DNA of 63,445 bases, counting the filler. It is 8 parts of 8 records of this genome, joined end to end, with 100 filler letters (N's around TTAATTAATTAA, not from the genome) between each part and the next. Parts side by side here need not be neighbours in the genome. Positions count along the whole stretch, not along the records: positions 5,880 to 21,245 come from SRR31147125_10356; 7 more parts are not named here. One strand, 5' to 3'. Below are positions 1-63,445 of the stretch, one piece after another. The notes beneath the pieces were generated by a model that ran no database searches, was not told where the DNA came from, and worked only from the letters and a program-made list of their open reading frames with translations. The position numbers and the translations under genes are program-made. Numbering within the stretch: position 1 is the stretch's first letter; every line of letters starts with the position of its first letter.

Positions 1-624
1 TCAGGAGGCGTTCTTTTAAATGAAGTTCTGTACGGCGTTGGTACATCGCTGTTTTTTTTGATTTATGGACATATCGGAACAGAAGTTGTAGCAGGAGTTA
101 ACATAGCAAAAACTATAGAGAATCTTGTTTGGATATTTTTCTGGAGCTTATGTGCGGCGGCATCGGTATCAGTTGGCAAGTTAATAGGTGCACAGGAATA
201 TGATAAGGCACAACGATATGCCAATAAATTTATCATAACAGGCGGTATAATATCAGTTATTCTTACATTTGTACTTGTTATTTTTAAAGCTCCGATTTTA
301 ACATTATTTGATATATCTGTTAGCGCGAAAGAGACAGCTAACCTATATTTAGTCTTATTTGCGATATTTATTTTAATCAGAGGTCCTGTTAAAGTACTGA
401 CGGGAGGAGTGCTTCGTGCCGGCGGAGATACCACCTTCGTAATGATATGGGACGTAATCCCATTATGGATAGCATTAATTATCTGTTACGCTTACATAAA
501 CATATCGGAACAGCCATCAATGCTTTTCATATTTTTGGTAGCAGTTGGGTATGAACTGACAAAAGTATTACCCACATTAAACAGGATTAGAAGCGGAAAA
601 TGGATTAATTATTTGGTTAAATAA
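1..624 (+). CDS. MATE family efflux transporter, C-terminal part (5' truncated)
   Basis: Frame 1 is open from base 1 (SGGVLLNEVLYGVG...). Multiple TM segments with MATE-type motifs VSVGKLIGA and GGVLRAGGDT. Confidence 0.85.
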   Translation, partial: SGGVLLNEVLYGVGTSLFFLIYGHIGTEVVAGVNIAKTIENLVWIFFWSLCAAASVSVGKLIGAQEYDKAQRYANKFIITGGIISVILTFVLVIFKAPILTLFDISVSAKETANLYLVLFAIFILIRGPVKVLTGGVLRAGGDTTFVMIWDVIPLWIALIICYAYINISEQPSMLFIFLVAVGYELTKVLPTLNRIRSGKWINYLVK

Positions 625-646
625 CTTGCTGAATACTATATATTAA

Positions 647-1861
647 TTAAAAATAAGCTTCCAATTTGCTTAACTCACTTTTAGCTTTATTTATTTTCCT
701 ATGTAAATATTTATAATTAAATGGAGTAAATTTTTTATAATTTTTTATATATTTTTTGGTATATAGCTTTCTGTTTTCCCAGATTGCTTCAAATACAAGC
801 AGCAGAGTGTTGTGTATAATAAGTTCTTTAATGTCCACAATGTAAGGGGACTTATCATAATTTTCAAAATCCAGCGTTTTTATAATAAAAGTAATTAGTT
901 TGCTTGTTAAATTGTCTAATTTCTCTATGCTGGATTTACTTGAGAAAATTGTCATGTGGTTATTTTTATAATCCTCTAAAGTGTCCTGTAAATCATCAAT
1001 TAATTGGAGCGTAAAACCAAAGCCAAACATTAAATCGAATAATTTTTCATCAAGATCACCGCACACCAGATAGGCATCTGCTAAAACGGATGTACCGCCC
1101 TTCTCTATGCTTATCATAAGAATATCATTTTCTTTTGCAGAGGATACATTGTTCTGCTGCTCCAAACTTTTACACTGCCCCGTATGAATGCAAATAATGC
1201 TTTCAAAAACATGAGGATATTTTTCTCTGCTGTATTGGGATTCAATCATGGAGATTAAACTGTAAATTCGTTTTTCGTGAATGTTTTTTGGCTTTATATC
1301 ATTACCTTCCAGTCGGAGGTGCAACCTGTTATTAAAATTTTTCTTTTCTTGATTTGTAACTTTCGGGTTATCAAGAAAATTGTCGGTGTACGGATATAAC
1401 ATGCTGTATGCAAAAACCGATGGAGTGTGCTCAATCTTTACATTTGCAATCGCCTGAATTGTGTTCATTATCCATACGTTTCTGATGGCTTGATATATAT
1501 CTGCTGTTTTGCAGCTGGAATCAAAACTTTTTGCTGAATTTATGAATGTTTCTGCCACATCTGTAAAAGAATTAATCATGATTTTCTCAAATTTTTTATT
1601 TTTAATATTTAAAAATAGTTTTGCACGTTGGGTCAATATTTTTTTCAAAGTTTCCTGCCACTCTCCTCTTTTGTTTTTATCCGCAGGGGCTTTTTTAATT
1701 TGTGATAGAAGAGCATCCAAAGTTATATTAATTTGCTTTTGTATTGCATTTTTTTCAGAAATAGAATACTGTTTTAAGGAAGAGATATCTATATCCGTAT
1801 CACTCCACATAGTAAAATATTTTTCCTTTAATTTTTCTACATTACTAATAACTTTATTCAT
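647..1861 (-). CDS. Uncharacterised class-1 isoprenoid synthase-like (DDxxD) protein
   Basis: 404 aa, mostly helical. Motifs YSMLYPYTDNFLD, EKGGTSVLAD and LQLIDDLQD (second aspartate-rich motif pattern of the terpene synthase/prenyltransferase fold). Confidence 0.55.
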   Translation of the reverse strand: MNKVISNVEKLKEKYFTMWSDTDIDISSLKQYSISEKNAIQKQINITLDALLSQIKKAPADKNKRGEWQETLKKILTQRAKLFLNIKNKKFEKIMINSFTDVAETFINSAKSFDSSCKTADIYQAIRNVWIMNTIQAIANVKIEHTPSVFAYSMLYPYTDNFLDNPKVTNQEKKNFNNRLHLRLEGNDIKPKNIHEKRIYSLISMIESQYSREKYPHVFESIICIHTGQCKSLEQQNNVSSAKENDILMISIEKGGTSVLADAYLVCGDLDEKLFDLMFGFGFTLQLIDDLQDTLEDYKNNHMTIFSSKSSIEKLDNLTSKLITFIIKTLDFENYDKSPYIVDIKELIIHNTLLLVFEAIWENRKLYTKKYIKNYKKFTPFNYKYLHRKINKAKSELSKLEAYF

Positions 1862-2055
1862 AAATAACCTTTACTGTTCTTATTATTTATTTTTGTATAC
1901 TATATTTTATCACAAAATATCTTTTTAAAAAATATTTGAGACAAATAACAATATTTAACAGATAGTTTACTTATCTATTACTTGTATTGCAGATAAATAC
2001 TTAATATGATAAAATCCAGATATAATATTAAGATAAATATACAAAAGGAAAGTAA

Positions 2056-2814
2056 ATGAAAAGACAAAAAATAAAAACCGTTTTTATATTATTGACTATT
2101 TTACCTATGTTAATTCTAGCGTCCTGTTCAGTAAAAACCAATAAAGGGGTAACGCCTGAAATTACTGAATATATTACACCTATTTTAACATCTACGCCAG
2201 ACCCATTCACCCCTACTCCTACGCCGACCGCAGAACCGACACTTGTTCCGACTGCAACACCGAGAAGCGGACCAACTGTTGTGGGTATATATAAAAAAGG
2301 CAGTGGAGGCAGAGTATTACTGACTGAGTATATTTCTGAATGGGTAAGAGGAGAAGACATTGGGTTCTTTAATGCATTTGCATCAAATGAGGATCTTTTA
2401 GACTATGCAGCGTATAGAGAAATGCTGGTTGACTGCTGGTTTTCATTCCCTGATGCTATAGATTATAAAATAGGTTATTGTTTAAGCTATACTTTAGTTT
2501 CCGGTGAAGAAATCTCGGTAATAATTAAAAAGCCCAGTGATATAACACACACCAAATATCTGGAAGTATATCTTTATGATTCTGTTCAGCAATATACAGG
2601 TGGGTGGTATACTCATTTGTCCGATGAAGGGATGGATGATGAGACCCTGCTGTATTCTTTTAAACTGACAGCAGGCACAAAGATAAAGGAAGTAGAGGAT
2701 GTCACATTGCAGTCCTTTGTGTATAAATACAACGACGAAAGCGATTTTGACCCGGATACAGGGGAGTATATAGGAACGGTAAGCTATGAAATAAATATTA
2801 TAAACGCTAATTAG
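2056..2814 (+). CDS. Lipoprotein with Pro/Thr-rich linker, unknown function
   Basis: Signal peptide with lipobox LASC, a PTPTPTPT linker and an AAGGA RBS. Confidence 0.75.
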   Translation: MKRQKIKTVFILLTILPMLILASCSVKTNKGVTPEITEYITPILTSTPDPFTPTPTPTAEPTLVPTATPRSGPTVVGIYKKGSGGRVLLTEYISEWVRGEDIGFFNAFASNEDLLDYAAYREMLVDCWFSFPDAIDYKIGYCLSYTLVSGEEISVIIKKPSDITHTKYLEVYLYDSVQQYTGGWYTHLSDEGMDDETLLYSFKLTAGTKIKEVEDVTLQSFVYKYNDESDFDPDTGEYIGTVSYEINIINAN

Positions 2815-2821
2815 AAATCAT

Positions 2822-2859
2822 GAGCTGTTTCACAAGAAAGTGAGAACGGCTCTTTTTTT
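2822..2859 (+). terminator. Intrinsic terminator
   Basis: Imperfect stem GAGCTGTTTCAC/GTGAGAACGGCTC followed by a T7 tract just after the stop at 2814. Confidence 0.7.
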
Positions 2860-2974
2860 ATGTTAATTAATCTGAGATTATGATACAAGATTAATTGCAT
2901 GTGATATAATGGATTTAATAGAATATATTAACTTAGAAATCGGCATATTAGAAATCTTTTTTATGAGGACTTAT

Positions 2975-4273
2975 ATGAAAAGACGTATTATACTACATTT
3001 AGCTAAGATATTTATACCATGCATATTCTTATTGACATCCTGTAATAATTATCTGGATGATACACAGATGCAAAACACGAATCCCGTAGAAGATGAAACA
3101 AGTATAAGCGAAGTAGTTATCTATACTGATTTAGCACCTATTCCATCAGATGCATTATCACCTGAATCTTTAGAATATCTGGGTGCATTTTTATTGCCGG
3201 ATGACGGCGATGCAGAAAAGGAAATGTTTTCATACGGCGGTGAAGCCATGTGCTATAATCCCATGAGTAATTCAATATTTATTACTGGGCATAACTGGTA
3301 TACATATGTCTCGGAAATAACTATTCCTGAGCTAGTGATTTCAAAAGACATTTCTAAGCTGTACAAATCGGAGATTATTGCTGATTTTGCGGATATCAAA
3401 GGAAACTTGTTTAACAAATGGACCATGGAAATCCCTCGCGTAGGTATGGAAGTGGTAGGTGAAAAGCTATATTTTTGCTTTGGCGAACATTACGAGGAGG
3501 ACACCCAGCTGGGAACACATGGATATACTGATTTAAATTTATCAGAATCTGAAAAGGTATGCGTAATCGGAGATTATTTATATTCTACAAATGACTATAT
3601 GTTTTCTATTCCTCAAAAATATGTTGAATATTATGGAGGCAATGATTTACTAACCGGAAGATTTCGCGACGGAGGCTGGAGCGGAATGGGGCCTTCTCTG
3701 TTTGCCGTTTCTACAGATGATATTATTAGTGCAAATAATGACCAGCGAATCGATGCTGTGCCTATTATAAAATATGACGACTCATTTAATGGTGACGATG
3801 GGTACAAAATGGATAGTTATTCCCATGCCGATTCGTGGACGGGAGGAGCGTTTGTTTCATGTGAAGCAGGGGATGCAATTATATTTGCAGGAACACATAG
3901 CTATGGATATACATGGTATGGATTTTCTAACGGCGTAGTTTACCCTACGGATGGTGATGAAAACGCAGTTTATCCGGAGGTGCCCGACTACCCTCACGAT
4001 GAACGGGGCTGGTGGAGTAACGATTTCAGGGCATGTATTGTGCTTTATAGTGTACAAGACGCTCAGAAAGTACTTAGCAATGAAATGGAGTCATATGAAA
4101 TCCAGCCATATGCATTTATTGATTTAAGTAAATATATGCTGGTTGAAAGAGATGAAACTGTAATGCAGTATTTAGGAGGCGTGGCATACGATAATGAAAA
4201 CAACAGGCTATATATACTAGAATTGGCAGCAGACGGGGACAAGCCGGCAGTACATGTTTTTGCTTTTGGATAA
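2975..4273 (+). CDS. Acidic lipoprotein, probable beta-propeller
   Basis: Likely start ATG 2975 after GAGGA. Lipobox LTSC. Beta-rich repeats such as EAMCYNPMSNSIFITG and GGVAYDNENNRLYILE. Confidence 0.65.
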   Translation: MKRRIILHLAKIFIPCIFLLTSCNNYLDDTQMQNTNPVEDETSISEVVIYTDLAPIPSDALSPESLEYLGAFLLPDDGDAEKEMFSYGGEAMCYNPMSNSIFITGHNWYTYVSEITIPELVISKDISKLYKSEIIADFADIKGNLFNKWTMEIPRVGMEVVGEKLYFCFGEHYEEDTQLGTHGYTDLNLSESEKVCVIGDYLYSTNDYMFSIPQKYVEYYGGNDLLTGRFRDGGWSGMGPSLFAVSTDDIISANNDQRIDAVPIIKYDDSFNGDDGYKMDSYSHADSWTGGAFVSCEAGDAIIFAGTHSYGYTWYGFSNGVVYPTDGDENAVYPEVPDYPHDERGWWSNDFRACIVLYSVQDAQKVLSNEMESYEIQPYAFIDLSKYMLVERDETVMQYLGGVAYDNENNRLYILELAADGDKPAVHVFAFG

Positions 4274-4343
4274 GAGGTTTTACGAAGGGAATTTTAACGG
4301 TAACATAGTGCTGATGATAAATAGTAGAAATAAAGGAGAGCAT

Positions 4344-5507
4344 ATGAAAAGAATATTGTTGATTTTATTAGTAATTGGCTTAGTGCTGACAGGATGCAGC
4401 AGCGGGAATCAAATTGGCGAAGATAACGAAGAGGCATTAAATGAGGACAGCGTGCAAAGCGACAGTGATTTGAATTACGATGAGGACGTGCTTAACCAGA
4501 CCTTTAACGATTGGATACTGGGAACGGAATACGGAATAGACGAAATCAAAGTCGATAAGGATAAAAAAGAAGTTCAAATTGTTATGTCGGATGATAAATA
4601 TGCTGCATTGCAGGACTATGATTTTGATGATATTTCAAATAGTATTAAAGATATTTTATCTTTTTATGATTTATCCAGTGAATTTAAGATAATCTTTTCT
4701 AACGGTGAAACTTTAGATATAAAAACAGAATATGATGATACGGATAGTGATGACAACCAACAGAGCCAAATGGAAGATGAAGAAAATAACCAGCAAATTA
4801 ATGCAGACGGTGAAGTGATTAACTTGATTTTCATTCATCACAGCGTAGGCGAAAACTGGCTGAATGCCGGATTAAACGAAATGTTAAACGAAAACAATTT
4901 TCATGTAGCGGATACATACTACGGCTGGAGGGAGATGGGCGACAGGACTGATACTACCGACTGGCCGGACTGGTTTAATGATGATGTAATGCCTACAGTC
5001 TACAATGAGCTTGGGAATATGACAGGATATAATTCGATTGAGGCGGCAGAGGGCGAAAACACCATAGTAATGTTTAAATCCTGCTATCCTAACAGCGACG
5101 TGGGTAAGTCTATTGACGATGAAAAAGAGATATATTTAAGTCTCCTTGACTATTTTTATGACCATCAGGACAAAATGTTTGTTTTGATTACGCCCCCTCC
5201 TATGCAGAGCATTTCCAATGCTGAGAAAACAAGAGAGCTAACTAATTGGCTGGTTTCCGAGGATGGCTGGAGGAAGGATTATAAGGGAAACAATCTATAT
5301 GTGTTTGACTTTTATAATGTGCTGACAGCCGAGGATAACCACCATATGTTATTGGACGGTGCTGAAGAGCATATTATTAACGACAACTCCAATACATTGT
5401 ATTACGATTCATGGGGGGATGACCATCCGAATGATGAAGGCAGCAGTAAGGCTGCGGAGGAATTTGTTCCCTTACTTGTGTATTGGTATGAGAATTTTGT
5501 ACAATAA
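4344..5507 (+). CDS. Lipoprotein with C-terminal SGNH-like alpha/beta domain
   Basis: ATG 4344 after AAAGGAG. Lipobox LTGC, acidic linker, and a domain with FIHHSVG, VMFKSC, VLITPPP and DDHPN (SGNH block V-like DxHP). Confidence 0.65.
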   Translation: MKRILLILLVIGLVLTGCSSGNQIGEDNEEALNEDSVQSDSDLNYDEDVLNQTFNDWILGTEYGIDEIKVDKDKKEVQIVMSDDKYAALQDYDFDDISNSIKDILSFYDLSSEFKIIFSNGETLDIKTEYDDTDSDDNQQSQMEDEENNQQINADGEVINLIFIHHSVGENWLNAGLNEMLNENNFHVADTYYGWREMGDRTDTTDWPDWFNDDVMPTVYNELGNMTGYNSIEAAEGENTIVMFKSCYPNSDVGKSIDDEKEIYLSLLDYFYDHQDKMFVLITPPPMQSISNAEKTRELTNWLVSEDGWRKDYKGNNLYVFDFYNVLTAEDNHHMLLDGAEEHIINDNSNTLYYDSWGDDHPNDEGSSKAAEEFVPLLVYWYENFVQ

Positions 5508-5779
5508 TGCTATAAAATATAACTATCGCAAAGTATTATTGTAATTTTACAGCTAGACTAAATAATGTTTTGAGTACTGTTGAAAAATTGATTTGTTTAC
5601 GCTAAATGTAGTAAATAATTTATCGAAAACATACTATATACAGTATAGAACTTGTTGAATAAGTGAATTATTCAGCAGACCCTTTATGTATTTCAAATTG
5701 TTTGTAAAGCAATTTGGGATATTTTTTTATTAACAAAATTGTAATAAATGAAAAATTTTCTTGACATTATTGCGGTAAT

Positions 5780-5879
5780 NNNNNNNNNNNNNNNNNNNNN
5801 NNNNNNNNNNNNNNNNNNNNNNNTTAATTAATTAANNNNNNNNNNNNNNNNNNNNNNNNNNNNNNNNNNNNNNNNNNNN
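5780..5879. other. Artificial contig spacer
   Basis: 44 N + TTAATTAATTAA (stops in all six frames) + 44 N. Confidence 0.99.
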
Positions 5880-5880
5880 A

Positions 5881-5923
5881 CAGAAAAAGCGGGCGGGATT
5901 CTTAAGGGCAGCCAGCCCTTAAG
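5881..5923. repeat. GC-rich REP-like hairpin at contig end
   Basis: CTTAAGGGC-AGCCA-GCCCTTAAG perfect 9-bp stem, preceded by GCGGGCGGG, in AT-rich context. Confidence 0.45.
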
Positions 5924-6011
5924 GTATCTATCACAACAACAACCTGCCATCCTCAAATATTGCACCAATTCAATAAACACACCCAATATTCATCCAAATA
6001 TATTAAAAAAA

Positions 6012-6191
6012 CTACCTCTTCCTCTTAGCCTTCTTCATCTCTTTCTCTTCATTTTCCATCTTAATCTTTATCGCCGCAGCAATATAAGCCCTCTCTTCAC
6101 GAGAAAGGGCTAAATATTCATGCGGTAAAATCTTTAATTTGTGAAGACAATAATAAGCCTGATTGGCTTCAAAATCACCTTCACTTATGAG
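6012..6191 (-). CDS. Tail assembly chaperone -1 frameshift extension (gpGT-like); not in ORF track
   Basis: The -1 frame after slippery A_AAA_AAC (6197-6191) reads LISEGDFEANQAYYCLHKLKILPHEYLALSREERAYIAAAIKIKMENEEKEMKKAKRKR*. Confidence 0.85.
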   Translation of the reverse strand, partial: LISEGDFEANQAYYCLHKLKILPHEYLALSREERAYIAAAIKIKMENEEKEMKKAKRKR

Positions 6192-6610
6192 TTTTTTGCC
6201 TCATCTACCATCTCTTCCATATTGGTGTCAAAACCATTAATCTCTTGTATCTTTTGGCTAAGCTCCGAAAACTCGCCAGGCAAAAGCATAGCCTTTAAAG
6301 CTTCTGCCGCCCCCATAACACCATAACTATCCTGCAAATCTTTATCATTCAAATCAGGATAAACAATACAAGCACATACCATTTTAGCAAGATAAGCATT
6401 AACATCAGTCTCAGGAGTCTTAACCCCACGCTTACCTGCTACCTTAACAGTACAAGATTTTCGTATTGCCTCATCTTCCTTAGAAGAAATAGCCTTAACC
6501 TTCCACTTTATAGCATCACCCTTTTTATCAACAAATCTTTTAGAAACTAAAATTTCCACTTCCTCAGCCGCAATTGCATTTCCAGCCATAAAAGCCCTTA
6601 AATCACTCAT
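6185..6610 (-). CDS. xkdN: Phage tail assembly chaperone, XkdN-like
   Basis: Motifs VSKRF, CIVYPDLNDKDLQDSYGV, MLLPGE and EAKN; directly downstream of the tube gene. Confidence 0.85.
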   Translation of the reverse strand: MSDLRAFMAGNAIAAEEVEILVSKRFVDKKGDAIKWKVKAISSKEDEAIRKSCTVKVAGKRGVKTPETDVNAYLAKMVCACIVYPDLNDKDLQDSYGVMGAAEALKAMLLPGEFSELSQKIQEINGFDTNMEEMVDEAKNS

Positions 6611-6727
6611 ATTTTCAACTTCTCCTCTAATTCAATAATAAACGCATAAAACCTAATACTTACTTAAATGCAAGCCTATAAATACTAGTATGTATCCGTT
6701 CCTCCAACCAATCAATAATCAATTCCT

Positions 6728-7198
6728 CTAAACCATACCCTTAAGAATACTAAACTTCTCAGGAATCTCAAAATCATCAAATGTAAACTCAAACTCATCT
6801 TCCAAATACTCTTCATCAGCATCAAACTTAGCCAAAACAATGCTATCAATATTACAATCCTTAAGTATTATTGTCTGTCTGCCAACACTAGATGTTGGAT
6901 CCTCATTCGTAACCTGAATATCAAAATAAAGGTCTGTTCCAGTCTCCTTATACTCATACATAATCTCTCTAAATACAGAAGTATTAAAATGAAAAGTTGC
7001 AGACCCAGTACCAGTCCACCCTGTCGCCTTATTCCCCTTTCCAGTCTTACCAAGTATAGGGACCTCTGTCTTTTGTTTCTCAACCTCAGCCTCAAGGTTA
7101 ATACATTGCATAAAGTTATATCTTTTACCATCTAAAGTTACAAAACACTCTGCCATAGAAGCAGTAATTGTGTCTCTAGCACTCATCTTTATCGCCAT
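6728..7198 (-). CDS. xkdM: Phage tail tube protein, XkdM-like
   Basis: Motifs VPILGKTGKGNK..GWTGTGSATF, QVTNEDPTSSVGRQT and EFTFDDF; follows the sheath gene. Confidence 0.9.
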   Translation of the reverse strand: MAIKMSARDTITASMAECFVTLDGKRYNFMQCINLEAEVEKQKTEVPILGKTGKGNKATGWTGTGSATFHFNTSVFREIMYEYKETGTDLYFDIQVTNEDPTSSVGRQTIILKDCNIDSIVLAKFDADEEYLEDEFEFTFDDFEIPEKFSILKGMV

Positions 7199-7308
7199 AA
7201 TTTCTCCTTATCTTACTAAATAGTGAATAAGTAATAATGAACAATAAGACTATTCACCCAATCATCCATTAACCTTATTCAATCACTCATCATTTATTTT
7301 CTATTACT

Positions 7309-8619
7309 CTACTGCACCACAACAGTCATATAAAGCTGCTCCATAGCAGATGTAGGTGTTATATAATCAGTAACAACAACGCCATTTTTACTCTCTCCAG
7401 CTACAACCTCAATATCACCAGCATTAAAGTTCTCAATCGCCCCAACAGACTCCAAGTTCCTATGATGAGCAACAATATCACTCCAAAGAGCAACCCTGTT
7501 AGAAGCGTCATTAGCCTTAGCACCCAAATATTCAGAATTAAAAAGATAAGCTATATCATTAGCCACCTGATCAACAACCCTAATAGTCTGATTCTTAGAA
7601 AACTCCCTGCCCTTTTCTTCGGTAATAGTCGTAAGACTATTGATATCAACCAAAATCCTAACCTCTTTACCGCTCAAATAAAGCATAAACTTCCCACTCT
7701 CAATCCCACGCTCACAAGCTTCGGTGGTATAACTAATATCAACATCAAACTCGCCATCATATAGCTTATTAGTAGCACTTTCATTTATACCAGTCCCAGC
7801 CAATGCTCCGCTTACCCAGTAAACAACAGATGAAGCAAGCGCACCAACAGTAGTACAAGCATTGTCAACAGAAACAACACCCTCATAATCAGCTGTTTCA
7901 CGCTTATATACAACACATTGAAACTTAATACCTTGTTCGTCCCTCATTCTCTTAGTAAAAGCAATATACAAATCTTTGATTGTATCATCAGTAGATAAAC
8001 AAGCAAGCGTATTAAATGTATAAGGCTCAATAGCTGTCAAAAATGCACTATGTTCACTTCCAGTAATAGCATCACCATTAGATCCCCCAGTCATATTGAC
8101 GCCAGCATTCGCAGCAAGCGTAGCAGTCTTATCAAATACAATATAATCATTATCAACAAGACCAGATGCAGCAGCTACAGTCTGGCTATCAACAACTTCG
8201 CCATCAAGCATAGTATCCACATCAAACATACTATTATCATCAGCATTAACTGCAATGATATTTTTAATGTCATTCCCTCTTACGCCTTTATATTTAGCTT
8301 CACCAAATGCATTAGAAGCCTTAGCTCCACCGTTAATTAAACGATAAAAATACACTTCAATAGCATTTTTAAATATATCCCTAATACCTTTTAACCTATC
8401 GTCGCTATACGCATATCCAAATTTAGATTTAGCAGCTGTAGCAAAGTTTTCAACTTCTATGTTAAAAACACTTTCACTACCCCAATCCATTTCCAAACCA
8501 ATAGCAACAACCCCTCTTTCAAATAAGTTGTCGATATTAGCAATACTAGATACCGTATTAATATAAGCACCAGGTAATACCTTGTTTTGTGCTGTAAAAA
8601 CACCGCCACCAAGAGCCAT
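7309..8619 (-). CDS. xkdK: Contractile phage tail sheath protein, XkdK-like
   Basis: N-terminus MALGGG.FTAQNKVLPGAYIN, FSKNQTIRVVDQ.ANDI and C-terminal AMEQLYMTV. Confidence 0.92.
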   Translation of the reverse strand: MALGGGVFTAQNKVLPGAYINTVSSIANIDNLFERGVVAIGLEMDWGSESVFNIEVENFATAAKSKFGYAYSDDRLKGIRDIFKNAIEVYFYRLINGGAKASNAFGEAKYKGVRGNDIKNIIAVNADDNSMFDVDTMLDGEVVDSQTVAAASGLVDNDYIVFDKTATLAANAGVNMTGGSNGDAITGSEHSAFLTAIEPYTFNTLACLSTDDTIKDLYIAFTKRMRDEQGIKFQCVVYKRETADYEGVVSVDNACTTVGALASSVVYWVSGALAGTGINESATNKLYDGEFDVDISYTTEACERGIESGKFMLYLSGKEVRILVDINSLTTITEEKGREFSKNQTIRVVDQVANDIAYLFNSEYLGAKANDASNRVALWSDIVAHHRNLESVGAIENFNAGDIEVVAGESKNGVVVTDYITPTSAMEQLYMTVVVQ

Positions 8620-8802
8620 CTACTTCACCGCCTTTGCCAAAAATTCTTTTATCATCTTATCCACTCTACTAAATGTATAAGACTCCCCACTTTTCAAAAT
8701 AGCATCCAGTATATCTGCTTTTTCTCTATACTTTTTACTCTTCATTAATCTATCCTTGCTAAAGGTTAAAATACCTTTTTTAACTTCTTTTTCTTTTTCC
8801 AA
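8620..8802 (-). CDS. Small phage protein preceding sheath
   Basis: 60 aa with FSK..L.KSKKY...D.L.A.L....YT..VD.MI.EFL. Conserved position between the tail terminator and the sheath. Confidence 0.7.
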   Translation of the reverse strand: MEKEKEVKKGILTFSKDRLMKSKKYREKADILDAILKSGESYTFSRVDKMIKEFLAKAVK

Positions 8803-8803
8803 A

Positions 8804-9205
8804 TCACTTCACCTCAATATCAATTTCTTCCATGTTCTCTACTGCCTCTAGCTGATTTACAAAGACAGGTTTAAACGATACAAAAAAATGCAAAACACCT
8901 TCTATTATTTCGTATCGTCTTTTCTTCCCAAGCAACGCACCATCTTCGCACCTTACACACTCCAGCAAGTCAAAAAGCCTATCACCAACATCACGCATAT
9001 AAGAATAACTTTCCGAAAAAAAATGAATATCCAAATTGATATCCTGCTGATACCTTCCAATACTAACTTTAGCCACACTAGAATCAATATGGCTAATAAA
9101 AAAACAAGGCTTAGAAAAACCTTGCTCCACAGATTCCGTATAAATATCAAAAGTCTCATATTCGTTTTTTATAGCCTTAGCTACAAAGTCAATAATATCA
9201 TTCAT
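8804..9205 (-). CDS. Phage tail terminator/completion protein
   Basis: IYTESVEQGF.KPCFFI and GVLHFFV motifs. ATG 9205 overlaps the upstream stop. Confidence 0.75.
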   Translation of the reverse strand: MNDIIDFVAKAIKNEYETFDIYTESVEQGFSKPCFFISHIDSSVAKVSIGRYQQDINLDIHFFSESYSYMRDVGDRLFDLLECVRCEDGALLGKKRRYEIIEGVLHFFVSFKPVFVNQLEAVENMEEIDIEVK

Positions 9206-9638
9206 CAAATATCTCCTTAACAAAGCCATCCAATTTAGGCTGTATGACCGCACCTATCTTTCTTTGCGTGCTATCTATAGCCTTCTGCATCATATATTTA
9301 CCAAAAACCCATCCTTTAACAAGCGTCTTACCAATAACAGGAACAAACATACCAACCTTCTGCATATGCCCATACTCAACGTGCGATGCATAATCCATAT
9401 CATTAAAAACATCCATCACAAAACTATCGGAAGCTCCACTTACTTTACCAACTCTCCAAGCATCTCGTAGTTTTCCAGTTTCAACCGGAGTATTGCTTTT
9501 AACTTCAACTAAAAAAAGCTCAGCAACCTCATAAGCCATATCCTGCGTAAACTTTGATGCATCCTTTTTAACTGCCTTATCAATTTTTTTAGAAAGCTCT
9601 TCTAGCCCACTAAAATCAACCTCAACCGTTTTGCCCAT
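9198..9638 (-). CDS. HK97 gp10-family neck/tail protein
   Basis: TPVETGKLRDAW, YASHVEYGH and GWV.G.YMM motifs. Confidence 0.85.
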   Translation of the reverse strand: MGKTVEVDFSGLEELSKKIDKAVKKDASKFTQDMAYEVAELFLVEVKSNTPVETGKLRDAWRVGKVSGASDSFVMDVFNDMDYASHVEYGHMQKVGMFVPVIGKTLVKGWVFGKYMMQKAIDSTQRKIGAVIQPKLDGFVKEIFDE

Positions 9639-9640
9639 TT

Positions 9641-10006
9641 TTATGCACCTTCATTGTCATTTAAAAGCTTTATCTCCTGATGGCTAGAATATTTCCTAGC
9701 AATCCCACTTGCTTTATAAGCATATATAACGCCATCTTTCATAACTTCAACAATGCTACCAGGCAAAATTTCAATATCAGCATCCAAAAAAAGCTTAACC
9801 TCTTGTTTTATAAAGGCATATGCCTCACCTTGCTGTGCAGGAAAAACCTCTTTAACCGAAAGCTTACACGGAATATCAGAATACTTTAAGCTCCATTCAA
9901 AATCAGATACTCCCGTATCCAAAACAACTTTTTGCCTCTCATACACATAAGCAACATGAACATATAACATAGCTTTTGTTTTTTTCAAAATATCCAAATC
10001 TACCAT
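9641..10006 (-). CDS. Phage head closure / head-tail adaptor protein
   Basis: DIPCKLS, KLFL....EI.PGS.VEV and Y.SHQEI motifs; position after the connector gene. Confidence 0.7.
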   Translation of the reverse strand: MVDLDILKKTKAMLYVHVAYVYERQKVVLDTGVSDFEWSLKYSDIPCKLSVKEVFPAQQGEAYAFIKQEVKLFLDADIEILPGSIVEVMKDGVIYAYKASGIARKYSSHQEIKLLNDNEGA

Positions 10007-10380
10007 GATATCCTCCTAAAAACTAAAAGGTCAGATTTATCAAGCAAAGTATCAATAATAACATCAATCCTCTGCTCTCTTGTCATCTGACCTTTACCAA
10101 GCCCAAACTCAATCCTAGTATCGCCCTCGGTTAAAGCCGCAACAGCAGATCCAATATCAATCCCAATATCCTGTCCACTGTTTTTCCTCGTATGTAAATA
10201 CTCACCACAAACTAAGTCTATCCATTTATAGTACAGCTCACTAGGCACTTCAACCACATTACATTCGTTTTTTATATCAGCTTCCGCCTTTTCAATTAAA
10301 TATACAATCATAGGTTCATCCAAAGTGGAATCTATGCCAAAATACTCAAGTCTATACTTAACATCAAAAAAGCTAATCAT
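10000..10380 (-). CDS. Phage head-tail connector protein
   Basis: IKNECNV.EVP.EL, LTEGDT.I.F and FRRISW motifs. Probable start ATG 10380. Confidence 0.75.
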   Translation of the reverse strand: MISFFDVKYRLEYFGIDSTLDEPMIVYLIEKAEADIKNECNVVEVPSELYYKWIDLVCGEYLHTRKNSGQDIGIDIGSAVAALTEGDTRIEFGLGKGQMTREQRIDVIIDTLLDKSDLLVFRRISW

Positions 10381-10573
10381 CTTTGCCACCAATATTCATC
10401 CTGTCAGAATCACCGGTTTCTTCAACATCAGAAAGGTTACTCAAAACACGAATCTCTTTTAAAGCACTAGTCTTATATACACCGTTTTCAAACTTCTTCT
10501 TTTTACCACTAACATAAAATGATAAGCTAGGGTACCTTCTACACTCAAAAGTATGTATATTCGCTTTAGCCAT
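10373..10573 (-). CDS. Small capsid-associated hypothetical protein
   Basis: ORF directly after the major capsid gene; YPSLSFYV..KF.NG.YKT. Probable start 10573. Confidence 0.6.
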   Translation of the reverse strand: MAKANIHTFECRRYPSLSFYVSGKKKKFENGVYKTSALKEIRVLSNLSDVEETGDSDRMNIGGKDD

Positions 10574-10674
10574 ATTTTTTGACCATCCTTTCATCTACAA
10601 AATACAAAACACGATAAAACCACTAGGCTAAATCGCATCTCATTGCAAATTGTATTAAGTTTCAAACTTACCAC

Positions 10675-11778
10675 CTACTTAATGTTTTTAAGTCTAGCGT
10701 GTGCTTTTTCCTCTTCAAACTTAAAAGTATATTCACCAAGCACCATACCCTTATAAGTATCGCCAGTCTTACCAAGATACTCGTGGAACATGCTTCTCTT
10801 ACCAAGAGGATGAACACTCATTCTAGAATGATCTAAAAATAGTATTTCATCAGTCTTTAAATTATTATTAGAAATAACAGGGAAAATACCATCATCAGTC
10901 TGAATAAAGTTAACAGTATAACCACGGACAGTATCCTCTCTACCTTGCGACCCATTATCAGCAACCATAAGGTCAGAAACCTTAGCAACCATAGAAGGAT
11001 GCATATGGAAGTTATAACTAGCCTTGCCACTCTTAAATCCGCCTGCTAAGTTAACTTCTCTTGTCATATCCTTTAGCATATCTATACTAACATCAACACC
11101 ACCAGCATCAGAAATATTCGTTGTCAAAAATTGCTTTACTCCACCCATAAAACGTTTAGCACCATCAACCGACTCATATTTAATCCCCTGAACCAAAGCT
11201 TTTTCCAAAGATAAGAATAGTTCAGTCTGTCTCTTAACTCTTCTTCTTTCATACTCAGAAACAACACCATATTGATCCAGTTCCTGAATAGTTCCAGAAA
11301 CCTCAATAGTATCCGTAAATATCTGAGTAAAGTTTGCTTTCTTTACTCTTTGTTTAGCTCTAGCATCTCTCGCCTCTTGTCCTTCAACAGAATCAACAAA
11401 AAGATACTCAATAATCTCACCGTTAGAAATAGCAGCAGCAGTTGTACCATTATATCCTCTTACAACGGTTAAATTCTTAGTAGTCTCATTCACCTCAGAA
11501 ATCAAAACAAGCTCTTCACCTATTCTCGCAACCGAATCCTTAGTAAATGGCTCAGTGTCGTCAACAACAACGTTTACGCCACTATCAGTTACAGACCCCT
11601 CCACACTACTTTGGGTTGCAAACATCCCATCTTCCACCCACTCATAGTTCGTGTTCTTTATTGGTGTACCAAACCCAATAGCACTAATAATAGGCACTTG
11701 CGTTGGATCCAAAAGCAGATAATCATCTTGAACCGCTTCTTTTTTACCAACAATCAACTTACTTAAAACATCACTCAA
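10675..11778 (-). CDS. Major capsid protein (DUF5309/SU10-like) with beta-rich insertion
   Basis: YEWVED, NFTQIFTDTIEVSGT, RFMGG and LGKTGD..KGM..GEYT motifs; insert with VVRGYNGTTAAA. TTG start after GAGG. Confidence 0.85.
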   Translation of the reverse strand: MSDVLSKLIVGKKEAVQDDYLLLDPTQVPIISAIGFGTPIKNTNYEWVEDGMFATQSSVEGSVTDSGVNVVVDDTEPFTKDSVARIGEELVLISEVNETTKNLTVVRGYNGTTAAAISNGEIIEYLFVDSVEGQEARDARAKQRVKKANFTQIFTDTIEVSGTIQELDQYGVVSEYERRRVKRQTELFLSLEKALVQGIKYESVDGAKRFMGGVKQFLTTNISDAGGVDVSIDMLKDMTREVNLAGGFKSGKASYNFHMHPSMVAKVSDLMVADNGSQGREDTVRGYTVNFIQTDDGIFPVISNNNLKTDEILFLDHSRMSVHPLGKRSMFHEYLGKTGDTYKGMVLGEYTFKFEEEKAHARLKNIK

Positions 11779-11796
11779 TTCTTTTTACCTCTTTCC

Positions 11797-12279
11797 TTAA
11801 TTTTCGCTTTCTATTTTAGCCCTCGATAAAGCCACACTATTTTCAAACGTAGGCTTTTTCTCAAAGGCTAACTTAGCTCTTTCATACTCACTTCTTACAT
11901 CCGATACATTATCAACGCTCTCCGCAGGCTTAACTCCATTAATAACAGGCTCAATTTTATCTCCAAACAAAAATCCAGCACTCTTATCATCCATCAAAGC
12001 CTCAATCTGATCATTAAGTCCAACAATATCATCCCCATCAAAGGTTATTTTCCCCATATCAAGAAGCGCCTTTGTTGCCTTTATATTTTTAGCATTGGCC
12101 TTACTAAGCGCCGAATCAACAGCATGACTTAACTTCATATCCCTAAGTGCCTTGTCATAATTCTCTTTAACAACTTTGTTCTCATCTTGCATCTTCTCAA
12201 TTTCAGCCATAACCTTATCAACAACTCCATCCTTAAGACCAAGTCTTTTCAAAAATCCTTTATCCATTCTTTCCTCCAT
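11797..12279 (-). CDS. Capsid scaffolding protein (GP20-like), short
   Basis: FLK.LGL....DKVMAE, AL.KANAKN.KA.KALLD and GLNDQIEAL....FLF motifs; directly upstream of the capsid gene. Confidence 0.85.
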   Translation of the reverse strand: MEERMDKGFLKRLGLKDGVVDKVMAEIEKMQDENKVVKENYDKALRDMKLSHAVDSALSKANAKNIKATKALLDMGKITFDGDDIVGLNDQIEALMDDKSAGFLFGDKIEPVINGVKPAESVDNVSDVRSEYERAKLAFEKKPTFENSVALSRAKIESEN

Positions 12280-12316
12280 AAACTTTTCACCGTTATAAAC
12301 TTTATTTATAAAAAAT

Positions 12317-12339
12317 AAAAAAACATGCTTTCACATGTT
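12317..12339 (-). terminator. Intrinsic terminator inside late operon (portal to scaffold)
   Basis: Minus strand AACATGT-GAAA-GCATGTT-TTTTT: 7-bp stem, GNRA loop and U tract. Confidence 0.6.
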
Positions 12340-12431
12340 ACTTTACAAAAATCAATAGTTACACTTTTAAAGAGTTTACTTGTGTCTATAAACCAAAATA
12401 CTGGCTTAAAAAATATTACACAAAATTTATA

Positions 12432-12620
12432 AGAACGTTATCCGTTCCTCCAAACATCCTGCCATCCACAAATATCGCATTAATTTTATTAGAACAAGCC
12501 GTTCCTCCACTCCAAATAGAAACCTCAAACGTAGCATTTATGACCTTTAGGTTGCTATTAAATATTAGAACGCTATCCATTCCTCAAAACAACTTTTCCA
12601 TCCTCAAATATCCCACATAA
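12432..12620. repeat. Degenerate direct repeats (about 55 bp, two copies plus a partial)
   Basis: AGAACGTTATCCGTTCCTCCAAAC...CCATCCACAAATATC (from 12432) versus AGAACGCTATCCATTCCTCAAAAC...CCATCCTCAAATATC (from 12567). Pieces recur at 5947-5960 and 6693-6707. Confidence 0.7.
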
Positions 12621-12713
12621 TTCATAAATTTAGAGTAGACAACAAGCCCCTTATAAATCATCCATATTAAAAGCACTAAAATAACTACCACCACAATGCT
12701 CCTTATTTTTTCA

Positions 12714-14099
12714 CTAAACCCCCTGCTCCAAAACAGCCTTAATCTCTTTATCAAAATCATCAACAAAAGGATGCTTAGCAACAAGCGTCCTGTTAGAAAT
12801 TATACCAACAGACTTTGTAATATCGTCAATCAAAGTAGATGTATTAATCATAACGTCTCTATTAAAAACAAACTCAACATTTTCATCAAAATCATTATTA
12901 TCTTCCAAACTCAAAAATTGATTTACAAACCAAATCAAACAATCCATGCTATAAGTAAATTCAGCCTCAATGCCATTAGCATCAAGGTCAATATCAGAAT
13001 ACATAGATTGAATATTCATCTGATTAGGATTACCACTCATACGCTCATCTTTAGCATCAAAACCCTTAGCATTTTCAATCAAAGACTTCTTCAAAATGCC
13101 CAATATAACCTGATAATTTTCGCTACTAACTTCAACACTTAACGTCCTAACATCTCCACCTGCTTCACCATCAACATTTCTAACTTTAACTGCACCATAA
13201 GTTGCAAGATTCTTCCTAAACTCGCCCAAATCCTGTCCATCATAATTCACAACCACCATAATAGTGTTTCTAGCATCTTCACACATATTGTCCATAAAAT
13301 TAGACGTAATTGTATTAACAGCATCTTGCAACGACTTTACTTTACATATAAGCGGAATCTCTTTGCGATTAGCCTTAAACGCAACCAATGGTATCCTATC
13401 CCAATTATAATCCTGCTTTTTATCTCCATTATCTATCGTAAAGTAAGCCTGCTTATCACATTCTGGCTTCAGTATTCCCTTCTCCAAACTGTAATACTCA
13501 ATACCATCCAGCTTATATACTTCAACCTTCTCTAAAGTAACATGGTTTTTTCCATCATAAGCTTCAACTTCATACAACCTAACTGCCATATCAAGCTCAG
13601 TATGTGCCCTGTCTTTCCAAAACGGTAATACCTCATACGCAGGGATAATCCTAAACTGTGGCATATTCTGTTCAATATAAAAGTAAACATAGCCTGCACC
13701 TTGGTTAAGAGCATCTTCCAAAACATGCTTTAATAAAAGCATAAATCCTTTATCAAATACCTTACATAGCTCTCCAGAAAAATAATCGTCATTACACTTT
13801 AAAGTCAAAGGTTTTCCCAATAAATAGTTCACCTTCTGGTCCACCACTTTTTGATACTGATTATCCAAAATGATGTTATTTGGAAGATTTTCAACTTCAA
13901 AGAGCATACCGTCTTTACCGATAGTAGTACGTAATTTTTTTAATATATCATGCTCACCACTATAGTACTTTTCCCCCAATAACTGATTCTTCCTCCAAGA
14001 GCTTTCCTTCCATCTTGCTATCTCTTGCTCCAAAAATCCTTTCTCACTTAACGCTTTACCAGAATAAAACTTAATCTTCTCTTTAATCAATTCGTTCAT
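12714..14099 (-). CDS. Phage portal protein, SPP1 gp6 family
   Basis: LPNN....NQY...VDQKVNYLLGKP, WDRIPLVAFK and GNPNQMNIQSMYSDIDLDAN motifs; follows TerL. Confidence 0.92.
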   Translation of the reverse strand: MNELIKEKIKFYSGKALSEKGFLEQEIARWKESSWRKNQLLGEKYYSGEHDILKKLRTTIGKDGMLFEVENLPNNIILDNQYQKVVDQKVNYLLGKPLTLKCNDDYFSGELCKVFDKGFMLLLKHVLEDALNQGAGYVYFYIEQNMPQFRIIPAYEVLPFWKDRAHTELDMAVRLYEVEAYDGKNHVTLEKVEVYKLDGIEYYSLEKGILKPECDKQAYFTIDNGDKKQDYNWDRIPLVAFKANRKEIPLICKVKSLQDAVNTITSNFMDNMCEDARNTIMVVVNYDGQDLGEFRKNLATYGAVKVRNVDGEAGGDVRTLSVEVSSENYQVILGILKKSLIENAKGFDAKDERMSGNPNQMNIQSMYSDIDLDANGIEAEFTYSMDCLIWFVNQFLSLEDNNDFDENVEFVFNRDVMINTSTLIDDITKSVGIISNRTLVAKHPFVDDFDKEIKAVLEQGV

Positions 14100-14195
14100 A
14101 TTTCCCTCTCACATATACAATACTCATTAGCACATTAAGCCCAAATCCATTTTTACACATGTCCCTTAGTTATCCAAAATTAAAATTCTTCCATC

Positions 14196-15470
14196 CTAAT
14201 CAAAACTAAACTTCTCAGAATTTATCACATCTTCCATAGCATATCTCATAGCATCCATAAGATGATTAAAATCATCAATAGGCTTATTTATAGGTTTACC
14301 AAATCCATCTTTATCCCAAGTATAATTACTAACTTCAGTCAAAAAATTAACGCATCGCGGATGTATAATTAGTCTAAAATCAAATATCCTCTGTATTCCA
14401 TTCAAAACACTATCAGCACCTTTTTTTGCAGTTTGAATTCTATATAGCCCAAATTCTCTAAGCTCAGCTATGCTCTTCGGTTCAGCAGAATCAGCTCGTA
14501 TGCGCTCTTTTGCATAACCCTTTATGCTTATCTCAGCATATATCTGCTTGTTGGTCAGTCCCTTTTTATACATCTCATCAAAAACATGTATTTCTTTATT
14601 TGCACTATCAACAAGCCCACAAAATAAAGCAGAGGGATCATTTGTATACCCAAAGTCCAACCCAAAAGCAGATTTGACTCCACTCTTTCTTGTTACTTCA
14701 TTTATATCAAATTCTTTTTCCACCCAGTTTTCATATATAAGCCCATCAGATACCCCCCACTCACCAAGACCAGCAACTTTATATCGCTTAGGATTATTAA
14801 TCCTCATATCCTCAAAAAGCTTCATATCAGCATCATCCAAAAACTCATTGCAAATATAGTTAGTCGTCTTCGCCAAAATCTGTCCGTCTTCCGAAATATT
14901 CGAAATACTACTGTCAGAAAACCCATCAAAAAAACGTTTCTTTATCCATATTCTCTCATTCCAAGGATTAAACGTAAGTGTTATCTGTTTAAACAACTTA
15001 GCCGGAACTTGTCCCCTAATGCTCTCGTCGAGCATATCAAAGTCTTCTTCCTTACTAATCTCAAAAGCCTCTTCAATCCAGCACCAGCAAAGATAACCAG
15101 TTTCAACGGTTACAGATGTAACTTTCATAGGATCATCAAGCCCGCGGAATAATATTTTCTGCCCTGTGGGTTTGTATTTAAGCTCCAATGGCGATTCTTT
15201 AATAGCCCAAGCTTGCGAAACATTCAGACTTTCAATAGCCCACTTAAGCTCAGCAAAGCAGCTATCCTTAAGTGTCCTAAAAACTTTTCTAACTACAAGC
15301 GCATTACTATCTTTATACATCATAATGTGGCTTATAAGCCAAAGAGCAGTTGTTTTAGACTTTTTTGAAGCGCGAGACCCTTTACACACCCTATACCTGC
15401 CCCTAAATTCCCAAAAATCCTTATATCCTTTACCAACCAAGCTCGGTAGGTCAACAGTCTCAGTCTTCAA
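14196..15470 (-). CDS. terL: Terminase large subunit, PBSX family
   Basis: Walker A-like KGSRASKKSKT, WIEEA Walker B, LTFNP, GLDFGYTNDP and NHLMDAMRYA nuclease motifs. Confidence 0.95.
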   Translation of the reverse strand: MKTETVDLPSLVGKGYKDFWEFRGRYRVCKGSRASKKSKTTALWLISHIMMYKDSNALVVRKVFRTLKDSCFAELKWAIESLNVSQAWAIKESPLELKYKPTGQKILFRGLDDPMKVTSVTVETGYLCWCWIEEAFEISKEEDFDMLDESIRGQVPAKLFKQITLTFNPWNERIWIKKRFFDGFSDSSISNISEDGQILAKTTNYICNEFLDDADMKLFEDMRINNPKRYKVAGLGEWGVSDGLIYENWVEKEFDINEVTRKSGVKSAFGLDFGYTNDPSALFCGLVDSANKEIHVFDEMYKKGLTNKQIYAEISIKGYAKERIRADSAEPKSIAELREFGLYRIQTAKKGADSVLNGIQRIFDFRLIIHPRCVNFLTEVSNYTWDKDGFGKPINKPIDDFNHLMDAMRYAMEDVINSEKFSFD

Positions 15471-15855
15471 GTTTATCCATCCCCTTAAAAACTACAATAA
15501 CAGCCTCATCCTTTTTACTAGTAACAAGAGTTTTCCCCAAAACCTCCAAAGCCCTAAATCGATCTTTATCAACAGCCTTTTTACCCCTAGCAATATCAGT
15601 AAAGTCTCTCATAATCTCCTCTTCTGTAGCAATCTCACTGCAATAATTTTTATCCTCATCAGCAACCTTGCTTATAAAACTCTTATCGCGGATATCTTCC
15701 ATATATTTCTTAACCTCTTGCTTTTCCAAAATCTTTGTCGCCAAAGCAAAAGCTGACTCTCTATTTTTACAATTTAAATAAACACTCAAATAAGCACTAG
15801 CTGCATCCTTACATATCAAATATTCGTCTACAAACTTTTTCTGTTTTTCAGTCAT
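15460..15855 (-). CDS. terS: Terminase small subunit
   Basis: MTEKQKKFVDEYL...A..AY, IAT.EEI....T.IARG and DR.RALE.LGK. ATG 15855 after GGAG; overlaps TerL. Confidence 0.88.
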   Translation of the reverse strand: MTEKQKKFVDEYLICKDAASAYLSVYLNCKNRESAFALATKILEKQEVKKYMEDIRDKSFISKVADEDKNYCSEIATEEEIMRDFTDIARGKKAVDKDRFRALEVLGKTLVTSKKDEAVIVVFKGMDKLED

Positions 15856-15939
15856 ATATCTTCTCCAAAAAGCAATAATAAAAAAATATCGCAAAAACTA
15901 TTATCAGGGTTTATCTCGTACCCATAAATTTTCAAAATC

Positions 15940-15968
15940 AAAAAGAAGCACTTTTTACAATGCTTCTT
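15940..15968 (-). terminator. Intrinsic terminator just downstream of late promoter
   Basis: Minus strand AAGAAGCA-(10 nt)-TGCTTCTT-TTT. Confidence 0.55.
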
Positions 15969-15989
15969 CCAATAAATTATCACTATATG

Positions 15990-16022
15990 ATACTACCACC
16001 AATCATCGGCGATAAACGGCAA
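15990..16022 (-). promoter_or_regulatory. Putative late promoter with activator direct repeat
   Basis: Minus strand ttGCCGtttatcGCCG (10-bp period) in place of a -35, then extended -10 TGGTAGTAT. Lies between the ArpU-like gene and terS. Confidence 0.6.
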
Positions 16023-16045
16023 TATTAATTTTATTATATCAACAT

Positions 16046-16507
16046 CTAAAAACCACAAGCACGCTTAATCTTAGCTAGAGCTACATTCTTAATATTCCTG
16101 CACTGTCTTTCACTATAAGCAATAACATATCCAATTTGCTTTGCCTGTCTACGCTCAAAGTACCTAAGTCTAATATATTGATATTCATGCGAGAGCAAAT
16201 CAGCCCTTTTAACATTATCTTTAATCATCATCTGCTGAGTCTCACAAGAAGCAATTTCTTGGCCGATTTTTAGTATCTTTTTATTCATCTCATCTTGAAT
16301 CTCAATAACTGTATCGAGCACAGGATTGCTAACTTTATTCGTCCTTGCAACTTTAGTATCACTCATACCAGATACTTTCACACTATTAGCAATATAGTCC
16401 ATCTCACTTATCATCTCTTTTCGCTTATATTTAAGCTCTTCAATCTCTACCTTCAATCTATGATAACCATATAAATATTTCTCAGTACCGCTTAGTCTTG
16501 TCGCCAT
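16046..16507 (-). CDS. ArpU/RinA-like late transcriptional regulator (sigma4-like HTH)
   Basis: EKYLYGY..LK, coiled coil, SNPV, and C-terminal IRLRYFE....QIG..IAYSERQC.NIK..AL.KI. Immediately upstream of terS. Confidence 0.8.
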   Translation of the reverse strand: MATRLSGTEKYLYGYHRLKVEIEELKYKRKEMISEMDYIANSVKVSGMSDTKVARTNKVSNPVLDTVIEIQDEMNKKILKIGQEIASCETQQMMIKDNVKRADLLSHEYQYIRLRYFERRQAKQIGYVIAYSERQCRNIKNVALAKIKRACGF

Positions 16508-16568
16508 ATATTCTCCTTACTTTCAATTATATATTCCAAGTTCTATATTCAAAATAATTCTTACTACT

Positions 16569-16931
16569 TTACAAACAATCAACCCTTTTAGTATTACAAT
16601 TAAGGTTATTTATTACGGTTTTCTCAATAAGTTTTATTCGCCTCTGTACTTTTTTCGAATTTCTTTCTAATTCATCATAAAACCTCGTCCTATCCCAGCA
16701 GCAAAGTTTAACAATAATATCCAAATTCTCTCCACGAATAATAGAAGAAGCCACCAACGTCAAAGTCATGTCAGAAAACTCTCTTTGCTTCGCATTAACA
16801 AGCTTTTCCAGCTTCTGCTTTCGCTTCTCATTAGAATAATATTCATACCTACATGAGACGCAGCAAAACATATGCCTAAAATCTCTTTTTAAAAATACAC
16901 TCCCACAATTTCTACAATAATCATTCTGCAT
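16569..16931 (-). CDS. Zinc-finger phage protein, first gene of leftward operon
   Basis: CRNC-x11-CCVSC motif, GGAG RBS and a helical C-terminus. Confidence 0.65.
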   Translation of the reverse strand: MQNDYCRNCGSVFLKRDFRHMFCCVSCRYEYYSNEKRKQKLEKLVNAKQREFSDMTLTLVASSIIRGENLDIIVKLCCWDRTRFYDELERNSKKVQRRIKLIEKTVINNLNCNTKRVDCL

Positions 16932-16972
16932 TAATATTCTCCATTACCATTATTATTATTTTCTCCGCGCCA

Positions 16973-17065
16973 CTTACATTGTAAGCAAATATTAGCATAT
17001 AATACTTACTGTGTCAATTTTATTTTTCTGCATATGTTGACAAAGTTACATCCCTTGTGTACTAT
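16973..17065. promoter_or_regulatory. Divergent sigmaA promoters with palindromic operator
   Basis: Leftward TTGACA(17017-17012)-17bp-TGcTAATAT. Rightward TTGACA(17037)-17bp-TACTAT. Perfect palindrome CTTACATTGTAAG at 16973-16985. Confidence 0.75.
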
Positions 17066-17085
17066 TCTATTAAAAGGAGAAAATT

Positions 17086-17433
17086 ATGAATAAACGTTTA
17101 AAAACAATTCGGAAATATCTAGGTCTTACTCAATCAGATTTTGGAGAAAGAGTTAATCTAAAAAGGAATACAATTACACTTATTGAAAATGAACAAAGAA
17201 ACATAACCGATAGAACAATATCCGATATATGTAGAGAATTTAGTGTAAACGAATCATGGCTTCGATTTGGCGAAGGTGATATGTTCAAAAAACCAAACTC
17301 ACTTCTCGAACTTCTAGGTGATAAGTTAGATGAACTTACACAAGAAGACAAATCGTTTCTTTGTAATTTTCTAAATATGACCAAGCAGGAAAGAGAAGCA
17401 CTTTCAAGCATATTAAACAAACTGGCAGAATAA
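17086..17433 (+). CDS. XRE-family HTH repressor (CI-like, no peptidase domain)
   Basis: RLK.IRK.LGLTQ.DFGE.VNL....I..IEN and F.VNESWLRFGEG.MF; 115 aa; AAGGAG RBS. Confidence 0.9.
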   Translation: MNKRLKTIRKYLGLTQSDFGERVNLKRNTITLIENEQRNITDRTISDICREFSVNESWLRFGEGDMFKKPNSLLELLGDKLDELTQEDKSFLCNFLNMTKQEREALSSILNKLAE

Positions 17434-17488
17434 ACTATACAACTACTTTATTTTTTGATTAAGGAAAAAAGGTTATAATTCAAATCAA

Positions 17489-17632
17489 TCATTTTCTATT
17501 ACATCTTTTTAAATATAACCTAAATACAAATTCAAATACATTATTAAGGTTATTATCATCCAACTTTTTCAGCATTATATTTATCTGCTTTTCTTTATAT
17601 ATTCTCTTGTTCACACTATAATCTTCTTTCAT
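17489..17632 (-). CDS. Small 47-aa protein convergent with repressor (possible anti-repressor); not in ORF track
   Basis: MKEDYSVNKRIYKEKQINIMLKKLDDNNLNNVFEFVFRLYLKRCNRK*, with GGAGG upstream. Confidence 0.55.
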   Translation of the reverse strand: MKEDYSVNKRIYKEKQINIMLKKLDDNNLNNVFEFVFRLYLKRCNRK

Positions 17633-18024
17633 ATAGCTAAAAACTGCCTCCATAACTTCAAGTATAAAAACTGTATATATACTCGGTAAAAATACTTAGC
17701 CACAAAAACTCAAATATCAATCAAATTTTTAATTCGTATTTTTTAAGTGTGTCCGCATAAAACCGTCTTTCATAATCACTACAGTCATAAACATCAATAA
17801 TCAGCGCATATCCAACATATTCTACCATAAGATTTTTTGCAAAATTGTTGAATTGTGTCGTTTTATGTATTTTTTTGACGTTTATATGTACAAATTATAA
17901 TTTATGTAATATAATTTAAAATTAGTCATAAATATAGTAAGCTTAAAGTTTGGTGTTTTTCGACCTAAAAATTACATAAAAAGTCAATGCATTTCGATTC
18001 AAACAAAATAAATGCTAGCAAAAC

Positions 18025-18062
18025 AAAAAGCCGCAATAGGCATTACACCCATCGCAGCTTTT
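18025..18062 (-). terminator. Terminator of eda-kdgK
   Basis: Minus strand AAGCTGCGATGGG...CCTATTGCGGCTT-TTT after the kdgK stop. Confidence 0.6.
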
Positions 18063-18087
18063 GTCAGTTCAATATATTATTTTAAGT

Positions 18088-19116
18088 CTATCTGTTAACT
18101 CTCCCAGATCCATCTCCATCCATCAGTTTCTCAACTTCATCCGCTTTAACACGGTTAAAGTCGCCAGAAATAGAATGCTTCAAACAACTAGCAGCAACGG
18201 CAAACTCAAGTGCAGCTTGCTTGTCTTCATATCTATTAAGTCCAGCAATAATTCCACCAGAGAAAGAATCCCCGCCACCAACTCTGTCGATAATATCATT
18301 GATCATATATTTTTTACTTAAATAAAAGTTTTCTCTATCATTCAAACATGCAGCCCAACCGTTAATATCAGCAGATTTACTCTCACGCAATGTAATAGCA
18401 ATCATCTTCATATCAGGGAACTGTTTCAAAACTTCATTTCCAAGCTCTTCATACTTTTTACTATCAAGCTCACCCTTTTCAACATCAACATCAACGCTAA
18501 TACCCAACGATTTTTGGCAATCTTCTTCGTTAGCAATTCCAACATCAACATATTTAACAAGTTCTCTCATAACATCAACCGTATCTTCGCCATACTTCCA
18601 AAGTTTTTTTCTATAGTTAAAGTCACAAGAAACAGTAACACCGTGCTTTTTCGCTATCTTAACAGCTTCTAAAGAAGCTTCTTTAGCTTTTACACTAATA
18701 GCAGGCGTAATACCAGTAATATGAAACCACTCAGCATCTTTAAAAATACCGTCCCAATCTATTTCATCTTTTTCAAGCAAAGATATGGACGAATACTCTC
18801 TGTCATAAACCACATTTGATGCCCTTTGGTTTGCTCCACCTTCTAAAAAATAAATCCCTACCCTGCCATCTCTTCTCACAATCGAGCAAGTATTAACACC
18901 AAATCCTCTAACTTCTCTAATACAAGCATCAGCAATATCATTATCAGGAAGTGCAGTTATAAACTTAACGTCCATCCCAAAATTAGCAAGCGATATTGCA
19001 ACATTAGCCTCTCCACCACCAAATGTAGCTTCAAGCATATGGTTTTGAAAAAACTTCTCATGTCCAGGAGACTTTAATCTCAACATTATTTCACCAAAAG
19101 TTACAAATTTACTCAT
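18088..19116 (-). CDS. kdgK: 2-dehydro-3-deoxygluconokinase (PfkB family)
   Basis: [37 protein letters not shown] and DRVGGGDSF motifs; next to eda. Confidence 0.9.
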
Positions 19117-19194
19117 AATAAATAATCCTCTCTATCTTTTTTCAATACATATAAAAACATAACCAAGCGTACAAAAATAAATCAACAACCAAAA

Positions 19195-20151
19195 TTATTT
19201 TTGAAGCAAGTGTACTCCAAAGCCAGCAACTTCATCTTCCAAATAAACAGCAATCTTCTTATCACCCTTAGATTTCAAAGTAGACATATCAACTTTGTAT
19301 CCTCTTTGCTTTAAATAATATATAGCTCTGTCAATGTTATTTGTAGAAACAGCAATATGACCGTTTTCACCAATACCTTTTCCATTCATAATCTCAAAAC
19401 CTTTACCAACAAAGTTAGAGCTATTACCAGTCTTAACCCCAAATCCAAACATATCATCAACCTTAGAAGCAACTTTCAACGATTCTTCACCGCCACTAGT
19501 ATTAATACCTATGTGAATAAGTTCAAATCCAAGCAATACGTCAATAGAATCCTTAACTGTCTTAGCGATGTTATCATAGTTGCCTGCCTTCATATCAGCT
19601 CCACTACATAACCATCCACCACCAATAGCATGAATAAATTCCTTATCAGCAAATTCACTAAGATTTTTAAGGCTAACACCACCTGTCGGCACAAACTTAA
19701 CCATTCTATACGGTCCATACAAAGCCTTACATCCGTTTATACCCCCATAAACACTAGCTGGAAAAAACTTAACTATATCAACCCCCATAGAAAGAGCGTG
19801 ATCAATCTCAGTAGGTGTAACACAACCAGGTGTAATCATAACATCATTATCCAAACAATAGGATACAACATCATCATTAAAACCAGGACTAACAATAAAC
19901 TTAGCTCCAGCCTCAACAGCCGCCTTACACTGATCAAGATTCAAAACAGTTCCAGCACCAACCAAAATTTCCGGATATTTTTCACTAACCATTTTAATAG
20001 CAGGAAGCCCACAATCAGTTCTAAGTGTAATCTCCATAATAGGAAGCCCACCCTCAATCATAGCCTTAGCAGTAGAATCAACATAATCCATGCTATCAAA
20101 AACAACAACAGGAACAAGTCCCATCAAACCAACTTTCTCACTTATAGTCAT
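19195..20151 (-). CDS. eda: KDPG/KHG aldolase, long clostridial form with C-terminal extension
   Basis: EITLRT, VGAGTV, FIVSPG, PGCVTPTE, VKFFPA and FVPTGGV motifs, plus about 110 aa C-terminal domain. Confidence 0.9.
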   Translation of the reverse strand: MTISEKVGLMGLVPVVVFDSMDYVDSTAKAMIEGGLPIMEITLRTDCGLPAIKMVSEKYPEILVGAGTVLNLDQCKAAVEAGAKFIVSPGFNDDVVSYCLDNDVMITPGCVTPTEIDHALSMGVDIVKFFPASVYGGINGCKALYGPYRMVKFVPTGGVSLKNLSEFADKEFIHAIGGGWLCSGADMKAGNYDNIAKTVKDSIDVLLGFELIHIGINTSGGEESLKVASKVDDMFGFGVKTGNSSNFVGKGFEIMNGKGIGENGHIAVSTNNIDRAIYYLKQRGYKVDMSTLKSKGDKKIAVYLEDEVAGFGVHLLQK

Positions 20152-20164
20152 AACATACTCCTTT

Positions 20165-20229
20165 GTTCGTTATTTGAACTTGACATTCTTTATATGAACA
20201 TAATACTACTTAAAACTATAAACTGTCAA
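20165..20229 (-). promoter_or_regulatory. eda promoter with two IclR-type operators
   Basis: TTGACA (20229-20224)-18bp-TATTAT, then GTTCATATAAAGAAT and GTTCAAATAACGAAC (GTTC-N7-GAAC palindromes). Confidence 0.6.
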
Positions 20230-20278
20230 GAAAAAAAGAGCCAACTAGCCCTTTTAAACCATAATAAATATTTATTTT

Positions 20279-21037
20279 TTAGCCAACATAACCCATCTTT
20301 TCAGAAATCTTTCTAGCAGTATTTTTAACCCCAACAACAACAGCAGAATTCTCATCCATTATATACTCTCTTATGTTTCCAGATGTGCTAATCGCCGCAA
20401 TCACCTTTCCCCTATAATCTATGATTGGAGCCGAAACACAGTAAATATCAGGCTCATTCTCCTCATCATCAATGCCATATCCATTTTTTCGCACAAATTC
20501 AACTTCAGCTAAAATATCATCAATATCAGTATGCGTATGTTCAGTCAATTTTTCAATTCCTCTAGATTCAACAATGTCAATAATCTCTTTATTCTCAAAT
20601 CCACTCAGCAAAGATTTCCCAAGCGATGTGCAATAAACAGGCATACGATGGCCAATAGCAGAAAACATTCGAATAGATGTAATCGGTTCAATCTTTTCAA
20701 TATAAACTACCTCCCCATCAGACAACATGCCCATGTGGCATACCTGATTAAGTTTTAAAGATAACTCACGAAGCAAAGGCACAGCTTCAGTCTTTAGTTC
20801 AAGTTGATTCAGCTTTAGGCTTGCAATCTCAACTACTTTAAGTCCAAGCTTATACTTACCGTTGTTCTCATCTTTTTCTATATATCCTTTGTTTTGCAGT
20901 GTATATATAAGCCTTGCAACAGTAGTTCTGTTAAGCCCCATATTCTTTTCAATATCCTGTGCAGACATCTTTTCCAAAGATATAAGCTCCAAAACACATA
21001 AAGCTCTTTCAACAGTCTGTAAATTCATATTATCCAT
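20279..21037 (-). CDS. IclR family transcriptional regulator (KdgR-like)
   Basis: QTVERAL..LE HTH, Y.LG, CTSLGKSLL and GYGIDDEENE...CVSAPI motifs. Confidence 0.92.
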   Translation of the reverse strand: MDNMNLQTVERALCVLELISLEKMSAQDIEKNMGLNRTTVARLIYTLQNKGYIEKDENNGKYKLGLKVVEIASLKLNQLELKTEAVPLLRELSLKLNQVCHMGMLSDGEVVYIEKIEPITSIRMFSAIGHRMPVYCTSLGKSLLSGFENKEIIDIVESRGIEKLTEHTHTDIDDILAEVEFVRKNGYGIDDEENEPDIYCVSAPIIDYRGKVIAAISTSGNIREYIMDENSAVVVGVKNTARKISEKMGYVG

Positions 21038-21245
21038 TAAAAAAAATCGTTTCCTTTCACTGTAACTATTCTTATCATCAAAACCACAAATAGTTATAAA
21101 AATAATGCTTTACACATTAAAGTCTCCAAATACTTATTAGCGTTATGATTGTATCAGCTTTTATATAATTTTATCAACATTTTTTTACACATACCATAAT
21201 CATTTAATCATTATTACAAAGTCAAAATAGCAAATTCAATTTTTT

Positions 21246-21345
21246 NNNNNNNNNNNNNNNNNNNNNNNNNNNNNNNNNNNNNNNNNNNNTTAATTAATTA
21301 ANNNNNNNNNNNNNNNNNNNNNNNNNNNNNNNNNNNNNNNNNNNN
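21246..21345. other. Artificial contig spacer
   Basis: N44-TTAATTAATTAA-N44. Confidence 0.99.
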
Positions 21346-21534
21346 TTTTTTAGATGAGTAGGCATGTTTCACAACATTCGTACATGCCTCATCACAAGCC
21401 AATTCAATTTTGCTGACATCATCGTTTTTAAAACCGACCTTTTCTGCAACCTTGCCAACAAAAGTCCGGATTAAATCCAGATTATCAGTTTGGCTTGGCA
21501 CACGTAATTTGTATTCGTGCTTAAGTTTTGGCAT
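21346..21534 (-). CDS. rsbW: Anti-sigma factor Ser/Thr kinase (RsbW-like), 3' truncated
   Basis: VPS...NL..IR.FV...A...GF....IELACDEACTNVVKHAY (N-box). Confidence 0.85.
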
Positions 21535-21581
21535 TGCGGCTCCTATTTTTTACATCCCAATTGCCATTTCAGAGTGATCCT

Positions 21582-21926
21582 TTACTCGTATTTCTTGACA
21601 GCATCATCTTCATCTTCCACTATATCATATAATGTAGGGAAGCCAAGAAGATCAAAAACCCGATATATTTTTTTATTCATATTTGACAACTTGATATCTC
21701 CACCCTGGTCCCGGATCTGCTCAATGAAGCCCATAAATACACCCAATCCGGCACTGCTGATATAACTGAGCTCCTGAAAATTTACAATAATTTTGTACCT
21801 GTTTTCATCTACCAACTTTTGGATAGCCTCCTCTAGCTGTGGAGCCGTGTGGGCATCCAAAAAGCCTCCTATTTTCAATGTTGAAAGGGTTTCTCCGTCA
21901 AGTCGATTGACATAAAAATTCTCCAT
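21582..21926 (-). CDS. rsbV: Anti-sigma factor antagonist (STAS, RsbV-like)
   Basis: G.LDAHTAPQL, YISSAGLG (phospho-Ser motif) and GGDIKL. Confidence 0.9.
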   Translation of the reverse strand: MENFYVNRLDGETLSTLKIGGFLDAHTAPQLEEAIQKLVDENRYKIIVNFQELSYISSAGLGVFMGFIEQIRDQGGDIKLSNMNKKIYRVFDLLGFPTLYDIVEDEDDAVKKYE

Positions 21927-21966
21927 TAAATAGCCTCCATAAATCTTAAATGAACCGAAAAACTTG

Positions 21967-24060
21967 TCATGTCTTGATAATTACAAAAGTCATATCGTCA
22001 TGCACTTTTTCATTTCCAACAAAATATTTTATATCTTTAATCAATTTATTTATTATATCATTTGATTTCAAATTTTTTGCTGATAAAAAGGATTTTTCTA
22101 ATCTTTCTTCACCATACTCCTGTCCTGCTTTATTTCGAGCTTCGATAGCTCCATCCGTATATAATAATAATGTCTGCCCCTTTTCCAAAGAAATATTATT
22201 CTCTTTTAACGATTTACTAAAAATAGGACCCCGTTCCAGTCCAACAGCAATCCCCCCGGGTTCCAGCACCTCCATATTATCCATGCCATCAAAAGAACGT
22301 AGAATGGGACAATGACCAGCTCTGCAAAAGGTAAATTGCTTTGTCTCACAATCAATAATTCCATATATTAACGTTATAAAAATATTTCGGTCAATATTTT
22401 CATAAAACGTTCGATTCGTGGAAATGAGCGTTTTTTTGGGTGAAGATTGATTTTTAGAGATAGCTTCCATAATACCTTTAATTTCAGCCATAAAGAAAGC
22501 TGCTGATGGTCCTTTTCCTGAAACGTCTCCCACAACGATGCCTAATTTGTTCTCATCCAGCTTGAAGAAATCATAATAATCTCCACCAACTTCATTTGCG
22601 GTTTTACAGATTGCTTCAATGTTAATTCCTTTGAGACGAGGCATTTCTTTTGGCAACAGTTTCATTTGAGCATCATGAGCTATTTTCAACTCCTGCTCCA
22701 GTCGTTCTTTAATAATAGACTCTTTAATAAGTCTTGAATTTTCAATCGCTATCACCACCTGTTCAGAAAAGGCTTTGAGCATATCAATATCATCTTGCTC
22801 AAATCCATATTCCTCAACACTTCCGGCATATAAAAATCCGATAAACGCATCCCCTGTCATGAGTGGGACGCATATAACAGATTGTATGTCTCTTTTCCAT
22901 TTTCGTAATAATTTCGTCTCAGATAATTTAGATACCTGATTGCTTAAAAAAGGTCTTTTATGCTCCTTCATCCACATAACCAATGGTTCATCAAAGGAAA
23001 CATTTCGAGATTTTTTTTGTTTATCTGTTAAATTTCTTGCTGAAACCAGTTTTATCTGTTTTGAAGCAGGTTCGATCAGTTCAAGCCAGGAAAAACCTGC
23101 CTCTGTCACTTCCATAGCCAACTTTACTGTGGTTAATACCACTTTATCTAACTCAAATTCTGAACTCACCGCCCGACTCAGACGATGCAACGATGAAATC
23201 TGCTGCATTTTCTTGTCATAAATCGTGGCTGTAGGCAAATGGGCCAGGAGAACGAAATATGAAATAAACATATATACTGTAAGAAATAAAACACTGTTTG
23301 TTACAAATTGCCCAAGAGTAGGACTAAAAAGTTCGGTGATATTAAAATCTTGAAAAACAAAATTTAAATGTAACTGAATGGGTAATAATAACAAACCACC
23401 CCAAAAACAGGTTAATTTTTGTCTTTTATTTAAATAATTGATCCATGAAACTCGAAAAGAATTAATGACGATCAAATTAATGAGAATAAATGATATGATA
23501 TAGATAAAGACACTGGGGAAACTTTTAACATCAAAGGAATGAAATGTACGATCTGCCCCTGAGTTAATAATAGCATATATAAAAAGACTAATCATTAACA
23601 AGTTAAAATTACGTGATGTTGATTTTTTTCGTTTAATAAATATCAGGTTTCGAAGAGTACCAAGAGAAAGCAAAACAAATATTGTCAGAAAAAAAGCCCA
23701 TGACATTACGAACAGATAAACAGCAAAACTTGAATAAATAGACTGAATTTCTGAGAAATCGCCGGCAAGTCGTGTAAAATTCCCCCTGGAAACAAAAATG
23801 GCTATATAGGTAAAAACGACAAGGAAAAAAATAAAACGCAATCCCCGTAACGCGTTACGATCGGATGCCCATTTTTGGAAATAGACCAGAGGTAAAGAAA
23901 GACCAAAAGCCAGAATAATAAACCATTCCCGGGTATAAGTGATAATACTCTCGTCTATAAAACCAGACACAAGATTCAAATCCAGGACAATGGCCACTAC
24001 AAACAGGCTAACAGGAATTAGCAAAAACAAACGATTTAATTTTTCAATTTTTTCTTTCAA
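21967..24060 (-). CDS. Membrane-bound GAF + SpoIIE/PP2C phosphatase (RsbU-like)
   Basis: Several N-terminal TMs and a GAF domain. EVGGDYYD, GDVSGKG, AGH, YTDG..E and DDMT motifs. Confidence 0.9.
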   Translation of the reverse strand: MKEKIEKLNRLFLLIPVSLFVVAIVLDLNLVSGFIDESIITYTREWFIILAFGLSLPLVYFQKWASDRNALRGLRFIFFLVVFTYIAIFVSRGNFTRLAGDFSEIQSIYSSFAVYLFVMSWAFFLTIFVLLSLGTLRNLIFIKRKKSTSRNFNLLMISLFIYAIINSGADRTFHSFDVKSFPSVFIYIISFILINLIVINSFRVSWINYLNKRQKLTCFWGGLLLLPIQLHLNFVFQDFNITELFSPTLGQFVTNSVLFLTVYMFISYFVLLAHLPTATIYDKKMQQISSLHRLSRAVSSEFELDKVVLTTVKLAMEVTEAGFSWLELIEPASKQIKLVSARNLTDKQKKSRNVSFDEPLVMWMKEHKRPFLSNQVSKLSETKLLRKWKRDIQSVICVPLMTGDAFIGFLYAGSVEEYGFEQDDIDMLKAFSEQVVIAIENSRLIKESIIKERLEQELKIAHDAQMKLLPKEMPRLKGINIEAICKTANEVGGDYYDFFKLDENKLGIVVGDVSGKGPSAAFFMAEIKGIMEAISKNQSSPKKTLISTNRTFYENIDRNIFITLIYGIIDCETKQFTFCRAGHCPILRSFDGMDNMEVLEPGGIAVGLERGPIFSKSLKENNISLEKGQTLLLYTDGAIEARNKAGQEYGEERLEKSFLSAKNLKSNDIINKLIKDIKYFVGNEKVHDDMTFVIIKT

Positions 24061-24117
24061 TTCGGATTCATTCGTTTAGTGTTAGCTAATCAGGTTTATT
24101 AATTGTGTATTTGTGAA

Positions 24118-25380
24118 TTAATGATATTCAATAGCCACGTCTGACGGTGATATAAATCCGCCAACCGTTGTTATGGTGTTTCCATCTTCAGATACTCGCC
24201 ACAAACCAGACGTACCTAATCCGGTATCTGCAACAAGACAAGAACCATCGAATTGATTAACCGCAAGACTTGTGGGAAAGCCAAAACTTTTAATTTCGAA
24301 TAATATGTCTCCGTTCTCCGTCATCTTTATCAAGCTGGCAGGTTCACCTGTGGCTTCCATGTCAATGACCCAAATAACATCTCTGACGTTATCTATGCCA
24401 ACATAGGCGGCATTATAAAATCCATTTATTTTAACCGGTTCGCTGTTCATGTCATCTAATCGGAGGACTTGCGTACTATCCGCAATCCAAACGACAGCTT
24501 TGCTGGAATTGATTGAAATATCTTTAGGTGCCTGCAGGATGACAGCAGAGATACTTATTTTTATTCCATTATAGCTATAACGAATAACCTGTTTGGTGCC
24601 ATTGTCAATCACCCAACAACTATGATCCCGGCTGTCTACCGCAAGAGCACCTGGCTTTTCAAGATTCCTGGCCGTAAATGAAATAAATCCCGAATGATTT
24701 AGCCTGATCAGAGCACTGCTGTCCGCAACCGAATACCAAAGTTCATTGAAAATAGTATCAACAGCCATATCTGTGACACCAAATAGATTGTCTCGTATGA
24801 CATCTCTACTACCGAACTGGTTAATTTTATATAATGTATTTGAAAAACGAGAATAAGCCCATGCTGAACGCTCTCTGGGACTAGCAGCCACAAGTGATGG
24901 AAAACCAGATACCGCATAATTAAAGAACCGGAACTGCATATCATGATTCAGACGGGAAAAAACGCCTTCAAGCTGATCCGCAACCCAGGTATAAGTAGGA
25001 CCTGGTGTAATAGCTACGATCCTTGAAGATGGACTTTCATAGTCATTAGCCAGTGCCGTGATCTGGTACTGATAAGTCATGCCATATTCCACTGAATCGT
25101 CAAAATAAGAAGAACTCGTTGGTTCCGTAGTATCCAGAAGAATAAAAGAACTGTCCTGTGTTGTTTTTCGGTAAATATTAATTATTTCCAGACCAGCAAG
25201 ATTTATAGAGTTCCATGTCAGGTTTACACTTTTTTCCCTGGAAATAACAGATAAATTTGTTGGTTGTCCCCTCGTTTGTGAATTCTGAGGATCAAGGGGA
25301 TTATTTCTATCACGCTCGGAGCATGAGAAAATGCAGATTGTAGAAATCAAGCATAGCAGAACGAAAATGCTTTTATTCAT
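24118..25380 (-). CDS. Lipoprotein with FN3 domain and NHL-like beta-propeller
   Basis: Lipobox FSC, R.NPLDP, FN3 (LTW...IYR...Y.YQITA), and repeated LAVD....WV.D blades. Confidence 0.75.
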   Translation of the reverse strand: MNKSIFVLLCLISTICIFSCSERDRNNPLDPQNSQTRGQPTNLSVISREKSVNLTWNSINLAGLEIINIYRKTTQDSSFILLDTTEPTSSSYFDDSVEYGMTYQYQITALANDYESPSSRIVAITPGPTYTWVADQLEGVFSRLNHDMQFRFFNYAVSGFPSLVAASPRERSAWAYSRFSNTLYKINQFGSRDVIRDNLFGVTDMAVDTIFNELWYSVADSSALIRLNHSGFISFTARNLEKPGALAVDSRDHSCWVIDNGTKQVIRYSYNGIKISISAVILQAPKDISINSSKAVVWIADSTQVLRLDDMNSEPVKINGFYNAAYVGIDNVRDVIWVIDMEATGEPASLIKMTENGDILFEIKSFGFPTSLAVNQFDGSCLVADTGLGTSGLWRVSEDGNTITTVGGFISPSDVAIEYH

Positions 25381-25968
25381 ATGTATAAAGGCTACAATAG
25401 ATTAAATTTTTACCAGATTATAATACCTTTAATTTCAAACAATGCTCCAGTTCACGTAACTCAATCCTAATAAACTGACTGTTTGAAATTTAAAGTCCTC
25501 GTTTATTAACTATACGATATTCTTTTTTTATAAGTTTCTTATTAATTTTATTAAATTAAACAAAGCTATGGATTAAATCAAGTTAAATGTAATAATATAG
25601 ATGACATAAATATAGTACACATGTTACTATAAAGTATAAGAAAGATCGCTTACAGGTTGGAGCACATCACAGTAACATTTCAAACTAGTTCCTATTTCTC
25701 ATGGTTAAAGGCATGTGCTGTAAAATGGTGAAATTTTCGTTATTTTACTTTCGAATCTTCTTGCAAAAATCCGACTTGCAGGCAAACCAGCATTGAAACA
25801 GAAATTCTATCCAGAATAAATATTCTGATCAGGTAAAAGTAAGCCACTCTGCTGCAATATTTACTCTATTAAGATTTACATTTTTATATTTTTCAAATGT
25901 TTTATTTTGAGATTATTTCTGATATTTACCATCTGTTATAACCATCCCCATAATAAATCCCGGAAAAT

Positions 25969-26013
25969 AAAAAACCGTGATCCTCATTGATATCATCAAT
26001 AAGAATCACGGTT
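25969..26013 (-). terminator. Intrinsic terminator
   Basis: AACCGTGAT...ATCACGGTT long stem with a T tract on the minus strand, downstream of the stop at 26088. Confidence 0.65.
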
Positions 26014-26087
26014 ATATTGGCATCTATTTTCCGGTTTTCATTTTTCAATGAAACCAAACGACAATAAAATACACAAGTTAAAAAAGG

Positions 26088-27731
26088 TTATCTTAAAAAG
26101 CGCTCAACCAACTTTTTAAGTCCACCACCCGTATAATCATCCTCATCATTCTCTTCATAATATGTTTCGGTCGTTTCTGCTGGAGGTTCCTTTTTCTGTC
26201 CGTTGCGTATTTGCTCCTTTGCCTGAACGTACATAACTCGATTATCAATCGCAATGGCCATTTGATTCGCCATTATTTCAAGAACACTGATGGATTCCGG
26301 GCCAGGCATCCTGCAATTTTGGGGATCATCCGCCATAATGAATCCAATTATTTTTCCCTCTCTTGATTTAATCGGGACAAGTACCAGTGCTGAATGCGGC
26401 CAGCCATTCTTATAATGACCATTTTTATCGCTACCATAATAGATCCGCTTGTAATGTCTAAGAATTTCTTCCTCTTTTGTTACAATATAGGATTTTCCAT
26501 TTCGGTATTCATCACTTAACAGGTTGCTAAAATCCTTGAGATCATAAACTAATTCCCGAATTTGTAGGAGTTTAATCTTATCATCACAAGCGACAGCCTT
26601 TGTTTCCAGCAAACCGGTTTTTTTGCTTATTAACACGAGAGAAACAAGATTAAAATCAAGTGAAAATTTCACCGACCAGACGACTTCTTTCAATAATTCG
26701 CTCAAACTCAAGTAGAGTTTGAATATATTGCTGGACACCAAAACCTGTTTTAACCGGCGATTGCGTCTATTTAAGGTGGAAACCCGGTAATAATTTTCAA
26801 TAGCCATTGAAGTTAATTTACCAAAAATTTCCAGATTATGGAAAATATTTCGATCCGGTACATTACCTTCTTCAGGTTCATCTAATGAAATATATCCAAA
26901 TGTATTTCCTTTGTTATCAGATAAATTTAATAATATAAGATCTCGCTTATGCCATTGACTTTCCGGACGTCTTTTTTGAGTTCGACGTTCAGGTACACCG
27001 GGACTGATGTATTCATGAGAGTCTCTTTGATCCTGAGTGTAATATATTACTTTTATTTTAAATCTGTCAGCAAATATACGATCGATTACTTCCTGCGGTA
27101 CTTCAATGGCTCTACGTTCGATGGTGCCCATGTCTCTGGAAGTATAACCAACCATAGCCTGCTTAATAAACGCCTTTTTCTTTCTGTCAAGTAGAGCTAT
27201 CGTTGATCGATTAAATCCGAACAATTGGCATACAAGTTCAGAGATCCTTTTCAAGATCACATTGAGGGGTTCGTCATAGCTTAAATGAATGATATCCATC
27301 ACTTCAGATATCATTTTCTTTTGATCAACATGATTTTTGGGAACGGGCAATTCGTCCTTATTTTTCGAAATGCTTGCGATATTACCCCGAAAACCAATAA
27401 TGTTATTGACATTACCTTCTTCCCTTAACACCTTAATTCTCAATTCGATAGGATGCTTTTCACCATATTTATTATTGAGAAAAAGGGAGTATAAAATACT
27501 CGTTTCCCGTAAATCAGAATTTAATATTTTATCAAAAAATCGTTGTTCTTCTTCATTTGAAATGAGATCTGCTATAGAGAGCTCTAAAAGTTCGTCTTCA
27601 TCATACCCCGTGAGATTTTTAATCATCTTGCTGGCAGACAGAAAACGCCCTTTTTTATCACAGATAAAATATCCTTCAGCAATGTTTTCATCTCTTTTCA
27701 GAATATTTACTCCTTCATTAATCACATCCAA
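26088..27731 (-). CDS. PAS-GAF-GAF sensor protein without evident output domain
   Basis: PAS (D..GRF..AS....LTGY..DEL) and two GAF domains ending AIEN and AIAIDN, then a short acidic tail. Start uncertain. Confidence 0.7.
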   Translation of the reverse strand: MDVINEGVNILKRDENIAEGYFICDKKGRFLSASKMIKNLTGYDEDELLELSIADLISNEEEQRFFDKILNSDLRETSILYSLFLNNKYGEKHPIELRIKVLREEGNVNNIIGFRGNIASISKNKDELPVPKNHVDQKKMISEVMDIIHLSYDEPLNVILKRISELVCQLFGFNRSTIALLDRKKKAFIKQAMVGYTSRDMGTIERRAIEVPQEVIDRIFADRFKIKVIYYTQDQRDSHEYISPGVPERRTQKRRPESQWHKRDLILLNLSDNKGNTFGYISLDEPEEGNVPDRNIFHNLEIFGKLTSMAIENYYRVSTLNRRNRRLKQVLVSSNIFKLYLSLSELLKEVVWSVKFSLDFNLVSLVLISKKTGLLETKAVACDDKIKLLQIRELVYDLKDFSNLLSDEYRNGKSYIVTKEEEILRHYKRIYYGSDKNGHYKNGWPHSALVLVPIKSREGKIIGFIMADDPQNCRMPGPESISVLEIMANQMAIAIDNRVMYVQAKEQIRNGQKKEPPAETTETYYEENDEDDYTGGGLKKLVERFLR

Positions 27732-28745
27732 CTTCCCGTCCTCCTCTTCCCTTGCTGCAGTTTCAAATTGCTCTAAAGTTTTACTAATTATTGGTAAGCA
27801 GGATAACTTTTTAAAATCACAGGATCGTCACACAGTATATTGCAAAAACAAAGCAATATTTAGGATTACAAAAAACAACAGGTCATCATCTTGTTACTTT
27901 TTTATCATTTGCGTCAATTAACACATTCTAACCTAAAATGTCAAGTATTTAAATGTTTTGAGGTTTTGTTACTTTTTTATCCCCTTTATGTCACACAGAT
28001 TAGCAATTAGTTGTTTTTTGTCCCATAAAGGAAACAATTGTTTAGTGATGCTTATTTTTTCCGTCACTCATTTATCACATTTTGAACACTTTACATAAAA
28101 ATTAACTCTTTTGAAGATTAATTGTTCAAAATTACGTTAAAAATGAGTCTAATAAACGTTTTAGCCGCTAATTGGCAGCATATTTGTGACGATTACTATA
28201 AAAGTGTCCATTTATAATGAAAGCAACTACTGCTTTTGTTAATCATATTAGCAATAAATATGCCAGTTCATCCGGATCACGGCGCTACGCCCTTGTTGCT
28301 TGTTTTTATTCTAGTTAGATACCTTTCCCTTCAAAACTTCTGCCGCTCTCGTGTGGCACACATTTCCAGACAGGTAATAATGTCGCTGAAGGGGATTTTT
28401 TTCCGATTGCTGTTTCAGATTAAAAGAAACAATAAAAACAGGCTGTTCATAATAATTATAACATTTTAAGAAAACAACTTTATTTCTAACAAAAGACAGT
28501 ATCCAACTGCTTTGTTGGGTAGAGAATATATTTGATCTGAAACATTTAAAAGGCGCATTTAAATGTTTGCTTTTTGGGTTTATTTTTGTTATACTAATAG
28601 GCTTGGTATTATTTTAAATAAAACTGCTTTATAAACAACATTTAAAAATCATCATTACAAATAACAATAGTAATGATTTGCTTGTTAAATTATTTTGTGG
28701 AGGAATGAGTGATCAACCAATAAAATTAAACCTCAGGAGGGAAGA

Positions 28746-29355
28746 TTGTTTAAAAAAACCTACATACACCGATTATTTAATATTAATCCTACTATACACA
28801 ACCTATTACTAGACGCACCTACCTCCAAAACGGCAAAGAATTTTTTGCTGACTTATGCTGAAGAGTTTGTCCGCGTCATGAACCGAGATATAAGCAAGAT
28901 CAAACCCCTTGAATGGGCCCTGCAAATGAGCTGCATTCAGGTATTCAAAAGAATTATCTCTACCCGAAGTGAAAAGCTTACCAAATTTAATATCAGCAAA
29001 ACTCTTTGGTTATTAGCTCATCAAAAATTTGATGAATTGCCTTCAGATCTAAATGATGCATTTTTTGAAGAAATGATGAATTTATTTTTAGGTATGCGTA
29101 GCCAAAGCGGCATTTATGATCAGGAAAAATATCCTGAGTATATGGATTATCATGGGCGAGATGCAGCTGTTTTACGTTCCGAACAACTCGATCAAATGGC
29201 TATGGCAAGCGCCGCGTACATAAAACGATATCCATCGGGACTTGATGAGGACATTATTCAAAAACGAGATGAGAATAAAAAACGTATCCTTGCCACGTTA
29301 AATGCATCAGAAAAAGATTGGGACAGCCATCTGTGGCATATTCAAAATGTTATAA
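28746..29355 (+). CDS. KamA-family radical SAM protein with long N-terminal extension, 3' truncated
   Basis: RYPSGLD......R..NK.RIL....A.E.DW....W...NVI resembles the region preceding the lysine 2,3-aminomutase-like core. TTG start after AGGAGG. The CxxxCxxC motif lies beyond the contig end. Confidence 0.6.
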
Positions 29356-29455
29356 NNNNNNNNNNNNNNNNNNNNNNNNNNNNNNNNNNNNNNNNNNNNT
29401 TAATTAATTAANNNNNNNNNNNNNNNNNNNNNNNNNNNNNNNNNNNNNNNNNNNN
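29356..29455. other. Artificial contig spacer
   Basis: N44-TTAATTAATTAA-N44. Confidence 0.99.
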
Positions 29456-29840
29456 TTCAGGAGAAACAGGTCATATGGAAGCAGTAGAAATCGAATATGC
29501 TGATTCAACGGTTAAACTGGAAAAGATACTGTATCATTTTTTTGAGATAATTGAACCAACATCTGTTAATAGACAGGGAAATGATGTGGGAACACAGTAT
29601 GCAACTGGCATATTCTATTCAAATGATGGTGACAAAGTGATAATAGATAATTTTATTAAAGATGAGCAAAAGAAGTATAGCAAAAAAATAGCAGTTAAAG
29701 TAGATGGAGAGCAGAAATTTTATCCAGCTGAGCAGTATCATCAAGAGTATCTTGAGAAAAATCCCATGGGTTATTGCCATGTTAATTTGAACAGTATCTC
29801 CAAAGCAGATTACCAAGAACCTGTTTTGACAAATAAATGA
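29456..29840 (+). CDS. msrA: Peptide methionine sulfoxide reductase MsrA, 5' truncated
   Basis: TGHMEAV, NRQGNDVGTQY and FYPAEQYHQEYLEKNP.GYCH motifs. Confidence 0.92.
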
Positions 29841-30102
29841 AGAGCTTTGCATAATGAAATTAAACAAAAAACAAATTATGAAAACTCAAATTTAGTATCT
29901 TAACTGATGAACGTAACAAACTAATAGACACTTGTGTGGTCTCGAGAGTGAAAGCATGATTTTCATTTTAAGTAAAATTCACAAATTTTGAATTAAAAAA
30001 TACACTTTTACTCAATATTTGAGAACTCTATAGATGGATATTTTTTAGTTCGAAGTCATATTAAGGCATTATGACTTTAAAAAATATTTAAAGGAGAATG
30101 TA

Positions 30103-31239
30103 ATGAAGATAATTAGTGCAGTTGATTCGTTTAAGGGCTGCCTTTCTTCACAGGAGATAAATAGTTGTGTTGAGGAGGGAGTCAAGCGAGTCTATAATGA
30201 TGCTGATGTTGTCAAAATTTCAGTTGCTGATGGTGGAGAGGGAACTCTTGAATCATTAATTGTGATTAAGAATGGAGAAATTATAAAAAAGAGAGTGAGG
30301 AATCCTCTTGGCGATATCATTGAAGCGTGGTATGGAGTGTTTGATAATACTGCTGTTATAGAGATGGCTATCGCTTCAGGACTTCCTCTAATCGCACCAG
30401 AGGATAGAGATATCATGAAAGCTTCAACATTTGGCACAGGTGAGCTGATAGTTGATGCCCTTGCTAGAGGATGTAAAACCTTCATTATAGGAATAGGGGG
30501 AAGCGCTACAAATGATGGTGGTACAGGAATGCTTGAAGCTTTAGGAGTTAAATTTTTCGATGAAAACGGAGAAATATTAATAGGAAATGGTGGAAACCTA
30601 TTAAAAATCAAATCCTTTGACACAAGTGATTTTGAGAAAAACTTTAAAGATACGAAGTTTACTATAGCGTGTGATGTTAATAACCCTTTTTACGGAGAGA
30701 ACGGGGCTGCTTTTGTTTATGCCAGGCAAAAGGGGGCCGATGATGTTCAAATATCTGAACTTAATAAGGGATTGCGAAACTTTGCGAGAGTAGTAAAATC
30801 AGAAAAAGAGATTGACTTACAGGAAGTAGAAGGTTCAGGTGCAGCAGGTGGACTTGGAGGAGCTTTTATTGGTTTTTTTGATTCGGAATTGAAATCAGGT
30901 ATTGATACTATTTTAGAAACGATAAATTTTGATGAAATAATTGAAGGAGCGGATTTAATCTTCACTGGCGAGGGAGGAATTGATTGGCAATCGGCAATGG
31001 GGAAAACAATTAGCGGTATAGCCAGATATGCCAAAGAACAGTCTATTCCCGTAATTGCTATAGCTGGTTCAGTTGCAGATGACCTAGATAAGTTAAATGA
31101 TATAGGGATAACTTCATGTTTTTCTATTTTAAACTCGCCAACATCTTTAGAGGAAGCAATGGAAAAAGAGAATGCAAAAAAAGGAATAAAACAGACAATT
31201 GAACAAGTTTGTAGGTTAGTGAAAAAGATCAAAATATAG
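30103..31239 (+). CDS. glxK: Glycerate kinase
   Basis: DSFKG, ADGGEG, STFGTGE, GIGGSATNDGG, QKGA, GAAGGLG and TGEG motifs. Confidence 0.95.
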   Translation: MKIISAVDSFKGCLSSQEINSCVEEGVKRVYNDADVVKISVADGGEGTLESLIVIKNGEIIKKRVRNPLGDIIEAWYGVFDNTAVIEMAIASGLPLIAPEDRDIMKASTFGTGELIVDALARGCKTFIIGIGGSATNDGGTGMLEALGVKFFDENGEILIGNGGNLLKIKSFDTSDFEKNFKDTKFTIACDVNNPFYGENGAAFVYARQKGADDVQISELNKGLRNFARVVKSEKEIDLQEVEGSGAAGGLGGAFIGFFDSELKSGIDTILETINFDEIIEGADLIFTGEGGIDWQSAMGKTISGIARYAKEQSIPVIAIAGSVADDLDKLNDIGITSCFSILNSPTSLEEAMEKENAKKGIKQTIEQVCRLVKKIKI

Positions 31240-31265
31240 GAAGGAGCATGAAACTGTTTGCAGTT

Positions 31266-31706
31266 TCATGCTCTTATTTTTGAATTTTTCTTAACTCTTG
31301 AATTTAGCATTAGGCCTATGGCAAATAGAGTAGCACCAAATATCTTTCCAAATGAGAAAATATTTAGAAAAAAATAGTCAAGTACTGCACCTATGAGCAT
31401 TTGCGCAATAAAACGTAACAGTACAATATAAATAATTGAAATTCTGAATACGAGGACATTAAACAGATAAGTGGTTAATATGCCGATGAATCCTCCTAAA
31501 AAATAAATTTTAGGAATATTTTTAAGTTTTGGGAAAAACAGTTCAAAATCGCCTATTAAACAACAAATTACCAGAAGAATAATAGAAGCAGTTAGAAATG
31601 TTATTATTATATTATTATTCATTCCTATTTTTTCAACAATACCTTTATTTAAAACCATTGCCATAACTATTAATGCTCCAACAAGAGCAGCTAAAATTAA
31701 ATACAT
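31266..31706 (-). CDS. DMT family transporter (YdcZ/DUF606-like)
   Basis: Five TMs with GG.IG and Q......LD.F motifs; paired with the upstream paralogue. Confidence 0.75.
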   Translation of the reverse strand: MYLILAALVGALIVMAMVLNKGIVEKIGMNNNIIITFLTASIILLVICCLIGDFELFFPKLKNIPKIYFLGGFIGILTTYLFNVLVFRISIIYIVLLRFIAQMLIGAVLDYFFLNIFSFGKIFGATLFAIGLMLNSRVKKNSKIRA

Positions 31707-31732
31707 ACTTACCTCCTAATTTTTATAATATT

Positions 31733-32155
31733 TTAAAGCTTAATCATGACAAATATGCCGAGAGAAATAATCGAAAAAGCTAAGATATTATCTTTTGTTA
31801 AAGGTTTCTTAGTTATACTGAAAAAACCAAAATGTTCAATAAGAGCAGATGTTAATAGCTGTGCATAGAGGGAAATTCCAGATGTGAGGGTAACTCCTAT
31901 CTTAGGAACACATAGAACATTTAGGATAGTAACAAAGATACTAATTACTCCAGGAACAGTATAGCTTGGTAAAATTTCTCTAAAGCTAATAACTTTAGAT
32001 TTCTTAATATAGGTAATTATTAATATAAACAAAAGACCTATCAAATGAAAAATCAAACCTGAGAGATAAACTCCAATAGAATTTGCGAGTTTACCATTAA
32101 AAAAAATCATTAGTGTTAACATAACTCCATTAAAAAGAGCTAGATTATAAAACAT
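31733..32155 (-). CDS. DMT family transporter (YdcZ/DUF606-like)
   Basis: NG.L...IG, IGVTLT and Q.L.S..IEHFG.F motifs. Confidence 0.8.
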   Translation of the reverse strand: MFYNLALFNGVMLTLMIFFNGKLANSIGVYLSGLIFHLIGLLFILIITYIKKSKVISFREILPSYTVPGVISIFVTILNVLCVPKIGVTLTSGISLYAQLLTSALIEHFGFFSITKKPLTKDNILAFSIISLGIFVMIKL

Positions 32156-32244
32156 ATACTTCTCCTCACTTTACTTTTGATATTTAATAAAGTATCATGA
32201 ATTAGAAATATTCAATATGACCTATGTCACATGAGGAGATATAT

Positions 32245-32930
32245 ATGCAAAGATTATTAAATAAAGAAGTTTTGGAAAAATATACACAAAAAATAGAATT
32301 GAAAAAGATTTTTGATTCTGATATTTTTGATTTTGTTGAACTACACTGTTTTGAAAAGGGAGAAGTCATTTTGGAGGCAGGTTCAAGAATTGAGTATTAT
32401 TATTTGATTGTAGAAGGAGAAGTTAAAATCGCTTATCCATATGAGAATGGAAAATCTGTTCTTTTAAAATTATATAGGCCGTTTAATTGCTTCGGGGATA
32501 TTGAGCTTTTAAAGGATATTAGGATAGTTGCAAATGTTGAAGCAATAAAAAAAGTAAAATATTGGCCATCCCAGTTGAAATAATTAGAAAAAAATACTTA
32601 TTTAATGTTAATTTTTTAAGACATTTGACTTTTACCTATAGTAATAAATTGCATGCGATAATTAGTAATGCTTCATATAATGTAGCCTATCCTCTTAGCA
32701 ATAGAGTGGCGAGTTACTTATTGAATAATGCTGATAATGGAATTATTAATGTAGAGCATTCGTATCAAGAGATAGCAGAATTTTTAGGAACTACCTATCG
32801 CCATTTAAATAGAGTTTTTAAGGAGTTAGAAGAAAAAAATCTTATTAGTATAAATACTAAAAAAATAAAAATTTTAAATAGTGAAACTCTAAATGAATTA
32901 GCTAAAGGTGATTACTTAGAATATTTGTAG
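32245..32930 (+). CDS. Crp/Fnr family regulator, split by 1-bp deletion in A7 run at 32547-32553
   Basis: cNMP-binding domain (G.VK....ENGK, FGDIE) plus HTH (EIAEFLGTTYRHLNR). One added A joins the two ORFs (AIKKSKILAIP). Confidence 0.85.
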
Positions 32931-33245
32931 TAATTTCTAATATATAAAAAAGATCAGAATAGCTTGCTGAATAGTTTTCATAATTAGTAATTTATTTAGT
33001 ATTTATTGTACATTCATTAATAAAAATATCAGGAGACAGTTCAAGATATAATCCACCTGATATTTTATTATTTTTTGAAGGAAAATACTAAAAAAATGTG
33101 AATAGTTTATGATTGGGTGAGATTAATAATTAAATAGAATTTAACAGAATAAATATATAAATGTGCAAAAAAATAGTACTTTTGAATAATTTATGATTAA
33201 AATAGTACAATTTTAGAAAAACTTTGTAAAACCAGAAAAAATTCA

Positions 33246-33324
33246 TTGATAAAACAAATATGGTATGTTATAATCTCTCCAACAGTTTTAAAAAATTAGT
33301 CAGACTGTCCGCAAAACACGGACA
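33246..33324 (+). promoter_or_regulatory. SigmaA promoter plus palindromic operator
   Basis: TTGATA-17bp-TGtTATAAT (33246-33274); TGTCCG-N7-CGGACA at 33306-33324. Confidence 0.7.
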
Positions 33325-33342
33325 AAGAAAGGAAGGAACTTC

Positions 33343-33780
33343 ATGGATAAAAAATTAATTTTGGTTGATGTGAGTGTACTGCCTGATGACTTTAAAAAGG
33401 TAGTAAGAGTTAAGGAATTATTAAAGAGTGCAGATTGTGCTAACTTAAAGGAAGCGGTAGAACAAGCTGGAACTACAGAAGAGGTATACAATAAATATTG
33501 TGACTATGTATTTGAACTTGCTACAGCAGCACTTGGAAAGCAAGTAGTTTTTTCATTTATATTAAGTCATCAGGCAGGTGTATTATCGAAGCTACTTGTT
33601 GAGATGGCAAATTCAAAGGCAAATGTACTGACAATTAGTCAGGAAACACCAGAAGATGGAAAAGCACACGTTAGATTAAAAATAGATGTTAGTGAACTGA
33701 ATAAACATCTTGATGCTCTAGTTGCAGAACTTAGAGGTTTGAGCGGCATAGAAAAGGTAAACTTGGAATCAATAGAGTAA
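33343..33780 (+). CDS. thrR: ACT-domain regulator, PheB/ThrR family
   Basis: LVD..VLP..F.KVV..K.LL, Y.KY.DYVF and ACT (H..GVLS.LL, NVLTISQ) motifs; upstream of hom. Confidence 0.75.
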   Translation: MDKKLILVDVSVLPDDFKKVVRVKELLKSADCANLKEAVEQAGTTEEVYNKYCDYVFELATAALGKQVVFSFILSHQAGVLSKLLVEMANSKANVLTISQETPEDGKAHVRLKIDVSELNKHLDALVAELRGLSGIEKVNLESIE

Positions 33781-33872
33781 AAACGAGGTTTTAGTTTTTA
33801 AATAGAATAAAAAAATATAAATTGGAATTGTATGAGCGAATAAAAAAACATTAGTTAAGGAGATATATAAAT

Positions 33873-35108
33873 ATGAAAATTGCATTATTAGGGTACGGAA
33901 CAGTTGGAACGGGGATATTTGAATTAGTTGAGAGAAATAGAGAAAAGGTTAAAAATAGATATGACAAGAATTTAGAAGTTGTAAAAATATTAGACTTAAG
34001 AATAGAGAGATTTGCTGATTTACCTCATGCTTCAGTATTTACTGAAAACTTTGAGGATGTAATTAACAGTGACGCAGATGTTGTTATTGAGATGTTAGGT
34101 GGAGTAAATCCAGCTTACAAATTTGTAAAAGCAGCACTTGAAAGTGGAAAAAGTGTAATTACATCAAATAAAGACCTTATTGCTGAGCATGGTGATGAGT
34201 TCAGAACAATAGCTAGAGAAAAAGGTGTTAGACTTGGATATGAAGCAGCAGTCGGTGGAGGAATTCCTGTTCTTAAGCCAATGAGAGAGTCTTTATTCGG
34301 AAATACTCTTGATTCATTAGAAGCAATCATTAATGGAACTACAAACTTTATCCTAACTAAGATGTATGCGGATAACATGGGTTATGATGAAGCACTTAAA
34401 ATAGCTCAAGACCTAGGGTTCGCTGAATCAGATCCTTCATCAGATGTAAAAGGATGGGATGCCGCTAGAAAACTATCAATCCTAACAGATTTAGGATTTA
34501 ACGATAAACTAAATTGGAAAGATATCTACTGCGAAGGAATCGAAGATATTGACTCGCAAGATATCGCAAATGCTAAAAATATGAAATCAAAAATCAAATT
34601 ATTAGCATTTACAAAAGTATTCGATAAAAAATTATATGCAGCAGTTAGACCTGTAATTGTTGGAGCGACTTCTACATTAGGTAAAATTGATAACGAATTC
34701 AACGGAGTTATTATTAACGGAGATGCAGTGGGAGAAGTATTATTCTATGGTAAAGGAGCAGGTAAATTACCAACAGCAAGTGCTGTGTTTGGTGATTTAA
34801 TGGATGTTATCCTAGAAAAAGCTGAGTTTAAATTAGTAGAGCCAGTTGGATATGACCATGTGAAAATGTACCCTGCTGAGAGCAGCTGGTTAGTGAGAGT
34901 AGACGCAGAAGATATTAATACTGCAACTGGTAAACTATTTGAACTATTTAATAAAAATAAAGTTGAGATGGCATCATTCTTATCAGAGGGAGAGATTGCT
35001 CTTAAAGTATCTGGTGTAGATGAGTTTGAACTTGCTGAAAAGTTAACTACTTTAAAAGAAAAAGGTGAGCTTAAAAGCGTTAAATATTTCTTAGTACAAG
35101 AAGATTAA
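33873..35108 (+). CDS. hom: Homoserine dehydrogenase
   Basis: LLGYGTVG.G, VITSNK, YEAAVGGGIP, INGTTNFIL, GFAE.DP..DV.G.DAARK and GAGKLPTASA motifs. Confidence 0.95.
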   Translation: MKIALLGYGTVGTGIFELVERNREKVKNRYDKNLEVVKILDLRIERFADLPHASVFTENFEDVINSDADVVIEMLGGVNPAYKFVKAALESGKSVITSNKDLIAEHGDEFRTIAREKGVRLGYEAAVGGGIPVLKPMRESLFGNTLDSLEAIINGTTNFILTKMYADNMGYDEALKIAQDLGFAESDPSSDVKGWDAARKLSILTDLGFNDKLNWKDIYCEGIEDIDSQDIANAKNMKSKIKLLAFTKVFDKKLYAAVRPVIVGATSTLGKIDNEFNGVIINGDAVGEVLFYGKGAGKLPTASAVFGDLMDVILEKAEFKLVEPVGYDHVKMYPAESSWLVRVDAEDINTATGKLFELFNKNKVEMASFLSEGEIALKVSGVDEFELAEKLTTLKEKGELKSVKYFLVQED

Positions 35109-35113
35109 AAAAC

Positions 35114-35141
35114 AAGTAGTAAGTAGTAGGTAGCAGGTAGT
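35114..35141. repeat. Heptamer tandem repeat
   Basis: AAGTAGT AAGTAGT AGGTAGC AGGTAGT. Confidence 0.6.
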
Positions 35142-35171
35142 AAAAATCAAAAGAATTAAAAACAAGATTCT

Positions 35172-35246
35172 GTAGGAGCAATGTCTCGTACTTGCCCAGA
35201 TGAATTTAAAAAATAAAAGTAGGGGCGTTATTAATAACGCCCGTAC
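35172..35246. repeat. Two GTAG-type REP-like palindromes
   Basis: GTAGGAGCAA...TTGCCC (35172-35197) and GTAG-GGGCGTTATTAATAACGCCC-GTAC (35219-35246). Confidence 0.65.
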
Positions 35247-35398
35247 ATTTAAGCAAATATAAATGGTAAGTTATAAATTTTAGTTTCTTATTATATTTTT
35301 TCTCTAAAAACTATAAAATTCGTTTAGTGTTTAGTTCAAAATATAAAGAAACTATTTAAAATTTATAGTGAATTGTCGAATTAGAGGGGCTGAAAAGA

Positions 35399-35449
35399 AT
35401 GTTAAAAATAAAAGTACCAGGAACAACAGCAAATATTGGACCTGGATTT
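35399..35449 (+). CDS. thrB: Homoserine kinase N-terminus, truncated; not in ORF track
   Basis: MLKIKVPGTTANIGPGF (VP.T.AN.GPGF signature) after a GAGGGG RBS, downstream of hom. Confidence 0.9.
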
Positions 35450-35549
35450 NNNNNNNNNNNNNNNNNNNNNNNNNNNNNNNNNNNNNNNNNNNNTTAATTA
35501 ATTAANNNNNNNNNNNNNNNNNNNNNNNNNNNNNNNNNNNNNNNNNNNN
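35450..35549. other. Artificial contig spacer
   Basis: N44-TTAATTAATTAA-N44. Confidence 0.99.
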
Positions 35550-35577
35550 AAAAAAATTTACAGGAGGAAATTACAGA

Positions 35578-36009
35578 ATGGCATTCAGATTAACAGTCGA
35601 GGGAGCAAATGAAACTATCTTAGTTGGGGAGGGAAATATCGAGACAGTAAAATATATGTCAGATACTCCGAATGATAGTACAGCAAGAGCAGCGGATTTA
35701 GGACTTACTTTAGAAGTAAGTGGAAAAATTATTACTGCAATAAACGGAGAGGAAGCAGATGACACTATGAAATTAGCACAGTGGTCACTTTTTCCTGCTG
35801 AAAAAGCAGATTGTTACAGAAACGTATTTGTTGAGGTAATTGCGGCGGATCAAATCGTTAGAAAAATTACTTTACCAAACGCATTTGTTGTTGACTACGC
35901 AGAAGATTTTGGAGATACAGCTGGAGTAGGAACATTCAATCTTATCGTTAAGCAGAAGAAAGAAAAAACTGGAAACGTTTCTATTGATGGCGGTTACGCA
36001 GCTGAGTAA
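35578..36009 (+). CDS. Putative Hcp/tail-tube-like protein
   Basis: 143 aa, beta-rich, strong AGGAGG RBS. Pattern L..W......YR.V.VEV......VRKI.L.NAFVVDY.EDF...G...F.L resembles Hcp/TssD/gp19 tube proteins. Confidence 0.6.
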   Translation: MAFRLTVEGANETILVGEGNIETVKYMSDTPNDSTARAADLGLTLEVSGKIITAINGEEADDTMKLAQWSLFPAEKADCYRNVFVEVIAADQIVRKITLPNAFVVDYAEDFGDTAGVGTFNLIVKQKKEKTGNVSIDGGYAAE

Positions 36010-36017
36010 TTGTTAAA

Positions 36018-36058
36018 ATACTTTATGAGGGTAGTGTTTCACTACCCTCATAAAGTAT
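36018..36058 (+). promoter_or_regulatory. Perfect 19-bp hairpin without U tract
   Basis: ATACTTTATGAGGGTAGTG-TTT-CACTACCCTCATAAAGTAT. Confidence 0.75.
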
Positions 36059-36158
36059 AAGCAATAAGATTGAAACAAAAAATAATCAATAAAAAAATTT
36101 GTTAATGATTTATTGTTTTAATTTATCTTAATAGGTGAAACTGTCTTGGGAGGAAAAA

Positions 36159-36926
36159 GTGATTAAAAACAAAAAACCACTCTTTGTAAAAGGAGAGATA
36201 ATTGACGCTGAGATGTTAGAGCTATTACGTGATAATCCTCTGGAGCTTTTTTCTCTTAACTATCTTGATTATCAAGATGGAATAATAAGTGGCATTGAAT
36301 TGAGTGTAAGTGATAAAGATATAGTTATAGGAAAAGGGATTTTTAAATTGAATAACAACATTTTTAGAATATCTCAAAACTACCATATTGAGATTCCTGA
36401 TGAGTGTGGGGATTATTTAATAAAATTAAAAGTCAAAGAAAATGGAATTATTAATAAAAAACTAGAGTACCAAGTAGAAATAGTCATAAGTGAACGGACT
36501 TCTATAGAAAAAGGTGAACTTTATTTAGCAACTTTTAAGAAGCAAGATGGAACTTACCTTAGAGAAAATGAGAGAAAATTTTCAGAGTTTGACACAGAAT
36601 TTAACATGATGAATATTATAAATCAACAATTTGCATGTAGTCATTCAAAGGGAACTTTAGCTCCAAGAATCATGAAACAGTTTGGAAAAGAAATACTAAA
36701 AAAAAGTTGTTATGATAATTTAGATGTTCAATTTGCTTTTAATTGTATAAATAATCGAATGAAACGAGAAACGATTTTAATTTATTTAGCTTCTAGAAAT
36801 AATAAAGAGTACTTGGAATTTAATAATGAAGAGATTTTTGAGTTAAAACAAATTTTGAATTTTAATGGAAATAAAAAAATATCTAAGGAACGAAAAAAGA
36901 GAATATCACGAATTTTAGTTGATTAA
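36159..36926 (+). CDS. Hypothetical protein, possibly baseplate/TssK-like
   Basis: GTG 36159 after GGAGG. N-terminal P.F.KG.I...EML..LRD and GIISG.EL....I.IG.G. No Walker motifs. Confidence 0.45.
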
Positions 36927-36942
36927 ACATATTGGAGGAACG

Positions 36943-37350
36943 ATGAAAGATTTATATAAAGTTTTGGGAGTGGACAAAACTGTAGATGAGCAAGCGCTAA
37001 AAAAAGCATATAGAAAACTTGCTAGGTATTATCATCCAGATAGAAATCCAGATGATAAAGAAGCGGAAAAGAAATTTTTGGAAATATCAGAGGCGTATGA
37101 TGTTTTAAGTGATAGTAAAAAAAGAAAAGAATATGATGAGTTACTAGCTAATCCAAATGGCTCAAATAAACAGAAACAGTCAAAACCATCGAATAGCTCA
37201 AAACCACAAGCAGCTAATTTTAATCCAAACGATTTTGGAGATATCTTTGATTCTTTTTTTGGCAAGGCTACTCCAAAAACTAAAGGAGACGATAAAGTAA
37301 AAAAACAAGTTAATAATATGTTTAATAATTTTTTTATGGGAGGAAAATAA
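36943..37350 (+). CDS. Small J-domain (DnaJ-like) protein
   Basis: [21 protein letters not shown] and [14 protein letters not shown]. Lacks the Zn finger and C-terminal domains. Confidence 0.9.
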
Positions 37351-38029
37351 TGGGTTTTTTACGAGAATTAAAAACAAAATATGAATTAAAAGGCTATATG
37401 GGAGATAGAAATCAAAATGTTTATGTTCAAAATAAATCAACATCAAAAGTAAAAAGATATGTTATTTGGGCAGTAATAGTACTGGCAGTAACTTTAAATA
37501 TAAGAGAGTTTTATATAACACAAATGAGTATAATTTCATCATTTGCCATTGTCTTTGTTGGGATTGTCTTTGAGATATTTCAGTATAGTAAAAAATTAAA
37601 AGATACAATTAACACAATGAAAGCAGAGCAAGAATACATGGGAGATAAAGTAACAAGTCAATTTCAGGCAAATGAAAACTTAAAAAAAAGAGAAATCAAA
37701 CATATAATTTTAAAAGATGATGAGGGTTATGATGTAAAAACTTGGAAAATAGGTCATCTAAGTAGTTTGATAGTAGGAAAGAAGAATCCGCAAAACCATG
37801 TGGAGATAGATCTTAGCAAAGTTATGTATTCTGCACTGATTAGTAGAGAACATGGATTATTAAACAGATGCGAAGATGGCTGGTACTATGAAGATTTAAA
37901 CTCTTTAAATGGAAGTGGAGTAGAAAAAAAGAAACAGGCAGAAAGGTAAAAATACCAAAAGGGCAGACAATGAAGGTTGAAAGTGGAGATTATTTATATA
38001 TTTCAAATACGAAGCTATTAATTGAATAA
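37350..38029 (+). CDS. Membrane-anchored FHA domain protein, split by 1-bp deletion in A7 run at 37924-37930
   Basis: Two TMs and an FHA domain (ISREHG, EDLNSLNGS). One added A restores the FHA end GDYLYISNTKL*. Confidence 0.85.
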
Positions 38030-38079
38030 ATGATTGCAAGATGATAATTGTCACTTAAGGGCAAAAAGGAAAAGGTGAA

Positions 38080-38433
38080 ATGGAATCAGTATTAGTTTGT
38101 TTTAGAAAATATTTTGATTTTAGTGGGAGAGCTAGAAGGCAGGAATTTATTATGTTTAATATGTTTATTGCTATTATTGGCATAATATTTGCCTTCATAG
38201 ACAGTAATACGGGAACATTAAATCTAGTTTGGGCTCTGGTGGTGTTTATTCCTGCACTATCACTATCTGTTAGAAGAATTCATGATATTGGTATAAGTGG
38301 ATGGATGTGCTTACTACTTATTATTCCAATAGTAAATATGATATTTTTAATCTACATGACATTTAAAAATGGAAATTCAGGAACAAATAAATATGGAAAA
38401 AACCCTAAAATAATAGTTGGTATTAGCATATAG
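38080..38433 (+). CDS. DUF805 membrane protein
   Basis: YFDFSGRARRQEF, SVRRIHDIG.SGW and G..G.NKYG.NP motifs. Confidence 0.92.
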   Translation: MESVLVCFRKYFDFSGRARRQEFIMFNMFIAIIGIIFAFIDSNTGTLNLVWALVVFIPALSLSVRRIHDIGISGWMCLLLIIPIVNMIFLIYMTFKNGNSGTNKYGKNPKIIVGISI

Positions 38434-38463
38434 CAACTTAGAAAGCTATAGAGGTAAAAAATA

Positions 38464-40200
38464 ATGATTAAAAAGAAACATATTACAGGAATAGTATTAA
38501 TAATTATCCTCATGATACTTTCCTCATGTGAAAAACAGCCATCGAGAACACTTAGAGAGAGGGTTCCGGAAGATAAAAGGGCAAGTTCAAGGGAAGTAAC
38601 GTTTAAGGATGGAGTGTTCTATAAAAAGGATGGGACTTTGTTCACAGGTTGTTATGAAAATGAAGAGACAACATTTCTTTTAGCAGAGGTAAAGGATGGT
38701 TTATTGGATGGTGAAGTTTACTCTCAAAAATCTTCTTCTGAGCAGAAGAGCAGATACCGTTTTAAAAAAGGAAAACTTGCAGGAAGAAGTTATGGTTATG
38801 AGTTTAATAATCCTAAGATTATCTTATGGGAAGTAGAGTTTAAAGATGGAGATGGAGAGTTAAAGGAATACTATCCTGATAGGACATTAAAAGGTGAAGT
38901 GAAATATGTGAACTATCAAATGCAAGGAGATAGATTTATTTACTTTAAAGATGGTTCCATAAAAGAATCAATGTCTTATAAAGCTGGAAAACTTCACGGA
39001 GAGCACAAAACATATTATGAAAAAGATAAAATTAAATATATCGGCCAATATGATAATGGCACATTATTCGAAGCAATAGGTTGGCATGATAATGGTAAAG
39101 TGGCTTTGGAAAAAAAAGATAATGTAGTAAAACTTTATGATTATTCGGGACATATGTATAGAAAAAATGATCTAAATGAGATGAATCAATATCACTATTA
39201 TGACACTGGAGAATTAGAGAAAGTTTTACCATATTTAAAAGCAGAATTAGTAATTCAGAGAAAATCTGACTCTTTTATCTATACTTATAACCAATTAGGT
39301 TTAATAACAGGTAAAAGAAAACTATTTAAGTTTGAATTTGAATCTAAGTCTGGGCAAGTTAGGGATATTAGATTTCCATGGCTTGGCGATTATAGAGATG
39401 AGTTGACCTTATACAATGAACTAGGTCAAAGAAGAAATAATAAATATGAAGTTGATGAGAATTATTACTATGGCAACAAAAGTATACCTCAACTTGTATT
39501 TTCTTGGAGTAGGTATACATTTGATGAACATAGATTCTTAGATGAAGAATTCAATTACTTTCTTTCAAAAGATACTCCTAAAAGCTACGATGCTCATGGA
39601 AGAGTAACGAAGCTTAAATTAGAATCAAAAAATGGTTGGGGTGGAATAGTAGAGTATAAGTTCAATGAGAGAGGGCAGTTATTAAACAAAAATGCAAATA
39701 TAATGGGAGATGAAGGGGAGAGCTATAAATATGATGCTCATGGAAACTGGACAGAACATTATAAATACGGAACAGGTAGAAAACCTTTGGAAAAACGAAG
39801 CTATGTATTTGATGAAGAAGGTAGAAAGAAAGAGTTTTACATACAAAGTTATAATATTAACGAGGAAAGAGGTGACTATCCAGAACCTGGAGAACTTCTA
39901 AAAACTTGGCAATATAATTGGTTAGATGATAGAACACTAGAGAGTGACATTACAATTAAATTAAAAGAGGGATCAAGAAAAGATATTATACGATATAAAT
40001 ATGACGAAAAGGATCGTATGTTAGAATCCTTTCAACAAACCAAAGATAAAGAAGGAAAATGGAGCAATCCTTATCAAACATATTATTTATACTATGATTC
40101 AGCGAAGGAGTTATCAAATCCTTGGCCTGAAATTAGAGGGATTGAAGATTCTTTAATAAAAAAGGATATTAGGAGGAGCAATGTACCATTTTATTATTAG
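38464..40200 (+). CDS. Lipoprotein with MORN-variant (YwqK-like) repeats and YD/RHS-like repeats
   Basis: Lipobox LSSC. Y..GKLHG..K.YY repeats, then YDAHGR, YKYDAHGN, FNERGQ, FDEEGR and YDEKDR. Confidence 0.75.
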   Translation: MIKKKHITGIVLIIILMILSSCEKQPSRTLRERVPEDKRASSREVTFKDGVFYKKDGTLFTGCYENEETTFLLAEVKDGLLDGEVYSQKSSSEQKSRYRFKKGKLAGRSYGYEFNNPKIILWEVEFKDGDGELKEYYPDRTLKGEVKYVNYQMQGDRFIYFKDGSIKESMSYKAGKLHGEHKTYYEKDKIKYIGQYDNGTLFEAIGWHDNGKVALEKKDNVVKLYDYSGHMYRKNDLNEMNQYHYYDTGELEKVLPYLKAELVIQRKSDSFIYTYNQLGLITGKRKLFKFEFESKSGQVRDIRFPWLGDYRDELTLYNELGQRRNNKYEVDENYYYGNKSIPQLVFSWSRYTFDEHRFLDEEFNYFLSKDTPKSYDAHGRVTKLKLESKNGWGGIVEYKFNERGQLLNKNANIMGDEGESYKYDAHGNWTEHYKYGTGRKPLEKRSYVFDEEGRKKEFYIQSYNINEERGDYPEPGELLKTWQYNWLDDRTLESDITIKLKEGSRKDIIRYKYDEKDRMLESFQQTKDKEGKWSNPYQTYYLYYDSAKELSNPWPEIRGIEDSLIKKDIRRSNVPFYY

Positions 40201-40716
40201 TGAACAGAATATAGATAAGTACGATGAGAAAAATACAGTGTGTATATCAAATCCAATTAAGGCAGATTTTATACTATATAGAGATCCAAACAGAGATATG
40301 GTGGGGCAATTTGCTTTAGCTGCTGAGATTCATAATGTAAACTTGTTTAAACCTCTTAGAGAAACTTTATATAAATGGACAAAAGAATCAAGAGATTTTT
40401 ACCTTCATGTTTTGATGGTCAAAAGGAAGCTTGATAGTGATCCTGAGAATCCTGAACCTATTGAGTATGAAATTACAGGGTTTGACCAGGCTTTTATAAC
40501 TAATTTTGGTGAAGATTATAACAATGATACAGGTAACAAAATGAACTTGATTTTAAACCAGAAAAAAATACTGCAATAGGTATGGCTAAGTATGATGTTA
40601 AGAAGATAGAGATTAATGGAGATTCTAGTGACTTGGAACTAGAAGAAACTGGATTTAGTTTGATAGACTCTAAAAAAATAGAAAAAATGATAAAACATTT
40701 AGAATTACAGATATAA
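40181..40716 (+). CDS. Divergent paralogue of the Hcp/tube-like protein, split at A7 run 40562-40568
   Basis: LYKW....DFY..V...QAFITNFGEDYNNDTGNKMNLILNQKK aligns by eye with LAQW...DCYRNV...NAFVVDYAEDFGDTAGVGTFNLIVKQKK. One added A extends the ORF to 40716. Confidence 0.55.
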
Positions 40717-40772
40717 AATAAAAAACTACAAAATAGAAAACTAAAGAATGTAACAAATGCAGGGAGGATTTA

Positions 40773-41387
40773 ATGAAATTAACTAGATGCAACAACGGAC
40801 ATATATTTAACGGAGCTGTCCATGCAGACTGTCCATACTGTTCTGATGGCAAGACTGTAAATATGGGTCAACAAACTTCAGCAATGCCTGTAGGAAATAA
40901 TAATAATGCCGGAAAGGTTAGTATGATGAATGTAAGAAGTGTTAGTGCAGCAAGACAAGAAAATGTACCTACTATGACTCCAATGGATTATGTACAAGAG
41001 GATGAAGATAAGACAGTCGCTTACTGGGTAGGAAATATGGATGGAGACCCGACGGTTGGTTGGTTAGTATGTGTACACGGTATGGATAGAGGAACAGACT
41101 ATAGGATAAAAAGTGAGAAAAACTTCATCGGTAGAGGTGAAGATATGGATATATGTATACAGGGAGATAAAAGTATCTCAAGGAGGAATCACTGTATAAT
41201 CAGTTATAATCCAAAACAGAGAAACTTTATGATTATTCCTGGAGATGGAACAGGGATTGTATACGTACAGAATGAAGCTATCTACTCACCACAAAATCTT
41301 GGACCGTTTGATTCTATTGAGATAGGTGAAAGCAAATTTGTATTTGTTCCATTATGTGGAGAAAACTTTGATTGGAAAATGGAGTAA
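40773..41387 (+). CDS. FHA domain protein with N-terminal Zn ribbon
   Basis: C..GH...CPYC, VGWLVC..G..RG.DY, NFIGR, ISRRNH and IEIG motifs. Confidence 0.9.
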   Translation: MKLTRCNNGHIFNGAVHADCPYCSDGKTVNMGQQTSAMPVGNNNNAGKVSMMNVRSVSAARQENVPTMTPMDYVQEDEDKTVAYWVGNMDGDPTVGWLVCVHGMDRGTDYRIKSEKNFIGRGEDMDICIQGDKSISRRNHCIISYNPKQRNFMIIPGDGTGIVYVQNEAIYSPQNLGPFDSIEIGESKFVFVPLCGENFDWKME

Positions 41388-41392
41388 TTGAT

Positions 41393-42211
41393 ATGATTAA
41401 CCTAATCTTATTTATATTAGGATTAATATTTATAGCTGTATCAGCTAAATATATTGGACAACCATCAAAATATTCAGAAATATTTGGGTTTTCATATATT
41501 GGATCTAGAAAAACTCAAGAAGATAGCTTGGGAGCGTTCAAGAAATCTGATAGAGAGTTTATCGTCATTTTGGCCGATGGGATGGGCGGAATGATGAGAG
41601 GGGAAGAAGCAAGTTCACAGGTAGTAAACTATATATTAGACGGTTTTATGGAGTTAAAAGGAGCGAATATTGGAGAACTCCTTCTGAAACTCATAAAAGA
41701 AGCAAATAACAGAGTATATAATTTTAATCAAAAAAATATAAGAGGCGGCGGAGCGGGAACTACATTGACAGCAATAATTGTAAAAAATAGAAAACTGTTT
41801 TGGATAAGTGTTGGAGATAGCCGTATTTATCTTCTAAGAAATAAAAAACTAACTAGGCTTAGTATAGATCACACTTATCAACAATTATTGCTTAGCCAGT
41901 TTTATAATAACTATATTAGTAGGGAAGAGTTTTACAAGAGGTTTAGAAAACGAAACCAATTAACAAGTTTTATAGGGGAAAAAGAGATAAGGGAAATTGA
42001 TAGAAACGTAAAGGAGTTTAGCCTGTTAAAAGGGGATAAGATTTTACTTTGTAGTGACGGTATCTACAATACACTTTCGGATGATGAGATACGTTACATT
42101 CTGACAACGTATAACGGAGAAACTCAACAGGAGATTATGTTGGAGGAGATAAAAGCAAAAGATGTTGTAAATCAAGACAATGCAAGTATGGCATTGGTTG
42201 AAGTATATTAG
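41393..42211 (+). CDS. PP2C Ser/Thr phosphatase with N-terminal TM
   Basis: G.R..QED, LADGMGG, GTT, VGDSR, LCSDG and QDN: all metal ligands are present. Confidence 0.92.
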   Translation: MINLILFILGLIFIAVSAKYIGQPSKYSEIFGFSYIGSRKTQEDSLGAFKKSDREFIVILADGMGGMMRGEEASSQVVNYILDGFMELKGANIGELLLKLIKEANNRVYNFNQKNIRGGGAGTTLTAIIVKNRKLFWISVGDSRIYLLRNKKLTRLSIDHTYQQLLLSQFYNNYISREEFYKRFRKRNQLTSFIGEKEIREIDRNVKEFSLLKGDKILLCSDGIYNTLSDDEIRYILTTYNGETQQEIMLEEIKAKDVVNQDNASMALVEVY

Positions 42212-42231
42212 AGTTGTAAGGGAGAAGTTTT

Positions 42232-44153
42232 ATGATTGCAAAGAATCTAAAGGCTGTAAAAAAGTTAAAAGATAAATTACCTCAAAAAGAAGAGACGGAG
42301 AAAGAGGAAGAAGAAGCAATTTCAGTTAAGGAAAGAATTAGTTGTAGAAGAGATATGGCTGATTTTAATACAGCATTCATTTCTAGAAGAGGAATACAAG
42401 AAATAAATCATAATAATTTTGCATTTATTGAAGCAGAAAATTATGCATGTTGGGCGCTTGCTGATGGATATGAAGAAAGCGGAGAAGCTGCACAAATGAT
42501 AATAGATGAAATAATGGCTGCTTTTATGACACAAGCAAAATTTTCAAATAAATATTTGAAAAAAATTCTTAAAAATGCTGAGAAAACACTGAATGAGAAG
42601 CGTCGAGAAAATTCACTATTAAGAGATCAAATAACATCACTTGCAGTTGTTTTATCTGACTATAACTCAATTAGAGTAGCATATATTGGAAATGTAAGAG
42701 TTTGTCATTTGATGAATGGAATGATAAATTATAAAACGAAAGATCACAGTGTAGCGCAATTAATATTTGATGCTAATAAAATGGGAGGAAAAGAATTAAG
42801 ATTCCATACCAGAAGGAATGATTTAACAAGGGCAATAGGAGCTAAGAAGAGTAAAGTTCAGATAGAGAAATATTCCATTAAATTAGGAAAGGGAGATTCA
42901 ATTTTACTTTCAACAGTTGGTGCTTGGGAGCATTTCGATGAGAGAGATATAGAGATAGAGTATACCAAAAGTGACTTAGTGAATGACTGGGTAGTTAATT
43001 TAGAGAAAAGAATATTTGCTTCTGGAGTAAAAGAAATAGGAAATTACACCCTTGTGGGAATTGATATAGGAGAGGTAGCAGAGGAGAGTGGAATTAAAAA
43101 AAGAAGAAAGTTTAACTACCTTCTTTGGATACCTGTGATACTTATTGTTATATTGCTATTATTAGTATCAGTTAGTTTTTTATCAGGTGCAAGCAAATTA
43201 AAAAAAACTCAGAAAAATATCCATTTATACCAAAATAAAGCACTGGAAGCATTACAAAAAGAGCATTTTTCTGAAAGTATAGAGAATTACAAAGCTGCTA
43301 TAGATGAATATGATGTTATGCTCATAGCGAATGAGAATAAAAATATTTTGGTAAAAAAATTCAAAATTCAGGAGTAATAAAAGAGAGTTTAGAAGAACAA
43401 AAAGAGCTTATCAACTCTAAAATGGAAAAAATATCTAAACTGATAAAAACACAAGAAACATTAACAATAATAGATGAAAAAGCGAATAACTATAATTTCT
43501 TAGAAGCCCTTAAAATATGTGATGACGTTATGGCAATATATCAAAATATTGATTTAAAGGATTCAAAAGAACTTATACCAAATTTAACCTCTGAATTAGA
43601 AGAAAAGAAAGTTAAATTACAAGAACTTAAATTGGCTCATAGCATGAAAGCAGAAGGGGATAAATTAGGCGATGAAAGTCAATATCAGGAAGCTGTAATT
43701 AAATATAGTAATGCCAAAGAGATATTTCTTAAATATGGAGATATGAAGATGCTTACTGAAATTAATGAAAGATTAGAGACGTTTTCCAGTGAAAGAGAGA
43801 AATTTATAGATACGGCATTATTACATGAAAATAAAGCGTATGATACAGAATATTCAGCACCTGCAAAAGCTATTGAGCATTTTAACTCAGCTATTGCAAT
43901 ATATAGAATGCTCGAAAATAACAACAGGGTGGAGACATTAACCGATAAAATGGCAAAGGTTAATGTTAGAATAAATGAGCAGCAAAGCAAGGGGGATGAG
44001 ATGTTTGCTGAGGCTTTAATATTTGAAACATCTCAAAATTATGACTCAGCTATTAAGAAACTTAGTGAATCAAAAGAGATATATGAGGCTATAGAATCAA
44101 AGGAATCAATAAAAAAAGTCAATTCTGAGATTGAAAAAGTAACTGAATTAAAA
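42232..44153 (+). CDS. Degenerate PP2C domain + TM + TPR/coiled-coil protein, split at A7 run 43353-43359, 3' truncated
   Basis: ALADG is retained, but GNVR, STVG and GN replace GDSR, SDG and DN. One added A joins 42232-43377 to the 43422 ORF, which has TPR-like helices. Confidence 0.8.
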
Positions 44154-44253
44154 NNNNNNNNNNNNNNNNNNNNNNNNNNNNNNNNNNNNNNNNNNNNTTA
44201 ATTAATTAANNNNNNNNNNNNNNNNNNNNNNNNNNNNNNNNNNNNNNNNNNNN
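44154..44253. other. Artificial contig spacer
   Basis: N44-TTAATTAATTAA-N44. Confidence 0.99.
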
Positions 44254-44435
44254 GGGGCGGCGCATCGGGAGATCACCGAAGGAACATAACCCGTATCCGC
44301 CATTTCGGGGAAAATGACAACAGCGCATCCCTCCGCCTTTGCGCGAGAGGCATACCCGGCAATCCTGTTACAGTTGGCCGGCAAATCACCGACGGAACAA
44401 TCCATCTGGGCTAAACCTATTTTCACTTGTGACAT
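44254..44435 (-). CDS. Carbon-nitrogen hydrolase (nitrilase family), 3' truncated
   Basis: KIGLAQM...GD..AN.........A..G..VVIFPEM..TGY (catalytic Glu motif). Confidence 0.85.
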
Positions 44436-44521
44436 CCTATGGATTATCATAACCGGATGACTGATGCAATGCAAACTGCAGAGATCTCTGCACCGGCGTC
44501 ATCATAGATAGGCAGTTCTAC

Positions 44522-45532
44522 CTATTTTTCATAATAAGCAAATCCAAGTTGATGGACTGCTCGTTCTACCCTTTCCTTGTCTTGAACTCTATGCAGAATC
44601 ATAATGTACTCATCGGATTCTGTATCGATAAACCCCAATTGCAGACTATTTTTCCGTAATGGCTTATCATAATCTTCGAAGACATTATCAAATGAAACGG
44701 TTGCTTCCATACCATAGTTTTCCGGTTTTGGTAAATCAATCTTCAGATTATAATTGCTTTCAATATTCCTGTATAATGACCATTCTAAATCTGCAATATC
44801 AGCTTTCCAATCCATACGCATTATGAAGGGGGATTCTTTTTCCTCCAGAATACAGATAAGATCAATCAGTACAATTTCAGGGTCTTCATCTTTATGCTGC
44901 TCTATAAAGTCAAGAATATCCTTTTTACATGAATCATTTTCGATACATAGATGGATCAAATCCTGAAAACCATTTTTATGATCCTTGTTCAATGAAATAT
45001 TATTTGCTTCTTTTCCCGGCGTTTTCACCTGTTCTTTTTGCATCAAATCAGCATTTTTGCGTGTAGTAAGGTTGCTCTCAGCCAGTTTCTTAAGCTCTGA
45101 CATCGTTCTTTCCACTCTTCTCAGAGTTTTTAAATCATTTGCAGGCTTATGAAGTTCCGGAATTTGGAACCACTCGATACCGTTGCCTCCATTGCATTTT
45201 CTCAGCTCAAGACTGTTTCCAATTTTAGCAATAAAATAAAATTCAGTAGGAAAATTGTAATCAAACACATCATAAAAAATAATTGAACTCGGCAGAAAAA
45301 AAGATCTCCCTCCTGATTCATAGTAAATTCCATCTCTTGTCAATTGCGCATTCATAAACACTTTAGGCTCTCTTTTCTTAAACACTGAAAGGAGAGATTC
45401 TCTTGTTCTCTTTAATTCGTAATGATTCTCATCTGTGTTCTCAAAGATAAAATCAAATAGTTCAACATTTATGAATTCACTTCCTATTAGTTCTCCACTT
45501 AATTTTTCTTCTTTATAATATATTCTGGCCAT
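44522..45532 (-). CDS. Hypothetical protein (C-terminal DUF6630-like)
   Basis: 336-aa ORF; C-terminal domain with DWK and GFIDT.SDEY. Confidence 0.55.
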   Translation of the reverse strand: MARIYYKEEKLSGELIGSEFINVELFDFIFENTDENHYELKRTRESLLSVFKKREPKVFMNAQLTRDGIYYESGGRSFFLPSSIIFYDVFDYNFPTEFYFIAKIGNSLELRKCNGGNGIEWFQIPELHKPANDLKTLRRVERTMSELKKLAESNLTTRKNADLMQKEQVKTPGKEANNISLNKDHKNGFQDLIHLCIENDSCKKDILDFIEQHKDEDPEIVLIDLICILEEKESPFIMRMDWKADIADLEWSLYRNIESNYNLKIDLPKPENYGMEATVSFDNVFEDYDKPLRKNSLQLGFIDTESDEYIMILHRVQDKERVERAVHQLGFAYYEK

Positions 45533-45568
45533 AAATCCTTATTTTTTCCTTACTCAAAGTCGCCTGAA

Positions 45569-46123
45569 TTATCGACAACATCCTGACGACAATTCTTTTA
45601 CATACAATTTCATCTTTACGTTCTCCATCCTTAATATTTCTTTCTCAAATTTCATTCCACACTTCTCAGCCACCCTTTCAGATCTCTTGTTTGCGGGTTT
45701 AATCATAGCCACGACTCTATTTAATTTCTTTTGGGTAAATGCATACTCGATCAGTGCATTTGCGGCCTCTGAGGCATAGCCTTTCCCCCAATACTTTTTA
45801 TTGATAACATATATTACTTCAATCTCGGGCTTTCCCTCTATTTCCTTTTCGAGCAAACCGCAATGGCCAACCAGCGTGCCGGAAGATTTCTCTATTACAG
45901 GCCAGAGATCATATTCATATTGATATGGATTGCTGCTGTCTTCTGTCAATCCTTTCCGCAAATCATTTGTATCTCTAGGTCCACCCATAAATTTCGTAAC
46001 ATCAGAATCAATCCAGAGTTCCAATATGTCATCAACATCTTTTGGTTCCAGATTTCTCAAGATTAGCCGATCCGTATTCAAATTTATAATATGTTTGTCC
46101 TTATCGGATTGTTTCTGTGCCAT
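45569..46123 (-). CDS. GNAT N-acetyltransferase (RimJ/RimL type)
   Basis: T.RLILR, YWGKGYASEAA and N..S..VAEKCGM motifs. Confidence 0.92.
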   Translation of the reverse strand: MAQKQSDKDKHIINLNTDRLILRNLEPKDVDDILELWIDSDVTKFMGGPRDTNDLRKGLTEDSSNPYQYEYDLWPVIEKSSGTLVGHCGLLEKEIEGKPEIEVIYVINKKYWGKGYASEAANALIEYAFTQKKLNRVVAMIKPANKRSERVAEKCGMKFEKEILRMENVKMKLYVKELSSGCCR

Positions 46124-46183
46124 ATATTTCCTCTTTCAATAAAGTTGAAAATTCACATCCTTCTATATATAATCAGGATATAT

Positions 46184-47080
46184 TCAAAGTTTATGTTGAT
46201 TACTAATTGCCGCTTCAACATTTCTCGAGAACAGAGAGAACGGTATTTCAGTATGATATTTACCAAGAACTTCCTTGTATTGATGGGTTGTCATATCCTT
46301 AAGTTCAGAAAGTAAAAATTGTCCCTGAATTGATTCAATATTATTCCTGAAATCTTCTGCCATCCTGGTATTCATTGGCTGCTTAATATGCTTTTGATTC
46401 CACGGGCAGGCATCCTGGCATATTTCGCAGTCGCCGATTCTGTTTTGCGCCTTATGCCTGGCTTCCTCCGAATAATGATCTGTCTGTAAAAGATTAGATA
46501 AGCACCGATCTCGATATAGTTTGAAAGGTTTTTCCAGTGCATCCATGGGGCAGCTTATTTGACATCTATTGCACCTATTGCACTTATTCGACACCTGTTC
46601 TGTACAATAATCCATAACTGCATCAGTTATGATTCCACCCAGAGCTAAAAAAGTGCCATACTCCTTTGAAATCAATAAAGTATGTTTTCCCTGCCAGCCA
46701 AGTCCTGCCCTAACGGCAGCTAGTTTTAACGGCAGGATCGATCCTGTTTCCTTTGAGCTATCACAAGCGACCGCCTTATACCCTTCACTCTTCAATAGTC
46801 GAACTATTGGTTCTAACGGTTTTATTACATCAAGAAAGAAACCAGATAAATAAAGCCGGCTTGTTCTGCCATATGTTCTGTCATCCCACACCGGTAGTAC
46901 AATTCCACCGATATAAATACCAACAACTATAATTGATTTCGCTTCCGGCAAAGTGATTTTTGGATCCCTGCGTATAGAATTATCAATCATATAATCAGGA
47001 AATGGTGACGCATCAGTAAAACCGACAACATCTATACCAGATTCTGCAGCGAGATCTCTGATTTTATCTGATATCACCAC
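46184..47080 (-). CDS. Epoxyqueuosine reductase (QueG)-like Fe-S protein
   Basis: DP....P.AKSIIV, K..AVRAGLGWQGKHTL, CxxCxxCxxxCP and DCEICQDACPWN motifs. Confidence 0.8.
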   Translation of the reverse strand: MVISDKIRDLAAESGIDVVGFTDASPFPDYMIDNSIRRDPKITLPEAKSIIVVGIYIGGIVLPVWDDRTYGRTSRLYLSGFFLDVIKPLEPIVRLLKSEGYKAVACDSSKETGSILPLKLAAVRAGLGWQGKHTLLISKEYGTFLALGGIITDAVMDYCTEQVSNKCNRCNRCQISCPMDALEKPFKLYRDRCLSNLLQTDHYSEEARHKAQNRIGDCEICQDACPWNQKHIKQPMNTRMAEDFRNNIESIQGQFLLSELKDMTTHQYKEVLGKYHTEIPFSLFSRNVEAAISNQHKL

Positions 47081-47088
47081 GAGTCTCC

Positions 47089-47729
47089 TCAGTCAATGAC
47101 TTTAATATTGTAACATGCAGCCAGGAATAATGGTATGTACATTGAACCTAGTAATAGTCTTTGCCATAAGCCAGTTAGTCCTATTACTGAGTTTTTATAT
47201 TCATCCCTCTCTGACATTACAAATAGAACAAAGAACACAATACTTACAACAAACATTGAAATCGAAAATATTCCAAATAATGCCCTGTTTAATTTTAAAG
47301 CTAATAAACCGATCATCAAAGGAATAAATGTAAAAAGCATAAATCCGATCCCCGCTCCTATTCCATGTATTTTTGAAGCAGTACTCTCCATATCTTTTTT
47401 TCATCAACACTAAACAATCCAGAAAGAACTCCGGCTCCAATACCAAAGACAAACATTATCATCAAAATCGCCACTGAATAGAAATTTGATACTGTTTGAT
47501 ATTCTATAAAGACTTTTACAGAAGATAAACAAATGAGTATACCCAGAAGAATCAACCAAATGTTGTAGATCTTAGCAACTGGACTTTTAGGATTACCGAG
47601 AACACTCATCACATGTCGTTTATGACTGTATCCGGGGTAAAAGACCGCCAATGAATAAGGAACAATAAAATCTCCGGCCAATGCTATAAGTAAAAGTATC
47701 CATGGTATGTTTGTATGTAAATAGTTCAT
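47089..47729 (-). CDS. DUF998-like membrane protein, split at T7 run 47395-47401
   Basis: PGYSH....MS.LG, then after the frameshift IHG and GLWQRL. One added A joins the two ORFs. Confidence 0.75.
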
Positions 47730-47812
47730 ATTTCACTTCCTGATATATTGTTCATCCCAGTTATTCAATAATGGTTAAGATATATTTTACGGTTTAATAA
47801 TCTTTAAAAATG

Positions 47813-48514
47813 TCATGATAAAAACTTGTTAATCCTTGCCTTTATGAAATCATGGACTTCTGGATTCTTCTGACTCCATCTGTGGATTGGATGAGGACAA
47901 TTTTCAATTATATTTTTGTCGAACAGGGAAGAGTTTGAAAGTCCCGATGAATACATATCAGTCACTTCCTCTGGAATGATGTCATCCTCTGAACCAATAA
48001 AGAATAATGACTTACCATAATAATTACTGAGTATCTCGATAATATCCGTATTCATAAATGAGTTAGTTTTTCTGATAATTTCGGTAAAACCTTCAGAGAA
48101 TCCTATATCCCAGGCTTTAGTCGAGTATGCAGCAGGACAGAACAGAATCAGATTCTCTATATGGTAATCTCGAACTAATGTACTGGCAACATACCCACCC
48201 ATACTGGATCCGATAACAGTTAACTTATCCTTTAAATTGAAGAAATCCAATATTGCTTTTGCTTCTGCATTTCGCTTTTTCAGGCTCGACTCCTCAATTT
48301 TTCCTGTACTATCCCCTTGGCCGGAAAAGTCAAATCTGATAACTGATTTGCGATGAGAATGGAAAACCGGCAATAAATATTCTGTTGATTTTTTACTTGA
48401 AGGACCTCCTCCATGCAGACATATTACAGATGGGGAAGTGGTTTCATCAAAATAATCAACTTCACAGGACAGGATTTCTTTTCCTGCGCAAATCTTATAC
48501 TTAACAGTTTTCAA
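47813..48514 (-). CDS. Alpha/beta hydrolase
   Basis: LHGGG, FDFSGQGDS and GSSMGG nucleophile elbow. Confidence 0.88.
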   Translation of the reverse strand: MKTVKYKICAGKEILSCEVDYFDETTSPSVICLHGGGPSSKKSTEYLLPVFHSHRKSVIRFDFSGQGDSTGKIEESSLKKRNAEAKAILDFFNLKDKLTVIGSSMGGYVASTLVRDYHIENLILFCPAAYSTKAWDIGFSEGFTEIIRKTNSFMNTDIIEILSNYYGKSLFFIGSEDDIIPEEVTDMYSSGLSNSSLFDKNIIENCPHPIHRWSQKNPEVHDFIKARINKFLS

Positions 48515-48540
48515 AACAGTCTCCAGTATTCAAAAATCAG

Positions 48541-48887
48541 CTAATTGAAAAACTTTCCCTTAAAAATATTCTCACTTCCAAGTTTCTTTGCGGTCATCCG
48601 AAACATAACGCAGCCGTCCGGGCATACAATTTCCTTGCAATATTTGCTATTTCCTCCGATGTTCTCTAAATCACCGCCACTTCTACCGCCTCCATGATTG
48701 GGAACATGATCATCATGACTTTGGAGCAAATACCCTGACCATCCTTATTTACAGGACAGCCATAAGTGCAGGTGTACTTATCTCCGATTTCCTCACCATT
48801 TCGGCAATAACTCTCTGTTTGGTCGCCTCGAAGAAACCCTGTTACCTCGATTTCCCATTCATACTCCTCATCATACCATTTCTTCAT
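48541..48887 (-). CDS. TIGR04076-like Cys-rich protein, split by 1-bp deletion near 48684
   Basis: CRNG...GD, CP, GICS and CPDG. One added A gives EAVRSGGDL and joins the two ORFs. Confidence 0.7.
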
Positions 48888-49068
48888 AATCGACCTCCCA
48901 ATTTCTATATATCAGACTGGTAATGTTAAATCCAGAAAAGGGTAGCTTTCTGCTGAGCATTCATTTGTATAATCACAAAACATCTTTCATCTTTTAAAAG
49001 TACATCTTTTGTTTCTTATTGCCAATAACATCTCAGTATATGCTTTGTAGTGAGAGTTACACGTAATA

Positions 49069-49578
49069 TCATCCATCCCAGCTCCTAAGTATAGGCTCAA
49101 GAGTTCTGTAAGGATAGATAATCTTGAATAGTTGATAATTTATATTATTGTTTATCAACTCCTTTTCTGGATACAAGAAATGCACAGTCAGTATCACATC
49201 ATAAGTACTTAATTTTAGATCCCTAATATCCTTCCCAGGTCCAATATGTTTAATCAGGCAATCATTAGTGCTTCTCCAAACCGCATTCAAATCATTCATG
49301 ATTTTAAAAGTTTCAATTCGCGATGAAAAGAAGTACTCATTGAATACTGTCATGATTTGTCCAGTACTACCACGAAAGCGGAAATCGTGTATATCAAAAT
49401 AGTACTCTGGCTCTTTTGGATGGTGCTCAATATATTCAGATAGACTTAGCTGTACTATATCACAAACAATTCTATTTCTATCTACAGATGAAACCATATC
49501 TATATTATTAATAAATACATCATGAATTGCGGTGAGAGCAGCGGAATACTTTCCAAAGAAATCTTTTTTATCTGACAT
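49069..49578 (-). CDS. Hypothetical protein
   Basis: 169-aa ORF co-oriented with its neighbours; no recognised motif. Confidence 0.55.
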   Translation of the reverse strand: MSDKKDFFGKYSAALTAIHDVFINNIDMVSSVDRNRIVCDIVQLSLSEYIEHHPKEPEYYFDIHDFRFRGSTGQIMTVFNEYFFSSRIETFKIMNDLNAVWRSTNDCLIKHIGPGKDIRDLKLSTYDVILTVHFLYPEKELINNNINYQLFKIIYPYRTLEPILRSWDG

Positions 49579-49615
49579 TACTTTTCATCGTTCAAACTGA
49601 AGAATACATTTTGGT

Positions 49616-50155
49616 TTAATCTAACATATATAATAAAAAACAAAATTGTCCTGCAAGTTCAATTTGTCTTTTGTATTCTGATAAAAATTCCATAAAATCT
49701 TCATCATTGATTCCTTCAGGGATTTCGTAATCTCCTGAATTTATATCACATTGTAATTTATATAGTTTATCTTTTGCACAATATATTGATCCGCAAGATA
49801 ACTGTAATTCTGTATTTTCATCATCTTTTAGATTAATTATATATGTATCAAACCAATCTCTTGGAACAAGTGTTTCAAAATTTGGAATAAAAGAATATTC
49901 ATCCGGGATTTCTCCGCCAATATTCTGTCTGATATATTTAATTCTATCCGCATCAATCCCCTCAAGCCACATGAATTCGAGATTTTCAGAATTTTCTTCA
50001 GAGGTAATTTTGCAGACCTTGTCTCCAATAAATTCAACCAATTCTTCCAATTTTGCTTTTTTGTAGTAATCTAAAATAATTTCAATCTGAGTTTGTTCTG
50101 ATAGATGCTGATAATTCAAATAATCTATTAGTCCTGTTCCATATCTTTGCGGCAT
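49616..50155 (-). CDS. Hypothetical acidic protein
   Basis: 179-aa ORF with AAGGAG RBS. Confidence 0.65.
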   Translation of the reverse strand: MPQRYGTGLIDYLNYQHLSEQTQIEIILDYYKKAKLEELVEFIGDKVCKITSEENSENLEFMWLEGIDADRIKYIRQNIGGEIPDEYSFIPNFETLVPRDWFDTYIINLKDDENTELQLSCGSIYCAKDKLYKLQCDINSGDYEIPEGINDEDFMEFLSEYKRQIELAGQFCFLLYMLD

Positions 50156-50422
50156 AAACCTATCTCCTTATGAATATTTTTTTATTTTCTTCAATCGGCA
50201 ATGCATGGCCGGATTTCAAAACCCACATTATTATACACACATTTCCTATTATGTGTGATATTATTCTCTAATTTAAAAACTTCAGATGCCTTCTCAATTG
50301 TAAGATATGCCAGCAATGCCAAACGAATCCGATACATGGTCGAACTGCATCTGAACCTTTGAATAAGGAACTCACAATTCAAAAAATCGATAGCATCTTA
50401 ACGGCCTTGTATGAAGAAAAAA

Positions 50423-50522
50423 NNNNNNNNNNNNNNNNNNNNNNNNNNNNNNNNNNNNNNNNNNNNTTAATTAATTAANNNNNNNNNNNNNNNNNNNNNN
50501 NNNNNNNNNNNNNNNNNNNNNN
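50423..50522. other. Artificial contig spacer
   Basis: N44-TTAATTAATTAA-N44. Confidence 0.99.
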
Positions 50523-51393
50523 TTTAGACAAATGGTTATTAGACAAAGAAAAAGAAATAAAATCTTCAAGCTGCATGAATTATGAAAGTGCAATAAGAAA
50601 CACAATTACTCCATATTTAGGTAAAATGAAAATTGAAGAAATCACATATCAAGTCATTAGTAAGTATTACATTGACCATGTTTCTTTATTTTCGCTAAAC
50701 TATCAGAAACTAATTTTTTCTATCATACAAAATTCTTTAAAACAATATGAAGCGCCTTATTGGGCGATTAAAAAGTTTATGAGGGAAAATATATTAAGAA
50801 CTCGAATGAGTCATTCAATCAGTTCACTCAATGAGGAAGAATTAAAATCTGTCATTGATATTTGTTTGAATTCAGCACATCAATATCACTTAGCAATTTT
50901 AATAGCCATATATACTGGCATGAGAATAGGTGAAATATGTGCATTAAAATATAGTGATATTGATATGAGTAATAATATCATTAAAGTGTATAAAACACTT
51001 TATAGAATTAAAGATGATACATCTACTAAACTAAAAATAAGCACAACGAAGACACGACACAGTGAGCGATTAATACCTATAAGTAAATCACTAAAAAAAT
51101 TATTAGCAAGAACTGTTAAGGACAATGAAAACTACATCGCTTCAAATTCAAGGAAACCGCTAGATCCTAGAGTGTTGAGACGTTATTTTAAACAATTGCT
51201 TATTAAACATGATTTAAAACCTGTTAGATTTCATGATTTACGCCATTCTTTTGCTAATTTATGTATAAAAAAGGGTGTCGACTACAAAAGTTTAAGTGAA
51301 TTACTTGGTCATGCAAATATTACAACAACATTAAATATTTATGTGCATTCAGATATATCGAAAAAACATATTGCCATAAATAAACTATTTTAA
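50523..51393 (+). CDS. Tyrosine recombinase/integrase, 5' truncated
   Basis: TGMRIGE, RFHDLRH, LLGH and catalytic Y (TTLNIYVH). Confidence 0.92.
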
Positions 51394-51447
51394 TGAATTT
51401 AAAAAAGTCCTTAAATATTTCTTTAAGGACCATGGAGGAGTGGCAAG

Positions 51448-51795
51448 ATGTCTTGGATTGATCATTTGTCAATTGAAGAAAGGAAACGATTGTACAATAA
51501 ATATGAGAAGATTTGTCATCAAATATATTTGTTGATGTATGTGTCGTTTCTATGTGTCGTATTATCATTGATCGTAGGATTCTTAGATAACAGATATCTT
51601 ATGGTTTTTATATGCGTAATTATACACGGTTCTTTAGGTGGTATACTTATCACCTTATCAAACACCATTACAGCTATAAGATATTTACGCGTAAAAAAAG
51701 AAACCAAATATTATCAATGGGGATTATACTTTGGTTTCTATGTTATACCAAAATTATCACATCAGTTATTTAAAGAAATTATTAATATAAGATGA
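51448..51795 (+). CDS. Hypothetical membrane protein
   Basis: Two to three hydrophobic segments; GGAGG RBS. Confidence 0.6.
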   Translation: MSWIDHLSIEERKRLYNKYEKICHQIYLLMYVSFLCVVLSLIVGFLDNRYLMVFICVIIHGSLGGILITLSNTITAIRYLRVKKETKYYQWGLYFGFYVIPKLSHQLFKEIINIR

Positions 51796-51800
51796 CAATG

Positions 51801-53033
51801 TCATCTTTTTATTTTCTTTATCTTATCGATTTGTTTTAAACGTTCAAATAATGCTTTTTCGTACTTGCTTTCGGCTTTTGGATGGAAATAAGTTTTATCA
51901 ATGATTTTATCTGGAAGATAGCGTTGATTGTTTAAACTAAATTGATCATCATGTGGATAATGATAGATGCTTGGATCCTTAGAAATTTCTCGGTTACTTG
52001 CTTGTGAAGGTACAATACCAGTATCTATATTTCCATAATCTTCTAAAGCTTGATTAATTGCTAAATAACCACTGTTTGATTTTGGTGACAATGCCATATC
52101 AATGACGATGACACCTAAAATAATTCTAGCTTCAGGCAGACCTACTTTTAAAGCACTCTCACATGCATGTGAAACTTTAACACCCATCATAGGGTTTGCA
52201 AGTCCAATATCTTCATAAGCGATTACAAGCAATCTTCTTATAATAGATTGCAAATCTTCTAGCGTAATGAGTCTGGCTAGGTAATGTATACTAGCATCAA
52301 CATCAGATCCTCTAATTGATTTTTGTAGTGCACTTAATAAATCATAAAAGTTATCTTGCTTTTTATCTAAATCATGGTGAACTCTACCAGATACACGGTA
52401 GACCAATTTGTCAGATAACACATCACCATCTTCTAATAAAAGAGAAGCACTTTCTAATATATTTAATGCGGATCTAATCTCATGATTAGATATACGTACA
52501 ATAGCATCTAATGCTTGTGGTGCAATTGTTATATCAACATCTAATAAAGAAAGTCCTCTTGTAATGGCATGTTTAATAGCTTCATCTTCTAATTTCTTGA
52601 CTTGAAAAAGATGACATCTTGAGCGAATGGCAAGATTAATACTTTGATATGGATTGACTGTAGTTAATCCTATGATTGTCACATGACCATTTTCAACATA
52701 GGGTAATAAATAATCTTGAATATCTGTTTTCATACGATGTATCTCATCGATAATCAGTAGAACATCATGATATGCTGTCATATCAATAATATCTTTAAGT
52801 TTTGCTTTATTATCCGTTGATGCATTAAAAAAATAGGTATCTAACTGTGCTTGTTTTGAAAATATTTGAGCAATAGTTGTTTTACCTGTGCCTGGTGGAC
52901 CATATAATATAAAAGATAAAATTTTTTGTTTGTTTAACATGGCTGTTAATACGCCATCATGTCCGATTAAGTGATCTTGTCCAAAAACATCACTAAATGT
53001 TTCAGGTCTTAATCGATATGCTAAAGGTTTCAT
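51801..53033 (-). CDS. rarA: Replication-associated recombination protein A
   Basis: PLAYRLRP, GPPGTGKT, IDEIHR, SALQKSIRGSD, EDIGLANP and PKSNS motifs. Confidence 0.95.
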   Translation of the reverse strand: MKPLAYRLRPETFSDVFGQDHLIGHDGVLTAMLNKQKILSFILYGPPGTGKTTIAQIFSKQAQLDTYFFNASTDNKAKLKDIIDMTAYHDVLLIIDEIHRMKTDIQDYLLPYVENGHVTIIGLTTVNPYQSINLAIRSRCHLFQVKKLEDEAIKHAITRGLSLLDVDITIAPQALDAIVRISNHEIRSALNILESASLLLEDGDVLSDKLVYRVSGRVHHDLDKKQDNFYDLLSALQKSIRGSDVDASIHYLARLITLEDLQSIIRRLLVIAYEDIGLANPMMGVKVSHACESALKVGLPEARIILGVIVIDMALSPKSNSGYLAINQALEDYGNIDTGIVPSQASNREISKDPSIYHYPHDDQFSLNNQRYLPDKIIDKTYFHPKAESKYEKALFERLKQIDKIKKIKR

Positions 53034-53095
53034 AAAATCACCATATAAATTATACCATAGTATAGTGTATAATGAATATAAATAAGGAGGTAATC

Positions 53096-53695
53096 ATGGA
53101 AATTATATTTAATTCAATATGGACTATTTTTTTATCACTTTTTGCTACTTACATCATTGTTTTTACAACCATCAGGATAGAAATGATTCTAACAAATAAG
53201 CATATTGTCAATAAAAAGAACATTTTAACAATTATTGCTAATGTCATGCCTATGATGATGATAATCGTGTTTTTAATCTTTTATATCATTAAGGTTGATC
53301 ATTTCATAGAACATTATATGTATATTATCATGGCAATATTACTATTATCTATACTTATTGCAAACACTTTTAATTTATCAAGTCAACACAAAAGAATTTA
53401 TAAAGATATATATTTTGGAAAAAAACATACAAAAGATGAAATATTTAAAATTAAATCTAAATATGTAGGTGTTGAAATCGAAACATCACTAAGGGATGCA
53501 CCTATTAGATTAACAATTTATGAGAAATTCTTTCATCAATTGGATGCATATTTAAACAATCTAGAAAAAGAAAAACAATTATTTATAGATTTAACAACAA
53601 AGAAATTTCAATATATCGCTTATTTATTTATGTTTTCATATATTTTATCAGTGTCATTTTTAGCTTTTGAAATATATTATTTATTAACTTTATAA
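53096..53695 (+). CDS. Hypothetical membrane protein
   Basis: ATG 53096 after AAGGAGG; four TMs. Confidence 0.65.
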   Translation: MEIIFNSIWTIFLSLFATYIIVFTTIRIEMILTNKHIVNKKNILTIIANVMPMMMIIVFLIFYIIKVDHFIEHYMYIIMAILLLSILIANTFNLSSQHKRIYKDIYFGKKHTKDEIFKIKSKYVGVEIETSLRDAPIRLTIYEKFFHQLDAYLNNLEKEKQLFIDLTTKKFQYIAYLFMFSYILSVSFLAFEIYYLLTL

Positions 53696-53842
53696 TCGTA
53701 CGTTTTTTAAAGCGAAAGCATGTCTATAGGCATGCTTTTATTATGCATGAAATCAATCGATGTAAACTTGTAAAATAACCAAAAAATATGGTAAAATATT
53801 TTAGTATTGATTTATATCGTATAAATATATGGAGGATTAAAA

Positions 53843-54355
53843 ATGGACTTAAAAAAATACATTGCAGAGGTGCCTGATTTTCCCAAAAAAGACATCTTAT
53901 TTAAAGATATTACACCACTTATGTTAAATGGGGATGCATACAAGTTTGCATCAGATCAAATGACTGAATTTGCAAAGAAAAAAGGAGCTACTGTCATTGT
54001 AGGACCAGAAGCAAGAGGCTTTATTTTTGGTTGTCCTGTGGCTGTTAATTTAAACATTGGTTTTTCACCGGTAAGAAAACCGGGTAAATTACCACGACAA
54101 ACTGTCACTGAAAAATATGATCTAGAATATGGTTCAAATGAGTTATCATTACATTATGATGCTATTAAACCTGGTGACAAAGTACTAATCATTGATGATT
54201 TACTTGCAACTGGTGGTACGATGGAAGCAACGATTAAACTTGTTGAAAAACTTGGAGGAGAAGTTGTTGGTTTATCATTCTTAATTGAACTTGCTGATTT
54301 AAATGGTAGAGATAGATTACAAGGATATGATATACTTACATTAATTACTTATTAG
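53843..54355 (+). CDS. apt: Adenine phosphoribosyltransferase
   Basis: DFPK..I.FKDI, EARGF, RKPGKLP, LEYG and [11 protein letters not shown] motifs. Confidence 0.97.
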
Positions 54356-54369
54356 GAAGAAGTGTTTAA

Positions 54370-56549
54370 ATGGCAGATCTTTTATTTGAATCATTAGCCA
54401 ATCATTTTAAAGCATATATCCATAAAGAAGAAGATATAGAACTTATACATAAGGCTTATATGATTGCAAAAGAAAAACATGAGGGTCAAATGAGGAAATC
54501 AGGAGATCCCTACATCACACACCCAATAGCAGTTGCAATCATCCTTACAGAACTTACTGCAGGACCTGCAACCCTTATTGCTGCGCTTTTACATGATACT
54601 GTCGAAGATACTGCTTACACACTAGATGATGTCAGAGAAACCTTTGGACAAGATGTTGTTGATATGGTTGACGGTGTTACTAAAATTGGACAATTATCGT
54701 TTAATACGGTTGCATCTCAAGCAGATAATCATCAAAAAATGTTACTTGCGATGGCAAAAGATATACGTGTTGTTTTAATTAAAATTGCTGATAGATTGCA
54801 TAATATTCGTACATTACAATCCATGGCACCAGAAAAACAATATCGTATCGCCAGTGAAACATTAGAAATTTATGCACCCTTAGCACATCGCTTAGGGATT
54901 TTTAGAATTAAAGCAGAACTAGAAGATAAATCGTTAAGATATACAGATGCACCGATGTATTACCGCGTATCCAACATGATACAGGCAAAAAAGAAGAAAG
55001 AGAAGCTTCAATAGATAGTATTATTGATCAAATCAAATCACTATTTGGTCAAAATGAGCTTACTGATTTTTCGATTAAAGGCCGTATTAAGAATATATTT
55101 AGTATATATAAAAAAATGGTGAGAGATAAACGTGCATTTGAAGATATATATGATCTTTTAGCTGTACGTATTATTGTGGATAAAGTTGAAATGTGTTATC
55201 AAGCTTTAGGCATTATCCATGCGAATTTTACACCAATTCCAAGACGATTTAAAGACTATATCGCTGTTCCTAAACCAAATATGTATCAGTCACTTCATAC
55301 AACTGTATTATCAGAAGATGGTACATTATTTGAAGTGCAAATTAGAACACATGAAATGGATCAAGTTGCAGAGTATGGGGTTGCTGCACATTGGGCATAT
55401 AAAGAAAATAGAACATATTCTAAAGAAAAAGAACAATTTGAAATCGCTCAAAAGCTCAAATGGTATGGGGACTTAATGAAAATGAGTCAAGATACTGATG
55501 AAACTGATGCAGGTGCGAAAGAATTTGTTAATACCATTAAAGGCGATATTTTAGAAGCTAATGTTTATGTATTTACACCTAAGGGTGAAGTCATAGAACT
55601 TCCAAAAGGATCTACACCGATTGATTTTGCATATCGTATTCATACCGATATTGGTAATAAAATGACAGGTGCGATTGTTAATAATCGTATTGTGACACTT
55701 GATTATGAACTTGCAACTGGAGATATTGTCAGTGTTAAAACAAATAAAAACTCTGTAGGGCCTAGTGAAGATTGGTTAAAAATTGTTAAATCTTCACATG
55801 CGAAACATAAAATTAAGAGTCATTTAAATCGCTTAAATAGAGATCAATTAATCACTCAAGGACAGGCTTTGCTTGAAAAAGAGTTAATGATTCAAAAAGT
55901 TGATCATACAAAAATTGACGATGCTTTTGTTAAAAAGTATTTTGAAAAAAATATGGTTAACAATCTAACTGAATTATATTTAGAAATAGGTAAAGGTTTA
56001 GTCAGTCCAAAAACAGTGGCTCAAAAAGCATTGGGTAAAGAAATTGATCGTGAACAAATATTGCAACGACAAATGCTAAAAGCAGCGCGACAATTAACAA
56101 CGCATCATGAAACTGGTGTGATGATAGACGGTCTTTCTTCGCCACAAATAAAACTTGCAAATTGTTGTTTGCCTATACCTGGCGATGAAATCGTTGGATT
56201 TGTTTCTAAAAATAGTGGTATTGTGATTCATAATATCAATTGTCCTAATTGTAAACAATTTGATCCCAATCGATTATTAGAGGTTTTTTGGTCGGAAGAA
56301 ATTGAACGTAAATATCCGACTAGAATCAAAATTGTTGGTACTGCAAGACCGACTTTACTTACAGAAGTTGTTACTGCAGTGAATGCAATGAGTATTTCGA
56401 TTGCAGAAGTCAATGCGATGACATCAAGTAATTTAGAAATGACGATTAAGTTAAAAATTTTAATTAAAGATATTGACGCACTTAGAGCTGTGATGGTCAA
56501 TATTAGAAAAGTAAGTGATATATCTAATGTAGAGCGTGATTTTCAATGA
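54370..56549 (+). CDS. relA: Bifunctional (p)ppGpp synthetase/hydrolase Rel, split at A6 run 54987-54992
   Basis: HD domain (LLHDTVED), synthetase (DLLAVR, KDYIAVPKPNMYQSLHT, EVQIRT), TGS, CC and ACT domains. One added A joins the two ORFs. Confidence 0.95.
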
Positions 56550-56980
56550 GAGTCGTATGCCAAAGAGTATTAGAAGCATGCGTTTCTGTTGATCAAAAAG
56601 TTGTTGGAGCAATCAAACAAGGATATTTGTTGTATATTGGATTTACACATACTGATGGTGATGAAGAACTGGATAAAATGGCGTATAAAATACAAAAATT
56701 ACGTGTATTTGAAGATGATAATCATCGTTTAAATGACAATTTAGAACAAGTTGATGGACAAATACTAGCCATTTCTCAGTTTACATTGTATGGGTCAGTT
56801 AAGGGTAACCATAGACCATCATTTACCAACGCTGCAAAGCCTGATCAAGCGATAAAACTTTATCAAAAGTTTATTGATAAATTAAAAACTTTTGCAGATG
56901 TTAAAACAGGTATATTTGGCGCTGATATGAAGGTATCTTCTATAAATGATGGACCAGTGACGATAAACATTGAATATTGA
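56546..56980 (+). CDS. dtd: D-aminoacyl-tRNA deacylase
   Basis: QRV..A.V, SQFTL, RPSF, FGADM.V and NDGPVT motifs. Confidence 0.96.
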   Translation: MRVVCQRVLEACVSVDQKVVGAIKQGYLLYIGFTHTDGDEELDKMAYKIQKLRVFEDDNHRLNDNLEQVDGQILAISQFTLYGSVKGNHRPSFTNAAKPDQAIKLYQKFIDKLKTFADVKTGIFGADMKVSSINDGPVTINIEY

Positions 56981-57009
56981 TTGACAAAAAGATATAAAAA
57001 AGATAAAAT
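56981..57009 (+). promoter_or_regulatory. SigmaA promoter
   Basis: TTGACA-17bp-TAAAAT. Confidence 0.75.
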
Positions 57010-57025
57010 AATCGTATAATTTCAT

Positions 57026-57136
57026 CGCTGAAGAAAAAGGATTTAACATGTGTTAAATAGTGACACCTTTGGAGGCATAAGAAACTAATGAGGGCTAGAA
57101 GCAATTCTAGAACTAAGGTGGTACCGCGAATATATT
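57026..57136 (+). ncRNA. T-box riboswitch (His specifier), truncated by contig end
   Basis: T-box AAGGTGGTACCGCG at 57115-57128 and Stem III CTAGAA-GCAA-TTCTAG. Candidate specifier AGTGA-CAC-C at 57064-57066 (His), consistent with the usual relA-dtd-hisS order. Confidence 0.8.
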
Positions 57137-57236
57137 NNNNNNNNNNNNNNNNNNNNNNNNNNNNNNNNNNNNNNNNNNNNTTAATTAATTAANNNNNNNN
57201 NNNNNNNNNNNNNNNNNNNNNNNNNNNNNNNNNNNN
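57137..57236. other. Artificial contig spacer
   Basis: N44-TTAATTAATTAA-N44. Confidence 0.99.
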
Positions 57237-57869
57237 GGAGAATATATAGCTATTGTAGGGACATCGGGGTCAGGTAAATCAACATTAATGAGACTATTGC
57301 TTGGATTTGAAAAACCTGATACTGGAGCTGTGTATTATGACGGAATGGATATAAATACTCTCGATGCCATTAGTGTAAGGCAGAGAATCGGAACATGTTT
57401 GCAAAATGGAAAACTTTTCGTAGGAGATATCTTTTCTAACATCTCCATCACTTCTCCACTAAGTAAAATGGAGGATGCTTGGCATGCTGCCCAACTATCT
57501 GGTATTGCTGATGATATCAAAGAGATGCCTATGCAAATGCACACTATTATCTCAGAAGGAAGTGGTGGTATTTCTGGTGGCCAAAAACAAAGATTATTGA
57601 TAGCACGTGCTTTAATTGGAAAGCCAAATATTTTATTTTTTGATGAAGCGACCTCTGCTCTTGATAATATAACCCAGAAAGTAGTCTCTGATAGTTTGGA
57701 TTCATTAGGGTGTACCAGAGTTATCATTGCACACAGATTGTCTACTGTGATTAATTGTGATAGAATAGTAGTATTAGATAAAGGAAAAATAATCGAATCT
57801 GGTAACTACAAAGAGCTTATAAAAAAACAAGGTATCTTTTATAAACTTGCAAAACGACAAATTACATAA
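57237..57869 (+). CDS. ABC exporter ATPase domain, NHLP/NHLM bacteriocin-system type, 5' truncated
   Basis: GTSGSGKS, RLLLGFEKP..G.VYYDG.D, VRQRIG..LQNG.L..GDIFSNI, ISGGQKQR and DEATSALD motifs. Confidence 0.8.
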   Translation, partial: GEYIAIVGTSGSGKSTLMRLLLGFEKPDTGAVYYDGMDINTLDAISVRQRIGTCLQNGKLFVGDIFSNISITSPLSKMEDAWHAAQLSGIADDIKEMPMQMHTIISEGSGGISGGQKQRLLIARALIGKPNILFFDEATSALDNITQKVVSDSLDSLGCTRVIIAHRLSTVINCDRIVVLDKGKIIESGNYKELIKKQGIFYKLAKRQIT

Positions 57870-57901
57870 CTCAAAACTATATTAAGAATAGGGTGAAGTT
57901 A

Positions 57902-60217
57902 ATGAAAAAAATTACTGATTGGTTCCTGGATATTTATCAAAATAGAGATCTTGTAGTATAAAGAAAAAGTCTTTATACATTCTACTTTACACTACTAGGC
58001 CTCTTATTTACAATTACTGGCTTTATCATTGAACTAATGGCGGGAATGAACACAGTTATTTCATCAACTATCGGAATTTTACTTTTCATAACTGCACTAT
58101 TTTTTATAAAAAGAGGATATTTCTACCTAGTAAATGTAGCTATCATAATCTCAGGAACTTTATTTGCCATAGATCTATTAAGAGCTGAAGGTGACTCAAC
58201 TATTTTTTTTCTGCATTGCTTATTAGGACTTTTTATGATTTCAATATTACATGTTAGAAAATTTGATTATTATTTCGGAGTATCAATAGTAACTACTGTA
58301 GTTGGAATAAAAGTTGTCAAACTACAATTACAAGCTAAAACTCCAGAAGAAATGGTTCCTAACTTCTATCTTCTTATGATTTTTTCTCTATTTTTTATTT
58401 TATCACTACTTATTACCAAAATCATCAATGAAGAGATAAAAAGATCCCAAGACCTTAGCAAGTCAAATTTTGAACTTGAAAAATCAAACAAAGCTAAAAT
58501 TGACTTTATATCAAATGTTAGTCATGAATTAAGAACTCCTTTAAATGGAATAATCGGAACAACTGAACTCATCTCATTTAACAAAGAAGCTAAAGTATTT
58601 CAAAATGATCTAGACACTATTTTAAATTCAGCAAGACATCTCTTAATATTAATAAATCAGATTCTCAATATCTCAAAAATAAATCATGAAGAGTTTAAGC
58701 TAAACAAAGATTACTATTCACTTCATGAGATTATTGAAGAGCTTGAAGAGATGTTTTATGGTATCTCCAACAAAAAGGGTATCAATTTTTATGCCTTTAT
58801 TTCCAATAAAATAAGTGACAAACACTATTTAGATAAATTTAAACTTAAACAGGTAATTATAAATCTTCTGAGTAATGCTTTTAAATTTACAAATGAAGGT
58901 TTTGTGCTGCTAACAGTAGAAAAAATTGACTCAACTTTTAATAAAGAGAAAATAAAAATTTCAGTAAAAGATTCGGGTATTGGAATCAAAATTAAAGATC
59001 AGAAAAAAATCTTTGAGGAATTCAAACAAGGTGAAATTGATTTTGCAAAACAGTTTGAAGGAACAGGTTTAGGATTATCTATTGCTGGCAAGATAATTGA
59101 AAACATGAACAGTAAAATAACTTTAGAATCAAAACAGAATAAAGGGTCAACATTCAGTTTTGAACTTTCTTGTGATATTAAAACTTTGAATAATTCCATT
59201 TGTGTTTCCGAAAAAAATATTCTATTAATTTGTAATGACGAAATTGTTACGGACTTTTTTATTAAAAATTTCAATGATTTTGGTGTTATTCATTATATTG
59301 CTGATGATCTGGAAGAAGCAGAAGAGTATTTACATGAAATAGAAAATATAAGCTATATTTTTTCTGTAGGAAGGCCACTAAACACTGAAGTAAAAAAACT
59401 AGGAATATTTAAAAAATTTGAAGTCTTTTATTTCGAGAGTACCCTAAAACATAATAGTTCAGATAAAAATTTAGTAATTAATCAAAAAAATATACAAAAT
59501 ATACTCTTAGACAAAAATAAAAAAATACAACCAGTAAATTTCAATGAAGATAAGAAAAATAAATATATCGGAATCACTACTCTAATCGTTGAAGATAATC
59601 CCATAAACTCCAATATACTGAGAAGATATTTAAAACTGGCAAATATTAATGCTAAAGTAGCTGCTGATGCCAACGAATGCTATGAAATTATTAAAAACAA
59701 TAACTATGACTTAATTTTCCTTGATATACAGTTACCCAAAATAGATGGTTTCCAGGTACTAAAAAAAATAAAAGAAACTCTTGTAAATAAACCTATTGTT
59801 ATAGCTTTCTCTGCAAGTATCTCTAGTGAGTTTAAAAATATGTGTTTAGAAAAAGGTTTTGATGATTTTATAGCTAAACCATTTACATGCTCAGATATAG
59901 ACACACTTCTATATAAATATTTCCAATTTAACCTGGATCAAAGTAAAGAAAACTCTAATGATGAAATTATTGATCTACTTAAAACTGATTGTTTAGAAAA
60001 AATTGAAAGAATTGAGTTTTATATCGAAAAAGAAAATTTTAATAAAATATCGGAACTTGCCCATTATATGAAAAGTGGCGCAGGTACAGCTAAACAAATC
60101 AAACTATATAACGCTATCTCCACTCTAGCTTTTTTTGCTAATAAAAAAGATAAAGCAAATATTCTAATAACTATTTTAGAGATAAAAACTGAATTAGATA
60201 ATATTGGAGAAAATTAG
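57902..60217 (+). CDS. Membrane hybrid histidine kinase (HisKA-HATPase-REC-Hpt); in-frame TAA at 57959-57961 upstream of the 58037 ORF
   Basis: SHELRTPLNG, NLLSNAFKFT, DSGIGI, GTGLGL, REC (VEDN, LDIQLP, KP) and Hpt AHYMKSGA. ATG 57902 is in frame. Confidence 0.88.
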
Positions 60218-60264
60218 ATTTAATTAACAAATATACAACTAAACAATTGAGGTGAATAGATAAA

Positions 60265-60933
60265 ATGAAAGCATTAGTGATTGAAGATAACAAAATAACT
60301 AAAAATCAAATATGTAGAATTTTAGATGAGCTGGGTTTTATTGTATATGAATCTGAATCTGGTGAAAGAGGACTTGATATTATCACTAATGAAAATATTG
60401 ACCTTATTATACTTGACATAAATCTAATCTCAATGAATGGATTTTCAGTTTGTTATTTCATAAGAAAATACCCAGATAAATATGGAATCCCTAAAATTTT
60501 AATGTTAACAGACAGAAGTGATATTTCAGATGTTTTAAAGGGATTTAAAGAGGGAACAGATGATTATCTAAAAAAACCTTTTATTGAAGAAGAATTAGTC
60601 TATAGAGTGGTTTCATTAATACGTAGGTCGGATAAGAAAATAGAAAAAAAACTCAAACACGAAGAGATTGAACTTTTTTCTAAAACTAAGCAAGTAAGAG
60701 TTGAAGGTAAAGAGATCAGCATTACTACAAAAGAGTTTAAATTACTTGAGTTTTTTATGATAAATAACGGGATTATGCTCACAAAAGAAAAAATATATTA
60801 TAATGTCTGGGAAAGAGAGTATACTCCTGAAAATAAAACTCTAGATGTTTGCTTAAATCGAATAAAGAAAAAAATACCTATTCTCAATAAATACCTTACC
60901 AACTATAAAGGTATAGGTTATAAATTTAAATAA
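60265..60933 (+). CDS. OmpR/PhoB family response regulator
   Basis: IEDN, LDINL, DDYLKKPF and winged helix (T.KEF.LL, TLDV...R...K, GIGYK). Confidence 0.92.
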   Translation: MKALVIEDNKITKNQICRILDELGFIVYESESGERGLDIITNENIDLIILDINLISMNGFSVCYFIRKYPDKYGIPKILMLTDRSDISDVLKGFKEGTDDYLKKPFIEEELVYRVVSLIRRSDKKIEKKLKHEEIELFSKTKQVRVEGKEISITTKEFKLLEFFMINNGIMLTKEKIYYNVWEREYTPENKTLDVCLNRIKKKIPILNKYLTNYKGIGYKFK

Positions 60934-60943
60934 GATTTCACAG

Positions 60944-61038
60944 AACTCTTTAACTCATTCAATATACAATGATTAAAGAGTTTTATTTTTGATTATATAC
61001 ATAAAAATGGAGTTCAATTATTTAACTGAACTCCATTT
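60944..61038. terminator. Two hairpins terminating convergent genes
   Basis: AACTCTTTAA/TTAAAGAGTT+T tract and AAATGGAGTTCA/TGAACTCCATTT with an upstream A tract. Confidence 0.65.
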
Positions 61039-61068
61039 CATAATTTATATTTGCTACTTATAAAAATT

Positions 61069-61893
61069 TTATTTTGTGAATACACTTCCGACTGTTAGTG
61101 TTTTCTTAACAGGACAACTCTCTACACAGCTTAGGCAACTAATACACTGAGCATCTTGAACAGTCTCGGTTTTCGAAACTTCAATATCCATCGGACAGAC
61201 TTTATCACATTTACTACAACTTACACATGATGATGTGTTACGTTTAATTGAGAAAAACCTCATTTTACCTAATAAGCCATATCTTGCTCCCTCTCCACAT
61301 AGATAACTACAAAACGGTCTATCTACAAAGAAAGCTAATAATCCATAAAAAACAATTATCCCATAAAGAACTGATTGTGGAATATTTGGCAACTTATGTT
61401 GTGGTCTCTGAGGTCGAGAACCATGTTTATCAGGTTTCCCAGCATTTGCTTGATTTTCTCCTGATTGTTTTACCTCAACCTCTCCTGGAATTTCTCTCTT
61501 CTGAGTATTTGTTTTAGTTGATGCCACGTTGAATTTTGGCATTGATCTCAGAAAGCTAATTCTTCCATCATATTCTCTAAAAAATTCTAAAAAAGATATA
61601 AAAGTCATAACCAATAAAATGTATCTAAAAGCCTTTAAAAAGTTATGTATCTTTCTTGGAACTTTATACCTTCTCTTTAATACTTTAGCTCCAAGTTTTG
61701 ACATAATATCCTGATATGTTCCAAACACACATAACCAACCACAAAATATTGGCCCCAATATCAGTGTTGCTAAAAATATCGTTCCCTTAAATGAAGCCGT
61801 TCTCTCATTTGCTAATGAAAATACAATCAATAGAAACCACACAACCTGTACACTTAGTCTTACAGTAGAAATTTTTCTGTTCTTGTTTAACAT
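61069..61893 (-). CDS. 4Fe-4S binding membrane protein (NapH/MauN/YccM-like)
   Basis: FCGWLC..G, RPFCSYLC..G, CVSCSKCDKVCPM and CISCLSCVESCP motifs. Confidence 0.88.
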   Translation of the reverse strand: MLNKNRKISTVRLSVQVVWFLLIVFSLANERTASFKGTIFLATLILGPIFCGWLCVFGTYQDIMSKLGAKVLKRRYKVPRKIHNFLKAFRYILLVMTFISFLEFFREYDGRISFLRSMPKFNVASTKTNTQKREIPGEVEVKQSGENQANAGKPDKHGSRPQRPQHKLPNIPQSVLYGIIVFYGLLAFFVDRPFCSYLCGEGARYGLLGKMRFFSIKRNTSSCVSCSKCDKVCPMDIEVSKTETVQDAQCISCLSCVESCPVKKTLTVGSVFTK

Positions 61894-61930
61894 TTCCCAT
61901 CTCCTTATTATTTTTTTCCCCGATTAATTA

Positions 61931-61958
61931 TATGAAATATTTATGAAAAACATGTGAA
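61931..61958 (-). promoter_or_regulatory. Three direct repeats with 11-bp period (OmpR/PhoB-type box)
   Basis: Minus strand TTCACA-N5-TTCATA-N5-TTCATA upstream of the 4Fe-4S gene. Confidence 0.55.
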
Positions 61959-62041
61959 TTCGACAACTTTCTTAAGTTGTCAACTTCTAATAAACAACTT
62001 ATTATGGTACAATTAACTCAATAAGTACAAGGAGAGAAAAC

Positions 62042-62521
62042 ATGGCTAAAATAAAAAAGACAAACGCAATGAGAATATTAGACAGGGAAAAAATAGAGTA
62101 TGAAATACTAACATATGAAATAAAAGACGGGGAAACTGACGGGATATCAGTAGCTCTAAAAACAAATCAAAGTGTCGATACAGTATTTAAAACACTAGTT
62201 ACACAAGGAACTAGCAAAAACTATTCAGTATTTGTTATCCCTGTAAGTGATGAACTAGACCTAAAAAAAGCTGCTACAGTATCAGGTGAAAAGAAAATAG
62301 AGATGATAGCACAAAAAGACCTATTAAAGATAAGTGGTTATATCAAAGGTGGATGCTCACCAATAGGTATGAAAAAACAATTCAAAACATATATCCATTC
62401 ATCTGCTCAAAACTGGGATAAAATCATATTTAGTGGTGGAAAGATTGGAACTCAAATTAAACTTAAACCAGAAATATTATGTCAGCTTATTGATGGAAAA
62501 TTTGCTAATATAGTTAAATAA
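62042..62521 (+). CDS. ybaK: Cys-tRNA(Pro) deacylase
   Basis: KTNAMRIL, VFKTLV, LDLKKAA and GYIKGGCSPIGMKK motifs. Confidence 0.95.
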   Translation: MAKIKKTNAMRILDREKIEYEILTYEIKDGETDGISVALKTNQSVDTVFKTLVTQGTSKNYSVFVIPVSDELDLKKAATVSGEKKIEMIAQKDLLKISGYIKGGCSPIGMKKQFKTYIHSSAQNWDKIIFSGGKIGTQIKLKPEILCQLIDGKFANIVK

Positions 62522-62602
62522 TATTATTCATTATCATTTTAGCAAAAATTATATTCAAATACCTTCATAATTATAGTATTATACTAATAAGGAGGGAAGA
62601 AA

Positions 62603-63334
62603 ATGATTAAGGTGAAAAATATTATAAATACCAGAAGAATCATCTACATAAGTTTAGCTCTATTTTTATTATTTTCCACTTCCTATTCTAAAGAACTAAA
62701 AGTTGGGGCTAGCTTTGCTCCTCCTTATTATAGTGTAGAGGAAAATAAGGTTAAAGGTCTTTTAGCTGATTTAATGACAGAGCTTATTTCTGATACAGAA
62801 TATAAACTCATCTGGAAACCAGCACCAACCAAAAGACTTTACTATAATTTGATCAACGGTAACATTGATATATATCTTGGACCACTTCAGCCAGTTTTTG
62901 AGAATTTCAACGAGAGTGTAATCTATAGTAGCTTTAGTCCCATTACAATTGAACTACGAAGTTACTATTTTGGAGAACGTCCGGCAATAACTGATAAGAG
63001 TGAATTGATAGGGAAAAAAGTGCTTATTATAAGCGGTTATACTTACGGAGGATTTATTAACTATATCGTGGCTCCAGAAAACAATATCACTTACAGAGAA
63101 ATGGATTCCTTTGAACAAGCAATTCAAGTACTCAAAAGAAGAAACTTTGATTACCACTTAGACTATAAAAAAACTGGGGATATATATTTAGAGAATCATC
63201 ATGAACCTAATCTAAAGTTTTCCACGCTATCTAAAGTGGATTTATACTTTATGGTATCAAAAAAACGACCTGATGCAGGGAATATTTTAGCTGAACTTGA
63301 GAAGATTTTTCTTAGAAATAAAAACAATAAATAA
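62603..63334 (+). CDS. Family 3-like extracellular solute-binding protein
   Basis: Signal peptide; PPYY..E....GL..DL, P.KR....L..G.ID and L.GK.V....GYTY motifs. Confidence 0.75.
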   Translation: MIKVKNIINTRRIIYISLALFLLFSTSYSKELKVGASFAPPYYSVEENKVKGLLADLMTELISDTEYKLIWKPAPTKRLYYNLINGNIDIYLGPLQPVFENFNESVIYSSFSPITIELRSYYFGERPAITDKSELIGKKVLIISGYTYGGFINYIVAPENNITYREMDSFEQAIQVLKRRNFDYHLDYKKTGDIYLENHHEPNLKFSTLSKVDLYFMVSKKRPDAGNILAELEKIFLRNKNNK

Positions 63335-63340
63335 AAAATG

Positions 63341-63379
63341 AAAAACTCCGAAAGTTCAATGAACTTCCAGAGTTTTTTT
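63341..63379 (+). terminator. Intrinsic terminator
   Basis: AAAAACTC..AAGTTC-AAT-GAACTT..GAGTTTTTTT. Confidence 0.65.
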
Positions 63380-63445
63380 ATTTTAAATATGAAGTTTAGG
63401 CAAAATTTATAATAATAGACCTTTGCATAAGGTGTAGTTATGTGA

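Follow-up and report, generated by a model that had tools for sequence, protein, structure and literature searches.

PBSX of Bacillus subtilis and its counterpart Bp15.1PLP in B. pumilus are the described elements that the locus reported here most resembles in layout. As tabulated for B. pumilus, the PBSX-like region runs from a backward XRE repressor through a short middle cassette and a sigma-like positive factor to terS, terL, portal, protease/scaffold and capsid genes (PMC8347963, Table 1). It continues with sheath, tube and chaperone, and that table lists neither an integrase nor a Mu-F gene. In the account given in PMC3753634, Ltr proteins are the one phage factor that activation of the late operon requires; they act from upstream of terS and make up a RinA/ArpU/LtrA-C superfamily.

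Other contractile or DNA-packaging systems are more distant. FpGTA of Faecalibacterium is called by its authors only the second such Gram-positive system after PBSX (PMC12946183). It belongs to a Gram-positive gut Clostridia lineage and is GTA-like, a description by which the present locus can be likened to it; unlike this locus, FpGTA is reported there as podovirus-like and comes with experimental packaging data. In R-type tailocins such as diffocin and pyocin R, a repressor likewise controls a contractile sheath and tube, but by definition they have no terminase, portal or capsid genes. Since terS, terL, portal, scaffold and capsid genes are all present here, an R-type tailocin is ruled out. 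The closest annotated tails belong to temperate myophages, namely phiC2, CDMH1 and phiMMP01 of Clostridioides difficile, along with EJ-1 of Streptococcus pneumoniae.

Gene content and the end of the contig

The window, meaning the whole stretch of 63,445 nucleotides that was analysed, consists of eight contigs glued together by seven N-linker joins. The contig of interest is metagenomic, 15.4 kb long and covered roughly fivefold. It truly ends at base 5880, 130 nt past the tail chaperone, where the window continues through an artificial join. Its host is an uncultured low-GC, Clostridia-like member of the Bacillota, and the element adjoins the downstream terminator of kdgK. The visible half of the element comprises its regulatory, head and upper-tail regions, with the following features.

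5780-5879, no strand: artificial contig join, N44-TTAATTAATTAA-N44
5880-6011, minus: non-coding stretch of 130 nt past the chaperone, where a tape-measure gene would be expected; holds a repeat copy (5938-5981) and a hairpin with a 9-bp stem (5901-5923)
6012-6197, minus: slippery site A_AAA_AAC (6191-6197), with the chaperone extension read in the -1 frame (59 codons and a stop)
6185-6610, minus: XkdN-like tail assembly chaperone (PF08890, phrog_389)
6728-7198, minus: tail tube, XkdM type (PF09393, phrog_365)
7309-8619, minus: contractile tail sheath (PF04984, PF17482, PF17481; phrog_279)
8620-10594, minus: neck and connector block, with a phrog_966 ORF, tail terminator (PF20765), HK97-gp10-like tail completion protein, two head-tail adaptors and a 73-aa ORF
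10675-11778, minus: major capsid protein, SU10 type (PF17236)
11797-12279, minus: head scaffolding protein (PF06810, phrog_194)
12280-12713, minus: non-coding portal/scaffold gap of 434 bp, with repeat copies at 12439-12496 and 12574-12632
12714-14099, minus: portal, SPP1 gp6 type (PF05133)
14196-15470, minus: terminase large subunit (terL), PBSX family (TIGR01547, above the curated cut-off)
15460-15894, minus: terminase small subunit (terS; PF03592, phrog_51)
15941-15970, minus: terminator-like hairpin and T-run between late activator and terS
16046-16507, minus: late transcriptional activator, 153 aa, Ltr/sigma-70-region-4-like (phrog_36, 1.4e-14), directly upstream of terS
16569-16931, minus: orphan Zn-ribbon-like ORF, 120 aa, CxxC...CxxC, first gene of the leftward operon
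16989-17065, no strand: back-to-back divergent promoter-like sites, TTGACA-17-TAATAT leftward and TTGACA-17-TACTAT rightward, with an inverted repeat across both -35 boxes
17086-17433, plus: repressor, XRE/HTH_3 by family match, 115 aa
17434-18025, no strand: flank with two orphan small ORFs on the minus strand (17489-17653 and 17727-17831) and a possible boundary near 17466
18026-21037, minus: host iclR-kdgA-kdgK operon with its terminator (18026-18062), syntenic with a Christensenellaceae metagenome-assembled genome (L084)

Read leftward from the repressor, the operon thus opens with the Zn-ribbon ORF and the late activator, passes through terS and terL to portal, scaffold and capsid, and goes on with the connectors, sheath and tube to the XkdN chaperone. 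Both the order and the coordinates given in the initial annotation hold, with family support for most genes, as does its placement at 17086 of a repressor facing a leftward operon. The element is real and PBSX-like in its wiring, while its domestication is unproven. Our leading explanation, put forward tentatively and at somewhat less than even confidence, is that these right-hand 11.6 kb belong to a prophage-derived, non-self-replicating head and contractile-tail element that works like PBSX. Under this explanation the element could not replicate on its own. Loss of repression would yield an early transcript encoding the Ltr protein, which would act upstream of terS to switch on the late operon; headful packaging would then fill heads with unamplified, mostly chromosomal DNA, and the filled heads would be joined to contractile tails.

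Control region and head module

Like PBSX and Bp15.1PLP, the element has a backward XRE repressor in the size range of about 115-125 aa; no peptidase domain was detected in it. The promoter-like hexamers beside it match 10/12 on both strands, but such sites are no commoner in the region (14) than expected from shuffles (13.3 +/- 4.1), and an operator at the divergent promoters is a candidate only, in effect a guess. The initial description of promoters and operator as intact is qualified to this extent.

A single ORF of 120 aa separates the repressor from the late regulator, and PHROGs, Pfam, NCBIfam, Atlas and a word-based protein search returned no family for it. This orphan replaces the XkdB-D/XtrA or XRE/resolvase/XtrA genes of PBSX and Bp15.1PLP, making the cassette here even shorter. 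No replication module separates the early switch from the late regulator, unlike in temperate phages of the phiC2/EJ-1 kind.

The late regulator ends 152 nt ahead of the annotated terS start, the position typical of Ltr proteins, and a phrog_36 regulator lies in the same place ahead of terS in a related locus (L005). The layout tabulated for PBSX-type elements likewise has a short middle cassette whose last gene, just ahead of terS, encodes a sigma-like positive factor (PMC8347963). No ArpU-named model in Pfam or NCBIfam matched the protein. Weak sigma-70 matches covered residues 21-150 and 75-150 (E 3e-3, below the cut-off), and in its nearest Atlas clusters DUF722, DUF1492 or Sigma70_r4 occurs in 12-55% of members. 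The earlier designation of this gene as ArpU-like holds only at the level of superfamily and position, the ArpU family proper being unmatched.

The large terminase scores 182 bits against the TIGR01547 model, named "PBSX family", for which the cut-off is 105, in keeping with PBSX and Bp15.1PLP. Members of this terminase family also include true phages.

Past the portal, no minor head protein of the Mu-F/SPP1 gp7 type was found, the best E value for a homologue within the window being 0.77. The comparators encode a protein of 309-727 aa at this site: the minor head gene sits between portal and scaffold in phiC2, CB452P1 and two related loci (L005 and L053), and portal-to-scaffold spacing is 2.2-3.5 kb in all 10 of the 80 terL loci in which both genes were detected, against 434 bp here. 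The claim that all structural ORFs are intact is accordingly true of the ORFs present, not of the comparators' minor head gene, which is absent, or of a tape measure, for which no start is seen. Scaffold and capsid directly past the portal, with no Mu-F gene, is also the arrangement in PBSX and Bp15.1PLP as tabulated (PMC8347963). In two respects the element differs from both: its SU10-type capsid comes with a separately encoded scaffold instead of a protease-scaffold, and its host is Clostridia-like rather than a Bacillus.

Lacking a replication module and a minor head gene, unlike its relatives, the element matches the PBSX-type layout as published (PMC8347963). This stripped arrangement of control region and head module partly supports the PBSX reading, in a comparison of family names and layout rather than of aligned sequences, drawn from the genes of the visible half of the element.

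Tail module and what lies to the left

The sheath, tube and chaperone are of the XkdK, XkdM and XkdN types, as in PBSX and Bp15.1PLP. The sheath is 52% identical to those of phiC2, CDMH1 and phiMMP01, and the tube and XkdN protein are 72% and 47% identical to those of phiC2, which also shares the order connector, sheath, tube, chaperone. The tails are thus homologous, whereas terL is only 33% identical to that of phiC2 and no capsid homology was found. Features of phiC2 that are not present in the visible part of the element are its integrase, its several repressors and antirepressors, a replication set of Erf/DnaD/SSB genes, the minor head/maturation protein past the portal and three extra ORFs before the tape measure.

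The only close relative found is an IMG/VR contig, UViG_3300035698_020008 (L001), which is 76% identical at the capsid C-terminus, 79% in the tube and 59% in both sheath and XkdN; it is cut inside the capsid gene, and the comparison covers the tail side only. Its GC content of 0.405 and skew of 0.25 suggest that it probably comes from a different host. The A_AAA_AAC slippery site is identical in L001 and the -1 extension is conserved, which bears out the frameshift signal proposed from the initial annotation and argues for a working tail module.

The two contigs part company beyond the extension. L001 has a tape measure of 404 aa that begins 4 nt further on and is followed by LysM and XkdQ/R/S/T/U-like baseplate genes; here, unlike in L001, the last 130 nt of the contig contain no tape-measure start, which is compatible with either truncation or an intergenic spacer. 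No Logan contig extends leftward past 5936, and the L001 tail proteins have no match elsewhere in the window. Because the contig ends at the artificial join, it is unobservable whether the left side lacks a tape measure, baseplate, lysis genes or integrase: all or none of these, and of the replication genes, could lie left of 5880. The description of the element as minimal therefore applies to its control and head layout, its left end being the assembly join. The PBSX/GTA-like proposal is partly supported by the PBSX-type layout and the PBSX-family terL, while its "no integrase" argument partly rests on the assembly break. Since the sequence stops at that break, a tamed particle, a normal prophage and a remnant cannot be told apart.

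Flank, relatives and other explanations

A decaying cryptic prophage is unlikely but is the first alternative to be weighed. Deletions would have taken the lysogeny/replication region and the minor head gene, and perhaps the tape measure with all that follows it; the rest would be intact only through the recency of these losses, and no particles would be made. Two modules of the comparators are indeed missing, and a repeat of about 55 nt, absent from L001, occupies both sites of "missing" genes, with one copy past the chaperone (A) and two in the portal/scaffold gap (B at 12574-12632, C at 12439-12496), compatible with deletion scars. The DNA where the tape measure should begin is non-coding and carries, beside copy A, a terminator-like hairpin. 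Element genes were also present at none of 80 other kdgK loci. Against decay, 17 ORFs across 11 kb are all open, with starts that overlap or are tightly spaced; slippery site and extension are conserved, promoter hexamers and repressor are intact, and no pseudogene fragment of the lost genes was found. Moreover, working PBSX-type elements, as tabulated (PMC8347963), lack precisely the modules that are missing here.

The count at kdgK has its own setting. The best KdgK match was only 77% identical and the best IclR match in metagenomes 66%. The best capsid match was 70% among 5.8 billion proteins, besides the one partial IMG/VR match (76%), and of 401 genomes sampled from the order to which the closest kdgK genome belongs, one had a capsid homologue, at 30%. 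No relative close enough to bear on the putative host maintenance exists in any collection searched.

Less probable still is a complete, replication-competent temperate myophage of unusual module order, whose genes for integrase, excisionase and replication would lie in the unassembled left part, past those for tail and lysis. The part left of 5880 is outside the assembly, and the tail proteins are 47-72% identical to those of bona fide temperate C. difficile phages. In addition, 14 of 42 contigs from the same sequencing run are 90-99% alike, related but non-identical, which shows an active pool of related phages. Gene order speaks against it. In both comparators annotated there, the replication genes come ahead of the late regulator and terS: in L005, one of the relatives that have terL (68%), portal (47-52%) and tail genes in common with the element, a DNA polymerase, primase and processivity factor precede the phrog_36 regulator, and phiC2 is the second case, its integrase also standing beside its repressors. 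In temperate phages of Bacillota the integrase normally adjoins the repressor. At the flank between repressor and kdgK, by contrast, no such lysogeny module is present; the 590 bp to the terminator hold two orphan small ORFs, with no integrase, replication gene or recombinase signal, and no att-like repeat, tRNA or integrase remnant was found on the repressor side. From 5880 to 18087, where the contig's end sets the left limit, no integrase or replication module was found, so that the claimed absence of both stands for the repressor-to-kdgK side and meets the contig break on the other. The sole integrase in the window (50524-51393) is on a contig whose composition is clearly different, with a GC3 of 0.19 and a skew of 0.08 where the element has 0.30 and 0.40.

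Also at this flank, a contig from a source-like sequencing run matches the kdgK side from 17466 rightward and differs leftward; this loose end could mark an att boundary, and it hints at population polymorphism there, which, if real, would argue against a fixed domesticated locus.

Composition bears on residence, for which the initial annotation had cited its continuity into the kdg genes. That continuity is confirmed: coding-strand GC skew has the same unusual value in the element (0.40) and the kdg genes (0.39), and codon usage is indistinguishable (distance 0.70, null 0.62 +/- 0.10; 22% of resamples equalled or exceeded the observed value). Temperate phages usually resemble their own hosts in composition, however, which makes the argument for long residence weak; the shared composition does not discriminate between a resident element and a host-adapted temperate phage.

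An assembly chimera, in which the assembler joined phage and kdg sequences of different organisms, might be suspected from the low coverage and the fragmented, composite assembly, but is highly improbable, as an independent Logan contig spans 16974-18129 without differences, bridging repressor and kdgK, and neither codon usage nor GC skew changes across the junction.

Assembly joins and the extent of the record

Seven linkers (N44-TTAATTAATTAA-N44, at 5780-5879, 21246-21345, 29356-29455, 35450-35549, 44154-44253, 50423-50522 and 57137-57236) divide the 63,445-base window into eight contigs of 5.8-15.4 kb each. The "left contig end" of the initial annotation coincides with the linker at 5780-5879, and a separate contig, with a MatE transporter and lipoprotein-like ORFs, occupies bases 1-5779. 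The phage-derived element lies beside the kdg operon on the contig at 5880-21245, which stops 130 nt past the extension of the chaperone gene, these 130 nt being non-coding, with a repeat copy and a hairpin. Because the contig ends at 5880, the tape measure, baseplate and lysis genes and any left-side recombinase are unobservable, and in practice the record chiefly teaches that the "missing" modules stop at an assembly join, which is no biological boundary. The earlier description of the element as minimal and devoid of an integration module exceeds the data; from the repressor to kdgK, no integrase or replication gene is present.

One public run contains the stretch (90% of sampled words), at a depth of ~5 over element and kdg genes alike, and is probably the source sample. 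Contigs of this run begin at 5936, none extending beyond the end of the element's contig, and run X2 yielded nothing for the left flank. The tape measure and baseplate proteins of L001, the IMG/VR contig UViG_3300035698_020008 that is the element's closest relative, have no match elsewhere in the window.

The contigs differ strongly from one another, with GC3 ranging over 0.19-0.35, coding-strand GC skew over 0.08-0.40, and differing codon usage. Distances in relative synonymous codon usage (RSCU) between the element's contig and the genes of the other seven are 1.08-1.20, the null being 0.41 +/- 0.075 (maximum 0.79), and coding-strand skew is 0.08-0.32 on those seven versus 0.40 in the element. 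Given these differences in codon usage and skew, the seven may not share an organism with the element's contig, and the contigs may derive from more than one source organism. The contig at 35550-44153 carries + strand ORFs, one with an FHA domain and one of 578 aa with weak RHS/MORN repeat matches; several of its large ORFs are without a family.

Another contig begins with a truncated recombinase gene.

Recombinase and neighbours
50524-51393, +, tyrosine recombinase (PF00589), 5' end cut by the contig start
51448-51795, +, 115-aa membrane-like ORF
51801-53033, -, convergent MgsA/RarA gene

The recombinase is 28-40% identical over parts to the integrase of phiC2, a temperate C. difficile myophage. 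Nothing ties it to the element, and as evidence for the missing end it was rejected, the composition of its contig (GC3 0.19, skew 0.08) being strongly unlike that of the element's contig.

Gene content and control region

The gene list of the initial annotation was borne out, and the junction to kdgK was bridged.

Features of the element, in order from the repressor leftward, followed by the repeat copies
17086-17433, +, XRE/HTH_3 repressor, 115 aa
16989-17065, back-to-back promoter-like sites, each with 10/12 consensus positions
16569-16931, -, Zn-ribbon-like ORF, 120 aa, family assigned nowhere
16046-16507, -, late regulator, 153 aa (phrog_36 at 1.4e-14)
15941-15970, terminator-like hairpin
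-, terS (PF03592)
-, terL (TIGR01547 "PBSX family", 182 bits; cut-off 105)
-, portal, SPP1-type
-, scaffold (PF06810)
-, capsid, SU10-type (PF17236)
-, connectors: two adaptors, a gp10-like protein and a tail terminator (PF20765)
-, sheath; tube (PF09393); XkdN chaperone (PF08890)
5938-5981, 12439-12496 and 12574-12632, -, copies of a 55-nt repeat
6693-6710, -, partial copy of the 55-nt repeat

A single orphan ORF separates the repressor from the regulator, and promoter-like sites over the whole region are no commoner than in shuffles. The regulator, of the Ltr type of late activators, has sub-threshold matches to sigma-70 region 4, and the Atlas clusters closest to it are ones with DUF722, DUF1492 or Sigma70_r4. 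Single-sequence AlphaFold models of the activator (pTM 0.27, two long helices) and of the Zn-ribbon ORF (mean pLDDT 38.6) were too poor for a fold search. No LexA (Cheo) box was found in the element, the window count being at chance level, and an Rfam scan of the element's contig gave no match at E <= 1. The 3' end of the chaperone gene is a slippery A_AAA_AAC, beyond which the -1 frame continues for 59 codons without a stop, reaching base 6012; the slippery site is identical in L001 and the extension is conserved.

The repeat, of ~55 nt with the core ATATTTGWGGATGG...GGAGGAAYGGATA, is found in the late operon only where it is non-coding: the portal-scaffold gap has two of its three copies, the third is at the expected start of the tape measure gene, and a partial copy stands between tube and XkdN. 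The core has three matches in the window where 0.16 are expected, a count reached in 0/100 shuffles. The repeat was not found in 162 comparison loci and has no Rfam match; the fold of its consensus is negligible (-0.73 kcal/mol) and covariation is absent.

Relatives and the kdg flank

The nearest tail relatives of the element are temperate C. difficile myophages; in phiC2, the sheath, tube and XkdN are 52%, 72% and 47% identical to those of the element. The phiC2 genome also encodes an integrase and repressors, together with Erf/DnaD/SSB genes. The terL product is 63-70% identical to those of more than 500 IMG/VR contigs. In L005, a terL-related locus on a 42-kb contig, a phrog_36 regulator stands just before terS, as in the element, but genes for a processivity factor, a DNA polymerase and a primase lie ahead of it, on its own strand. 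The distance to the strand switch upstream of terL was dropped as a measure for the IMG/VR loci, since antisense ORFs and weak skew made the greedy-ORF and GC-skew methods unreliable.

The portal-scaffold distance is 2.2-3.5 kb in all 10 of the loci, among 80 terL loci, in which both homologues were detected. L005 and a second terL-related locus, L053, encode a minor head protein of 516-727 aa (phrog_115) between portal and scaffold, and homologues occupy the same position in phiC2 and in the phage CB452P1, the closest annotated capsid relative (41%). The element has 434 non-coding bases at this site, and a search of the window gave no homologue (best E 0.77). In L001, a gene for a 404-aa tape measure (4685-5899) starts 4 nt past the extension, and LysM and XkdQ/R/S/T/U-like baseplate genes come after it. 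The tape measure of phiC2 has 762 aa by its annotated coordinates, against only 404 aa in L001, suggesting a short contractile tail in the L001 sub-lineage.

Across 5.8 billion proteins, the closest match to the capsid is 70% identical; the 215 matches at E <= 0.001 are mostly at 40-47%, from Bacillaceae and Paenibacillus-type records. IMG/VR holds one partial capsid match (76%), genome_contigs none. Relatives of the late activator were absent from IMG/VR and metagenomes, with one 28% match among 50,697 phage records, and those of the Zn-ribbon ORF were absent from phages and from the 5.8 billion proteins.

Between the repressor and, on its right, the terminator of the kdgK-kdgA-iclR operon are 590 bp, which contain two orphan small ORFs; the operon is syntenic with that of a Christensenellaceae MAG (77%, 70% and 54% identity). 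Element genes are absent from all 80 of the top-ranking kdgK loci in species-representative genomes, the best KdgK match there being 77% and none closely related. Of 401 genomes sampled within the order to which the closest kdgK genome belongs, one has a capsid homologue, at 30% identity, and the sheath was found in 0/3 kdgK-relative genomes. The best metagenome match of IclR (66%) is on contigs too short to inform. DNA downstream of kdgK in seven relatives, searched for an empty site, matches no other window contig; comparison of 17400-18100 with the rest of the window for att sites gave chance-level 10-17-nt matches only, and no tRNA was found in the window.

Readings of the element

PBSX-like wiring is a fair description of the element. 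The PBSX-like region set out in Table 1 of PMC8347963 runs from a backward XRE gene through a short cassette, a sigma-like positive factor, terS, terL, portal, protease/scaffold and capsid to sheath, tube, chaperone and tape measure. The order in the element agrees with this layout, as do its two omissions, the replication genes and the minor head gene. Late activators of the Ltr kind are described in PMC3753634 as the only phage factor needed for the late operon, acting upstream of terS. On derepression, the leftward promoter would fire and the Zn-ribbon ORF and activator would be expressed as far as the terminator at 15941-15970; the activator would then drive terS and the genes downstream. 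The PBSX-family terminase would fill SU10-type heads by the headful, contractile tails would be attached and, there being no replication genes nearby, most of what is packaged would be chromosomal DNA, as in PBSX. The genes and their order are observed; that the cascade, packaging mode and lack of autonomy follow PBSX is a tentative reading, the likeliest of those considered but a little short of probable.

A recent cryptic remnant is possible, if rather unlikely. The repeat, with two copies where other loci encode the minor head protein, could serve as a promoter or operator of late genes, or be a deletion or recombination scar.

Less likely still, the element may be a complete phage whose integration and replication genes lie on the missing side. 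One contig of the source-like run matches the window rightward of 17466, 33 nt past the repressor stop codon, and has 255 unlike letters leftward; this contig, which may represent an empty site or a further immunity variant, hints against fixation of the element. Further single-contig divergence points in this run fall at 12497 (the edge of repeat copy C, 12439-12496), 12902, 9596, 16268 and 16455, and the interval 16268-16455, inside the regulator gene, is common to a more abundant sequence (bin depth 23 versus ~5). All six points may mark where modules of related phages meet, or else an empty site. Moreover, 14/42 contigs of the run are only 90-99% alike to the window, which, with the depth-23 bin, indicates that related phages co-occur in the sample.

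The initial annotation's proposal of a host-maintained particle, which had drawn on composition, is not established. Coding-strand GC skew is 0.40 in the element and 0.39 in the kdg genes, and their synonymous codon usage is indistinguishable (0.70 versus 0.62 +/- 0.10; 22% of resamples at least as large); in L001, skew is 0.25 and GC 0.405. The common composition shows adaptation to the present host lineage. These numbers are correct but not discriminating, since a host-specialised temperate phage is expected to look alike, and the "+ strand C richness" is partly an effect of gene orientation. The skew of ~0.40 on 5880-21245, in phage and kdg genes alike, far exceeds that of the compared phage loci (0.16-0.29) and kdg/iclR loci (0.08-0.26).

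It is doubtful that the element is a PBSX-type particle, for gene transfer or killing, that is kept by its host and had an independent origin in an uncultured Clostridia lineage, combining a different head module (an SPP1-type portal and an SU10-type capsid, without the Mu-F protein) with an XkdK/M/N tail and controlled by the repressor, the orphan Zn-ribbon protein and the Ltr activator, with the element-specific 55-nt repeat marking internal units of the late operon as regulatory sites. Very few Gram-positive lineages are known to have GTA-like or PBSX-like particles; in a 2026 study, the GTA-like element of Faecalibacterium is called only the second after PBSX in Gram-positives (PMC12946183). 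If true, a myovirus-type example from an uncultured Clostridia lineage would widen the known range of such particles in Gram-positives and offer a very small regulatory cassette for study. An assembly chimera is highly improbable, as an independent Logan contig across 16974-18129 indicates that the element-kdgK junction is real. The present record is half an element on a 5x metagenomic contig without close relatives, its significance modest unless the contig is extended, and the element, of a known kind and from a poorly sampled host, is a defective element resembling PBSX or else a prophage.

A post hoc and weakly supported pattern is the motif GATGATTGGKKG, which occurs exactly at 7255-7266 (sheath-tube) and 15996-16007 (activator-terS), both intergenic and on the - strand; with <=1 mismatch the window has three matches where 0.79 are expected, a number that 2/100 shuffles reach.
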